The translations under genes were made by a program, and so were the position numbers. Of a stretch of DNA of 64,000 nucleotides, positions 1-64,000 are shown one piece after another. The stretch's first letter is position 1; the number at the start of each line of letters is the position of its first letter. Source of the DNA: Eledone cirrhosa (taxonomy: Eukaryota); the NCBI GenBank assembly GCA_964016885.1, contig OZ024741.1, positions 219,108,001-219,172,000 of the forward strand, given 5' to 3'. The notes under the pieces were generated by a model, which was not told where the DNA came from, did no database searches, and was given only the letters and a program-made list of their open reading frames with translations.

Positions 1-48
1 CACCCTTGCAAGCAGGGAAAAGTGGACGTAAAATGAAATGAAATGAAA
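1..48 (+). mobile_element. 3' terminus of RTE LINE (family A) or of an RTE-tailed SINE
   Basis: CACCCTTGCAAGCAGGGAAAAGTGGACGTAAAATGA matches the 3' end of the RTE at 57712-57765. Confidence 0.8.
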
Positions 49-149
49 AAAAATATATATATTTAAATGAAAGTATAGAAATTATTGTGAGCATGAAGCC
101 AACAGTATTTCAAAATATATATAATATATATATTTCATAATATATATAT

Positions 150-199
<50 letters not shown>

Positions 200-202
<3 letters not shown>

Positions 203-691
203 TAAATCAATGGTAGGGTCTAAACCGTATGAAGAACTCAATGTAATCCGTATGTAAATGTCGTGAAGCAAAGTTTAAAATACAAAATTTTCAATGATAT
301 AATTCATTGGATACAGAGTCAAAAATAGAAATATTAAAACAATGAAATTAAACAAAAAACGGTTAATTCATAGTAAAATTCATTATTTTACGATCGTTTC
401 TGGGGGGTAGTTCCCTGTATACCCATTCTATTATTGATATATGTAAAATATATTACAAAATATCATAGTAAGAAAAGATACATACGTCTTCACTACCCGC
501 CGTCTTCAGAAATTTCTGAAGACGGCGGGTAGGGAAGACGTATGTATCTTTTCTTACTATGATATTTTGTAATATGTTTTACATATATCAATAATAGAAT
601 GGGTATACAGGGAACTACCCCCCAGAAACGATCGTAAAATATTGCGTTTTACTATGAATTAACAGTTTTTTTGTTTAATTTCATTGTTTTA

Positions 692-696
<5 letters not shown>
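200..696. mobile_element. Penelope-like pseudo-LTR fragment folded into a palindrome (arms 330-512 and 513-696)
   Basis: Near-perfect inverted repeat centred on CAGAAATTTCTG; 200-512 on the minus strand is homologous to 37843-38180; hammerhead core in both arms. Confidence 0.75.
511..641 (+). ncRNA. Type I hammerhead ribozyme with extended (~100 nt) helix II; mirror copy on minus strand at ~385-515
   Basis: CTGAAGA (516-522), GGGTAG/CTACCC stem, then GAAAC-GATC-GTA (625-636) with palindromic helix III. Confidence 0.6.
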
Positions 697-782
<86 letters not shown>

Positions 783-1048
783 CACGTGGGAAAGTAAAAA
801 ATCGGAGAATAGACCGTTAAAACATGTTTATTTAAAATATCACCTACGTACGTTTCGCCCAGTTGGGCTTCTCAAGGGCATAAATAATCACAAGTGTTCC
901 ATATATAGTTCGGAAATAGTTTCGGGGGTTAAATCTACATCAAGATTCATTGCTCGCAAAAATATCTTGTTTTGATTTTGCAGCAGGTCAAGGGAGGTAA
1001 CTCTGGCCGGTGTTAGGGCAGTCTTTCCCGGATAATTTTTAATTTTTT

Positions 1049-1435
1049 TAATTTGTTTATAGATGCACTATTAGATGCACTATTACTAGCCACAATAGCG
1101 TTAAACATTATATAGGGGCCACCTCCGGCCCGTTCAAAATTAGGTTTCGAACACATCTCCACTCTTTCACAAATAGAAAACTAAGGCACTCCACTTCGCT
1201 CGCGGACTACATCACATCACTAAAGGACTTAAACATCAGCTTCTCCACGCACTGGGAGATTGTCGGCAGGGCTGCACCGTACAACTTCAAGAGGAAATGC
1301 GATCTTTGCCTCATGGAGCTCTACCACATCATAACTGCACCCCACGAGCTTATCAACAGCAGAGCTGAAACAGCGATAAGTTGTACACATCGCTTAAAAA
1401 TATCCTTCTTTAGATGGGTTAAGGATGAAGAGTGA
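1049..1435 (+). pseudogene. GIY-YIG endonuclease C-terminal remnant of a Penelope-like element
   Basis: Manual translation VYRCTI..KHYIGATSGPFKIRFRTHLHSF..STSLADYI..WEIVGRAAPY..CDLCLMELYHI..LINSRAE..SCTH; homologous to 43320-43695. Confidence 0.85.
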
Positions 1436-1730
1436 AATAGTACACTGGATCTCCCTGCAACAAGTCTTAACACCCCGGCGGGCAGGCGCTGCAAAATAAC
1501 ACCCAGAAAACAATCCTTGCATACCAGACCCAGCTTCAGACAAACGGATGCGGCAAAAAAAAAAAAAAAAAAAAAAAATTATCCGGGAAAGACTGCCCTA
1601 ACACCGGCCAGAGTTACCTCCCTTGACCTGCTGCAAAATCAAAACAAGATATTTTTGCGAGCAATGAATCTTGATGTAGATTTAACCCCCGAAACTCTTT
1701 CCGACCTATATATGGAACACTTGTGATTAT

Positions 1731-1777
1731 TTATGCCCTTGAGAAGCCCAACTGGGCGAAACGTACGTAGGTGATAT
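1731..1777 (+). ncRNA. Minimal hammerhead ribozyme, U3-A8 core variant; mirror copy on minus strand at 836-884
   Basis: TTGAGAA-GCCCA(AC)TGGGC-GAAAC-GTAC-GTA; palindromic helix III; helix I imperfect. Confidence 0.7.
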
Positions 1778-1989
1778 TTTAAATAAACATGTTTTAACGG
1801 TCTATTCTCCGATTTTTTACTTTCCCACGTGCTTACGCTCTGCTAACTCTCTAGCCCACTAAATATTAACACTTCTAATATTTAATACTGCCGGCACTAG
1901 TATCGAGCACCTTTGGCATACGCTACTTGGCAAATAACTATATGTATCACCTATCCCCCCTTTTTTTCTCTTTCTCGATACGTAAATAC

Positions 1990-2069
<80 letters not shown>

Positions 2070-2086
2070 TATATATATATATAGAG

Positions 2087-2129
<43 letters not shown>

Positions 2130-2136
2130 GATAAAC

Positions 2137-2196
<60 letters not shown>

Positions 2197-3124
2197 TCAA
2201 GAGTGTGAAACTAATAAACCTTTGCTTGTACTGCCTCTCTGTTTTTGTTCCTGTTCCAGTTTTCACTATATATATATATATATATACACATACATATATA
2301 CAATATGTATATATATATATATATATGTATTTATTCTTATAGCCTGGTCTAATTGATTTTTTGTATGGTTAATTATGCTAATTGGGAGAGGAAATTGTAT
2401 ATATTTTATCTAATAATTCTAAGGACATGATTTCCCCTCTGCCATGTCAGTTAACACTTTCTCTCTACTGACCTCTTCCTCGAACTCCCACTCACTCAGT
2501 CCCTGTTTCTCCCCTTCTTTCTTCCTCCCGTTCGCTGTGAAAACGGTTCTCCTTCTTTCTAACACCGAATTCACTAGCGAAAGGTCTGTTTCTGACTCGT
2601 GCATATTTTCACACAGCTTATGCTGAAAGAATAACTATGTTGCTTGTGTTTATTTCCATCTTCGGTTAGCTTCCCCCTATGTATTCCATGCAAGCATGAA
2701 AATGATGACAATGATGATAAGGATGATGATATATGAGAGAGAGGGATATATATATATATATCCCTCTGTATGGGATATATATATATATATATGGCGTAGA
2801 ACAGAACAAAGGAGAGGCACAAAAACAAAGAAAAGAATCCCCAGTCACTGAAGAGGTCACAGAATGTGTGACGAAAGAACTTTGACAATATATGAACAAT
2901 CGTCTGGTTGTGGAACCAACCAACCAACCGGAAATTTATAAATTCCTAAATTTATAAATTTAATTTATAATAAATTGAAGTGAAAGCAACTGGTGTGTGT
3001 GTTTCTTATTGGCAACATGACCCTCCCAAAGTATAACAATATATGTGTGTGTGTGTGTGTATCATTATCATCATCATCATTTTACTTCCGCTTTTCCCTG
3101 CTTGCAACAAATGAGAAATATATA

Positions 3125-3179
<55 letters not shown>

Positions 3180-3629
3180 GGAGAGAGAGAGAGAGTGGGG
3201 GCGGTCAGAGTAAGACTAAGGTAGATCTATTAATAGTATAAATGTCAATTGCTATTTGGTTAGCAAGTCATGGTGGAACTATGGCAAGATAAATACCTAT
3301 TAAAGGAAATCTATTGGAATTCCAGCAAACAATCAGCTCTGGATTGGACAGCGTGTGATATATTTTCTTTGAATGTTCATGTAAAGAAGATATATTATCT
3401 CACACACAACCATAGGTGGTATATGATTAATGTGGACAACAACCATAGCAGGAATATTGACTGTTTCAGTCTCATAACAATGTGTGATATGTTAAACTGT
3501 TAATAGTCTGAAATTGTATACCGCCACACAAACAAGCAGGTTATATTAAACTTCCTTGCAGACATAATTGGTATATTAATCTATACAGAATGTTAGTGCA
3601 TTAATTTCATTGATAAAAAAAGATGAAGA

Positions 3630-3720
3630 TGAAGGCTTAGTGGTAGGAGCGTTTGACTCATGATCATAAGGTTGTGGATTCAATTCCTGTTGCATTGGGT
3701 TCTTGAGCAAGATAACCTTA
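3630..3720 (+). mobile_element. Degenerate tRNA-derived SINE head with start of CORE-like domain
   Basis: GGCTTAGTGG A-box, GGATTCAATTCC B-box, TTGAGCAAG; similar to 39966-40155. Confidence 0.55.
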
Positions 3721-3790
3721 GTTAGAAAAAGAAAGGCAGCATTTCCTATGTCATTTTGCTGGGCCTCTATGACTTATGGTTCTTTCAGTG

Positions 3791-4010
3791 TCCAGTTTAC
3801 AATAGGTATGATGTATCCCTGTGTGTGCCCAGTTTACAATAGGTACACCATATCCCTGTCTGTATCTGGTTTTCAATAGGTACACTATATCCCTGAGTGT
3901 ATCTGGTTTACCATAGGTATACCATATCCCTATGTGAATCTAGTTTACAATAGGTACACTGTATACCTGTGTGTATCTGGTTTAGAATAGGTACACTGTA
4001 TCCCTGTATT
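3791..4010. repeat. 37-bp minisatellite, ~6 copies
   Basis: Unit AGTTTACAATAGGTACACTGTATCCCTGTGTGTATCT recurs at 3794, 3831, 3868, 3905, 3942, 3979. Confidence 0.85.
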
Positions 4011-4439
4011 TACAATTCCTTCGACAATGCTTCCCACCCTAAACTTAAGTGTGGATCAAAATATATCCTTTTAAATGTTACCATCAAAACACATTTGCTC
4101 CTAATACCTGGGAAGAGAATATGGCCGATTAAATATACACTGGCTCTTTAACACTAGGTCAGCCCTGACCAAGCATACTTCTGATCAAAGGCATTCTAGC
4201 CATAGAGACATCTCATCTTTTTTCCTGGCTATGTATCTAGAATTACTCAAAATTGTGTCTTTTTTTCTTTTTTTCAGATAGTAAGCATTTCGCTGTTCTT
4301 TCTAGCAGATTGTGTGACTGCCTCAAATACAACCCCTCAGACCCACCTGGTGTCTGTTTGTTATTCCAGATAATATTTGATCCTGCAAATCTTAGAGTGA
4401 TAAAAAAAAATGTCCAGTTATTTTAGCGGGATAGTACAT

Positions 4440-4800
4440 AGGTAAAGTGTTATCCAGTAAGCTCACTTCAGGAAAAAGACCACGGGGTTGCCCTTTTCGA
4501 AGAGAAAAGGACCAATTCAAAACAACACTGAAAGCTACTGGATTTGAGCCTAAATAATTTGAAACACAAGCCTGAAACTGTACGAACTGGCGATGTTCCA
4601 TCATCATTGGAACCAAAATCTTCGAAGACACTAGAAGAAAAAACAAAAAAATCAAGCAACAAGAGAGAAAGACTTGACAAGATCAACCTTGTCCTCCACC
4701 AACATTACCATGCAGTCAAGGCCATCAACTCTTCCAGACAAGAATTAGTCTACTTAGTTCACAATGCTAAGGAATAGTCATCACCACAAAGGAAATGACC
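4440..4800 (+). pseudogene. Degenerate 3' end of an RTE/BovB-type LINE ORF
   Basis: Translation KVLSSKLTSGKRPRGCPFRREKDQFKTTLKATGFEPK*FETQA*NCTNWR..FEDTRR..LPCSQGHQLFQTRISLLS resembles the BovB C-terminus and a decayed zinc finger. Confidence 0.65.
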
Positions 4801-4854
4801 AGCAAAGGAAAAATTAAATTCTGGGATACAAGATAAGGCCAACAATGATGATGA

Positions 4855-5330
4855 TCATCATCATCACCATTTTACGTCCGTTCTTCCACGCTAACATAGG
4901 TTAGATGGGTTGTCCTGTTGTGGGTAGTGTCCAGTCGGCTGACCTTGTCTTGCTCATATGGGAACTGATTCTGGTTTGATTTCTACAGCTGGGTGTCCTT
5001 CCTAACACCAACCTCATTTACAGTGAGTGCTGGGTGCTTTTTTTTTGTGGCGCCTGCACGTCCACTTTACAGTGTGGACTGGGTGCTTTTTTGTTGTGGC
5101 ACCTCTACGACCACTTTGCAGTGGGAGGGAGTGGGCGTATATTGTCTATATGCTTCGGCTTGTTCCTGTGGGAAGTCAGATCTTCTGTATTACTGTGTGA
5201 TGCCAGAGGTCACGATCGTCTGTCATCGCCCTTGAGAAGTGCAATTGGGTAAGGTCGGCTTTTATCACCTCATCCCAGGTCTTCTTGTGTCTCTCTACTC
5301 CACGGCTTCCATCAACTTCTACTGCTCTAG
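4855..5330 (-). mobile_element. RTE LINE (family C) 3' end with 3'UTR
   Basis: RAVEVDGSRGVERHKKTWDEVIKAD; reverse complement of 19280-19755; (CAT)n tail. Confidence 0.85.
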
Positions 5331-5520
5331 TTAATATATATACGTGTGTAATGATGAGGATGATGATGACGATTTTCTTGCTAGCAAGGGTTGGACAGAC
5401 TTTCACAGACCAAGTTGTTACTCATGTAGGGCAACAAACCTCACAGACAAGCCGGAGAGCCACATCTCTCTTATGGCCTCATGCTCTACCAAGTTATCTT
5501 ACTTGGTATATGACTATAAT

Positions 5521-6290
5521 AATTGTTTGTACTTTTGGCACAAGGCCAGCAATTATCCCACTGCATTACTGGTACTTTATTTTATCGATCCCGTAAGGAT
5601 GAAAGGCAAAGTTAACCTCGGCGCGATTTGAACTCAGATCATAATGGCCTGTAACTCTATGCTGCAAAGCATGTTGTCCGACCCTCTACCGATACTGCCA
5701 ATACACTGCCCTTATAATAATAATAATAATGGTTTCTGATTTAGGCACAAGACCAACAATTTTGGGGAGGGGGAAAATTCGATTAAATCGACCTCAGTCC
5801 ATTACTGGTACTTTATTTTATCAACCCTGTAAGGATGAAAGGCAAAGTTAACCTCAGCAGGATTTGATAATAATGATAATGGTTTCTAATTTAGGCACAA
5901 GGCCAGCAATTTTGAGAGAAGTCAATTAAATTGACACCAGGGTTTTACTGGTACTTTATTTTAACAATCCATAAGAATGAAAGGCAAAGCTAACCTCGGT
6001 GGGATTAGAACCCAGATCATAAAGGGTTGTAACTATATGCCATAAAGCATGTTGTCCAACACTCTACTGATACTGCCTATCCACTGCCCTTGAAAATTAT
6101 AATTGTTTCTACTTTTGGCACAAGGCCAGCAATTATCCCAGTGTATTACTGGTACTTTATTTTATCGACCGCGAAAGGATGAAAGGCAAAGTTGACCTCG
6201 GCGTGATTTGAACTCTGAGAGCAGAGAGTAGGAGTGATTACCATAAAGCATTCTATGAGGTTCTAACGACTCTGCCAATTTACTGCCTGA
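5521..6290 (-). mobile_element. Cluster of four tRNA-derived SINE copies (5521-5712, 5730-5866, 5881-6090, 6101-6290)
   Basis: Each has the reverse complement of GAGTTCAAATC (B-box) plus TTTGCCTTTCATCCTTACGGGGTCGATAAAATAAAGTACCAG and an (ATT)n tail; central domain resembles MetaSINE-type cores. Confidence 0.85.
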
Positions 6291-6649
6291 ATATGAATAT
6301 AATAATAATAGGTGACCACAATAAAAAGTTTTAAAAATCATGTAACGCCCCCACCAAGATGAAATAGAGAAGTCAGAGATGCCTGCAAAGAGTCAAACCT
6401 TGTATCCCCAAGTGCCTCTGTCAGTTTTTATCCATCTCCGCGGGTGCTTTATGTGGTTTGTACAACTGTTATATATTGTGATCAATTACTATTATTATAG
6501 TCGTTTGCTTTGGGACAACTACATTTCAAAATACTAATAAATAATGTTTGGTCTCAGGAAGAGGGGAAAATAAATAGACAGCTGTCGGATTTCTCCCCAT
6601 TTAGTAATTGGTAGTTTCCGGGAAGGCTGTTGCAGGCTGGATCTGCCAT

Positions 6650-6850
6650 ACCACCATTACTGCCACTGTCAACACCAGCTCCAGCACCACCACTGCCATT
6701 GTCGATGCCACCACCAGTAACACCACACTCACCCACCACCATCATCCATCACCACCAACAACAACACCACCAACAGCACGACCACCACAACCACCAACAA
6801 CACCAAAACCAACACTGCCACCATTACCATGATCAACACCACCATAATCA
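6650..6850. repeat. Degenerate (CCA/CAA)n low-complexity tract
   Basis: Direct inspection. Confidence 0.8.
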
Positions 6851-7000
6851 TACATATATAATAACAATAATTTCTTTATTAGCCACACAGGGTTCACATT
6901 AAGGAAACATTAAAGACAGTACAATACGATACAGTAGGAGGGTTTGTGTGTAAGATAAGTATTATAACAAAATATTATTCATGATGATGTTGTTGTTATA

Positions 7001-7380
7001 GGTAGATTGGCAGTATCGGTAGAGGGTCTGACGCTATGCTTTGCAGCACAGAGTTACGGCCCTTTACGGTCTGGGTTTAAATCCCGCCAAGGTTAACTTT
7101 GCCTTTCATCCTTACGGGGTCGATAAAATAAAGTACCAGTAATGTACTGGGTAATTGCTGATCTTGTGCCTAAAGTAGAAACAATTTTAACAGAATATAA
7201 TTGTTTCTACTTTTGGCACAAGGCCAGCAATTACCCCAGTGTATTACTGGTACTTTATTTTATCGACCCCGTAAGGATGAAAGGCAAAGTGAACCTTGGC
7301 GGGATTTGAACTCAGTCCGTAAAGGGACGTAACTATGCTGGAAAGCATGGCGTCAGACCCTCTACCGATACTGCCAATCA
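7001..7380. mobile_element. Tail-to-tail inverted pair of tRNA-SINEs (7001-7185 plus, 7200-7380 minus)
   Basis: GATTGGCAGTATCGGTAGAGGGTCTGACGC at 7005 and its reverse complement at 7350-7379; same SINE core in both. Confidence 0.85.
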
Positions 7381-7684
7381 ATGGTTTCTGATTTAGGCAC
7401 AAGGCCAACCATTTCATGGAGAAAGGAGAAAGTTGATTAAATCAACCCCAGTGTGTTATGATAATAATGATTTTGCTTCCTTGCTATGGAAAACATTTGA
7501 GAGGATATTACATATATATATGTAATACGGCATGAGATATATATATATATCATCATCGTCGTCATTTAACATCCATCTTACACGCTAGCATGGGTAGGAC
7601 GGGTTGAACATAGGGAGAAAATTAGGTCAGAGGACTATGTTTAGCTCACCAGGGGCAGATTCACACACGCACATATATATATAA

Positions 7685-7722
<38 letters not shown>

Positions 7723-7844
7723 TGCAATAATACATACACCCTACTTTCCCAAGTGTCAAGTACTTAACTGAACAATGGTCTTACTGGTCTAAACTGGTAG
7801 CTCCTAATATAATAGAGAGAGAGAGATTGGAAGTTACCTATTAA

Positions 7845-8105
7845 GAGGAATATGAAGTGGTACAAAAGAGAGAAGATTGAGTTGGTATTGACATGTGATG
7901 CACATGGATGGTGATTGCTGGATGAAGAAGTGCCAGGAAATCCCTGTGGTAGGAAGTCACAATAGAGGAAGACAAAGGAAGACCTGGGTGGATGTGGTGA
8001 GAGCTGATTTCAAATTACTGAGACTCCTAGAGGAAATGAGGAAGGAATGTGATGAGTGGAGAGAAGCATGGACAAACGAACATAAAAACGATTATGATGA
8101 TGATA
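7845..8105 (+). mobile_element. Degenerate RTE 3' fragment
   Basis: HMDGDCWMKKCQEIPVVGSHNRGRQRKTWVDVVRAD; (GAT)n tail. Confidence 0.8.
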
Positions 8106-9197
8106 TATAATAATTTTTAGAATCGTTTTGCAGGTATGAATTTTATTGAATTTAAGTTTTCACTATTATAAATAGTCTAACAAGTTGAGCACATAAGCCC
8201 CTGGAGATAGTCAAGAGAGATACAGAGGAAGAATAAACCCCACTACTTAACTGATACATTATTTATTGAACTCTGAAAGGATGAAAGGCATTCAGAAGCT
8301 CAGCATTTAGAAAGCTTGAATGAATATTGCAAAACCTATCCGACTTTCTAACATCTCTGCCAATACATTGCCAATCACCTGTATATGGATGCCTAGAAAA
8401 CTAAAGGCAAGTTATGAGGAATAATGGAAGCTCCTAGAAGAATACAAGCTTTTTCAATACACTAAAGGAATGTTACATCTGCATGCAGAGTAGAGGTACA
8501 TATTAAATATACTAAAGAGCTCCAACAACTGGCTCAATATCAGTGTCCTTAGAACATTTAGAAATTAAATGCTGGTCTTCGCTATACATATGAAGTGAAG
8601 TTACTGTTGTTAGGTAAGAGGATAATAAACTTGAGAAAGACAATCATTTTTGTGAGATATAGAACTTTATTTCACTTCAGTTAAAAAGGAAAAAGAAAAT
8701 AATTTTTTCAAATCATAAAAAAGTATAAAAATTGATGACGGCACTCACAAATGAATGCAGCATTCGAAAAGTTCCTTTGTGTTTTGCTAGAGAATCTTTG
8801 TTTATATGAAAAGGCAGATAATTCTGTGTGGTCGAAGTGCCGATGGAAGAATTGTTGTCGAGTCTTGTGAACAGGGTTAATGATGCTTCTCTTCCGAGTT
8901 ACCAGAGTCGTCTGAGACAAAGAATAACTTATCTCGCCTTCACCTCAAGCTAACTAGCTACTCCAGACAACTGACGCCAACTCAGATAAAAGAGAAATAG
9001 CAACTAGTTGTCATTCGCGGGTCAGTGTGTGCAAATAGATTTTGTTACACATGTAACATCTCTTAGACAGCCTAAGGTACCATGCAGTTGGATTGCATTC
9101 ACAATTATGTGATTGCAAAGACAACTTCTTAACTATACAGCTATGTTTCAATACATATACACACATGTTTAGTACCACCTCATTCATACAAAGACAT

Positions 9198-12100
9198 TCA
9201 CACTACTGCCATACACAAACTCCTGCCATACACACACTACTGCCATACACACACTACTGCCATACACACACTACTGCCATACACACACTACTGCCATACA
9301 CACACTCCTGCCATACACACACTACTGCCATACACACACTACTGCCATACACACACTCCTGCCATACACACACTACTGCCATACACACACTACTGCCATA
9401 CACACACTACTGCCATACACACACTCCTGTCATACCCACATAACTGTCATACACACACTACTGCCATACACACACTACTGCCATACACACACTACTGCCA
9501 TACACACACTACTGCCATACCCACATTACTGCCATACACACACTACTGCCATACACACACTCCTTCCATACACACACTACTGCCATACACACACTACTGC
9601 CATACACACTCCTGCCATACACACACTACTGCCATACACACACTCCTGCCATACATACACTACTGCCATACACACTCCTGCCATACACACACTACTGCCA
9701 TACACACACTACTGCCATACACACACTACTGCCACACACACACTATTGCCATACACACACTACTGCCATACACACACTACTGCCATACACACACTACTGC
9801 AATACACACACGCTACTGCCATACACACACTACTGCCATACACACACAACTGTCATACACATTACTGCCATATATACACTACTGTCATACACACACTACT
9901 GTCATACACACACTACTGCCATACATACACTAATGTCATACACACACTACTGCCATACATACACTACTGCCATACGCACACTACTGCCATACACACACAC
10001 ACTACTGCCATACACACACTACTGCCATACACACACTACTGCCATACACACACTACTGCCATACATACACTACTGCCATACCCACATTACTGCCACACAC
10101 ACACTACTGCCATACACACACACCTGCCATACACACACTACTGCCACACACACACACTACTGCCATACACACACTACTACCATACACACACTACTGCCAT
10201 ACACACACTACTGCCACACATACACTACTGCCATACACACACTACTGCCATACACACACTACTGCCATACACACACTACTGCCATACACACACTACTGCC
10301 ATACACACACTACTGCCATACACACACTACTGCCATACATACACTACTGCCATACATACACTACTGCCATACACACCCTACTGCCATACACACACTACTG
10401 CCATACATACACTACTGCCATACACACACTACTGCCATACACACACTACTGCCATACATACACTACTGCCATACACACACTACTGCCATACACACACTAC
10501 TGCCATACACACACTACTGCCATACATACACTACTGCCAAACACACACTACTGCCATACACACACACACTACTGCCAAACACACACACTACTGCCATTCA
10601 CACACACTACTGCCATACATACACTACTGTCATACACACACTACTGCCATACATACAATACTGCCATACATACACTACTGCCATACATACACTACTGCCA
10701 TACACACACACACTACTGCCAAACACACACACTACTGCCATTCATACACACTACTGCCATACATACACTACTGTCATACACACACTACTGCCATACATAC
10801 ACTACTGCCATACACACACTACTGCCATACACACACTACTGCCAAACACACACTACTGCCATACACACACTACTGCCACACACACACACTACTGCCATAC
10901 ACACATACACTACTGCCATACACACACACTACTGCCATTCACACACACTACTGCCATACATACACTACTGCCATACACACACTACTGCCACACACACACT
11001 ACTGCCATACATACGCACTACTGCCATACACACACTACTGCAATACACACGCTACTGCCACACACACTACTGCCATACACACACTACTGCCACACACACA
11101 CTACTGCCACACAGACACACTACATGCCATACACACACTACTGCCATACACACACTACTGCCATACACACACTACTGCCATACATACACTACTGCCATAC
11201 ACACACTACTGCCATACACACACTACTGCCATACATACACTACTGCCATACAAACACTACTGCCATACACACACTACTGCCATACACACACACTACTGCC
11301 ATACACACACTACTGCCATACATACACTACTGCCATACACGCACTACTGCCATACACACACTACTGCAATACACACACTACTGCCATACACACACTACTG
11401 CCATACACACACTACTGCCATACCCACATTATTGCCACACACACACTACTGTCATACACATTACTGCCATACACACACTCCTGCCATACACACACTACTG
11501 CCCTACACACACTACTGCCACACACACACTACTGTCATACACATTACTGCCATACACACACTACTGCCATACACACACTACTGCCATACACACACTACTG
11601 TCATACACATTACTGCCATACATACACTACTGCCATACACACATACACTACTGCCATACATACACTACTGCCATACACACATACACTACTGCCATACATA
11701 CACTACTGCCATACACACACTACTGCCATACACAGACACTACTGCCATACACACACACATTACTGCCATACATACACACTACTGCCATTCACACACACTA
11801 CTGCCATACATACACACACCCCTGCCATACACACATACACTCTACTGCCATACATCCACTACTGCCATACACACACACTACTGCCATACACACACTACGG
11901 CCATACACACACACTACTGCCACATACACACACACACACTACTGTCATACACACACTACTGCCAAACACACACTACTGCCAAACACACACTACTGCCATA
12001 CACACACTACTGCCATACACACACTACTGCCAAACACACACTACTGCCATACACACACTACTGCCAAACACACACTACTGCCATACACACACTACTGCCA

Positions 12101-15072
12101 AACACACACTACTGCCAAACACACACTACTGCCATACACACACTACTGCCAAACACACACTACTGCCAAACACACACACTACTGCCATACACACACTACT
12201 GCCAAACACACACTACTGCCATACACACACTACTGCCAAACACACACTACTGCCAAACACACACTACTGCCATACACACACTACTGCCATACACACACTA
12301 CTGCCAAACACACACATTACTGCCAAACACACACTACTGCCATACACACACTACTGCCAAACACACATTCCTGCCATACACACACTACTGCCAAACACAC
12401 ACTACTGCCAAACACACACTACTGCCATACACACACTACTGCCAAACACACACTACTGCCATACACACACTACTGCCAAACATACACTACTGCCATACAC
12501 ACACTACTGCCAAACACACACACTACTGCCAAACACACACACTACTGCCAAACACACACTACTGCCATACACACACTACTGCCAAACATACACTACTGCC
12601 ATACACACACTACTGCCAAACACACATACTACTGCCAAACACACACACTACTGCCAAACACACACACTACTGCCAAACATACACTACTGCCAAACACACG
12701 CTACTGCCATACACACACCACTGCCAAACACACACATTACTGCCAAACACACACTACTGCCATACACACACTACTGCCAAACACACACTACTGCCATACA
12801 CACACTACTGCCAAACACACATTCCTGCCATACACACACTACTGCCAAACACACACTACTGCCAAACACACACTACTGCCAAACACACACTACTGCCATA
12901 CACACACTACTGCCAAACACACACTACTGCCAAACACACACTACTGCCATACACACACTACTGCCAAACACACACACTACTGCCATACACACACTACTGC
13001 CAAACACACACTACTGCCATACACACACTACTGCCAAACACACACACTACTGCCATACACACACTACTGCCAAACACACACTACTGCCATACACACACTA
13101 CTGCCAAACACACACTACTGCCATACACACACTACTGCCAAACATACACTACTGCCAAACACACACTACTGCCATACACACACTACTGTCAAACATACAC
13201 TACTGCCATACACACACTACTGCCAAACACACACACTACTTCCAAACACACACTAATGCCATACACACACTACTGCCAAACACACACTACTGCCAAACAC
13301 ACACTACTGCCAAACACACACACTACTGCCAAACACACACTACTGCCAAACACACACACTACTGCCAAACACACACTACTGCCAAACACACACTACTGCC
13401 AAACACACACACTACTGCCAAACACACACTACTGCCAAACACACACACTACTGCCAAACACACACACTACTGCCATACACACACTACTGCCAAACACACA
13501 CACTACTGCCATACACACACTACTGCCAAACACACACACTACTGCCAAACACACACACTACTGCCAAACACACACACTACTGCCAAACATACACTACTGC
13601 CAAACACACACACTACTGCCAAACACACACTACTGCCAAACACACACACTACTGCCAAACACACACTACTGCCAAACACACACACTACTGCCAAACACAC
13701 ACTACTGCCAAACATACACTACTGCCATACACACACTACTGCCAAACACACACACTACTGCCAAACACACACTACTGCCAAACACACACACTACTGCCAA
13801 ACACACACTACTGCCAAACATACACTACTGCCATGCACACACTACTGCCAAACACACACACTACTGCCATACACACACTACTGCCAAACACACACTACTG
13901 CCAAACACACACTACTGCCAAACACACACACTACTGCCAAACACACACTACTGCCAAACACACACACTACTGCCAAACACACACTACTGCCAAACACACA
14001 CTACTGCCAAACACACACACTACTGCCAAACACACACTACTGCCAAACACACACACTACTGCCAAACACACACACTACTGCCATACACACACTACTGCCA
14101 AACATACACTACTGCCATACACACACTACTGCCAAACACACACTACTGCCATACACACACTACTGCCAAACACACACACTACTGCCATACACACACTACT
14201 GCCAAACACACACACTACTGCCATACACACACTACTGCCAAACATACACTACTGCCATACACACACTACTGCCAAACACACACACTACTGCCATACACAC
14301 ACTACTGCCAAACACACACACTACTGCCATACACACACTACTGCCAAACATACACTACTGCCATACACACACTACTGCCAAACACACACTACTGCCATAC
14401 ACACACTACTGCCAAACACACACACTACTGCCATACACACACTACTGCCAAACACACACACTACTGCCATACACACACTACTGCCAAACACACACACTAC
14501 TGCCAAACACACACACTACTGCCAAACACACACACTACTGCCAAACATACACTACTGCCAAACACACACACTACTGCCAAACACACACTACTGCCAAACA
14601 CACACACTACTGCCATACATACACTACTGCCATACACACACTACTGCCAAACACACACACTACTGCCAAACACACACTACTGCCAAACACACACTACTGC
14701 CATACACACACTACTGCCAAACGCACACACTACTGCCATACACACACTACTGCCAAACACACACACTACTGCCAAACACACACACTACTGCCAAACACAC
14801 ACACTACTGCCAAACATACACTACTGCCAAACACACACACTACTGCCATACACACACTACTGCCAAACACACACTACTGCCATACACACACTACTGCCAA
14901 ACACACACACTACTGCCATACACACACTACTGCCAAACACACACACTACTGCCAAACACACACTACTGCCAAACATACACTACTGCCATACACACACTAC
15001 TGCCAAACACACACACTACTGCCAAACACACACACTACTGCCAAACACACACCCTACTGCCAAACATACACA
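9198..15072. repeat. 5.9-kb minisatellite, 17/19-bp unit CTACTGCCA(T/A)ACACACA(CA)
   Basis: Direct inspection; the 1845, 1107 and 485-aa ORFs are artefacts of a stop-free repeat. Confidence 0.97.
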
Positions 15073-15347
15073 CTTCACCTTTATTTCTATCATTCCCACC
15101 CACACCCTTCTGTACCACTCACCTTCTCTCTTCCTCATTTTTTATATCACTACGACCCCCTCTCCCTGGCCCACTCTCTCCTTCTTTATATCACTACCTC
15201 TCCCTCCCCCTCTCTTGCTCCCTCTCTCATTTGTTATATCACCACCCCACACTCTCTCCTTGCTCTCTCCAAATTCTCAATGAAATCTGATTTTAATTCT
15301 TCAAAGGTTTTTTTTCTGGAAATATTTTAACAATTTATTATTAATTA

Positions 15348-15782
15348 GGGCGGTGGATTGGCAGTATCAGTAGAGGGTCGGACGCCATGCTTTCCAGCAA
15401 AGAGTTACGTCCCTTTACGGTCTGAGTTCAAATCCCGCCGAGGTTAACTTTGCCTTTCATCCTTACGGGGTCGATAAAATAAAGTACCAGTAATGCACTG
15501 GGTAATTGCTGGCTTTGTGCCTAAAATAGAAACAATTATTAATTAAGGATGAAGATAGCATTATTCATGATGTTGTTGTTATAGGTAGATTGGCAGTATC
15601 GGTAGAGCATTGGCATAGATATATGACCCTTCATGTTCTGAGTTCAAATCCTGCCGAGGTTAAACTTTGCCTTTCATCCTTACAGTGTCAATAAAATAAA
15701 GTAACAGTAATGCACTGGGGAGGATTTAATCGACTTTCTTTCCCCAATATATTGTTGGCCTTGAGCCTAAATCAGAAACCAT
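15348..15782 (+). mobile_element. Two tRNA-derived SINE copies (15348-15540 near full length; 15583-15782)
   Basis: TGGCAGTATCAG A-box-like motif, GAGTTCAAATCC B-box, conserved core. Confidence 0.85.
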
Positions 15783-15791
15783 TTTTATTAT

Positions 15792-16185
15792 TCATCGTAG
15801 GAACAGCCGTTAAAACAGTCAAATGGTGTCAAAGACAGCGATAGGCAAACATTCCTCAGAGGACAATGACCAGTGCCATACATACAGAGAACCAATCCCT
15901 AGGTGGGTGACAGGCAGATGTAAATTGTGCAAAAGCATCTTGCTGGTTTCAGAGCTGATGAGTGTGAAGATGTGTGGGTGAACTTGACTTGCACATCATC
16001 TTTATTTCCATCTTCCAGTCAATTCTATATGACAACACACTTCTCCTTGTCCTTCTCTTTCCATCTTTTCTATATTTCACCTACCTGTCACCCACCTTGT
16101 GGATTGTCTCTGTCCTCTGAGGTATTTTAGCCTATCGCTGTCTTTGACAGCATTCAGTTGATTTAACAGTTGTTCTGGTGATGAT
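15792..16185. mobile_element. MITE-like element with ~80-bp imperfect terminal inverted repeats
   Basis: TGTCAAAGACAGCGATAGGC..CCTCAGAGGACA versus TGTCCTCTGAGG..GCCTATCGCTGTCTTTGACA. Confidence 0.6.
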
Positions 16186-16246
16186 TCATCTTTATATGAA
16201 TTCAAATACACTTTGTCTCAATCAGAGACAACATTGTTTATTCGTA

Positions 16247-16428
16247 TTGGCAGTATTGGTAGAGAGTCAGACGCCATGCTTTCCAGCATAGTTACGTCCC
16301 TTTACGGTTTGAGTTCAAATCTCGCCTAGGTTAATTTTGTCTTTCATCCTGACAGGGTCGATAAAATAAAGTATCAGTAATACACTGGGATAATTGCTGG
16401 CCTTGTGCCAAATGTAGAAACAATTATT
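16247..16428 (+). mobile_element. tRNA-derived SINE copy
   Basis: Same family as 15348-15540. Confidence 0.85.
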
Positions 16429-16440
16429 ATTTATTGTTCA

Positions 16441-16813
16441 TCTATAGATACATACATATAACGTCGTGCCCTTATAATATCTGTCTGTATGTCTAGCTGT
16501 CTGCATTACGTCACTTTCTACAATTCGCTCTGCGTCCAGAACGCGCCCTTATAATATCTGTCTGTATGTCTGGCTGACTGCTGCCTCCGGTTATTCTGTC
16601 ACCCTTGCTCAAGACAAATCTCACACTCATTCCCCAAACAGTTGGTAAGTGCATACAACTTCTTCCTCATGTTTTAAGCCACAATGTTGCTTATTTATGT
16701 ACCACCAGACCCTTACTTCTTTGCCAGCCGTGGTTGTGGCAATACTAAGCTTAGCTAAGGTGGTTATATATTTCACAATACCTTATCCCATGCAACGCCG
16801 GGTACCACTGCTA

Positions 16814-16814
<1 letters not shown>
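16441..16814 (+). mobile_element. Non-autonomous Helitron (374 bp)
   Basis: A|TC 5' end; subterminal hairpin CCCATGCAACGCCGGG 8 nt before CTAG|T; inserted between A and T without TSD; internal TCTGTCTG repeats. Confidence 0.75.
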
Positions 16815-16851
<37 letters not shown>

Positions 16852-16924
16852 TGTATACATATATATATATATGTGTATATATATATATGTATATATATAT
16901 ATATGTATATATATGTATATATAT

Positions 16925-16956
<32 letters not shown>

Positions 16957-17175
16957 TGTGTTCTTTTGAGCAGAACATCTTTTTAACTCCTGACTCTTCA
17001 CACGATGCCTTTGACACTAATAACAATTATGTACCCTAAATGTTCTAAATGACTAGGATTTTAGTTACATGCTTCAACATTCCTTATGCTCCGATGATTC
17101 CAGACTTCCCTCTGGAAGAAACAATTGACTGCCAATAAATGTTCTAAACTAAAATTTGATCGCTTTAACACTTTG

Positions 17176-17227
<52 letters not shown>

Positions 17228-17836
17228 GTCAGGTCACCAGTTAGTGCTACTGGTAACATATATCCCAGTACAACCTGTCCCATGGTCGCGTTGTTGGCGA
17301 CTAAACTGGCAACCCCACCAAGGTTTCTTGGTGAGGAGGGTGAATTTCGACATTCTGCAGGACTAAAAACAAAACCTGTCAAAGGGCAAAGGAGCTCTTA
17401 AGAGTCAATGGCCATCCAAAATCACCGGGAGAGATGACTCCTTAGCCTTTGTCAAGGCAGAATTCTAGGAGAAGGAAAACTCTGATATAGCACCTGCAAC
17501 CCTGATGGTATCCAATGATGTTGACTTGTTCTTCTTTTTGGTAAATATCATCTTGGTTAAGAGAGTGGGACTGGCTTTGTGCAGTGCCTTTGCTCACTAT
17601 AAAAGCTTCACGGCACAGGCATTGCTTTATATCTGGAGATCTCTCTGCACTTGTCGTCACATGGTACCATGGGCCCAGTACTATGTGTCAATAATTGTCA
17701 CAAGTGTAGTGTTTGTACCAGAGTTTTCAAGTCGCTGGCTGGACTAAGAAGTCACACTCATTCAGTGCATCGGTAGGGGTTCTCCTACATGGATATAAAG
17801 TAGTGGCCGTACTTGAAAACGAGTTGGCAGCTACCA
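17228..17836 (+). mobile_element. Internally deleted (bipartite) RTE/BovB-like element: 5'UTR fused to 3' end
   Basis: 5' part has RTE 5'UTR-like motifs (GGCGACTAAA; CTAGGAGAAGGAAAACTCTGA); 3' part encodes C2H2 finger CSVCTRVFKSLAGLRSHTHSVH (17705-17770); flanked by (TA)n. Confidence 0.6.
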
Positions 17837-18134
17837 TATATATATATATATATATATATGTGTGTATTTATATATATATAAGGGATAACAAAATATCGTT
17901 ATAGGTAATCCAGTTAGACAACTTAATCAGTGAAACAATTGTTAATACTGTAAATAAAACCCTTTTTTTGTACTGTTGAACATGTTATTCTTCACTCTTT
18001 CAATATTTATATATATATATTACGATTTCTACTGTTGTTATTCCAACTGTTTTCCCTTTTGTGATGTCCTCCTTTCCTTTGCATGATATAAACCCCACTT
18101 TGTGGTGTTTTGTCCTTGTATTGTCCCCAAAGTC

Positions 18135-18699
18135 TTTGGCCCTTTCAGTTCCTTTTCTGCATATCGAACATGGCCATTTCCCTGACAGAATCAGAGTTTT
18201 GTCCTCTTTTCTACTGATCAACACTTTTGTCTTAGCTAGGTTCACTCTCCGTCCTCTTGCTTCCAACCGCTGTTTCCATAGCCAGAATTTATTCTCTAGC
18301 TCTTCTACTGATTCTACTATAAGAACCAGATCGTCAGCATAGAGAAGTTCCCATGGACAGCCAGTCTTAAACTCCTCTGTTATGGCTTGGAGGACAAATG
18401 AACAAGAGCGGGCTGAGGACCGAACCTTGATGTACTCCTACTTGTATCTGGAATTCCTCACTAAACCCCATTCCTACCCTGACTTTACTGACAGCACCTC
18501 TGTACAAAGTTTGCACTGTCCTCACAAGCCATTCCTCAACACCTAGTTTCCTTAGGGATCACCAGATGACAGATCGGGGTACTCTATCAAAGGCCTTCTC
18601 TAGGTCAACAAAGGCTAAGTATAGTGGCTTATTTTTCTCTAAGAACCTCTCTTGTAATTGTCTCACCAAGAAGAGGGCATCTGTTGTACTTTTCCCAGG

Positions 18700-18700
<1 letters not shown>
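18135..18700 (-). mobile_element. RTE family A internal RT fragment
   Basis: Near-identical to 34855-35412 ([12 protein letters not shown] region). Confidence 0.9.
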
Positions 18701-18730
<30 letters not shown>

Positions 18731-18764
18731 TTATATATATATGTATATATGTATATGTATATAA

Positions 18765-19758
18765 GAATGTAGGATTCACATGCAGCAGCTGTGCTGAAAC
18801 AGCAAGCAAACAGCCACAGGAAACAAGTACCACCAATCTCTGGGAGGGCCCTGTAGAAACAGTAGACAGCTTCTGCTACCTAGGTGACCGAATTAGCAAC
18901 GGAGGTGGGTGCTCAGAAAGTACAATAACTAGGGTAAGAACGGGATGGAAGAAGTTTAGGGAACTACTACCACTGCTAGCTGCAAAAGGCTTCTCCCTCA
19001 GAATGAAAGGCAGACTGTATGATGCGTGTATCCGAACAGCGATGTTGCATGGTAGTGAGACCTGGGCGCTGAAGGTGGAAGACTTACGTAGATTAGAGAG
19101 AAACGAAGCCTGCATGCTCCGATGGATGTGTAACAGTAATATACGTGAACGACAAAGCATAAATGAATTGAGAGAGAGACTGAGCATAAGAGGAATCAAA
19201 TGCTGCGTGCAGGAGAGGCGGTTACGCTGGTATGGACATGTGATGCGTATGAAGGATGACAGCTGCATAAAAAGGTGCAGAGCACTAGAAGTTGATGGAA
19301 ACCGCGGAGTGGGGAGACCCAAGATGACTTGGGATGAGGTGATAAAAGCCGACTTTACCCAACTACACCTCTCAAAGTCAATGACACACGACCGTGACTT
19401 CTGGCGTCACGCAGTAATACAGGGTACCCGACCTCCCATGGGTACATGCTGAAGCACATAAACAATATGCCCCCCCCCCCCCCCCCCCACCGCAAGGTGG
19501 TCGTGGAGGTGCCACGGCAAAAAAGCACCCAGCCCACACTGTAAAGTGGACGTGTAGGCGCCACGAAAAAGCACCCAGCACTCACTGTAAATGAGGTTGG
19601 TGTTAGGAAGGGCATCCAGCTGTAGAAATCAAGCCAGATCAGTTCCTGTATGAGCAAGGCATGGTCAGCCGACCAGACACTGCCCACAACAGGACAACCC
19701 GTCTAACCCATGCTAGCGTGGAAGAACGGACGTAAAACAGTGATGATGATGATGATGA
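18765..19758 (+). mobile_element. RTE family C 3' fragment with 3'UTR and (GAT)n tail
   Basis: [44 protein letters not shown]. Confidence 0.92.
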
Positions 19759-20074
19759 TATATATATGAATATATAAGTATATGTATGTATATATATGTA
19801 TATATATATGCATATATAAGTATATATATATATATATACAAAAGTGGCCAGACCACTCTGTAAAGTTGTCGTGTAGGTATCACAAAAAGCATCCAGCCCA
19901 CACTGTAAATATGGTTGGCATTAGGAAGGGCATCCAGTTGTAGAAATAAGTTGTGTGTAGCTAAACATAGTCCTCCGACTTGACTTGTCTCACAAATGGA
20001 CAGCTTTTCTAACCCATGCTAGAGTGGAAAATGTACATTAAATGATGTTGCATGTATGTATGTATGCATGTAAT

Positions 20075-20237
20075 GCCAGACTTCTATAGTTTCCATCGAC
20101 TATATTTGACTCACAAGACATTGATCAACTAAAGACTATCATAGAAGACACTTGACCAAGTTATTGCTGTGAAGTAAGACTGAACCTAAAACTCTGTAGT
20201 TGTGAAGAAATCTCCTGAACTATACAGCCATACCTAT
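20075..20237 (-). mobile_element. Degenerate tRNA-derived SINE (second family)
   Basis: Minus strand TGGCTGTATAG..GGTTCAGTC..CTTGGTCAAGTGTCTTCTATGATAG..CTTGTGAGT. Confidence 0.55.
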
Positions 20238-20940
20238 GCTTTGTTTCGTTTTGTTTTTAATTTATATTTGTATTTTAATCCATTATATTTACAGATTTAT
20301 TTCATCTCAAAATATTTTATAAATTTTTTCAGTTGATCATATTTTTCAATTTGTTAAATTATTTATTATTTTTAATTCTTTTATCATTATCGTTTATCTC
20401 TTTTCTCTTTTTTTTTCTGTTTCTCCAACACAAAGATAATTTTCCATTATTTCGAAATAATAATAAAAACAAATAAATATTTCATTTATTTTCGTCTAAT
20501 GTCTATTTATAAACCCAGTTAATTATTACAGTTATTATGAAAAAGAAAATTTAGTTTTCTATTATCTAGTTTTCTATTATTATTTCTAACTTTGCTTTAA
20601 TTTAATTGGCACATACTATAGAAATCTGCACAACACCAACCACATGCTATAATTTTCTTTCATTATTGCCTCACCTTAGAAGATTTATATATACATCTGT
20701 GAAGGCCAGTGACCTAGCGGTTAGGGTGTCGGACCCATCAACATAAGGAAGGTCAAGGGTTTGATTCTGGGACTGAGATGAGTGTCATGTTCTTCAGCGA
20801 AATATTTTACTTCATGTTGTTCCTTTTGTCCCTTTGTCCTGTATGCATGTGTCATCATCATCATCATCATCACCATTTAATGTCCATTTTTCCATGCTAG
20901 CATGGGTTTGACGAGTTGTTCCATTGTGAGACAAGTCCAA

Positions 20941-21410
20941 ACAACCACCTTACAGTGTCAACTGAGCATTTTTTGTCATGGCACCAAAACAACCACTTTA
21001 CAGTGAGGACTGGGTGCTTTTTGTTGTGGCACCAAAACAACCACTTTACAGTGTAGACTGGATGCTTTTTGTTGTGGGACCAATACGACCACTTTACAGT
21101 GAGGACTGGGTGTTTTTTGTCATGACACCAATATGATCACTTTACAGCATAGACTGGGTGCTTTTTGTCATGGTACCAAAACAACCACTTTACAGTGTAG
21201 ACTGGATTTTTTTTTTTTTGTCATGACACCAAAACAACCACTTTACAGTGTAGACTGGATGCTTTTTGTTGTGGGACCAATACGACCACTTTACAGTGAG
21301 GACTGGGTGTTTTTTGTCATGACACCAATACGATCACTTTACAGCATAGAATGGGTGCTTTTTGTCACGGCACTAAAATAACCACTTTACAGTGTAGACT
21401 GAATGCTTTT
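20941..21410. repeat. ~47-bp tandem repeat, ~10 copies, derived from an RTE 3'UTR
   Basis: Unit ACCACTTTACAGTGTAGACTGGGTGCTTTTTGTTGTGGCACCAAAACA matches the motif present 2-3 times at 5015-5125; preceded by an RTE tail at 20853-20920 (minus). Confidence 0.85.
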
Positions 21411-21611
21411 TCTCCCTAAACTACCAAAACACACATCTATTTGTATATACGCTACAATTTATGTACATGTTATGTATATTGCATATTGGAGTTTTTTATA
21501 TCTTAGTTGACATTTGATAATTATAGCTAAATTAATCATTACAACTAAATTAACCAAATTTGCCCCACCCCTCACAATTAAGAAAAACTTCCACCACCCC
21601 TGTATCATAAT

Positions 21612-22155
21612 GATTTCTGATATAGGCACAAGGACAACAATTTTTGGGTGGGGATGTGAAAGTCGATTAAATAGACCCCAGTGTGTTACTGGTTCTTTAT
21701 TTTATAGACCTCACATCAATGAAAAGCAAAGCTAACTTTGGCCAGATTTAATCTCAGGAATGTAAAGGGTCGTAACTCTATGCTGGGAGGCATGTTGTCC
21801 GATGCTCTACCGATTCTGCCAATCCACCTCCCTTTGATATTATAATGGTTTCTGATTTAAGCAGAAGGACAACAATTTTGGAGGAGGGGAAAATTGACTA
21901 AATTGACCCTAATACATTACTGGTACTTTATTTTATCAACCCAGTAGGAAAGGAAGGCAAAGGTAACCTTTAGATATTACAATTGTTTCTACTTTATGGC
22001 ACAAGGCCAGCAATTACCCCAGTACATTACTGGTACTTTATTTTATCGATCCCGTAAGGATGAAAGGCAAAGTTGACCTCGGTGGGATTTGAACTCAGAT
22101 CATAAATGACTGGATGGTCTGGCATGTCATTCTAATAACTCTGCTAATTCACTGC
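21612..22155 (-). mobile_element. Three tRNA-SINE copies or fragments
   Basis: Same core as 5521-6290. Confidence 0.8.
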
Positions 22156-23480
22156 CACACACACACACAGATACACACACACACACACACAGATACATAC
22201 ATACACAGACACACACAGAGATACATAGACACAGTCACACACAGATACATAGACACAGACACACACAGATGCATACATACACAGACACACAGAGATACAT
22301 ACAGACACAGTCACACACAGATACATACATACACAGACACACACAGATACATACAGACACACACACAGATGCATACATACACAGACACACAGAGATACAT
22401 ACAGACACACACACACAGATACATACAGACACACACAGATGCATACAGACACACACACAGAGAGATACATACAGACACAGTCACACACACACACACACAC
22501 AGACACACACAGATACATAGACACAGACACACACACAGATACATACATACACAGACAACCACACAGATACATACAGACACAGACACACACACAGATACAT
22601 AGTCACAGACACACAGATACATAGACACAGACACACACAGATACACAGACACACACAGATACATACAGACACAGACACACACAGATACATACAGACACAG
22701 ACACACACAGATACATAGACACAGACACACACAGATACATACATACATACACAGACACACACAGATGCATAGTCACAGACACACACAGATACATACAGAC
22801 ACAGACACACACAGATACATAGACACAGACACACACAGATACATACATACACAGACACACACAGATGCATAGTCACAGACACACACAGATACATACAGAC
22901 ACAGACACACACAGATACATAGTCACAGACACACACAGATACATACAGACACACACAGATACATAGACACAGACACACAGAGATACATACAGACACAGAC
23001 ACACACAGATACATACAGACACAGACACACACAGATACACACAGATACATACAGACAGACACAGACACACACAGATACATACAGACACAGACACACACAG
23101 ATACATAGACACAGACACACACAGATACATACAGACACAGACACACACAGATACATACAGACACAGACACACACAGATACATAGTCACAGACACACACAG
23201 ATACATAGTCACAGACACACACAGATACATTCAGACACAGACACACACAGATACATACATACACAGACACACACAGATACATAGACACAGACACACAGAG
23301 CTACATTCAGACACAGACACACACAGATACATACATACAGACAGACACACACACAGATATACACACACATACATACATACACACAGACACACACATACAG
23401 ACACTGCCACACACAGATAAACATATACACACACAGACACATACATACATACATTCACACGAATACAGACACTGCCACAC
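22156..23480. repeat. Compound (CA)n/ACAGAT/ACAGAC microsatellite
   Basis: Direct inspection. Confidence 0.95.
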
Positions 23481-23565
23481 AAGCACACAAACACCGACGC
23501 ACCCACTGAGTCGATAAAATAAATAAAGTACCAGTAATGGGTGGCCTTGTGCCAAAAGTAGAAAC

Positions 23566-23612
<47 letters not shown>

Positions 23613-23640
23613 TATATATATATATACATATATATATATT

Positions 23641-23676
<36 letters not shown>

Positions 23677-23778
23677 CATATATATATTTGTTAAAATAAC
23701 AGATTAAAGTTTAAGCAAAGTATCGCTGCTTTCACCCTTTTAGTCTTCAAATTTATTATTATTACTATATATATATAT

Positions 23779-23843
<65 letters not shown>

Positions 23844-23844
23844 C

Positions 23845-23883
<39 letters not shown>

Positions 23884-23889
<6 letters not shown>

Positions 23890-23992
23890 AGATGTATGAT
23901 AGGTCGTATGTGAATCGCGATGATCACGTCTGACCTACCAAATATGTGACGGTAGCTAGTTAAGCTCTATGCGTATACGCAGAGCAGAAATA
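23884..23992 (-). mobile_element. Isolated fragment of the tandem Penelope-like element's 5'UTR
   Basis: Reverse complement of ~40921-41030; embedded in (TA)n. Confidence 0.85.
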
Positions 23993-24038
23993 TATATATA
24001 CATATATATATTTATTAAAATAACATATATATATATAC

Positions 24039-24095
<57 letters not shown>

Positions 24096-24187
24096 CATAT
24101 ATATATATATATGCAGTAATTGTATTTCCTCTTATAAGACGGTAGGTAATGTGATTAAATAGAAAGTTGGTTATTATTTCTACCAAA

Positions 24188-24312
24188 TCGAGCGCACGTG
24201 TCAGTTTCGCCAGCTGTTGCCATGACAGTCCCACACTTAGTTTGAGCGCCGTTGCCATAGTGACAACGCAGGAGTAACTAAGCCAGTCGGAACTACCGCC
24301 TATCGCTGGTGT
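24188..24312. promoter_or_regulatory. Candidate host promoter with RFX X-boxes
   Basis: Local CpG enrichment; GTTGCCATAGTGAC (24251-24264, reverse complement GTCACT-AT-GGCAAC); second site GTTGCCATGACAG (24216-24228); E-box CACGTG (24195-24200). Confidence 0.5.
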
Positions 24313-24912
24313 GTGTTTGTATATATTATATACGCACAGGTTTTTTTTTGAGAAGTTTTAAGTGGAAAGAAGAAGGTAAAAAATAATGATTTTAAATAAA
24401 TTTAATTTCGCTGTATTTTAGATCTCTCTGCTTTGCTGTTTAGTAGAACCTATAATAGTAATGCTTTCTTTATTGGCCACACACAGCTCTCATTAAGAAG
24501 ACATTAAAGACGGTACAGGTCGATACTGTGGCAATTTTTGTGTAAAATAGAATTTATAACCGAGATTTTGCCTTTCATCCTTACGGGGTCGATAAAATAA
24601 AGTCCCAGTAACGTACTGGGGTCGATTTAATCGACTTTCCCCTCCCCCAAATTGCTGGCCTTGTGCCTATACTAGAAATCATTAAGAAAATGAACATTTT
24701 ATAAAAACAGACATAACAAATTGCCCAAAGGTGAGAAGACTCGAAAGGTTACTCGCGGAGGAAGCCCACAAAAGCCATGGTCACCCTGATCGATGGAGCA
24801 AGCGCCCTCACCTAGTTGTCCTCCTTCAATACTACAGACACACGCTCAGAGCAGGCCCATTCACACGGGCCATTCTTGCCTCTCTCACCCACCTTTCAAC
24901 ACACATAATAAT

Positions 24913-25885
24913 ACCCCGCCATCTCCAACACCACATGTCCAGTGTGATGAAGTGTGATAGGTGAATCCTCGTAGATAAACGTGAAATAATTATGTTACTA
25001 TTGTTGCTGGTGTTGCTGTTACTGTTGTTGTTGTTGTTTAGCCCTCGGTCAACCCTGACCCCCGCCATCTCCAACACCACATGTTCAGTGTGATTAAGTG
25101 TGATAGGTGAATCCTCGTAGATAAACGTGAAATAATTATGTTACTATTGTTGCTGCTGTTACTATTGTTGTTGTTTAGCCCTCGGTCAACCCTGACCCCC
25201 GCCATCTCCAACACCACATGTTCAGTGTGATGAAGTGTGATAGGTGAATCCTCGTAGATAAACGTGAAATAATTATGTTACTATTGTTGCTGGTGCTGCT
25301 GTTACTATTGTTGTTGTTGTTTAGCCCTCGGTCAACCCTGACCCCCGCCATCTCCAACACCACATGTCCAGTGTGATGAAGTGTGATAGGTGAATCCTCG
25401 TAGATAAACGTGAAATAATTATGTTACTATTGTTGCTGGTGCTGCTGTTACTATTGTTGTTGTTGTTTAGCCCTCGGTCAACCCTGACCCCCGCCATCTC
25501 CAACACCACATGTCCAGTGTGATGAAGTGTGATAGGTGAATCCTCGTAGATAAACGTGAAATAATTATGTTACTATTGTTGCTGGTGTTACTGTTACTAT
25601 TGTTGTTGTTGTTTAGCCCTCGGTCAACCCTGACCCCCTTACCATCTCCAACACCACATGTCCAGTGTGATGAAGTGTGATAGGTGAATCCTCGTAGATA
25701 AACGTGAAATAATTCTGTTACTATTGTTGCTGCTGTTACTATTGTTGTTGTTGTTTAGCCCTCGGTCAACCCTGACCCCCTTGCCATCTCCAACACCACA
25801 TTTCCAGTGTGATGAAGTGTGATAGGTGGATCTTCGTAGATAAACGTGAACTAATTCTGTTACTATTGTTGCTGGTGTTGTTTAA
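24913..25885. repeat. ~146-bp tandem repeat, ~6.7 copies
   Basis: CCCCGCCATCTCCAACACCACATG.. recurs near 24913, 25059, 25195, 25342, 25488, 25634, 25776. Confidence 0.95.
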
Positions 25886-26003
25886 CCCCGGGTCAATCCT
25901 GATTGAGCATGTCATCTATGATTGAAGAAAGGTATTCCAGCTATGTCGATCGATCATACTGACCGGTTCGATCCGATCCTTTTTCTCTGACATAGTGTAT
26001 TAA

Positions 26004-26280
26004 CAGTGGCGGTGGAACTGGTTGGGGGTGGGGGGTGGGGGTTAGAGATGGAGGCCATGCCCCCCCCCCCACCACCAATAATTATATTTTTCTCCCCAAA
26101 TTACCAATTTACTATTTCTACATCCGCTACAATTTATCTAAATGTTATGTTTATCGCATATCGAACTTTTCTGACCATTTTAGAGTGCCAAGAGCTAAAC
26201 TAATCACTACAACTAAATTGACCAAAGTTGCCCCCCTCCACCCGCTCCAAAAAATTGAGGAATGCTTCCACCGTCCCCTG
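26004..26280. mobile_element. MITE / non-autonomous DNA transposon
   Basis: TIRs CAGTGGCGGTGGAA / TTCCACCGTCCCCTG; ATTAA on both flanks; second partial copy at 21410-21602. Confidence 0.7.
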
Positions 26281-26361
26281 ATTAAGGAGTACATTGACAT
26301 AATAACTGTTGCTACTTTAGGCACAAGGCCAGCAATTACCCAGTGCATTGACATAATAACG

Positions 26362-29153
26362 AGTTGTTGTTGGTGGTGGTGTTGGTGTTGTTGTTTGTGA
26401 TGGTGGTGGTGGTATTGGTGGTGGTGATGGTGGTGTTGGTAGTGTTGTTGTTGGTGTTGTTGTTGTTGGTGTTGGTGGTGTTTGTGGTGGTATTGTTGTT
26501 GGTGGTGTTTGTGGTAGTGGTGGTGTTGGTGGTGGTGTTGTTTGTGGTGGTGGTGTTGTGGTGTTGGTGGTGTTGTTGGTGTTATTTGTGGTGGTGGTGG
26601 TGTGGTTGTTAGTAGTGGTGTTGTTGGTGTTGGTGTTGTTGGTGGTGTTGATGTTGTTGGTGGTGGTGTGGTTGTTGTTGTTGGTGGTGTTTGTGGTGGT
26701 GGTGTGGTTGTTGGTGGTGGTGGCGGTGTTATTTGTGGTGGTGGTGTGGTTGTTGTTGGTGGTGTTTGTGGTGGTGGTGTGGTTGTTTTTGTTGGTGGTG
26801 GTGTGGTTGTTGGTGTTGGTGGTGTTGTTTGTGGTGGTGGCAGTGTTGTTGGTGTTTGTGGTGGTGGCAGTGTTGTTTGTGGTGGTGGTGTGGTTGTTGG
26901 TGTTGGTGGTGTTTGTGGTGGTAGCAGTGTTGTTGGTGTTGGTGGTGTTGTTTGTGGTGGTGGTGTGGTTGATGTTGTTGGTGGTGTTTGTGGTGGTGGT
27001 GTGGTTGTTGGTGGTGGCAGTGTTGTTGGTGTTGGTGGTGTTGTTTGTGGTGGTGGCAGTGTTGTTGGTGTTTGTGATGGTGGAAGTGTTGTTTGTGGTG
27101 GTGGTGTGGTTGTTGTTGTTGGTGGTGTTTGTGGTGGTGGTGTGGTTGTTGTTTGTGGTGGTGGTGTGGTTGTTGGAGTTGGTGGTGTTGTTTGTGGTGG
27201 TGGCAGTGTTGTTTGTGGTGGTGGTGTTGTTGTTGTTGTTGGTGGTGGTGTTTGTGGTGGTGGTATGGTTGTTGGTGTTGGTTGTGTTGTTTGTAGTGGT
27301 GGCAGTGTTGTTGGTGTTGGTGGTGTTGTTTGTGGTGGTGGTGTGGTTGTTGGTGGTGGCAGTGTTGTTGGTGTTGGTGGTGTTGTTTGTGGTGGTGGCA
27401 GTGTTGTTTGTGGTGGTGGTGTGGTTGTTGGTGTTGGTGGTGGCAGTGTTGTTTGTGGTGGTGGTGTGGTTGTTGTTGTTGGTGGTGTTTGTGGTGGTGG
27501 TGTGGTTGTTGTTGGTGTTGTTTGTGGTGGTGGTGTGGTTGTTGGTGTTGGTAGTGTTGTTTGTGGTGGTGCAAGTGTTGTTTGTAGTGGTGGTGTGGTT
27601 GTTGTTGTTGGTGTTGGTGGTGTTGTTTGTGGTGGTGGTGTGGTTGTTGTTGCTGTTGGTGTTGGTGGTGTTGTTGGTGTTGCTGGTGTTGTTGGTGGTG
27701 TTGTTGGTGTTGGTGGTGTTGTTTGTGGTGGTGGTGTGGTTGTTGGTGTTGGTGGTGTTGTTGGTGTTGGTGGTGTTGTTTGTGGTGGTGGTGTTGTTGG
27801 TGGTGTTTGTGGTGGTGGTGTGGTTGTTGGTGTTGGTGGTGTTGTTTGTGGTGGTGGCAGTGTTGTTTGTGGTGGTGGTGTGGTTGTTGTTGTTGGTGTT
27901 GGTGGTGTTGTTGGTGTTGGTGGTGTTGTTTGTGGTGGTGTTGATGGTGTTGTTGGTGGTGTTATTGGTGTTGGTGGTGTTGTTTGTGGTGGTGGTGTTG
28001 TTGGTGGTGTTTGTGGTGGTGGTGTGGTTGTTGGTGTTGGTGGTGTTGGTGGTGTTGTTTGTGGTGGTGGTGTTGTTGGTGGTGTGGTTGTTGGTGTTGG
28101 TGGTGTTGTTTGTGGTGGTGGCAGTGTTGTTTGTGGTGGTGGTGTTGTTGTTGTTGTTGTTGGTGTTGGTGTTGGTGGTGTTGCTTGTGGTGGTGTGGTT
28201 GTTGGTGGTGTTTGTGGTGGTGGTGTGGTTGTTGGTGTTGGTGGTGTTGGTGGTGTTGTTTGTGGTGGTGGTGTTGTTGGTGGTGTGGTTGTTGGTGTTG
28301 GTGGTGTTGTTTGTGGTGGTGGCAGTGTTGTTTGTGGTGGTGGTGTGGTTGTTGTTGTTGGTGTTGGTGGTGTTGTTGGTGTTGGTGGTGTTGTTTGTGG
28401 TGGTGTTGATGGTGTTGTTGGTGGTGTTATTGGTGTTGGTGGTGTTGTTTGTGGTGGTGGTGTTGTTGGTGGTGTTTGTGGTGGTGGTGTGGTTGTTGGT
28501 GTTGGTGGTGTTGGTGGTGTTGTTTGTGGTGGTGGTGTTGTTGGTGGTGTGGTTGTTGGTGTTGGTGGTGTTGTTTGTGGTGGTGGCAGTGTTGTTTGTG
28601 GTGGTGGTGTGGTTGTTGTTGTTGTTGGTGTTGGTGTTGGTGGTGTTGCTTGTGGTGGTGTGGTTGTTGGTGGTGTTTGTGGTGGTGGTGTGGTTGTTGG
28701 TGGTGTTGGTGGTGTTGTTTGTGGTGGTGGTGTTGTTGGTGGTGTGGTTGTTGGTGTTGGTGGTGTTGTTTGTGGTGGTGGCAGTGTTGTTTGTGGTGGT
28801 GGTGTGGTTGTTGTTGTTGTTGGTGTTGTTGGTGTTGGTGGTGTTGTTTGTGGTGGTGTTGATGGTGTTGTTGGTGGTGTTATTGGTGTTGGTGGTGTTG
28901 TTTGTGGTGGTGGTGTTGTTTGTGGTGGTGGTGGTGTTGGTGGTGTTGTTTGTAGTGCTGGTGTTGTTGTTGTTTGTGGTGGTGGTGTTGTTGGTGGTAG
29001 TGGTGGGGCTGGGGGTGCGGTTGTTTGTGGTGGTGTTGTGGTTGTTGGTGGTATTTATGTTGTCTGTGGTGGTGGTGTTGTTGTTGTTTGTGGTGGTTGT
29101 GGTCATGTTGGTAGTAGTGTTGTTGGTTTTGTTTGTGTGGTTGTTGTTGTTGT
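26362..29153. repeat. 2.8-kb (GTT/GGT)n compound trinucleotide repeat with ~460-bp higher-order duplications
   Basis: Diagnostic GATGGTGTTGTTGGTGGTGTTATTGG recurs near 27943, 28408, 28861; long ORFs are artefacts. Confidence 0.95.
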
Positions 29154-29454
29154 TTAACACCAAATCAGGCCTGATTTAGTACACCTACAATCAACGACAT
29201 CCCAGTTACGACTATCTTGTCTTTTATTCATATTTAAGAGCATCTAGGATTACATAAGCTTATTAAAGATGATAGTGGGCAGTTTGAAAGAGATTTGGCT
29301 GCTACTTCTAGCGGATTGATCGATCGCGTATAGACTCTGTTGTTGTTTAGCCCTAGGTCAGCCGTGATCAATCATATCTGCATTCCAACAGTAACCATCC
29401 TGTCTTTTTCCTGTGTGCTGGGACCACAATATTCAACGTGGTCACTCTCTTTCT

Positions 29455-29583
<129 letters not shown>

Positions 29584-29585
29584 TA

Positions 29586-30300
29586 TCATCATCATCATCA
29601 TCATCATCATCGTTAAACGTCTATCTTCCACGCTAGCATGGGTTAGACGGGAATTGTCTCACTTGAGGCAAGATTGGTCGGGTGATCGTGTCTCACTCAT
29701 ATAGGACTATCTGGCAGGTTTTCTATTGCTGGATGCCCTTCCTAACACCAACCACATTTACAGTGTGGAGCTTTTTACCGTGTTACCTATACAGCCACAT
29801 TACAGCATGGACTGTGTGTTTTTTGTCGTGACACCTACACGACCTCATTAGTTTGGACTGGATGTTGTGATACCAACATAACTTTACAGAGAAATGGTGG
29901 TGTTGGTGGGAGTGGGAGGATGGAGTAGGGGTAGTGGGTTGGGGTGTATATTTCGTTAAGAGGTGCCTACTAACTGTAGGTTTCGCTTTGTACATAGGCA
30001 AGGCGGGTCTTCTGTATTACTGCGAAGCACCAAAGATCTCGGTCCAATGACATTGTTTTAGAGAGGTGTAAGTGTGTAAGGTCGGAATTTATGAAATCGT
30101 CCCAGGTTTTTCTGGATCTACCTACTCCGTAACTTCCATCAAATTTGCTCACCCTGCACTTGCTTATACAGCTGTCATCTTTCATGCGCATCACGTGACC
30201 ATACCAACATAGTCTTCTCTCAAGTAAACAGCATCTGATCCCTCTTATTCCTAATTTCTCACTTAGTTCATTTATGTTTTGCCGTTTGCGTATATGACTA
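29586..30300 (-). mobile_element. RTE family B 3' end
   Basis: MRMKDDSCISKCR..GVGRSRKTWDD; (CAT)n tail. Confidence 0.9.
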
Positions 30301-30303
30301 TTT

Positions 30304-30338
<35 letters not shown>

Positions 30339-30340
<2 letters not shown>

Positions 30341-30461
30341 GAAAAAATTCAGGACCTCGACGGCTGAGCTCCGGCCATTTCGACAGCTAGATCCAAACAG
30401 TTCAGATCTAGCTGTCAAAAGAGCCGGAGCTCAGCCGTCGGGGTCCTGATTCTTTTCATAT
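30339..30461. repeat. GC-rich palindrome, ~55-bp arms
   Basis: CAGGACCTCGACGGCTGAGCTCCGGC..GACAGCTAGATC / GATCTAGCTGTC..GCCGGAGCTCAGCCGTCGGGGTCCTG. Confidence 0.85.
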
Positions 30462-30777
30462 TACCCACTCTACTACCCCAAGTACTCTGTAGGGTTATGG
30501 TCTACCTGGTTTCACCACATTCTATCTGATATCTAATATATATTTGTGAAATGGGTGGTTGAAATTCAGATGTGCACGGTTAAATGGTAGTAGACGTGGT
30601 CGGACGGACATGAAAATTTACACACCTATGTAAAAAGTGCCAAGGAAGCAAATAGATGAGGTTTCAAATCTCTAACTTGAAAAATGTGGTCCCTAGAGCC
30701 GCCAAACGGTGTATTTACTATCGCGTTCGGTGAGTTATTTCCCCCTGTTCTAATACTTGGATGAGTTATTTTCCGTA

Positions 30778-31439
30778 GCCACCTGTTGTTCTGGGAGTTG
30801 ATCTTCTGGTCTTGGCAGAAGTTTTTCTCGTCGGAGAAAAACCACAGCATGTCTGGCTCCAGTAGGTGTTTCAACTTGTTGATCAGGTTCTTTGTGTGCT
30901 TCAGTCGCTTTTCTTGCATCGCCTTTGACAGAGATTGTCCTTTCCTCATCTTGTATGAAATGTAGCGAATGTCTTCATGTACCACCAGCTTAATGAGCTT
31001 TTCATCCACGCCTTTCTCCCTTGCAATGGCACGCATCGACTTGCTAAGTTCATTGTTGATGATATCCTGAACTTCAGCGACGAGCTCGGGCATTCTGAAG
31101 GCATCAGATCGTCGATCATGTGTTTTCCTCTCTGATGTTGCTTCGTAGTCGAATCCTGAATCTTCCAATTCCTTTCTGACCTTTTCCACCATTCTCCTGC
31201 TGACGCTGAGAAAGTCTGAAATTTCCTTATTTGTCCTCCCGGCGCGGATTCCAAGAAGAACTCTGTGTCTCTTCCACAAATTTGGAGGTTCAAAATTATT
31301 CACAATCAATTTTTCTGAAAATAAATAATGGAAATATAGTCACTGTTTTTATGAAGACAAGAGTGACAACGGAAGTAAAAAAAAATTTGCATAAAATTAG
31401 CAGTTGAAAATTGCGAACAGATATCGTGTCCACACCCTG
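30778..31439 (-). mobile_element. 3'-truncated Tc1/mariner (maT/DD37D-like) transposon
   Basis: Terminus TA|CAGGGTGTGGACAC; HTH region (NKEISDFLSVSRRMVEKV; SMRAIARE) and first catalytic Asp WFFSDEKNF..NSQNNRW; rest of the catalytic domain missing. Confidence 0.85.
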
Positions 31440-31442
31440 TAT

Positions 31443-31474
<32 letters not shown>

Positions 31475-31829
31475 GAAATTTAAGTGAGAAAAAACTCTAT
31501 AGGAGTACAAGCCAGATAGACAAAAGAAATATTCTATCTATAAGAGAATATAGATAGAATATTTCTTTTTTCTCGCATAATTTTAATATATAATACTGCT
31601 TCTCTGAGTGATTCCACTCATTGAGATATTAAAGTATTAGAGACTAATTAACATTTAATTAATAATATACATAGCCTTGCCATTGGCTTAGTGGGAGGTA
31701 TTAGAGACAGTGGAGGTCCTGGTCAGCAAATACATGCAGGGTGTCTTATCTTTGGTCTAACTCATGCTAGCGTGGAAAAATGGATGTAAAATGGTGATGA
31801 TGATCATCATCTATATCATCATCATCATC

Positions 31830-32098
31830 ATCATCATCATCATTTTACGTCCGCTTTTTCCCTGCTTGCAAGGGTGGGACGGGAACTGATTCTGGCTTGA
31901 TTTCTACAGCTGGATGCCCTTCCTAACACCAACCTCATTTACAGTGAGTGCTGGGTGCTTTTTTGCCGTGGCACCTCCACGACCACTTTGCAGTGGAATG
32001 ATATGGACCCCAGTCCCTATTATCTCATTTCTACAGCTGAGTAAACTGGAGCAATGTGAAATAAAGTGTCTTGCTCAAGGAAACAACACATCACCCGG

Positions 32099-32136
<38 letters not shown>

Positions 32137-32173
32137 ACATAAAATGATGATGATGATGATATATATATATATG

Positions 32174-32212
<39 letters not shown>

Positions 32213-32293
32213 TCATCATCATCATCATCATTTTACGTCCGCATATATATATATCTAACCACTATATATCTAACCACTAAGCCATGTGCCTCC
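31830..32293 (-). mobile_element. tRNA/CORE-like SINE with RTE-derived tail, head interrupted by microsatellite
   Basis: CCTTGAGCAAGACACTT..CTCCAGTTTACTCAGCTGTAGAAATG, then RTE-C 3'UTR sequence, then RTE-A terminus; head GGAGGCACATGGCTTAGTGGTTAG at 32270-32293. Confidence 0.75.
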
Positions 32294-32367
32294 ATATATA
32301 CATTATATATACACACACACATATATATATATATATATGTGTGTGTGTATATATAATATATATATAT

Positions 32368-32613
32368 AATACAACATCTCTAGCAGAAAAAATTAATAGT
32401 TATAGAAATAAGAATATAGAATATGATATGACCTGGAGTGTGCTCAAAAGAGCCACCCCTTATCAAAATAATAGAAATGAATGTAGATTATGTTCCCAAG
32501 AACTATTTGAAATAATGAAATCTAAGGATATCCTATTAAATAAGCGACAGGAATTAATTATATCGTGTAATCATAAACTGAGAAAAACATTTAAATATTA
32601 TAAACCTAATTAA
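32368..32613 (+). pseudogene. GIY-YIG C-terminal remnant of a third Penelope-like family
   Basis: TTSLAEKI..WSVLKRATPYQNNRNECRLCSQELFEI..LLNKRQELIISCNH. Confidence 0.8.
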
Positions 32614-33460
32614 TAATATATATTTTAGAAATTAATTTATATAATTTAATTTAAATGTAGTTAACCTATAAATTTAATTTAATTAAAATTCTAATACAAA
32701 TGAGATTAAAAAATATTGTGTAATCATAAATAGTGAAGAACTTTTAAATATTATTAACATAATTAATATATACTTTGTAAATTATTTTATAGATTAATTT
32801 TAGTTTTTTTAACCCTTTATTAAAATTCCTTTACAGATGAAATATAACAAAATATCGTGTAATCAATAACAGAGATATTTTTTAATATTATAAACCTAAT
32901 TAATGTACAATTTAGAAACTTATAAATTAATTTTAATTTAGTTAACCTATAATTTTTATTTTTATTTAATTAGCTTAAAATTAAAATTCCTATACAGATG
33001 GATTGCTGAATATCATGTAATCATAAACTGAGATAAATTTTTAAATATATACCTAATTAATATATTCTTTACAATTAAATTTATATATATGTATATATAT
33101 ATATTATTTTTAATTTTTGTTAACCTATTATTATATTCTACTATAGATAAAATACAAAATCTGCTTTAATTATTATTAATCTAATTAACATATACTATAG
33201 AATTTAATATATTATTTTTTAATTTAGTTAACCTATAATTTATATTCTACTACCGATGAAATACTTGATTTGGTTTTCCCTATTACTAAATTCATTTCCT
33301 AATATTGATACCATAATGTTAATATTTTAATTTAGTTATGATATAATTAATACTCTACTACTGTTTAACTTCAAAATTCCGCTTCAAATATTATAAACCT
33401 AAGTAGTATACACCTTAGAAATCAATATATTAACTAATTTTAATTTAGTTAACCTTTAAT
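32561..33460 (+). repeat. AT-rich degenerate ~110-155-bp tandem repeat in the Penelope-like 3'UTR
   Basis: TATCGTGTAATCATAAA..AAATATTATAAACCTAATTAAT..TAGTTAACCTAT recurs near 32561, 32714, 32853, 33011, then decays. Confidence 0.65.
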
Positions 33461-34056
33461 TAATAGTCTACTTATATTAAAATGCATAATTTTGCCTTCT
33501 TTCTTACATTTCCTAATACTGAAACTACTATGTAAACATATATTATGATCTAAATGCAGATTAATATTCTATGTTCCTTGAAACTTATATTTACTATTTC
33601 CCACTAATAATTTTAATCCCCCCCCCCCTTATAATTATTTGTATTTGTAAGCGTGGATGAATGTATGTGTATGTAAGTAGGTATGTATGTTTGGGTGTTT
33701 ATATGTGAGTATAAAAATACACATGTGCGCATGTAAATAAGTGTCTATGATTATATATGTATATATATATATATATGTATGTATGTATGTATGTATATAT
33801 ATATATATGTATATATATGTGTGTATATATATGTCTATATATGAGTATGTGTGTATGTATATATGTATGTGTGCGTGTGTATGTGTGTATATATATTTGT
33901 AGAGATGTGTGTATGTGTATATATATATATGTGTGCATAATTGTCTGACTGTGTGTATTTATTTATTTATTTATTTATTTTTATATATTTTTTTTATATA
34001 TATTTTTTTTATATATATATATTTTTTTTATATATATGTGTGTATATATATGTATA

Positions 34057-36647
34057 TCATCATCATCATCATTTTACGTCCGCTTTTCCCTGCTTGCAAG
34101 GGTGGGACGGGTCTTATTCAGCACAGCATCTCTCCACTCGTCACGGTCCCTCGTCATCTCCACCGTGAGCTTCAATGATCTGAGGTCTGTTCTCACCACC
34201 TCCGCCCATGTTTTTCGTGGTCTACCTCTACCACGTCTTCCTTCAACTGGCATTTCCTGGCACTTCTTCACCCATCGGTCATCCTCCATGCGCATCACAT
34301 GTCCATACCACCTCAGTCTCCTCTCCCGTACACTACATTCTATCCCTCTCAGACACAGTTTCTCTCTCAACACATTTATGCTGGGTCGTTCACGCACATT
34401 TACACTGCACATCCAACGGAGCATGCTTGCCTCATTTCTCTCCAGCCGTCGCATATCTTCTGCGGTAGCTGCCCATGTCTCACTACCATGCAGCATCGCG
34501 CTACTCACACAGGCATCATACAACCGGCCTTTCGTACGCAGGGAGAAACCCTTCTTCGTCAACAGAGGAAGCAGCTCCCTAAACTTCTTCCAACCCGTCC
34601 TTATTCTAGATACTATGGCCTCGGAACACCCTCCTCCCATGCTAATCTGATCTCCTAGGTACCGGAAGCTATCCACCACTTCTATAGCGCCCTCTCGCAT
34701 TTGAAAAATGTGTCTATCAGTGCGACTTCTACTGTCTAATTTCCCTGTACATCTACTGCATACATATTTCTCCCTACCTGTTAGTTTGCCTGCTATCCCG
34801 CTACATCTCTTGTGTACCCAGGACCTACATTGTGTGCATTTTATAGAATTTATGCCAGTTCCTTTTCTGCATATCGAACATGGCCATTTCCCTGACGGAA
34901 TCAGGGTTTTGTCCTCTTTTCTACTCATCAACACTTTTGTCTTAGCTAGATTTACTCTCAGTCCTCTTGCTTCCAACTGCTGTTTCCATAGCCGGAATTT
35001 ATTCTCTAGCTCCTCTACTGATTCTGCCATAAGAGCCAGATCGTCAGCATAGAGAAGTTCCCATGGACAGCCAGTCTTAAACTCCTCTGTTATGGCTTGG
35101 AGGACTATAATGAACAAGAGCGGGCTGAGGACCGAACCCTGATGTACTCCTACTTGTATCTGGAATTCCTCACTAAACTCCATTCCTACCCTGACTTTAC
35201 TGAGAGTACCTCTGTACAAAGTTTGCACTGTCCTTACAAGCCATTCCTCAACACCCAGCTTCCTTAGGGACCACCAGATGACAGATCGGGGTACCCTATC
35301 AAAGGCCTTCTCTAGGTCAACAAAGGCTAAGTATAGTGGCTTATTCTTCTCTAAGAACCTCTCTTGCATTTGTCTCACCAAGAAGAGGGCATCTGTTGTA
35401 CTCTTCCCAGGCACAAAACCAAACTGCATCTCATCTAGTTTGACCCTTTCTCTAATTAGTTGTGCTAAAATCCTTTCTGCCACTTTCATAACCTGATCTA
35501 TCAGTTTTATACCCCTATAATTGCTCCTCTCTAAAGCATCCCCTTTACCTTTGTAGCAATTTATGAGAATACTGCTGCACCAGTCTTTGGGTATGACACC
35601 ACCATATATAGCCTGATTGATTATGCGTGCAACCAGTTTAGTGCCTACGTCCCCTGATGCCTTCAGCATCTCAGCAACTATTCCCGATGGTCCGGCCGCC
35701 TTACCATTTTTCATTTCCCTAATCGCCTCTTGGACCCTATATTCGTCAATCTCAATAGCTGGTCCCTCTGTCGGATCTACCAAGGGTAATTTCTCTCTCT
35801 CCCATTCATTCTCCACATTCATCAGTCTCTCATAATGACATTTCCAGGCCTCCTTCTTCTGGTCATTCGTGACACTAAGTACACCGGCATCATCCCGGAC
35901 ACATTTATCACCAACAACATCCTGATTTGCATTGACACACTGCCTTGCAATGTGGAACACCGCACGCCTCTGATCTTCCCGTCGCAGAACATTGGCAAAC
36001 CTCCTACTCTCTGCCTCCCTGCGTGCTAAGTACACCTGACGTCTAGCTTCTCTCTTAGTGGCTGTATATTCTTCCCTACTCCCACCCTTATTCCAAGCCT
36101 TCCATGCTAGTCTTTTGTCTCTAATAGCCTTATCTACACTGCTGTTCCACCACCAGGTCACTCTCTGTCTGGTTGGAGCTCTGCTCCAGCCACAGGTTTC
36201 ATCAGTAGCCTTCAGCAAGTTGTCACGTAAGAACTTCCAGTTATTATCTATGTCATACGTCTCTAAATCGTCTTCTTTTTCGTCATATACATCTTGAAGG
36301 GCTTTCCTAAATTTGAATTTTAGTGAAAGGTCTTTTAGCTTCCAGACCTTTCTTCTCCACACCTTCCTATATGTCTCATTCCATCTCTTGCTTACTGAGA
36401 TATCACTAACAACTAACCTATGCTGTGGGGTACATTCTTCCCCAGGGTATGCCTTGGTATTAGACACTATCTGCCTGTCCCGCTGCCTAACTAGCAGGAA
36501 GTCAATCTGGCTTATGTGCTCACCAGATTTGTAGGTTATTAGGTGATTGGCAGGTTTCTGGAAGTTTGTGTTGCAAATAGTCAATGTACTTGCATCACAA
36601 AATTCAAGAAGTCTCACTCCTTCTTCATTTCTTGAACCGTAACCGTG
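34057..36647 (-). mobile_element. 5'-truncated RTE LINE (family A), inserted in a (TA)/(TG) microsatellite
   Basis: Uninterrupted ORF, (CAT)n tail, microsatellite flanks. Confidence 0.95.
34074..36617 (-). CDS. RTE ORF: end of APE endonuclease, reverse transcriptase and inserted PHD-type finger (partial, 847 aa)
   Basis: [15 protein letters not shown]; NYRGIKL; QFGF; FVDLEKAFD; [13 protein letters not shown]; YADD; RLRWYGHV; GRPRKTW. Confidence 0.9.
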
Positions 36648-36721
36648 CCAATATATATATATATATGTATATGTGAGTGTATGTATATATGTGTGTGTGT
36701 GTATATATATTTATGTGTATG

Positions 36722-36780
<59 letters not shown>

Positions 36781-37114
36781 TTATGTGTGTATGTATATCT
36801 CTTTATTTATGTATGTCTGAGTTGTGTGAGCGTATGGTTGTATATGTATATACATACATGGATATGTGTATGTATGTGTATATATACGTATATGTATGTG
36901 TGTGTGTGTGTTGTGTGTGTATATATATATATATATATGTGTGTGTATGTGTGTGTACATATATGTGTATATATGTATGTGTGTTGTGAATATATGTGTG
37001 TATATATATATGTGTGTTTGTATGTGTGTCTATGTATTTATATATGTATATGTATGTGTCTCTATGTATGTATGTATGTGTGTATATATGTGTGTATATG
37101 TGTATGTGTATGTA

Positions 37115-37159
<45 letters not shown>

Positions 37160-37435
37160 ATATGTGTATGTGTATGTGTATATATATATATATATATATA
37201 CGTATATCGGTGTGTATTTTATGTATGAGTATATATTTTACTTGTTTATATATTTTCTTAATATATTTCTTTTTATTTCTAAATTTATAGATACATTTAT
37301 AAATAGGCAGTTTCTCTTGACACCCTTACTGATTACTGACCCCCTTACCCACTTCTGCATTTGGATATAAAAATATATGTGGCAGTGTTTATATGTGCGC
37401 CTAAATATCCATATAGCTATAATAATAATATATAC

Positions 37436-37474
<39 letters not shown>

Positions 37475-37842
37475 TGTGTGTGTGTATGTTCGTGGGTATG
37501 TGTATATTTATGTGTATATGCGCGTGTGTGTGTGAATGTATATATATGTGTGTATATATGAATCTATATATGTTTATATGCGTATGTGTATTTTATCTGT
37601 AGATTATAAACATACAGAGACATTAGCCCTGAATTTTTGTATTTACATACATTTTTTCGACATGCGTATGCATGTGAACATATATTTTTATGCATATCTA
37701 TGAACGAAGTTACTTGCATATATACACACACCTAACTGTATTTTCTTTATTTATTTTTTTTTGTGTATTTCATTGGTCAATTTGAACTCTGTTCCCAAAC
37801 AGACCTGTAATTTTGAATTGTTGTTATTATCAATAAATATAT

Positions 37843-37995
37843 TTCATTATTTCTGAAGACGGCATATGTATGTGTTGGTATGTATATTATATTTGATAAT
37901 TTGTATAATTTTGTATAATTTTGTACATAGATCTGTTGAATATGCATACTAATTCTAACACATATATGTCCTAGAAACGATCGTTAAATAATGAA
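37843..37995 (+). ncRNA. Type I hammerhead with ~114-nt helix II in a Penelope-like pseudo-LTR (repeat extends to ~38180)
   Basis: Helix I TTCATTATTT/AAATAATGAA (10 bp); CTGAAGA; CATATGTATGTGTTGG/CTAACACATATATG stem; GAAAC-GATC-GTT. Confidence 0.7.
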
Positions 37996-38199
37996 CTTTT
38001 TTTGTTTAATATAAGGAACTGTTTCATTGTTTTATTCATTATTTTTTTAAAATTTTATCTTGACTCTGTATTCCGTTTATCTTTCACCGAAAGTGATTTT
38101 TGAATGCATCTCTTCTTTCCATGATATCCGGATTACATTGAGTTCTTCATACGGATTGGACACTACCGTAAACTCTTGGTAGATTTATCTACATATATA

Positions 38200-39930
38200 T
38201 ATTGATCTAGATGAAATGCAGTTCGGGTTTGTGTCAGGCAAAAGTACCACAGACGCTCTTTTCATTGTACGACAACTACAGGAGAAGTACCTAACTAAAA
38301 GTAAACCCCTATACTTAGCTTTTGTTGACTTGGAGAAAGCCTTCGACAGAGTCGCCCATTCCATTATCTGGTGGGCTCTTAGAAAACTAGGTGTTAACGA
38401 ATGGCTTGTGAGAGCTATACAAGCCATGTATAAAGAAACAGTCAGCAAGGTTAGAATTAACAACGAATATAGTGAAGAGTTGAGTGTAAAAGTTGGTGTT
38501 CATCAGGGCTCTGTTCTTAGCCCCCTACTATTTATTATTGCCCTTCAGGCTATAACAGTGGAGTTCAAGACCGGCTGCCCATGGGAACTCCTATACGCAG
38601 ATGATCTAACGCTCATAGCTGAATCAATGGCCGAGCTAGAGAAGAAATTCCAAACATGGAAGCACGGCCTAGAATCAAAAGGCCTTAAAATTAACCTATT
38701 CTAGTTTGTAGGAAAGAAAATAAGGCGCCGGTCCCTTCCGGGAAATGGCTATGCTCAGTGTGTAGGAAAGGCGTGGGTAGAAACTCCATTTTGTGTCCCA
38801 AATGCAAAGTATGGGTGCATAAAAGATGTAGTGGGATCACCGGTAAGCTAACTAAGAACATAGATTTTACATGTGGCCGGTGCTCTGGTGCAATAAGTAG
38901 CAGCAAGTGCCCATAAAATACTAGCTCTTTCAATTGCGCAGAGGGTTCTATAGAAATAGTGGACAGCTTCCATTACCTGGGTGACAAAATCAGAAGTTGG
39001 GGAGAGTGCTCTGAAAGTACAGTAGTTAGAGTCAGAACTGGATGGAAAAAGTTCAGAGAGCTTATAACACTGTTAGCCGCTAAAGGGTTCTCCCTAAAAA
39101 TGAAAGGCAGGTTGTATGATGCCTGCATACAAACAGCATTGTTGCATGGCAGTGCAACCTGGGCATTGTGTGCAGAGGATATACGCAGACTAGAGAGGAA
39201 CGAAGCTTGCATGCTCCGCTGGATGTGTAATAGTAATATACGTGAACGGCAAAGCATAAACGAACTAAGGGAAAAATTAGAAATAAGAGGGATCAGATGC
39301 TGTTTACTTGAGAGAAGACACTACGTTGGTATGGTCACGTGATGCGCATGAAAGACGACAGCTGTATAAAAAAGTGCAGGGCAATAAAGATAGACGGTAG
39401 CCACGGAGTAGGCAGACCCAGAAAAACCTGGGACGACCTGATAGATTCTGACCTCACACACTTACACATCTCCAAGACAATGTCACTGGACTGAGATCTT
39501 TGGCGCTGCACAGTAATACAGAAGACCCGCCTTGCCTAAATACAAAGTAAACGTACTACAGTCAGTAGGCATCTCTAACAAAATACGCCCCCATCCCACA
39601 CCACCCCCACCCCAGCCACACCGCCCCTTTCAATGTAAAGTTATGTTGGTACCACAACATCCAGTCCGAAACAAATGAGATCGTGTAGGTGTCACGACAA
39701 AAAAACACACAGTCCACGCTGTAATGTGGCCGTGTAGGTAACACGGTAAAAACCTCCCAGTCCCACACTGTAAATGTGGTTGGTGTTAGGAAGGGCATCC
39801 AGCTGTAGAAAAGCCGCCAGACAGTCCTATGCGAGCAAGACAACCACTCTTGCCTCAAGCGGGAAAACTCCCGTCCAAACCCATGCAAGCGTGGAACATG
39901 GACGTTAAACGATGATGATGATGATGATGA

Positions 39931-39933
<3 letters not shown>
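38200..39933 (+). mobile_element. RTE family B, 5'-truncated, with frameshifts and stops
   Basis: RT motifs in ORFs 38216-38704 and 38959-39342; 3'UTR and (GAT)n tail. Confidence 0.93.
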
Positions 39934-39965
<32 letters not shown>

Positions 39966-39968
<3 letters not shown>

Positions 39969-40155
39969 AGGTACATGGCTTAGTGGTTAGAGCATTGGCC
40001 TTGCAATCGAAAGGTTGTGAGTTCAATTCCTTGAGCAAGAAACTTTATTTCACATTGCTCCAGTTTACTCAGCTGTAGAAATGAGACACCAGTTCCTATC
40101 ATCCCACTGTAAAGTGGACGTGTAGGCGCCACGGCAAAAAAGCACCCAGCACTCA
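39966..40155 (+). mobile_element. tRNA-derived CORE-like SINE with RTE-derived tail (3' truncated)
   Basis: TGGCTTAGTGG A-box, GAGTTCAATTCC B-box, CORE-like segment, RTE 3'UTR repeat. Confidence 0.8.
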
Positions 40156-40157
40156 TA

Positions 40158-40197
<40 letters not shown>

Positions 40198-40821
40198 AAG
40201 GGTCTCTCGGGAAAGGTTCTTATTAAAAATATTAAAGGGGCCTTTTCTGAGGGATTTTTTGAAGGCTTTTTGAATTAACCTTTAATTGATTAGTTTCTTT
40301 CAACTTAGTAGGGATTATCAAAACTTCGTAAATTTTCTGAAAAGGGTTTTTTATCTCTGGGGAAGAAAATTTTTTTCTTTCGAAAAAATTTTTTTTCTCT
40401 CGAAGGAATTTTTTAGGAAACTTTATATTTTTATTTTTTTATTTTTTTATTTTTTTTATTTTTTTATTTTTTTAGTCTCTTAATCTCTTCTGGTTTATTA
40501 GGTTTATTGGGGCTTATAAGCTTTATGCACTTATTGAGGGATTTTTTAAAGTGCTTCTACGAGATCCCAAGTCTTTTACTTTTAATGCGTAAATTATAAA
40601 TTATCTAATTTTTAACCTTCAATCCCTGACTCCTAGGCCCTTTTCAAATTCTCTTAACTCCCCATAACCCATCCCTTTTACAACTCCGACAACTAATATA
40701 AAAGAGCCCCCTTAGAATATAGACCCCAAATATACAAGCGGAGCTGCTGATGTATACCACAATTTCAAACTGCTAATCTTGAGTGAAACGTTGATGTAAA
40801 TAATGAACTTGCAATCACCTG

Positions 40822-40877
40822 TTATATGCCTTGAAAAGTCCCACCATATGGTCGGACGAAACGGCTGTCGGCAATAA
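40822..40877 (+). ncRNA. Minimal type I hammerhead ribozyme, U3-A8 variant (pseudo-LTR 1)
   Basis: TTAT-A-TGCC / TTGAAAA / GTCC..GGAC / GAAAC-GGCT-GTC / GGCA-ATAA; predicted cleavage after C40869. Confidence 0.8.
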
Positions 40878-41083
40878 ATTTATTATAATGTCATAATAGT
40901 TCCTTTGTTCTTTTTCATTAATATTTCTGCTCTGCTTATACGCATAGAGCTTAACTAGCTACCGTCGCATATTTGGTAGGTCAGGCGTGATCATCGTGAT
41001 TCACATACGACCTACCATACATATTGCTTATTTAGCTCCCTCCGGTAGAGCTTAACCTTCACTGAAAAACACACCGCCCTGGG

Positions 41084-43695
41084 ATGGCTTTTCAATACAC
41101 CGACAGTATGCTGACAAAGGACCATCTTCCGTTATCACTTAAGAATATACCCATACCACCAAGGGGTACTTATGAAAAGCAGCTTATAGCCAGCGTTAAT
41201 TCGTTTGTAAGGAGAATAAGATGGCGCACATTCCACTTCGATAGGCGCCGTACCGCCCCACTAGAGAGTCCATCGAATAATAAGTATGGATTTAGGACAT
41301 TTAGGAGCCCGCCCATAACCCTCTACTCGATAAATTTGAGAGTGACCTATTGTCTCTCGTCCGGTCTATTAGGTATAAAAGGAAAAACGGTAAGCGTAGC
41401 GGCTTCCAAGCTAAGTTAGAATCACTAGTTAAATCTTTTAAGGACAGAAATTGTATACTCGTACCCTCGGACAAGACTAGGAATATGTACAATCTGAGTT
41501 ATGAGGAATACCGCGGATTCATATACAATGAGCTACATAAAAACTATAAAAAAACCACTGTAGCCAACCTAAATGAGATTAACAGGGAGGCTAAAGTGAT
41601 AGTAACGAAGCTAGGATTAGAGAAATGCACACAACCTTACACCCTCCGACAACCAAAGTTCACATTGAAAGATCATAAGGAGGACTTTGCAAGTAGCCCC
41701 TCTGTCAGGCTCATTAGCCCCTCTAAATCTGACATAGGGATTATAAATAAAAAAATACTAGATGAAGTCATACCGAAAGTTAAGGACAGGATTAGCCTGG
41801 ACCTATGGGGAAACACTGCAGAAGTGATAAAGTGGTTCTCAAGCATTAGCAACCACAAATCACTATGCTTCATCCAGTTCGATATAGACTCCTACTATAT
41901 GTCTATATCCCCCATACTACTGAATAAGGCGCTCATGATGGCAATGCGGACGGGCGGACTCACTAGATCCCAGATTGACATAGTCCTTGCCGCTCGTAAA
42001 ACAATTATCACATTTGAGGATGAATTGTGGACGTGCAAGAACACTCGTAATAACTTCAACATCACTATGGGGTCTAGTGACTCAGCACAGGTGACAGACC
42101 TCGTCGGATTGTACTTGCTCAAGGAGCTCAACGAGCAGTTCCCACACCTCAGAGGTGGGCTATACCATGACGACGCGTTGCTTACTGTGGAGTTTAAACG
42201 ACACAACCTAGAAAGAACTAGAAAGGACCTATATAAATTCTTCAAGAACTTTAACCTATCAATAACTATGGATAGAAAGAGTAAGGTAGTCAACTTTCTA
42301 GATGCCACACTAGACCTAGATAAGTTAGAATATACACCGTACCATAAACCTAACGAGAGGCTGACATACGTCAATGCCAACTCCAACCACCCAGGCTCAG
42401 TCCTCAAAGCAATAGTTAAGGGAGTATCTAGTAGGATTAGCGGACTATCTAGCAGCGTGACCGCATTTGAGGCGAACGCGGAGTATTACAATAAGGCGTT
42501 AGCTGGGTCAGGGCACAAAGATAAACTCCATTATATTGAGACAGGCGGCACCACCCCACCACCCCAACCCAGCACTGTAATCACATATAATATGTCCATG
42601 GGAGATGGAGGGAGAGCTAGAAAGACAAATAGGGACATTAGGAATTTAGCTAAGAACAACAACACTCGCAATGCAGACACGGATAGGGCCCACGTGCCTA
42701 GAAAGCGCTACGCCGCCCCAAGCAAGTCCAACAGTGAAAACGGGGGCCAGAGGCCTAGGAGATTCGAGACCAACACACATACCACTGGGAGCCCAGCAAC
42801 CACACCTGGTAGAACCCGTAACAATATAGATGAAGGGAGGGTAAGCAGCATAGGGGATAAGAAACGCAGTGTAAGGAATAGAAGATGTGATAGTACCTTC
42901 TTTAACCCGCCCTTCAACTCTAATATTACTACAGACCATCCCAAATCTTTTTTCTCTTTAATAGATAGGAACTTCCCCCCAGGTAGGTACGGTAGTGTCA
43001 TCAATAAGAATACTATCAAACTATCGTACTCAACAACCCCTAATCTGGCCTCGCACCTAGCTAAGACCAATAAGAGTAAGATTAAAGAGGGACTTAAGGC
43101 CATCCGAAATAGTGAACCATGCCAGTACACACGACAACACGGGACCAACCCACTGAGTGAAAGACCCAGGGGGATAACAGGCAATAGAACCGGTCCCACT
43201 AGGCAGCCCCGCGGCCGCTTGGAGGGACATGCACCCCTGATTGAGGAGCATGACCCTATTAGAAAGTGTAATTGCAGACGGAAGGACAAATGCCCACTAG
43301 CTGGACACTGCCTTATTAGGAACGTAGTATATGCCTGTAACGTAACCACAGACACGTATACTAAGGCGTATGTGGGGTCGACCGCTAATGAGTTCAAGAC
43401 GAGATTCAACGCCCACCAGCATAGCTTCTGATATGAGAAGCTTAAAAATACCATGTCGTTAGCGGGGCACATACATAACTTAAAACAAACAAAAACCCCC
43501 TACACACTAAGCTGGAGATGCCTTACTAAAGCTCCTCCATATAGCTCGTTGAGCAGGTTTTGTAGCCTGTGCCTAACTGAATCTCATGCCATAGTATTCT
43601 CAGGACTCAACTTGCTCAACAGGAGGTCAGAAATCTTCTCGTCCTGCCCCCATACTATACTTAGCTCTTTCTATTTCTTCAGACCAGACACATAG
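41084..43695 (+). pseudogene. PLE reverse transcriptase-GIY-YIG ORF, copy 1 (frameshift ~41320, in-frame TGA 43429-43431)
   Basis: SLKNIPIP; PSDKTRNMY; TLKDHK; RLISP; FDIDSYY; MGSSDSA; GLYHDD; NFLDATL; YHKPN..SNHP; FNPPF; CNCRRKDKC; VVYAC..YVG; CSLC; LLNRRSE..CPH. Confidence 0.9.
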
Positions 43696-45044
43696 CCCTG
43701 ACCCCACCCTGTCCCGCACATGGCTGCCCCGCTGGCGAATAGGGTGCTCTTGAGTAACCCCGGCCGCATTGATGCCTCGGCTCCCCGATTGCCGATGGGG
43801 ACCCTGGTGAGGAACAGTCGACCTTGTGTCCCACTTGCCAACTTGGGATTCGTGGCAGCATTGTTGCTGGGCACCCTGGGGGCAGCTGATGCCTGCGGTG
43901 TGGGACATTGTGAGTGCCTGGACCCACGTTGACTAATTGGGGGAGGTGCCGTCGGAGATGTATGTCAACAAATTCGGGAACTTGCCCAAGGAAACAGTAA
44001 CAGAACACCCAATATGGCGGCCGCTCCCTGCCTATAACCAATCAACCCCCCCTCCCCGCCTAATAAACCTCCGCCCAAATAGATGCCCCTCCCCATTCTC
44101 CCCCATTCACTTCTTTTAAGTTAGTTCTTCTTTATTATTAGTGGTTCTTTTTGAGTTAGTTCTTTATTAATAGGGATTTTTTTTGTATATTACCACGGTT
44201 GACTTAATGGGCTTGGAGAGTTGACTCCCTTGATGTCTGACCACTCGATAAGTTAGGGGTTGTGCCTCCTGAGCAGGGGTGTGTCTAGCTAGTCTACCTG
44301 CTGTCTGCTACTACCTGAGACTGGACACGGTCGTAGCCACAGGCCAGCGCATGCGCGATAGCACGGGATATATATTTCCTGCTAGTCACCCCGTGTAATA
44401 TGATACCCCGAGATTCCATGCATGAGATTCACCAAAGCATGCGCAGTCTTAACCGGGAGATGACATGCGAACTTGAAAATACCACAAGAGAGACCCTTTG
44501 GATAGCGTAGACGCCGGACCATACCCGCAAATATATACCCTGATCTGTCTTGAATATGCATGGCTGACGGAATATGGATAACACGACCACCATGTAAGCT
44601 GGAACCGACCCCTACAACAAACAAAGAAGGGACAGCCCTTTGCATTTGACCAGTCGCATGTGTGCTTGGAGTTCGTGAGAGGAGGTGATATTAGCGAGAG
44701 ACGCAATATACTACCCCAGTCAAATCCACACTGGTTTTTTTACCAATATAGCATGTAAACCAATACATCCTATGCAGCGAGACCTTGGATTTAGAACCGA
44801 CAGGCTGATCTATCGCAAACGCGTGCAACCCCCGAAACTAAAAGATCGAACGGACCACACCCAGCAACCACTAGCTATTTGATCCACAGGTACATTTCCC
44901 AGAGAGTCCACACAGCTGATAGTGAATCCCAGTTGATTCGTGAACTCTGAACTTTTAAACAAGACCAACTGTGCCTGGAGCTATGCAGATGACTACATAC
45001 GCACAATGGATATCGCACCCACAAAGTCACCTGTATTGTTCATC

Positions 45045-45300
45045 TTGCTGTATGTGTGTAAAGTATCAGTGCGTGGGATATCCCTGAGTACATTTTCTTG
45101 ACTATTAATTGTTTCTTGATTGTTTGTTAATTAGGCAGGAATATACCATTATGTCTTTGTTAATCCTATGTGTTGCTGTATGTGTGTAAAGTATCCGAGC
45201 GCGGGATATCCCTGAGCTAATTTTGCTTGACTGTTAATTGTTTATTGATTATTTGTTAATTAGGCAGGAATATATTATTATGTCTTTGTTAATCCTGTAT
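45045..45300. repeat. 128-bp direct duplication in the PLE 3'UTR (also in copies 2 and 3)
   Basis: TTGCTGTATGTGTGTAAAGTATC..GTCTTTGTTAATCCT occurs twice, at 45045 and 45173. Confidence 0.85.
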
Positions 45301-46094
45301 TAAGAATTTTATAATAATTTTTTGATAGTACATTATTAGATTACTGAAGCTACCTTATACCTTCTTAAAAATACATCTTATAATTATTGTCTTTTTGCTT
45401 ATGTATTTTCTTACTTATCATTTTCTTTAATCTTGCCCAACTTGATAAGCTCTTTGAATTGCTCCCTAATTAAATTACTTAAATTACTTAAATTATTTTA
45501 TCTATTATACCTAAGTTGTATCTGTTGAAGCAGCCCTTTAAAAATCCTCGGATATCCCAAATCCCGTAATTTTTAACTTTTAATTTATAATTTTCCTCAA
45601 TTCGTTTATATATATACTTAAAGGCTCTCTAAAATTTTAATTCTTCGAAGGGTCTCTCGGGCGAGGTTATATTAAAAAATTTTTTTCTCTCGAAGGAATT
45701 TTTTAGGAAACTTTATATTTTTATTTTTTTATTTTTTTATTTATTTAGTCTCTTAATCTCTTCTGGTTTATTAGGTTTATTGGGGCTTATAAGCTTTATG
45801 CACTTATTGAGGGATTTTTTAAAGTGCTTCTACGAGATCCCAAGTCTTTTACTTTTAATGCGTAAATTATAAATTATCTAATTTTTAACCTTCAATCCCT
45901 GACTCCTAGGCCCTTTTCAAATTCTCTTAACTCCCCATAACCCATCTATTTTACAACTCCGACAACTAATATAAATGAGCCCCCTTAGAATATAAACCCC
46001 AAATATACAAGCGGAGCTGCTGATGTATACTACAATTTCAAACTGCTAATCTTGAGTGAAACGTTGATGTAAATAATGAACTTGCAATCACCTG

Positions 46095-46150
46095 TTATAT
46101 GCCTGGAAAAGTCCCACCATGGGGTCGGACGAAACGGCTGTCGGCAATAA
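46095..46150 (+). ncRNA. Hammerhead in pseudo-LTR 2, core mutated (TGGAAAA)
   Basis: As 40822-40877 but U4>G and an altered helix II loop. Confidence 0.7.
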
Positions 46151-46356
46151 ACTTATTATAATGTCATAATAGTTCCTTTGTTCTTTTTCATTAATATTTC
46201 TGCTCTGCTTGTACGCATAGAGCTTAACTAGCTACTGTCGCATATTTGGTAGGTCAGGCGTGATCATCGTGATTCACATACGACCTACCATACATCTTGC
46301 TTATTTATCTCCCTCCGGTAGAGCTTAACCTTTACTGAAAAACACACCGCCCTGGG

Positions 46357-48954
46357 GTGGCTTTTCAATACACCGACAGTATGCTGACAAAGGACCATAT
46401 TCCGTTATCACTTAAGAATATACCCATACCACCAAGGGCAGCTTATAGTCAGCGTTAATTCGTTTGTAAGGAGAATAAGATGGCGCACATTCCACTTCGA
46501 TAGGCACCGTACCGCCCCACTAGAGAGTCCATCGAATAATAAGTATGGATTTAGGACATTTAGGAGCCCGCCCATAACGCTCTACTCGATAAATTTGAGA
46601 GTGACCTATTGTCTCTCGTCCGGTCTATTAGGTATAAAAGGAAAAACGGTAAGCGTAGCGGCTTCCAAGCTAAGTTAGAATCACTAGTTAAATCTTTTAA
46701 GGACAGAAATTGTATACTCGTACCCTCGGACAAGACTAAGAATACGTACAACCTGAGTTATGAGGAATACCGCGGATTCATATACAATGAGCTACATAAA
46801 AACTATAAAAAAACCACTGTAGCCAACCTAAATGAGATTAACAGGGAGGCTAATGTGATAGTAACGAAGCTAGGATTAGAGAAATGCACACAACCTTACA
46901 CCCCTCGACAACCAAGGTTCACATTGAAAGATCATAAGGAGGACTTTGCAAGTAGCCCCTCTGTCAGGCTCATTAGCCCCTCTAAATCTGACATAGGGAT
47001 TATAAATAAAAAAATACTAGATGAAGTCATACCGAAAGTTAAGGACAGGATTAGCCTGGACCTATGGGGAAACACTGCAGAAGTGATAAAGTGGTTCTTA
47101 AGCATTAGCAACCACAAATCACTATGCTTCATCCAGTTTGATATAGACTCCTACTATACGTCTATATCCCCCATACTACTGAATAAGGCGCTCATGATGG
47201 CAATGCGGACAGGCGGACTCACTAGATCCCAGATTGACATAGTCCTTGCCGCTCATAAAACAATTATCACATTTGAGGATGAATTGTGGACGCGCAAGAA
47301 CACTCGTAATAACTTCGACATCACTATGGGGTCTAGTGACTCAGCACAGGTGACAGACCTCGTCGGATTGTACTTGCTCAAGGAGCTCAACGAGCAGTTC
47401 CCACACCTCAGAGGTGGGCTATACCGTGACAACGCATTGCTTACTGTGGAGTTTAAACGACACAACCTAGAAAGAACTAGAAAGGACCTATATAAATTCT
47501 TCAAGAACTTTAACCTATCAATAACTATGGATAGAAATAGTAAGGTAGTCAACTTTCTAGATGCCACACTAGACCTAGATAAGTTAGAATATACACCGTA
47601 CCATAAACCTAACGAGAGGCTGACATACGTCAATGCCAACTCCAACCACCCAGGCTCAGTCCTCAAAGCAATAGTTAAGGGAATATCTAGTAGGATTAGC
47701 GGACTATCTAGCAGCGTGACCGCATTTGAGGCGAACACGGAGTATTACAATAAGGCGTTAGCTGGGTCAGGGCACAAAGATAAACTCCATTATGTTGAGA
47801 CAGGCGGCACCACCCCACCACCCCAACCCAGCACTGTAATCACATATAATATGTCCATGGGAGATGGAGGGAGAGCTAGAAAGACAAATAGGGACATTAG
47901 GAATTTAGCTAAGAACAACAACACTCGCAATGCAGACACGGATAGGGCCCACGTGCCTAGAAAGCGCTACGCCGCCCCAAGCAAGTCCAACAGTGAAAAC
48001 GGGGGCCAGAGGCCTAGGAGATTCGAGACCAACACACATACCACTGGGAGCCCAGCAACCACACCTGGTAGAACCCGTAACAATATAGATGAAGGGAGGG
48101 TAAGCAGCATAGAGGATAAGAAACACAGTGTAAGGAATAGAAGATGTGATAGTACCTTCTTTAACCCGCCCTTCAACTCTAATATTACTACAGACCATCC
48201 CAAATCTTTTTTCTCTTTAATAGATAGGAACTTCCCCCCAGGTAGGTACGGTAGTGTCATCAATAAGAATACTATCAAACTATCGTACTCAACAACCCCT
48301 AATCTGGCCTCGCACCTAGCTAAGACCAATAAGAGTAAGATTAAAGAGGGACTTAAGGCCATCCGAAATAGTGAACCATGCCAGTACGCACGACAACACG
48401 GGACCAACCCACTGAGTGAAAGACCCAGGGGGATAACAGGCAATAGAACCGGTCCCACTAGGCAGCCCCGCGGCCGCTTGGAGGGACATGCACCCCTGAT
48501 TGAGGAGCATGACCCTATTAGAAAGTGTAATTGCAGACGGAAGGACAAATGCCCACTAGCTGGACACTGCCTTATTAGGAACGTAGTATATGCCTGTAAC
48601 GTAACCACAGACACGTATACTAAGGCGTATGTGGGGTCGACCGCTAATGAGTTCAAGACGAGATTCAACGCCCACCAGCATAGCTTCTGATATGAGAAGC
48701 TTAAAAATACCATGTCGTTAGCGGGGCACATACATAACTTAAAACAAACAAAAACCCCCTACACACTAAGCTGGAGATGCCTTACTAAAGCTCCTCCATA
48801 TAGCTCGTTGAGCAGGTTTTGTAGCCTGTGCCTAACTGAATCTCATGCCATAGTATTCTCAGGACTCAACTTGCTCAACAGGAGGTCAGAAATCTTCTCG
48901 TCCTGCCCCCATACTATACTTAGCTCTTTCTATTTCTTCAGACCAGACACATAG
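46357..48954 (+). pseudogene. PLE RT-GIY-YIG ORF, copy 2
   Basis: ATG>GTG, 14-bp deletion, shared frameshift, YRDN catalytic mutation, shared TGA at 48688-48690. Confidence 0.9.
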
Positions 48955-51369
48955 CCCTGACCCCACCCTGTCCCGCACATGGCTGCCCCGCTGGCGAATA
49001 GGGTGCTCTTGAGTAACCCCGGCCGCATTGATGCCTCGGCTCCCCGATTGCCGATGGGGACCCTGGTGAGGAACAGTCGACCTTGTGTCCCACTTGCCAA
49101 CTTGGGATTCGTGGCAGCATTGTTGCTGGGCACCCTGGGGGCAGCTGATGCCTGCGGTGTGGGACATTGTGAGTGCCTGGACCCACGTTGACTAATTGGG
49201 GGAGGTGCCGTCGGAGATGTATGTCAACAAATTCGGGAACTTGCCCAAGGAAACAGTAACAGAACACCCAATATGGCGGCCGCTCCCTGCCTATAACCAA
49301 TCAACCCCCCCTCCCCGCCTAATAAACCTCCGCCCAAATAGATGCCCCTCCCCATTCTCCCCCATTCACTTCTTTTAAGTTAGTTCTTCTTTATTATTAG
49401 TGGTTCTTTTTGAGTTAGTTCTTTATTAATAGGGATTTTTTTTGTATATTACCACGGTTGACTTAATGGGCTTGGAGAGTTGACTCCCTTGATGTCTGAC
49501 CACTCGATAAGTTAGGGGTTGTGCCTCCTGAGCAGGGGTGTGTCTAGCTAGTCTACCTGCTGTCTGCTACTACCTGAGACTGGACACGGTCGTAGCCACA
49601 GGCCAGCGCATGCGCGATAGCACGGGATATATATTTCCTGCTAGTCACCCCGTGTAATATGATACCCCGAGATTCCATGCATGAGATTCACCAAAGCATG
49701 CGCAGTCTTAACCGGGAGATGACATGCGAACTTGAAAATACCACAAGAGAGACCCTTTGGATAGCGTAGACGCCGGACCATACCCGCAAATATATACCCT
49801 GATCTGTCTTGAATATGCATGGCTGACGGAATATGGATAACACGACCACCATGTAAGCTGGAACCGACCCCTACAACAAACAAAGAAGGGACAGCCCTTT
49901 GCATTTGACCAGTCGCATGTGTGCTTGGAGTTCGTGAGAGGAGGTGATATTAGCGAGAGACGCAATATACTACCCCAGTCAAATCCACACTGGTTTTTTT
50001 ACCAATATAGCATGTAAACCAATACATCCTATGCAGCGAGACCTTGGATTTAGAACCGACAGGCTGATCTATCGCAAACGCGTGCAACCCCCGAAACTAA
50101 AAGATCGAACGGACCACACCCAGCAACCACTAGCTATTTGATCCACAGGTACATTTCCCAGAGAGTCCACACAGCTGATAGTGAATCCCAGTTGATTCGT
50201 GAACTCTGAACTTTTAAACAAGACCAACTGTGCCTGGAGCTATGCAGATGACTACATACGCACAATGGATATCGCACCCACAAAGTCACCTGTATTGTTC
50301 ATCTTGCTGTATGTGTGTAAAGTATCAGTGCGTGGGATATCCCTGAGTACATTTTCTTGACTATTAATTGTTTCTTGATTGTTTGTTAATTAGGCAGGAA
50401 TATACCATTATGTCTTTGTTAATCCTATGTGTTGCTGTATGTGTGTAAAGTATCCGAGCGCGGGATATCCCTGAGCTAATTTTGCTTGACTGTTAATTGT
50501 TTATTGATTATTTGTTAATTAGGCAGGAATATATTATTATGTCTTTGTTAATCCTGTATTAAGAATTTTATAATAATTTTTTGATAGTACATTATTAGAT
50601 TACTGAAGCTACCTTATACCTTCTTAAAAATACATCTTATAATTATTGTCTTTTTGCTTATGTATTTTCTTACTTATCATTTTCTTTAATCTTGCCCAAC
50701 TTGATAAGCTCTTTGAATTGCTCCCTAATTAAATTACTTAAATTACTTAAATTATTTTATCTATTATACCTAAGTTGTATCTGTTGAAGCAGCCCTTTAA
50801 AAATCCTCGGATATCCCAAATCCCGTAATTTTTAACTTTTAATTTATAATTTTCCTCAATTCGTTTATATATATACTTAAAGGCTCTCTAAAATTTTAAT
50901 TCTTCGAAGGGTCTCTCGGGCGAGGTTATATTAAAAAATTTTTTTCTCTCGAAGGAATTTTTTAGGAAACTTTATATTTTTATTTTTTTATTTTTTTATT
51001 TTTTTATTTTTTTATTTATTTAGTCTCTTAATCTCTTCTGGTTTATTAGGTTTATTGGGGCTTATAAGCTTTATGCACTTATTGAGGGATTTTTTAAAGT
51101 GCTTCTACGAGATCCCAAGTCTTTTACTTTTAATGCGTAAATTATAAATTATCTAATTTTTAACCTTCAATCCCTGACTCCTAGGCCCTTTTCAAATTCT
51201 CTTAACTCCCCATAACCCATCTATTTTACAACTCCGACAACTAATATAAATGAGCCCCCTTAGAATATAAACCCCAAATATACAAGCGGAGCTGCTGATG
51301 TATACTACAATTTCAAACTGCTAATCTTGAGTGAAACGTTGATGTAAATAATGAACTTGCAATCACCTG

Positions 51370-51425
51370 TTATATGCCTGGAAAAGTCCCACCATGGGGT
51401 CGGACGAAACGGCTGTCGGCAATAA
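51370..51425 (+). ncRNA. Hammerhead in pseudo-LTR 3, core mutated (TGGAAAA)
   Basis: Identical to 46095-46150. Confidence 0.7.
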
Positions 51426-51631
51426 ACTTATTATAATGTCATAATAGTTCCTTTGTTCTTTTTCATTAATATTTCTGCTCTGCTTGTACGCATAGAGCTT
51501 AACTAGCTACTGTCGCATATTTGGTAGGTCAGGCGTGATCATCGTGATTCACATACGACCTACCATACATCTTGCTTATTTATCTCCCTCCGGTAGAGCT
51601 TAACCTTTACTGAAAAACACACCGCCCTGGG

Positions 51632-54229
51632 GTGGCTTTTCAATACACCGACAGTATGCTGACAAAGGACCATATTCCGTTATCACTTAAGAATATACCC
51701 ATACCACCAAGGGCAGCTTATAGTCAGCGTTAATTCGTTTGTAAGGAGAATAAGATGGCGCACATTCCACTTCGATAGGCACCGTACCGCCCCACTAGAG
51801 AGTCCATCGAATAATAAGTATGGATTTAGGACATTTAGGAGCCCGCCCATAACGCTCTACTCGATAAATTTGAGAGTGACCTATTGTCTCTCGTCCGGTC
51901 TATTAGGTATAAAAGGAAAAACGGTAAGCGTAGCGGCTTCCAAGCTAAGTTAGAATCACTAGTTAAATCTTTTAAGGACAGAAATTGTATACTCGTACCC
52001 TCGGACAAGACTAAGAATACGTACAACCTGAGTTATGAGGAATACCGCGGATTCATATACAATGAGCTACATAAAAACTATAAAAAAACCACTGTAGCCA
52101 ACCTAAATGAGATTAACAGGGAGGCTAATGTGATAGTAACGAAGCTAGGATTAGAGAAATGCACACAACCTTACACCCCTCGACAACCAAGGTTCACATT
52201 GAAAGATCATAAGGAGGACTTTGCAAGTAGCCCCTCTGTCAGGCTCATTAGCCCCTCTAAATCTGACATAGGGATTATAAATAAAAAAATACTAGATGAA
52301 GTCATACCGAAAGTTAAGGACAGGATTAGCCTGGACCTATGGGGAAACACTGCAGAAGTGATAAAGTGGTTCTTAAGCATTAGCAACCACAAATCACTAT
52401 GCTTCATCCAGTTTGATATAGACTCCTACTATACGTCTATATCCCCCATACTACTGAATAAGGCGCTCATGATGGCAATGCGGACAGGCGGACTCACTAG
52501 ATCCCAGATTGACATAGTCCTTGCCGCTCATAAAACAATTATCACATTTGAGGATGAATTGTGGACGCGCAAGAACACTCGTAATAACTTCGACATCACT
52601 ATGGGGTCTAGTGACTCAGCACAGGTGACAGACCTCGTCGGATTGTACTTGCTCAAGGAGCTCAACGAGCAGTTCCCACACCTCAGAGGTGGGCTATACC
52701 GTGACAACGCATTGCTTACTGTGGAGTTTAAACGACACAACCTAGAAAGAACTAGAAAGGACCTATATAAATTCTTCAAGAACTTTAACCTATCAATAAC
52801 TATGGATAGAAATAGTAAGGTAGTCAACTTTCTAGATGCCACACTAGACCTAGATAAGTTAGAATATACACCGTACCATAAACCTAACGAGAGGCTGACA
52901 TACGTCAATGCCAACTCCAACCACCCAGGCTCAGTCCTCAAAGCAATAGTTAAGGGAATATCTAGTAGGATTAGCGGACTATCTAGCAGCGTGGCCGCAT
53001 TTGAGGCGAACACGGAGTATTACAATAAGGCGTTAGCTGGGTCAGGGCACAAAGATAAACTCCATTATGTTGAGACAGGCGGCACCACCCCACCACCCCA
53101 ACCCAGCACTGTAATCACATATAATATGTCCATGGGAGATGGAGGGAGAGCTAGAAAGACAAATAGGGACATTAGGAATTTAGCTAAGAACAACAACACT
53201 CGCAATGCAGACACGGATAGGGCCCACGTGCCTAGAAAGCGCTACGCCGCCCCAAGCAAGTCCAACAGTGAAAACGGGGGCCAGAGGCCTAGGAGATTCG
53301 AGACCAACACACATACCACTGGGAGCCCAGCAACCACACCTGGTAGAACCCGTAACAATATAGATGAAGGGAGGGTAAGCAGCATAGAGGATAAGAAACA
53401 CAGTGTAAGGAATAGAAGATGTGATAGTACCTTCTTTAACCCGCCCTTCAACTCTAATATTACTACAGACCATCCCAAATCTTTTTTCTCTTTAATAGAT
53501 AGGAACTTCCCCCCAGGTAGGTACGGTAGTGTCATCAATAAGAATACTATCAAACTATCGTACTCAACAACCCCTAATCTGGCCTCGCACCTAGCTAAGA
53601 CCAATAAGAGTAAGATTAAAGAGGGACTTAAGGCCATCCGAAATAGTGAACCATGCCAGTACGCACGACAACACGGGACCAACCCACTGAGTGAAAGACC
53701 CAGGGGGATAACAGGCAATAGAACCGGTCCCACTAGGCAGCCCCGCGGCCGCTTGGAGGGACATGCACCCCTGATTGAGGAGCATGACCCTATTAGAAAG
53801 TGTAATTGCAGACGGAAGGACAAATGCCCACTAGCTGGACACTGCCTTATTAGGAACGTAGTATATGCCTGTAACGTAACCACAGACACGTATACTAAGG
53901 CGTATGTGGGGTCGACCGCTAACCAGTTCAAGACGAGATTCAACGCCCACCAGCATAGCTTCTGATATGAGAAGCTTAAAAATACCATGTCGTTAGCGGG
54001 GCACATACATAACTTAAAACAAACAAAAACCCCCTACACACTAAGCTGGAGGTGCCTTACTAAAGCTCCTCCATATAGCTCGTTGAGCAGGTTTTGTATC
54101 CTGTGCCTAACTGAATCTCATGCCATAGTATTCTCAGGACTCAACTTGCTCAACAGGAGGTCAGAAATCTTCTCGTCCTGCCCCCATACTATACTTAGCT
54201 CTTTCTATTTCTTCAGACCAGACACATAG
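51632..54229 (+). pseudogene. PLE RT-GIY-YIG ORF, copy 3
   Basis: Same lesions as copy 2; shared TGA at 53963-53965. Confidence 0.9.
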
Positions 54230-56821
54230 CCCTGACCCCACCCTGTCCCGCACATGGCTGCCCCGCTGGCGAATAGGGTGCTCTTGAGTAACCCCGGCCG
54301 CATTGATGCCTCGGCTCCCCGATTGCCGATGGGGACCCTGGTGAGGAACAGTCGACCTTGTGTCCCACTTGCCAACTTGGGATTCGTGGCAGCATTGTTG
54401 CTGGGCACCCTGGGGGCAGCTGATGCCTGCGGTGTGGGACATTGTGAGTGCCTGGACCCACGTTGACTAATTAGGGGAGGTGCCGTCGGAGATGTATGTC
54501 AACAAATTCGGGAACTTGCCCAAGGAAACAGTAACAGAACACCCAATATGGCGGCCGCTCCCTGCCTATAACCAATCAACCCCCCACTCCCCTAATAAAC
54601 CTCCGCCCAAATAGATGCCCCTCCCCATTCTCCCCCATTCACTTCTTTTGAGTTAGTTCTTTATTATTAGTGGTTCTTTTTGAGTTAGTTCTTTATTATT
54701 AGTGGTTCTTTTTGAGTTAGTTCTTTATTAATAGTGATTTTTTTGTATATTACCACGGTTGACTTAATGGGCTTGGAGAGTTAACTCCCTTGATGTCTGA
54801 CCACTCGATAAGTTAAGTGTTGTGCGCCCTGAGCAGGGGTGTGTCTAGCTAGTCTACCTGCTGTCTGCTACTACCCGAGACTGGAGACGGTCGTAGCCAC
54901 AGGCCAGCGCGTGCGCGATAGCATGGAGTATATATTTTCTGCTAGTCACCCCGTGTAATATGATACCCCAAGATTCCATGCATGAGATTCACCGAAGCAT
55001 GCGCAGTCTTAACCGGGAGATGACACGCGAACTTGAAAATACCACTAGAGAGACCCTTTGGATAGCGTAGACGCCGGACCATACCCGCAAATATATACCC
55101 TGATCTGTCTTGAATATGCATGGCTGACGGAATATGGATAACACGACCACCATGTAAGCTGGAACCGACCCCTACAACAAACAAAGAAGGGACAGCCCTT
55201 CGCATTTGACCAGTCGCATGTGTGCTTGGAGTTCGTGAGAGGAGGTGATATTAGCGAGAGACGCAATATACTACCCCAGTCAAATCCACACTGGTTTTTT
55301 TACCAATATAGCATGTAAACCAATACATCCTATGCAGCGAGACCTTGGATTTAGAACCGACAGGCTGATCTATCGCAAACGCGTGCAACCCCCGAAACTA
55401 AAAGATCGAACGGACCACACCCAGCAACCACTAGCTATTTGATCCACAGGTACATTTCCCAGAGAGTCCACACAGCTGATAGTGAATCCCAGTTGATTTG
55501 TGAACTCTGAACTTTTAAACAAGACCAACTGTGCCTGGAGCTATGCAGATGACTACATACGCACAATGGATATCGCACCCACAAGGTCACCTGTATTGTT
55601 CATCTTGCTGTATGTGTGTAAAGTATCAGTGCGTGGGATATCCCTGAGTACATTTTCTTGACTATCAATTGTTTCTTGATTGTTTGTTAATTAGGCAAGA
55701 ATATACCATTATGTCTTTGTTAATCCTATGTGTTGCTGTATGTGTGTAAAGTATCCGAGCAAGGGATATCCCTGAGCTAATTTTGCTTGACTGTTAATTG
55801 TTTATTGATTATTTGTTAATTAGGCAGAAATATATTATTATGTCTTTGTTAATCCTGTATTAAGAATTTTATAATAATTTTTTGATAGTACATTATTAGA
55901 TTACTGAAGCTACCTTATACCTTCTTAAAAATACATTTTATAATTATTGTCTTTTTGCTTATGTATTTTCTTACTTATCATTTTCTTTAATCTTGCCCAA
56001 CTTGATAAGCTCTTTGAATTGCTCCCTAATTAAATTACTTAAATTACTTAAATTATTTTATCTATTATACCTAAGTTGTATCTGTTGAAGCAGCCCTTTG
56101 AAAATTCCCCGGATATCCCAAATCCCGTAATTTTTAACTTTTAATTTATAATTTTCCTCAATTCGTTTATATATATACTTAAAGGCTCTCTAAAATTTTA
56201 ATTCTTCGAAGGGTCTCTCGGGAGAGGTTCTTATTAAAAATATTAAAGGGGCCTTTTCTGAGGGATTTTTTGAAGGCTTTTTGAATTAACCTTTAATTGA
56301 TTAGTTTCTTTCAACTTAGTAGGAATTATCAAAACTTCGTAAATTTTCGGAAAAGGGTTTTTTAACGTGATCTCTGGGGAAGAAAATTTTTTTCTTTTGA
56401 AAAAATTTTTTTTCTCTCGAAGGAATTTTTTAGGAAACTTTATATTTTTATTTTTTTATTTTTTTATTTTTTTAGTCTTTTAATCTCTTCAGGTTTATTA
56501 GGTTTATTGGGGCTTATAAGCTTTATGCACTTATTGAGGGATTTTTTAAAGTGCTTCTACGAGATCCCAAGTCTTTTACTTTTAATGCGTAAATTATAAA
56601 TTATTTAATTTTTAACCTTCAATCCCTGACTCCTAGGCCCTTTTCAAATTCTCTTAACTCCCCATAACCCATCCCTTTTACAACTCCGACAACTAATATA
56701 AAAGAGCCCCCTTAGAATATAAACCCCAAATATACAAGCGGAGCTGCTGATGTATACCACAATTTCAAACTGCTAATCTTGAGTGAAACGTTGATGTAAA
56801 TAATGAACTTGCAATCACATG

Positions 56822-56877
56822 TTATATGCCTTGAAAAGTCCCACCATATGGTCGGACGAAACGGCTGTTGGCAATAA
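56822..56877 (+). ncRNA. Hammerhead in terminal pseudo-LTR 4, U3-A8 core, GUU cleavage triplet
   Basis: TGCC-TTGAAAA-GTCC..GGAC-GAAAC-GGCT-GTT-GGCA. Confidence 0.75.
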
Positions 56878-56971
56878 ACTTGTTATAATGTCATAATAGT
56901 TCCTTTGTTCTTTTTCATTAATATATATATAGTATATATATATACATACATACACACATATATATATATAT

Positions 56972-57762
56972 ATAAAATGCACACAATGTAGGTCCTGGGT
57001 ACACAAGAGATGTAGCGGGATAGCAGGCAAACTAACAGGTAGGGAGAAATATGTATGCAGTAGATGTACAGGGAAATTAGACAGTAGAAGTCGCATTGAT
57101 AGACACATTTTTCAAATGCAGGAGGGCGCTATAGAAGTGGTGGATAGCTTCCGGTACCTATGAGATCAGATTAGCATGGGAGAAGGGTGTTCCGAGGCCA
57201 TAGTAGCTAGAATAAGGACGGGTTGGAAGAAGTTTAGGGAGCTGCTTCCTCTGTTGACGAAGAAGGGTTTCTCCCTGCGTACGAAAGGCCGGTTGTATGA
57301 TGCCTGTGTGAGGAGCGCGATGCTGAATGGTAGTGAGACATGGGCAGCAACTGCAGAGGATATGCGACGGCTGGAGAGAAATGAGGCAAGCATGCTCCGT
57401 TGGATGTACAGTGTAAATGTGCGTGAACGACCCAGCATAAATGTGTTGAGAGAGAAACTGTGTCTGAGAGGGATAGAATGTAGTGTACGGGAGAGGAGAC
57501 TGAGGTGGTATGGACATGTGATGCGCATGGAGGATGACCGATGGGTGAAGAAGTGCCAGGAAATGCCAGTTGAAGGAAGACGTGGTAGAGGTAGACCACG
57601 AAAAATATGGGCGGAGGTGGTGAGAACAGACCTCAGATCATTGAAGCTCACGGTGGAGATGACGAAGGACCGTGACGAGTGGAGAGATGCTGTGCTGAAT
57701 AAGACCCGCCCCACCCTTGCAAGCAGGGAAAAGCGGACGTAAAATGATGATGATGATGATGA

Positions 57763-57765
<3 letters not shown>
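56972..57765 (+). mobile_element. RTE family A 3' fragment
   Basis: Near-identical to the reverse complement of 34057-34845. Confidence 0.93.
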
Positions 57766-57848
<83 letters not shown>

Positions 57849-57857
57849 ATAGAGAGA

Positions 57858-57907
<50 letters not shown>

Positions 57908-57941
57908 AGAGAGAGAGAGACGGAGCGAGAGAGAGAGACGG

Positions 57942-57976
<35 letters not shown>

Positions 57977-58074
57977 GAACTGAACAGATCTGACTTTTCT
58001 CAAAGAAATCTTTTACATTTCTCTCCTTCCTCACTCTCCTCAATTTTCTTCTTTCTTCTTTAATATCTCATTTT

Positions 58075-58112
58075 ATTTTCTGATGAAGTATTAACGTCTG
58101 AAACCTTACAAT
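58075..58112 (+). ncRNA. Degenerate hammerhead-like motif in a short PLE-like insert (57970-58200)
   Basis: CTGATGA..GAAAC present, helices poorly paired. Confidence 0.35.
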
Positions 58113-58225
58113 TATTATATCAAGACTATTATATTGAGAATGAAGCTAATATATATCTTTATTGTACTTTATCATCTGTTGTGTTTTTTTCCATTACATA
58201 TAAACACACACACACACACATATAT

Positions 58226-60800
58226 ATCATCATCATCATCATCAGGTTTAGCGTCCGTGTTCCACGCTTGCATGGGTTTGGACGGGGGTTTTCCCACTTG
58301 AGGCAAGAGTGGTTGTCTTGCTCGCATAGGACTGTCTGGCGGGTTTTCTACAGTTGGATGCCCTTCCTAACACCAACCACATTTACAGTGTGGGGCTGGG
58401 AGGTTTTTACCGTGTTGCCTACACGGCCACATTTACAGCGTGGACTGTGTGTTTTTTTGTCGTGACACCTACACGATCTCATTTGTTTCGGCCTGGATGT
58501 TGTGGGACCAACATAACTGTACATTGAAAGGGGCGGTGTGGATGGGGTGGAGGTGGTGGGACGGGGGGTGTTTTGATAGAGATGCCTACTGACTGTAGTA
58601 GGTTTTTACTTTGTATTTAGGTAAGGCGGGTCTTCTCTATTACTGAGTACCGCCAAAGGTCTCGGTCCAGTGACATTGTCTTGGAGAGGTGTAAGCGTGT
58701 GAGGTCGGAATTTATCAGCTCGTCCCATGTTTTTCTGGGTCTGCCTACTCCGTGGCTACCGTCTATCTTTATTGCCCTGCACTTTGTTATACAGCTGTCG
58801 TCTTTCATGCGCATCACGTGACCGTACCAACGTAGCCTTCTCTCGAGTAAACAACATCTGATCCCTCTTATTTCTAATTTTTTCCTTAGTTCGTTTATGC
58901 TTTGCCGTTCACGTATATTACTATTGCACATCCAGCGGAGCATGCAAGCTTCGTTCCTCTCTAGTCTGCGTATATCCTCTGCACACAATGCCCAGGTCTC
59001 ACTGCCATGCAGCATTGCTGTTCGTATGCAGGCATCGTATAACCTGCCTTTCATTTTTAGGGAGAACCCTCTAGCGGCTAATAGTGGTATAAGCTCTCTG
59101 AACTTTTTCCATCCAGTTCTGACTCTAGCTACTGTACTTTCAGAGCACCCTCCCCCACTGCTGATTTTGTCACCCAGGTAACGGAAGCTGTCCACTATTT
59201 CTATAGAACCCTCTGCGCAGTTGAAGGAGCTAGTATTTTGTGGGCACTTGCTGCTACTTATTGCACCAGAGCACCGGCCACATGTAAAATCTATGTTCTT
59301 AGTTAGCTTACCTGTGATCCCACTACATCTTTTATGCACCCATACTTTGCATTTGGGACATAAAATGGAGTTTCTACCTACGCCTTTCCTACACACTGAG
59401 CATGGCCATTTCCCAGATGGGACTGCCGCCATATTTTCTTTCCTACAAACTAGAACTTTTGTCTTAGCCAGGTTAATTTTAAGGCCTTTTGATTCTAGGC
59501 CGTGCTTCCATGTTTGGAATTTCTTCTCTAGTTCGGTCATTGATTCAGCTATGAGCGTTAGATCATCTGCGTATAGGAGTTCCCATGGGCAGCCGGTCTT
59601 GAACTCCTCTGTTATAGCCTGAAGGGCAATAATAAATAGTAGGGGGCTAAGAACAGAGCCCTGATGGACACCAACTTTTACGCTAAACTCTTCACTATAT
59701 TCGTTGTTAATTCTAACCTTACTGACTGTTTCTTTATACATGGCTTGTATAGCTCTCACAAGCCATTCGTCAACACCTAGTTTTCTAAGAGACCACCAGA
59801 TAATGGAACGGGCGACTCTGTCGAAGGCTTTCTCCAAGTCGAAGAAAGCTAAGTATAGGGGTTTACTTTTAGCTAGGTACTTCTCCTGTAGTTGTCGTAC
59901 AATGAAAAGAGCGTCTGTGGTACTTTTGCCTGACACAAATCCGAACTGCATTTCATCTAGATCAATTCTCTCTCTGATTAGTTGCGCTATTACTCTTTCC
60001 GTGACCTTCATGACCTGGTCGATTAATTTAATGCCTCTATAGTTACTCCTATCTAGGGCATCTCCTTTTCCCTTATAGCAGTTAACGATGATGCTGCTAC
60101 GCCAGTCCTTCGGAACAACCCCATTCTGTACGACTTGGTTAACTATCCGGGTGACCATGGTGTGTCCCACCGAACCAGATGCCTTCAGCATCTCAGCAAC
60201 TATTTCCGAAGGACCAGCCGCCTTACCCGTCTTCATATCTTTGATTGCCTTGCTTATTGTACTACCCTGGACTAACACTGCTGGTCCCTCTATTGGGTCG
60301 ATGTGGGGGAGACTGTCTTTCTCCCATTTGTTCTCCTCATTTAGAAGCCTTTCGTAGTGACACTTCCAAGCTACCTTCTTATCAGCGTCGGTGATGGCAA
60401 GTATGCCATCATCGTTAAGCACACACTTCTCCCCGACAATATCACGGTTTTCCTTGACACATTGCCTGGCAATCCTGAACACCTCACGTTTTTGGTCCTC
60501 ACGTTGTAGAACATGCTTGAACTTTCTTTCCTCTGCTTCCCTTCTTGCGAAGTACACTTGTCTCCTAGCTTCCCTCCTGGCTACCTGATAGTCTTCTCTA
60601 CTTCCCCCATCCCGCCATGCTTTCCAAGCCTGCTTTTTGGCCTTAATTGACTCCTCCACCTTACTGTTCCACCACCATGTTACTCTCCTCCTACCTACAG
60701 GCCTGCTCCAGCCACAGACTTCGTCTGCCGCCGTCAGCAGGTTTGCTCTCAGGAATTCCCACTGTTCCTCTATATTATACGACTCTAATTGCTCTTCCTT
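58226..60800 (-). mobile_element. 5'-truncated RTE family B
   Basis: Long RT ORF, 3'UTR, (CAT)n tail. Confidence 0.95.
58617..60659 (-). CDS. RTE reverse transcriptase with PHD-type finger (partial, 680 aa)
   Basis: [56 protein letters not shown]. Confidence 0.88.
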   Translation of the reverse strand: MEESIKAKKQAWKAWRDGGSREDYQVARREARRQVYFARREAEERKFKHVLQREDQKREVFRIARQCVKENRDIVGEKCVLNDDGILAITDADKKVAWKCHYERLLNEENKWEKDSLPHIDPIEGPAVLVQGSTISKAIKDMKTGKAAGPSEIVAEMLKASGSVGHTMVTRIVNQVVQNGVVPKDWRSSIIVNCYKGKGDALDRSNYRGIKLIDQVMKVTERVIAQLIRERIDLDEMQFGFVSGKSTTDALFIVRQLQEKYLAKSKPLYLAFFDLEKAFDRVARSIIWWSLRKLGVDEWLVRAIQAMYKETVSKVRINNEYSEEFSVKVGVHQGSVLSPLLFIIALQAITEEFKTGCPWELLYADDLTLIAESMTELEKKFQTWKHGLESKGLKINLAKTKVLVCRKENMAAVPSGKWPCSVCRKGVGRNSILCPKCKVWVHKRCSGITGKLTKNIDFTCGRCSGAISSSKCPQNTSSFNCAEGSIEIVDSFRYLGDKISSGGGCSESTVARVRTGWKKFRELIPLLAARGFSLKMKGRLYDACIRTAMLHGSETWALCAEDIRRLERNEACMLRWMCNSNIRERQSINELRKKLEIRGIRCCLLERRLRWYGHVMRMKDDSCITKCRAIKIDGSHGVGRPRKTWDELINSDLTRLHLSKTMSLDRDLWRYSVIEKTRLT

Positions 60801-61056
60801 ATATATGTATATATATAAGAAGCAAAGAAAATTTCAATGATACAAAAAGATTTCCTGGTGGAATTTCAGGTGTACTCCTGGTTGGTATCCAGTTTCGGGG
60901 TGAAAATCCAATTAGAAAATCCAACGAATTTTGAGAGGTCCACGTATGCGTTGATATATATATATATATGTAAAAGGTAAACTGAAATAACAACACAATC
61001 GGTACTGTATATGGAAGGGATATATTAGGTTAACGGTTGATATAGCAGGAAGAGGG

Positions 61057-61092
61057 TCTTAACGTTTCGGACGCTAGTCCTTCATCAGAAGA
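61057..61092 (-). ncRNA. Canonical minimal type I hammerhead ribozyme in a PLE pseudo-LTR fragment (60965-61195)
   Basis: Minus strand TCTT-CTGATGA-A-GGAC(TAGC)GTCC-GAAA-CG-TT-AAGA; helix I TCTT/AAGA; palindromic AACGTT. Confidence 0.8.
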
Positions 61093-61207
61093 AAGAATGA
61101 GAAATAAGATAGATTGAAGGGACGGGTGGTTTGGAATTGGAAAAAATGTCTTTAGATAAAAATAACAGGTCCATTCATGTTGACATCTCTTGGAATATAT
61201 ATATATA

Positions 61208-62995
61208 TAGTCTGCCCCAAATCGATCCAATAGAAGGACCAGCGGTGCAAGTTAAAGGTAGTATAATAAGTAAGGCAATCAAAGATATGAAGACAGGCAA
61301 GGCAGCTGGGCCTTCGGAGATAGTTGCTGAAATGCATCTGGAACAGTGGGAAACACTATGGTGACCCGGATAGTAAACAAAGCCATACAGAACGGGGTCA
61401 TACCAAATGACTGGCATAGCAGCATCATCATTAACTGCTACAAGGGTAAAGGAGATGCACTAGATAGAAGAAACTATAGAGGCATTAAATTAATTGACCA
61501 GGTCATGAAGGTCACAGAAAAAGTTATAGCGCAACTAATCAGAGAGCAAATTGATTTAGATGAAATGCAGTTTGGGTTTGTGTCAGGTAAAAGTACCACA
61601 GACATCCTTTTCCTTGTATGACAACTACAGGAGAAGTATCTAGCTAAAAGTAAACCCCTATACTTAGCTTATTTTGACTTGGAGAAAGCATTTGACAGAG
61701 TCACCTGTGCCATTATCTGGTGGGCCCTTAGAAAACTAGGGGTTGATGAATGGCTTGTAAGAGCTGTACAAGCCATGTATAAAGAAACAGTCAGCAAGGT
61801 TAGAATTAACAATGAATATAGTGAAGAATTTAGCGTAAACATTGGTGTTCATCAGGCCTCTGTCCTTAGCCCCCTCCTATTTATTATTGCCTTTCAGGCT
61901 ATAACAGAGGAGTTCAAGACTGGCTGCTTATGGGAACTTCTATATGCAGATGATCTAATGCTCATAGCTGAATCGATGGCTGGACGAGAGAAGAAATTCC
62001 AAACATGGAAGCATGGCCTAGAATCAAAAGGCCTTAAAGTTAACTTGTCTAAGACTAAAGTTCTAGTATGTAGGAAGGAAAATAGGGCACCGGTCCCCTC
62101 TGGGAAATGGCCATGCTCAGTGTGTAGGAAAGGAGTAGGCAGAAATTCCATTTTATGTCCCAAATGCAGAGTATGGGTGCATAAAAGATGTAGTGGGAAC
62201 ACAGGTAAGCTATCTAAGAACGTAGATTTTATATGTGGCCAGTGCTCAGGTGCAATAAGTAGCAAGTGCCCAGAGGATACTAGCTCCTTCTATTGCCCAG
62301 ATGACTCTATAGAAATTGTGGACACCTTCCGTTACCTGGGTGACAAAATCAGCAGTGATGGAGGGTGCTCAGAAAGTACAGTAGCCAGAGTCAGAACGGG
62401 ATGGAAAAAGTTCAGAGTGCTTATACCACTATTGGCCGCTAAAGGTTTCTCTCTAAAAATGAAGGGCAGACTGTATGATGCCTGGATACGAACAGCTATG
62501 TTACATGGCAGTGAGACATGGGCATTGTGTGCAGAGGATCTGTGCAGACTGGAGAGGAACGAAGCATGCATGCTCCGCTGGATGTTTTAATAGTAATATA
62601 CGTGAACAGCAAAGCATAAATGAACTAAGCGAGAAATTAGGTATAAGAGGGATCAGATGCTGTTTACTCGAGAGAAGACTACATTGGTATGGTCACGTGA
62701 TGCGCATGAAAGGAGACAGTTGTATAAAAAAATGCAGGGCAATCAAAATTGATGGAAGTTACGGAGTAGGCAGACACAGAAAAACCTGGGACGATTTGAT
62801 AAATTCTGACCTTACACACTTACACCTCTCTAAGACAATGTCACTGGACCGAGATCTTTGGCGCTATGCAGTAATACAGAAAACCTGCCTTGCCTAAGTA
62901 CAACGCAAAACCTACAGTCAGTAGGCACTTCTTAATTAAATATGCACCTCCATCCCACTACCCTCAAATTCCCCACCCATACCCCCATCAACACC
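61208..62995 (+). mobile_element. RTE family B-related copy, degenerate
   Basis: RT motifs across ORFs 61346-61621, 61679-62590, 62475-62897 with stops and frameshifts. Confidence 0.92.
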
Positions 62996-63419
62996 AGCCC
63001 CTTTCTCAGAGTATACAAACACTCTGATGAAACAACATATGCATTCACACATTTCACATATGCACACATACACCCCCACATATATATATCTTCATCATCA
63101 TCATTTTTATGTTCATTCTTCCATACTTGCATGGGTTGGATGTATATACAAGAACATCTTTGTCTGTTCCCTTGTCATTTTAACTTGGATTGCCTCAAGA
63201 GTGCAACCTTATTATGTAAGAAGCTGTCTGGTGAGATCATGGCATTGGGTACGTGGGATTGCATGGTCAATGTTGTAATTGAAATATGTATCACACCCTT
63301 ATTAATAAAGGACTTTAACATCTGAAACTACTTTGTATTTTCTTATTCTGTATATGTTTATCCCAGGTTCAATCGGGGGTAACCACAGTAAGTAAGGTAC
63401 TCAAAACATAGCAGAGTAT

Positions 63420-63541
63420 ATATTTAATATAGAAATGGCTTCTGTTTCATTTGGAGGAAATCATCAGGAAAGCCCTTTCCTGATGATTTCCTCCGAATGA
63501 AACAGTTCTAGTCCTGTAGAAGCCATTTCTATATTAAATAT
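63420..63541. repeat. Palindrome built from a hammerhead-like pseudo-LTR fragment
   Basis: ATCATCAGGAAA-GCCC-TTTCCTGATGAT centre; CTGATGA-TTTC(CTCC)GAAT-GAAACAG; 12-bp indel between arms. Confidence 0.7.
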
Positions 63542-63551
63542 TAATATATAT

Positions 63552-63822
63552 ATCATCATCATCATTTTACGTCTGCTTTTCCCTGCTTGCAAGGGTGGGA
63601 CGGGAACTGATGCTGGCTTGATTTCTACAGCTAGATGCCCTTCCTAACACCAACCTCATTTACAGTGAGTGCTGGGTGCTTTTTGCTGTGGCACCTACAC
63701 GACCACTTTGCAGTGGAATGTTAGGGACCCCACTCCCTATCATCTCATTTCTATAGCTGAGTAAACTGGAGCAATCTGAAATAAAGTGTCTTGCTCAAGG
63801 AAACAGCACATCACCCAGTTTC
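63552..63822 (-). mobile_element. CORE-like SINE with RTE-derived tail
   Basis: Near-identical to 31830-32100. Confidence 0.8.
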
Positions 63823-63861
63823 CTTGAGCATGTATATATATATATATATATGTGTATATAT

Positions 63862-64000
63862 ATCATCATCATCATCATCATCGTTTACCGTCTATCTTCC
63901 ACGCTAGCATGGGTTTAGACGGGAATTGTCCCACTTGAGGCAAGAGTGGTTGTCTCGCTCGTTTAGGACTGTCTGGCAGTTTTTCTAAAGCTGGATACCC
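63862..64000 (-). mobile_element. RTE family B 3' terminus
   Basis: Matches 29586-29740. Confidence 0.85.

What the first reader, a model, noticed from the sequence alone, without database searches (positions are those of the whole stretch)
40198..56924. Tandem trimer of a hammerhead-bearing, Naiad-like Penelope retroelement with an unusually long structured 3' region
Seen: three ~5.27-kb units plus a terminal pseudo-LTR inside (TA)n. Each unit has a hammerhead, a 5'UTR hairpin, an ~870-codon RT/GIY-YIG frame and ~2.4 kb of non-coding 3' sequence. Established: Penelope-like elements form tandem arrays and carry minimal hammerheads in pseudo-LTRs; the YRDD-type RT, CxCx5C linker (CNCRRKDKC) and CxxC..H endonuclease tail resemble the Naiad clade as I recall it. 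Inference: a read-through transcript would be cut by the ribozymes into unit-length RNAs that could be linear or circular templates. This may be an uncatalogued cephalopod family.
Basis: partly seen in the sequence, partly recalled or inferred. Interest (0 to 1): 0.75.

Follow-up and report, generated by a model that had tools for sequence, protein, structure and literature searches.

The report
Dead Hydra-clade Penelope tandem array
Three head-to-tail copies of a Penelope-type jumping gene of the Hydra group (not Naiad) are really there, but all three are broken in the same places and likely arose by DNA recombination after one copy landed, so the array says little about RNA circles; its sister copies, whose two-armed insertions pair two different fixed ends, likely record how these elements start copying.

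Summary
The array is in the assembly: hammerhead periods 5273/5275/5452 bp, inside (TA)n. It is a Hydra-clade PLE (C-terminal GIY-YIG, RWR, DKT, CxCx5C, CxxC/CxH), not Naiad, and differs from the published Hydra-1_Obim. No unit has an 870-codon frame: all share a frameshift and a TGA; two lost YRDD and carry a mutated ribozyme core. The 2.4-kb 3' region is real but no more structured than shuffles. Unit 2 is a mutation-free chimaera of units 3 and 1, the internal pLTR is a mosaic, and no sibling with the array's private alleles was found. So it is most likely one decayed insertion amplified twice by unequal crossover (the third unit may be an assembly artefact), not a rolling-circle product. 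More informative is the family: copies end at two fixed sites 107 nt apart, each just before a bulged hairpin; 41 of 41 two-armed insertions on one contig pair one of each; arms run through the ribozyme cut site. The scan noted the hairpins and end pairing before on other DNA of this genome; two internal start sites are published for another PLE.

The parts
40155..40197 (.). (TA)n target microsatellite, left flank
40198..40924 (+). pLTR 1 (starts 672 nt before the predicted ribozyme cut; ends at family end site A)
40822..40878 (+). Minimal type I hammerhead, U3-A8 core variant (UUGAAAA), palindromic stem III 40861-40868; predicted cut 40869/40870
40929..40950 (+). Bulged hairpin A (GCUC..UA GAGC), 4 nt after end site A (40924)
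40967..41026 (+). Long 5'UTR hairpin inside the 107-nt 'tail' between end sites A and B
41035..41051 (+). Bulged hairpin B, 3 nt after end site B (41031)
41108..43697 (+). Unit 1 RT + C-terminal GIY-YIG gene, broken (frameshift near 41312, YHDD, TGA 43429-43431)
43698..45647 (+). Unit 1 non-coding 3' region (GC-rich start, 129-bp duplication 45045-45296, T-rich end); shared with the family, not more structured than shuffles
45648..46197 (+). pLTR 2, shortened by about 180 bp, mosaic of pLTR 4-like and pLTR 1-like alleles, hammerhead U4 changed to G at 46105
46381..48956 (+). Unit 2 gene, broken (14-bp deletion, frameshift, YRDN, TGA 48688-48690); 5' half equals unit 3, 3' half equals unit 1
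48957..50906 (+). Unit 2 3' region, no substitution against unit 1
50907..51472 (+). pLTR 3, no substitution against pLTR 2 in 550 columns, 16 bp longer in a T-rich repeat; U4 changed to G at 51380
51656..54231 (+). Unit 3 gene, broken (same lesions as unit 2; TGA 53963-53965)
54232..56208 (+). Unit 3 3' region
56209..56924 (+). pLTR 4, full length, hammerhead with GUU at the cut site (56869), ends at site A and runs into (TA)n
56925..56974 (.). (TA)n target microsatellite, right flank

Best explanation
This is a three-unit array of a Hydra-clade Penelope-like retrotransposon whose units share the same disabling lesions, and it likely grew from a single insertion by two rounds of unequal crossover, first between the flanking pLTRs and then, very recently, inside the gene. 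Shown: clade motifs, shared lesions, the chimaeric middle unit, the mosaic internal pLTR, no sibling locus in the assembly. Inferred: the order of events (insert in (TA)n, decay, pLTR-to-pLTR crossover giving a dimer, about 1.6% divergence, crossover between 43129 and 43389 giving the trimer). How the family itself likely moves: the RT/GIY-YIG protein nicks both strands of (TA)n and primes two cDNAs on one RNA at two internal sites, A and B, each marked by a small bulged hairpin just 3' of it; the RNA is continuous across the hammerhead cut site; both pLTRs of a new copy come from one template sequence, more likely by a jump between the repeated ends of an uncut linear RNA than by lapping a circle (inferred, untested).
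For: Clade: RWR at residue 38, SDKT 121, YRDD 353, CNCRRKDKC 722, YVG 756, CSLCLSE 820, CPH 848 in the family majority frame against PMC8557442 section 11; 641 homologues at E<=1e-10, and of the 120 listed 119 have DK[TS], 112 RW[KR], 109 CxCx5C; DKG-type C-terminal-EN PLEs of the same genome align at only 20-28%, E>=0.001. Dead before amplification: frameshift and TGA in 3 of 3 units; TGA in 4 of 50 exact matches genome-wide, 3 of them here, the fourth sharing 1 of 19 private sites; 22 + 14 substitutions private to the array; a private 24-mer occurs only in the three units; 26 aligned segments from 18 further regions share 0 or 1 of the private sites. Unit 2: left of 43129 it sides with unit 3 at 37 of 38 sites, right of it with unit 1 at 49 of 49, no private substitution. 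pLTR 2 shares a derived allele with pLTR 4 at 40722 and with pLTR 1 at 40882 (and 40819, a site polymorphic in the family), which one circular template would not give. Family: 434 exact A-end+TA and 533 B-end+TA matches; 41 of 41 outward-facing pairs on contig C1 are A+B (39 after collapsing a local triplicate, p 1.6e-12); 7 of 16 B arms that stop short of the cut stop at +51..+58, where A starts (p 2e-5; 0.003 with a 17-nt window); 0 of 40 A arms and 1 of 40 B arms end within 3 nt of the cut; minor alleles sit in both pLTRs of a locus 150 times, in one only 40 times (17 loci); 5' ends of full-length copies pass -690 in 3 of 11 cases against 14 of 15 first-pass arms (p 0.0008).
Against: pLTR 1 and pLTR 4 differ at 12 of 710 sites, no more than units 1 and 3 (87 of 5256); if all shared private changes arose after insertion 21.7 are expected (P 0.018), so at least part came with the template. 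A template switch between two transcripts of a dead donor would give the same mosaic pLTR. The mosaic rests on two strict sites. The 180-bp loss in pLTR 2 is not explained. Unit 2's lack of private changes fits an assembly mis-join equally. Some loci do not pair their ends (L006, L013/L021). The hairpins' role is a positional correlation only. The -575 to -672 cluster (8 of 19) could be an RT pause, and the cut-offs -550 and -690 were chosen after seeing the data.
Confidence: 0.62

Rival explanations
1. The locus holds a real dimer, and the middle unit is an assembly artefact (a mis-join between the two 98%-identical units or two haplotypes).
For: Unit 2 has no private substitution in 5259 columns and switches allegiance once, in a 260-bp stretch where units 1 and 3 are identical.
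Against: Unit 3 has one private change (42460 equivalent) inside the part otherwise identical to unit 2, and pLTR 3 is 16 bp longer than pLTR 2; heterozygosity could also give these. Everything else in the report holds under this rival.
Confidence: 0.3
2. The dimer was made in one retrotransposition event: protein from an intact copy copied transcripts of an already dead donor and switched template between their pLTRs; only the third unit is a recombination product.
For: pLTR1-pLTR4 divergence (1.69%) equals unit1-unit3 divergence (1.65%); a switch inside the pLTR gives the same mosaic; copying in trans is documented for PLEs (PMC3846280 passage).
Against: No donor or sibling with the private alleles in the assembly; both units then also need the donor's own age added to the pLTR difference.
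Confidence: 0.18
3. One reading: ribozymes cut a read-through RNA into unit-length pieces that circularise, and rolling-circle reverse transcription laid down the multimer.
For: Proposed in print for PLEs (PMC4209133 discussion); hammerhead conserved with compensatory change; pLTRs pair by locus and arms cross the cut site, as a religated circle would give; 3 of 19 full-length copies have 5' repeats longer than 1.2 kb.
Against: One circle gives identical pLTRs, not the observed mosaic; unit 2 postdates units 1 and 3; no pile-up of ends at the cut; in the one PLE tested in vitro, ribozyme mutants inserted normally and uncut RNA was the main substrate (PMC11167929); 5' ends cluster at -575 to -672. 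As a model for the family rather than for this array it keeps perhaps 0.3.
Confidence: 0.12
4. Family ends are simply inherited: B-ended donors are transcribed into flanking (UA)n, which pairs with the nicked target, and the hairpins are incidental.
For: Both ends finish in TAT/ATAT that can pair with (TA)n; 13 of 19 forward ends in the first locus set are B.
Against: Does not explain a homologous hairpin 3-4 nt beyond both sites, the same motif with other upper stems in a sister family, a 709-aa family and the published Hydra-2_Amil tail, nor pLTR pairing by locus.
Confidence: 0.15

Closest known systems
Hydra clade of C-terminal EN+ PLEs, including Hydra-1_Obim of Octopus bimaculoides (Craig et al. 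2021, PMC8557442; sections 6, 11, 12, 15 and supplement parts 1, 2, 7, 52 read)
   Same: RT then GIY-YIG; RW[KR], DKT, CxCx5C, CxxC and CxH, no CCHH; hammerhead near the 3' end; (TA)n target; by eye colinear with the first ~400 residues of Hydra-1_Obim that the supplement row shows.
   Different: Unit 5.2-5.5 kb against 2.1-2.7 kb for the complete listed families; protein 863 aa against 709, with two low-complexity inserts (about residues 479-597 and 660-720); 3' region 2.4 kb; U3-A8 core, whereas all Hydra hammerheads listed in File S2 have C3-G8.
Naiad clade (same paper)
   Same: PLE RT and GIY-YIG, (TA)n preference, present in cephalopods.
   Different: Naiads have the endonuclease N-terminal, DKA, CCHH, IFD and no canonical hammerhead; in-frame UGA in some Naiads is selenocysteine, whereas the TGA here is a private C-to-T change (46 of 50 matches read CGA).
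PAc (Poseidon, Anolis) internal initiation (Frangieh et al. 2024, PMC11167929; first two of four text parts read)
   Same: Two internal RT start sites that define the 'tail'; both target strands nicked and extended; ribozyme cleavage not required in vitro.
   Different: Here the tail is 107 nt (30-40 there), each site has its own bulged hairpin, and two-armed insertions always use one of each; the paper reports no difference in start site between strands and does not report that rule in the parts read.
Adineta vaga Penelope families (Arkhipova et al. 2013, PMC3846280; 12 passages read)
   Same: Tail on one of two inverted pLTRs; long spacer (0.9-1.5 kb) before the 3' pLTR in Pen1_Av; low-complexity in-frame inserts between RT and EN.
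   Different: There spacers differ between copies; here one 2.4-kb region is shared by the whole family.
Cercyon U3-A8 minimal hammerheads of Schistosoma (Cervera and de la Pena 2014, PMC4209133; part 2 of 4 and passages read)
   Same: U3-A8 core covariation, tiny palindromic helix III that suggests dimer action.
   Different: Other clade and host; activity of this motif untested.
Unequal crossover between direct repeats; LINE-1 twin priming (both recalled, from no call)
   Same: Hybrid middle repeat and chimaeric middle unit; head-to-head arms primed from both target strands on one RNA.
   Different: Here both priming sites are fixed and hairpin-marked.

Membership tests
Hydra clade PLE | Single ORF, RT followed by C-terminal GIY-YIG | tested here: met
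   863-aa frame in L010; YRDD at 353, YVG at 756; broken in the window
Hydra clade PLE | RWK motif and DKG changed to DKT | tested here: met
   RWR at 38 (R for K), SDKT at 121
Hydra clade PLE | CxCx5C linker; CCHH absent; CxxC and CxH around the conserved E and N | tested here: met
   CNCRRKDKC, one Cys only inside the GIY-YIG core, CSLCLSE, CPH
Hydra clade PLE | No insertion in fingers | tested here: met
   RT3-RT4 spacing matches the Hydra-1_Obim row by eye; not aligned by tool
Hydra clade PLE | Hammerhead in the pLTR | tested here: met
   Core and stems by inspection, covariation with a sister family; U3-A8 variant; Rfam negative; cleavage not tested
Hydra clade PLE | (TA)n insertion | tested here: met
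Hydra clade PLE | Generally under 3 kb | tested here: not met
   Periods 5209-5854 bp in 18 other two-pLTR loci; descriptive, not diagnostic, in the paper
Hydra clade PLE | RT groups with named Hydra references in a tree | not testable with these tools
   Named references were readable only as paper text; proxy: 34-45% identity to Hydra-motif homologues against 20-28% to DKG-type PLEs
Naiad | N-terminal GIY-YIG before RT | tested here: not met
   EN lies C-terminal
Naiad | DKA motif, CCHH, CX2-5CxxC linker | tested here: not met
   DKT, no CCHH, CxCx5C (definitions)
Naiad selenoprotein | Conserved in-frame UGA at Cys positions | tested here: not met
   TGA in 4 of 50 matches, at an Arg codon; SECIS not searched
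Neptune / Nematis / Penelope-Poseidon | DKG and CCHH | tested here: not met
Non-LTR retrozyme | Short non-coding tandem units with an intact hammerhead in each | tested here: not met
   5.3-kb coding-derived units; 2 of 4 cores changed (definition)

The most novel reading that the evidence does not exclude
Hydra PLEs transpose by hairpin-directed twin priming plus a retrovirus-like strand transfer: a dimeric RT docks on two bulged hairpins in the 5'UTR of one uncut RNA, primes one cDNA from each target strand (always one A and one B), jumps from the RNA's 5' repeat to its 3' repeat, and stops at the transcription start, which regenerates both pLTRs from one template without any circle or ribozyme cut. 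The long hairpin between the sites would shrink the 107-nt tail to the usual 30-45 nt.
Probability: 0.25. Interest if true: 0.75.

Novelty: new member of a known kind. Interest (0 to 1): 0.42.

Why it matters
The array itself is ordinary: a dead transposon multiplied by recombination, and a warning that PLE tandems are not by themselves evidence of rolling-circle copying. The family is a Hydra PLE of about twice the published size. Its value is as a test bed for the unresolved PLE mechanism: about a thousand exact ends at two fixed sites, a strict one-of-each rule, short arms that stop where the other primer sits, and a cluster of 5' ends give sharp predictions (start sites, hairpin mutants, cap site, circle or not) for an in vitro system of the kind that now exists for one other PLE.

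Tried and rejected
Rfam at gathering score: only a weak tRNA-like hit, no hammerhead. Pfam and PDB sequence searches: nothing over cut-off. Selenocysteine reading of the shared TGA: rejected. Hidden ORF in the 3' region: none over 109 codons in the family majority sequence. Structured 3' region: rejected for 120-nt windows with 30 shuffles each, unit 1, sense strand; long-range structure not tested. Similarity of the 3' region to that of the sister family: only T-rich low-complexity matches. Sequencing runs: no RNA holder listed, which says nothing on expression; laying contigs X1-X4 and RAD reads X6 gave only short family-level pieces and cannot tell dimer from trimer. A GIY-YIG family search of the genome gave DKG-type and one other C-terminal-EN type but no Naiad among the 13 regions translated (of 150 matches), so no direct comparison with a Naiad RT was made. 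No tree with named clade references was built. The p-value for B arms used n=17 by miscount; one search corrects it to 16. Literature searches showed no paper describing this family or a strict A/B pairing rule; subscription papers, bioRxiv supplements, Repbase, Dfam and the repeat library of PMC13282606 were not seen, so the family may be catalogued there. Lunse et al. (PMC5785218) was not held and is known only as a citation.
Full report
1. Observation. Self-alignment shows a direct array from 40198 to 56924 flanked by (TA)n. Hammerhead anchors lie at 40833, 46106, 51381 and 56833, periods 5273, 5275 and 5452 bp. pLTR 1 (40198-40924) and pLTR 4 (56209-56924) are full length; pLTRs 2 and 3 lack about 180 bp. 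Units differ by 0.7%, 1.0% and 1.65%. The longest frame in each unit is 708 codons. Against the family majority all three units carry a 1-bp frameshift at codon 69 and TGA at codon 776; units 2 and 3 also lose 14 bp at codon 20; the RT motif reads YHDD, YRDN, YRDN. Of 27 other loci taken from the 40 scored matches (2137 candidates), three have an unbroken 863-aa frame. So the array is real in the assembly but dead.

2. Clade. The frame reads RT then GIY-YIG, with RWR, SDKT, YRDD, CNCRRKDKC, YVG, CSLCLSE and CPH. Craig et al. (PMC8557442; abstract, passages, sections 6, 11, 12, 15, supplement parts 1, 2, 7, 52) give these as Hydra features and define Naiads by an N-terminal endonuclease, DKA, CCHH and no canonical hammerhead. 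A protein search gave 641 hits at E<=1e-10; among the 120 listed, 119 have DK[TS], 112 RW[KR], 109 CxCx5C, median length 709.5 aa, identity 34-45%; the only one with a species name is from the bivalve Solemya velum. DKG-type PLEs from the same genome align at 20-28% with E>=0.001. The supplement lists Hydra-1_Obim (2507 bp, 709 aa, CUGAAGA core); by eye it is homologous but a different family. Our protein is longer through two low-complexity inserts at positions where several top homologues also carry inserts; family-shared changes are mostly silent in the core (58 silent, 26 replacement) but not in the inserts (13, 28), while singletons are not filtered (101, 318). No call named the host; earlier scan notes call this genome likely octopus.

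3. Ribozyme. The motif has stem I UUAUAUGCC/GGCAAUAAA, core UUGAAAA, stem II GUCC/GGAC, GAAA, and a self-complementary ACGGCUGU stem III (duplex -9.7 kcal/mol), cut predicted at 40869/40870. A sister family has CUGAUGA with stem I changed on both sides: C3-G8 to U3-A8, a variant reported for Cercyon (PMC4209133). Such minimal motifs cleave weakly and as dimers in that paper. In pLTRs 2 and 3 U4 is G, which by established hammerhead knowledge (recalled) should impair cleavage; these are the two ribozymes that would have to cut a read-through RNA.

4. The 3' region. It is 2445 nt from stop to next cut and belongs to the family (40 of 357 candidates scored, most full length). It folds no better than shuffles (mean z 0.09, 1 of 39 windows below -2), has no long frame, and is about as variable as the rest. 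One copy of a sister family (53% protein identity) has 2393 nt of unrelated sequence in the same place; a 709-aa Hydra family has about 1 kb. Long spacers and in-frame inserts are reported for rotifer Penelopes (PMC3846280 passages). Long: yes. Structured: no evidence.

5. How the array arose. Unit 2 sides with unit 3 at 37 of 38 variable sites left of 43129 and with unit 1 at 49 of 49 to the right, with no private substitution (chance under equal age about 1e-18). It is therefore a very recent unequal crossover within a dimer, or a mis-assembly; reads could not decide. Units 1 and 3 share 36 substitutions absent from the other copies aligned. A private 24-mer occurs only in the three units; the TGA occurs once elsewhere, in a copy sharing 1 of 19 private sites. 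pLTR 2 shares a derived allele with pLTR 4 on its left (40722) and with pLTR 1 on its right (40882; also 40819), the pattern of a crossover between the ends of a monomer. Against this, pLTR 1 and 4 differ at only 12 of 710 sites where 21.7 are expected if all shared changes postdate insertion (P 0.018; 0.17 if half do), and a template switch between two transcripts of a dead donor would give the same mosaic. A single rolling circle would give identical pLTRs and fits worst. Multi-unit arrays are rare: of 28 matches to the 5'UTR hairpin B pattern, three are here, two in a partial dimer on C1 whose units share no lesion, two in a small duplicated stub.

6. How the family likely moves. Copies end at two sites, A (40924, 55 nt past the cut) and B (41031, 162 nt past), 434 and 533 exact end+TA matches. 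Each is followed after 4 or 3 nt by GCUC-stem-2-nt bulge-GAGC. I took the hairpin lead from earlier scan notes and checked it here; the same motif with other upper stems is in the sister family, the 709-aa family and the published Hydra-2_Amil tail (by eye). On C1, the only contig fully listed (77 A, 86 B), all 41 outward-facing pairs within 12 kb are A+B; 81 ends are unpaired. For 40 two-armed insertions (37 C1 regions and 3 C2 regions fetched, one duplicate dropped, one region holding two), 38 A arms and 24 B arms cross the cut, 0 and 1 stop within 3 nt of it, and 7 of the 16 B arms that stop short do so at +51 to +58, where the A primer sits. This points to two primers on one RNA that is continuous across the cut. 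The two pLTRs of an insertion share minor alleles 150 times against 40 one-ended cases, with 4 position-specific alleles (17 loci; alleles include subfamily markers; in the stricter count, 17 of 24 two-sequence events are same-locus). So both pLTRs come from one template sequence, or are converted later. Full-length copies start 575-672 nt before the cut in 8 of 19 cases and pass -690 in 3 of 11, against 14 of 15 first-pass arms (p 0.0008, cut-offs post hoc). An uncut linear RNA starting there, primed in its 5'UTR where both hairpins exist, with a jump between its repeated ends, explains all of this; a religated circle explains all but the 5' cluster. Frangieh et al. (PMC11167929, parts 1-2 of 4) showed for a Poseidon element two internal start sites that define the tail, extension of both strands, a predicted dimer, and no need for ribozyme cleavage in vitro.

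7. Verdict. Observation partly confirmed; Naiad reading wrong; ribozyme-cut rolling-circle origin of the trimer unlikely. A new, unusually long member of the Hydra clade, in a dead array made likely by recombination. The mechanistic regularities are the interesting part; the tail and two start sites are in print, and the hairpins and end pairing were noted earlier in this scan on other DNA. Other papers seen: bioRxiv 10.64898/2026.07.22.740005 (part 1 of 5), PMC6765202 and PMC13282606 (passages), PMC2377424 (abstract).

Noticed in passing
L032:1677-6320 (G000:C4, beside L004): Sister Hydra family, 53% protein identity, canonical CUGAUGA hammerhead, unrelated 2.4-kb 3' region, long inverted arm; a similar ~70% fragment lies in L116.
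   Followed up: partly
L071-L100: A 709-aa Hydra family with many open frames (64,293 first-look candidates for the query), about 1-kb 3' region and a UUCG-capped bulged hairpin before its ATG; not Hydra-1_Obim by eye.
   Followed up: partly
L198, L200, L201, L208: DKG-type C-terminal-EN PLEs (Neptune-like by recalled motifs) with open frames up to 938 and 1096 codons, and one YVDD type.
   Followed up: no
L022, L024, L025 (G000:C4 near 320.0, 320.27, 320.9 Mb): Same insertion with the same flanks three times: a segmental triplication; one copy has an unbroken frame.
   Followed up: partly
L006: 5' and 3' ends carry alleles of different subfamilies (hammerhead loop and hairpin A), suggesting a template switch or conversion.
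   Followed up: no
L161:2840-3400: 285-bp duplication holding a stub of this family (hairpin B joined to a B end) next to an inverted stub of the 709-aa family inside (TA)n.
   Followed up: no
G000:C1:147202944-147211664; L158/L159: Small two-armed insertions repeated two or three times at 4-5 kb spacing, passengers of local tandem duplications.
   Followed up: no
window 9199-15071: 17-bp satellite, 336 copies.
   Followed up: no
window 330-696, 781-1833, 7005-7379: Near-perfect palindromes or inverted repeats (89-97%) beside (TA)n; may be fold-back PLE stubs.
   Followed up: no
window 38183-39530, 57164-57742, 58617-60833: RTE-like non-LTR fragments on both sides of the array (recalled label), one with a 738-codon frame on the minus strand; tRNA-derived SINE-like piece at about 39967-40080 and a weak Rfam tRNA hit at 3628-3697.
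   Followed up: no
window 24914-25877, 26363-29154: 146-bp tandem repeat and a 2.8-kb GTT/GGT-rich array.
   Followed up: no
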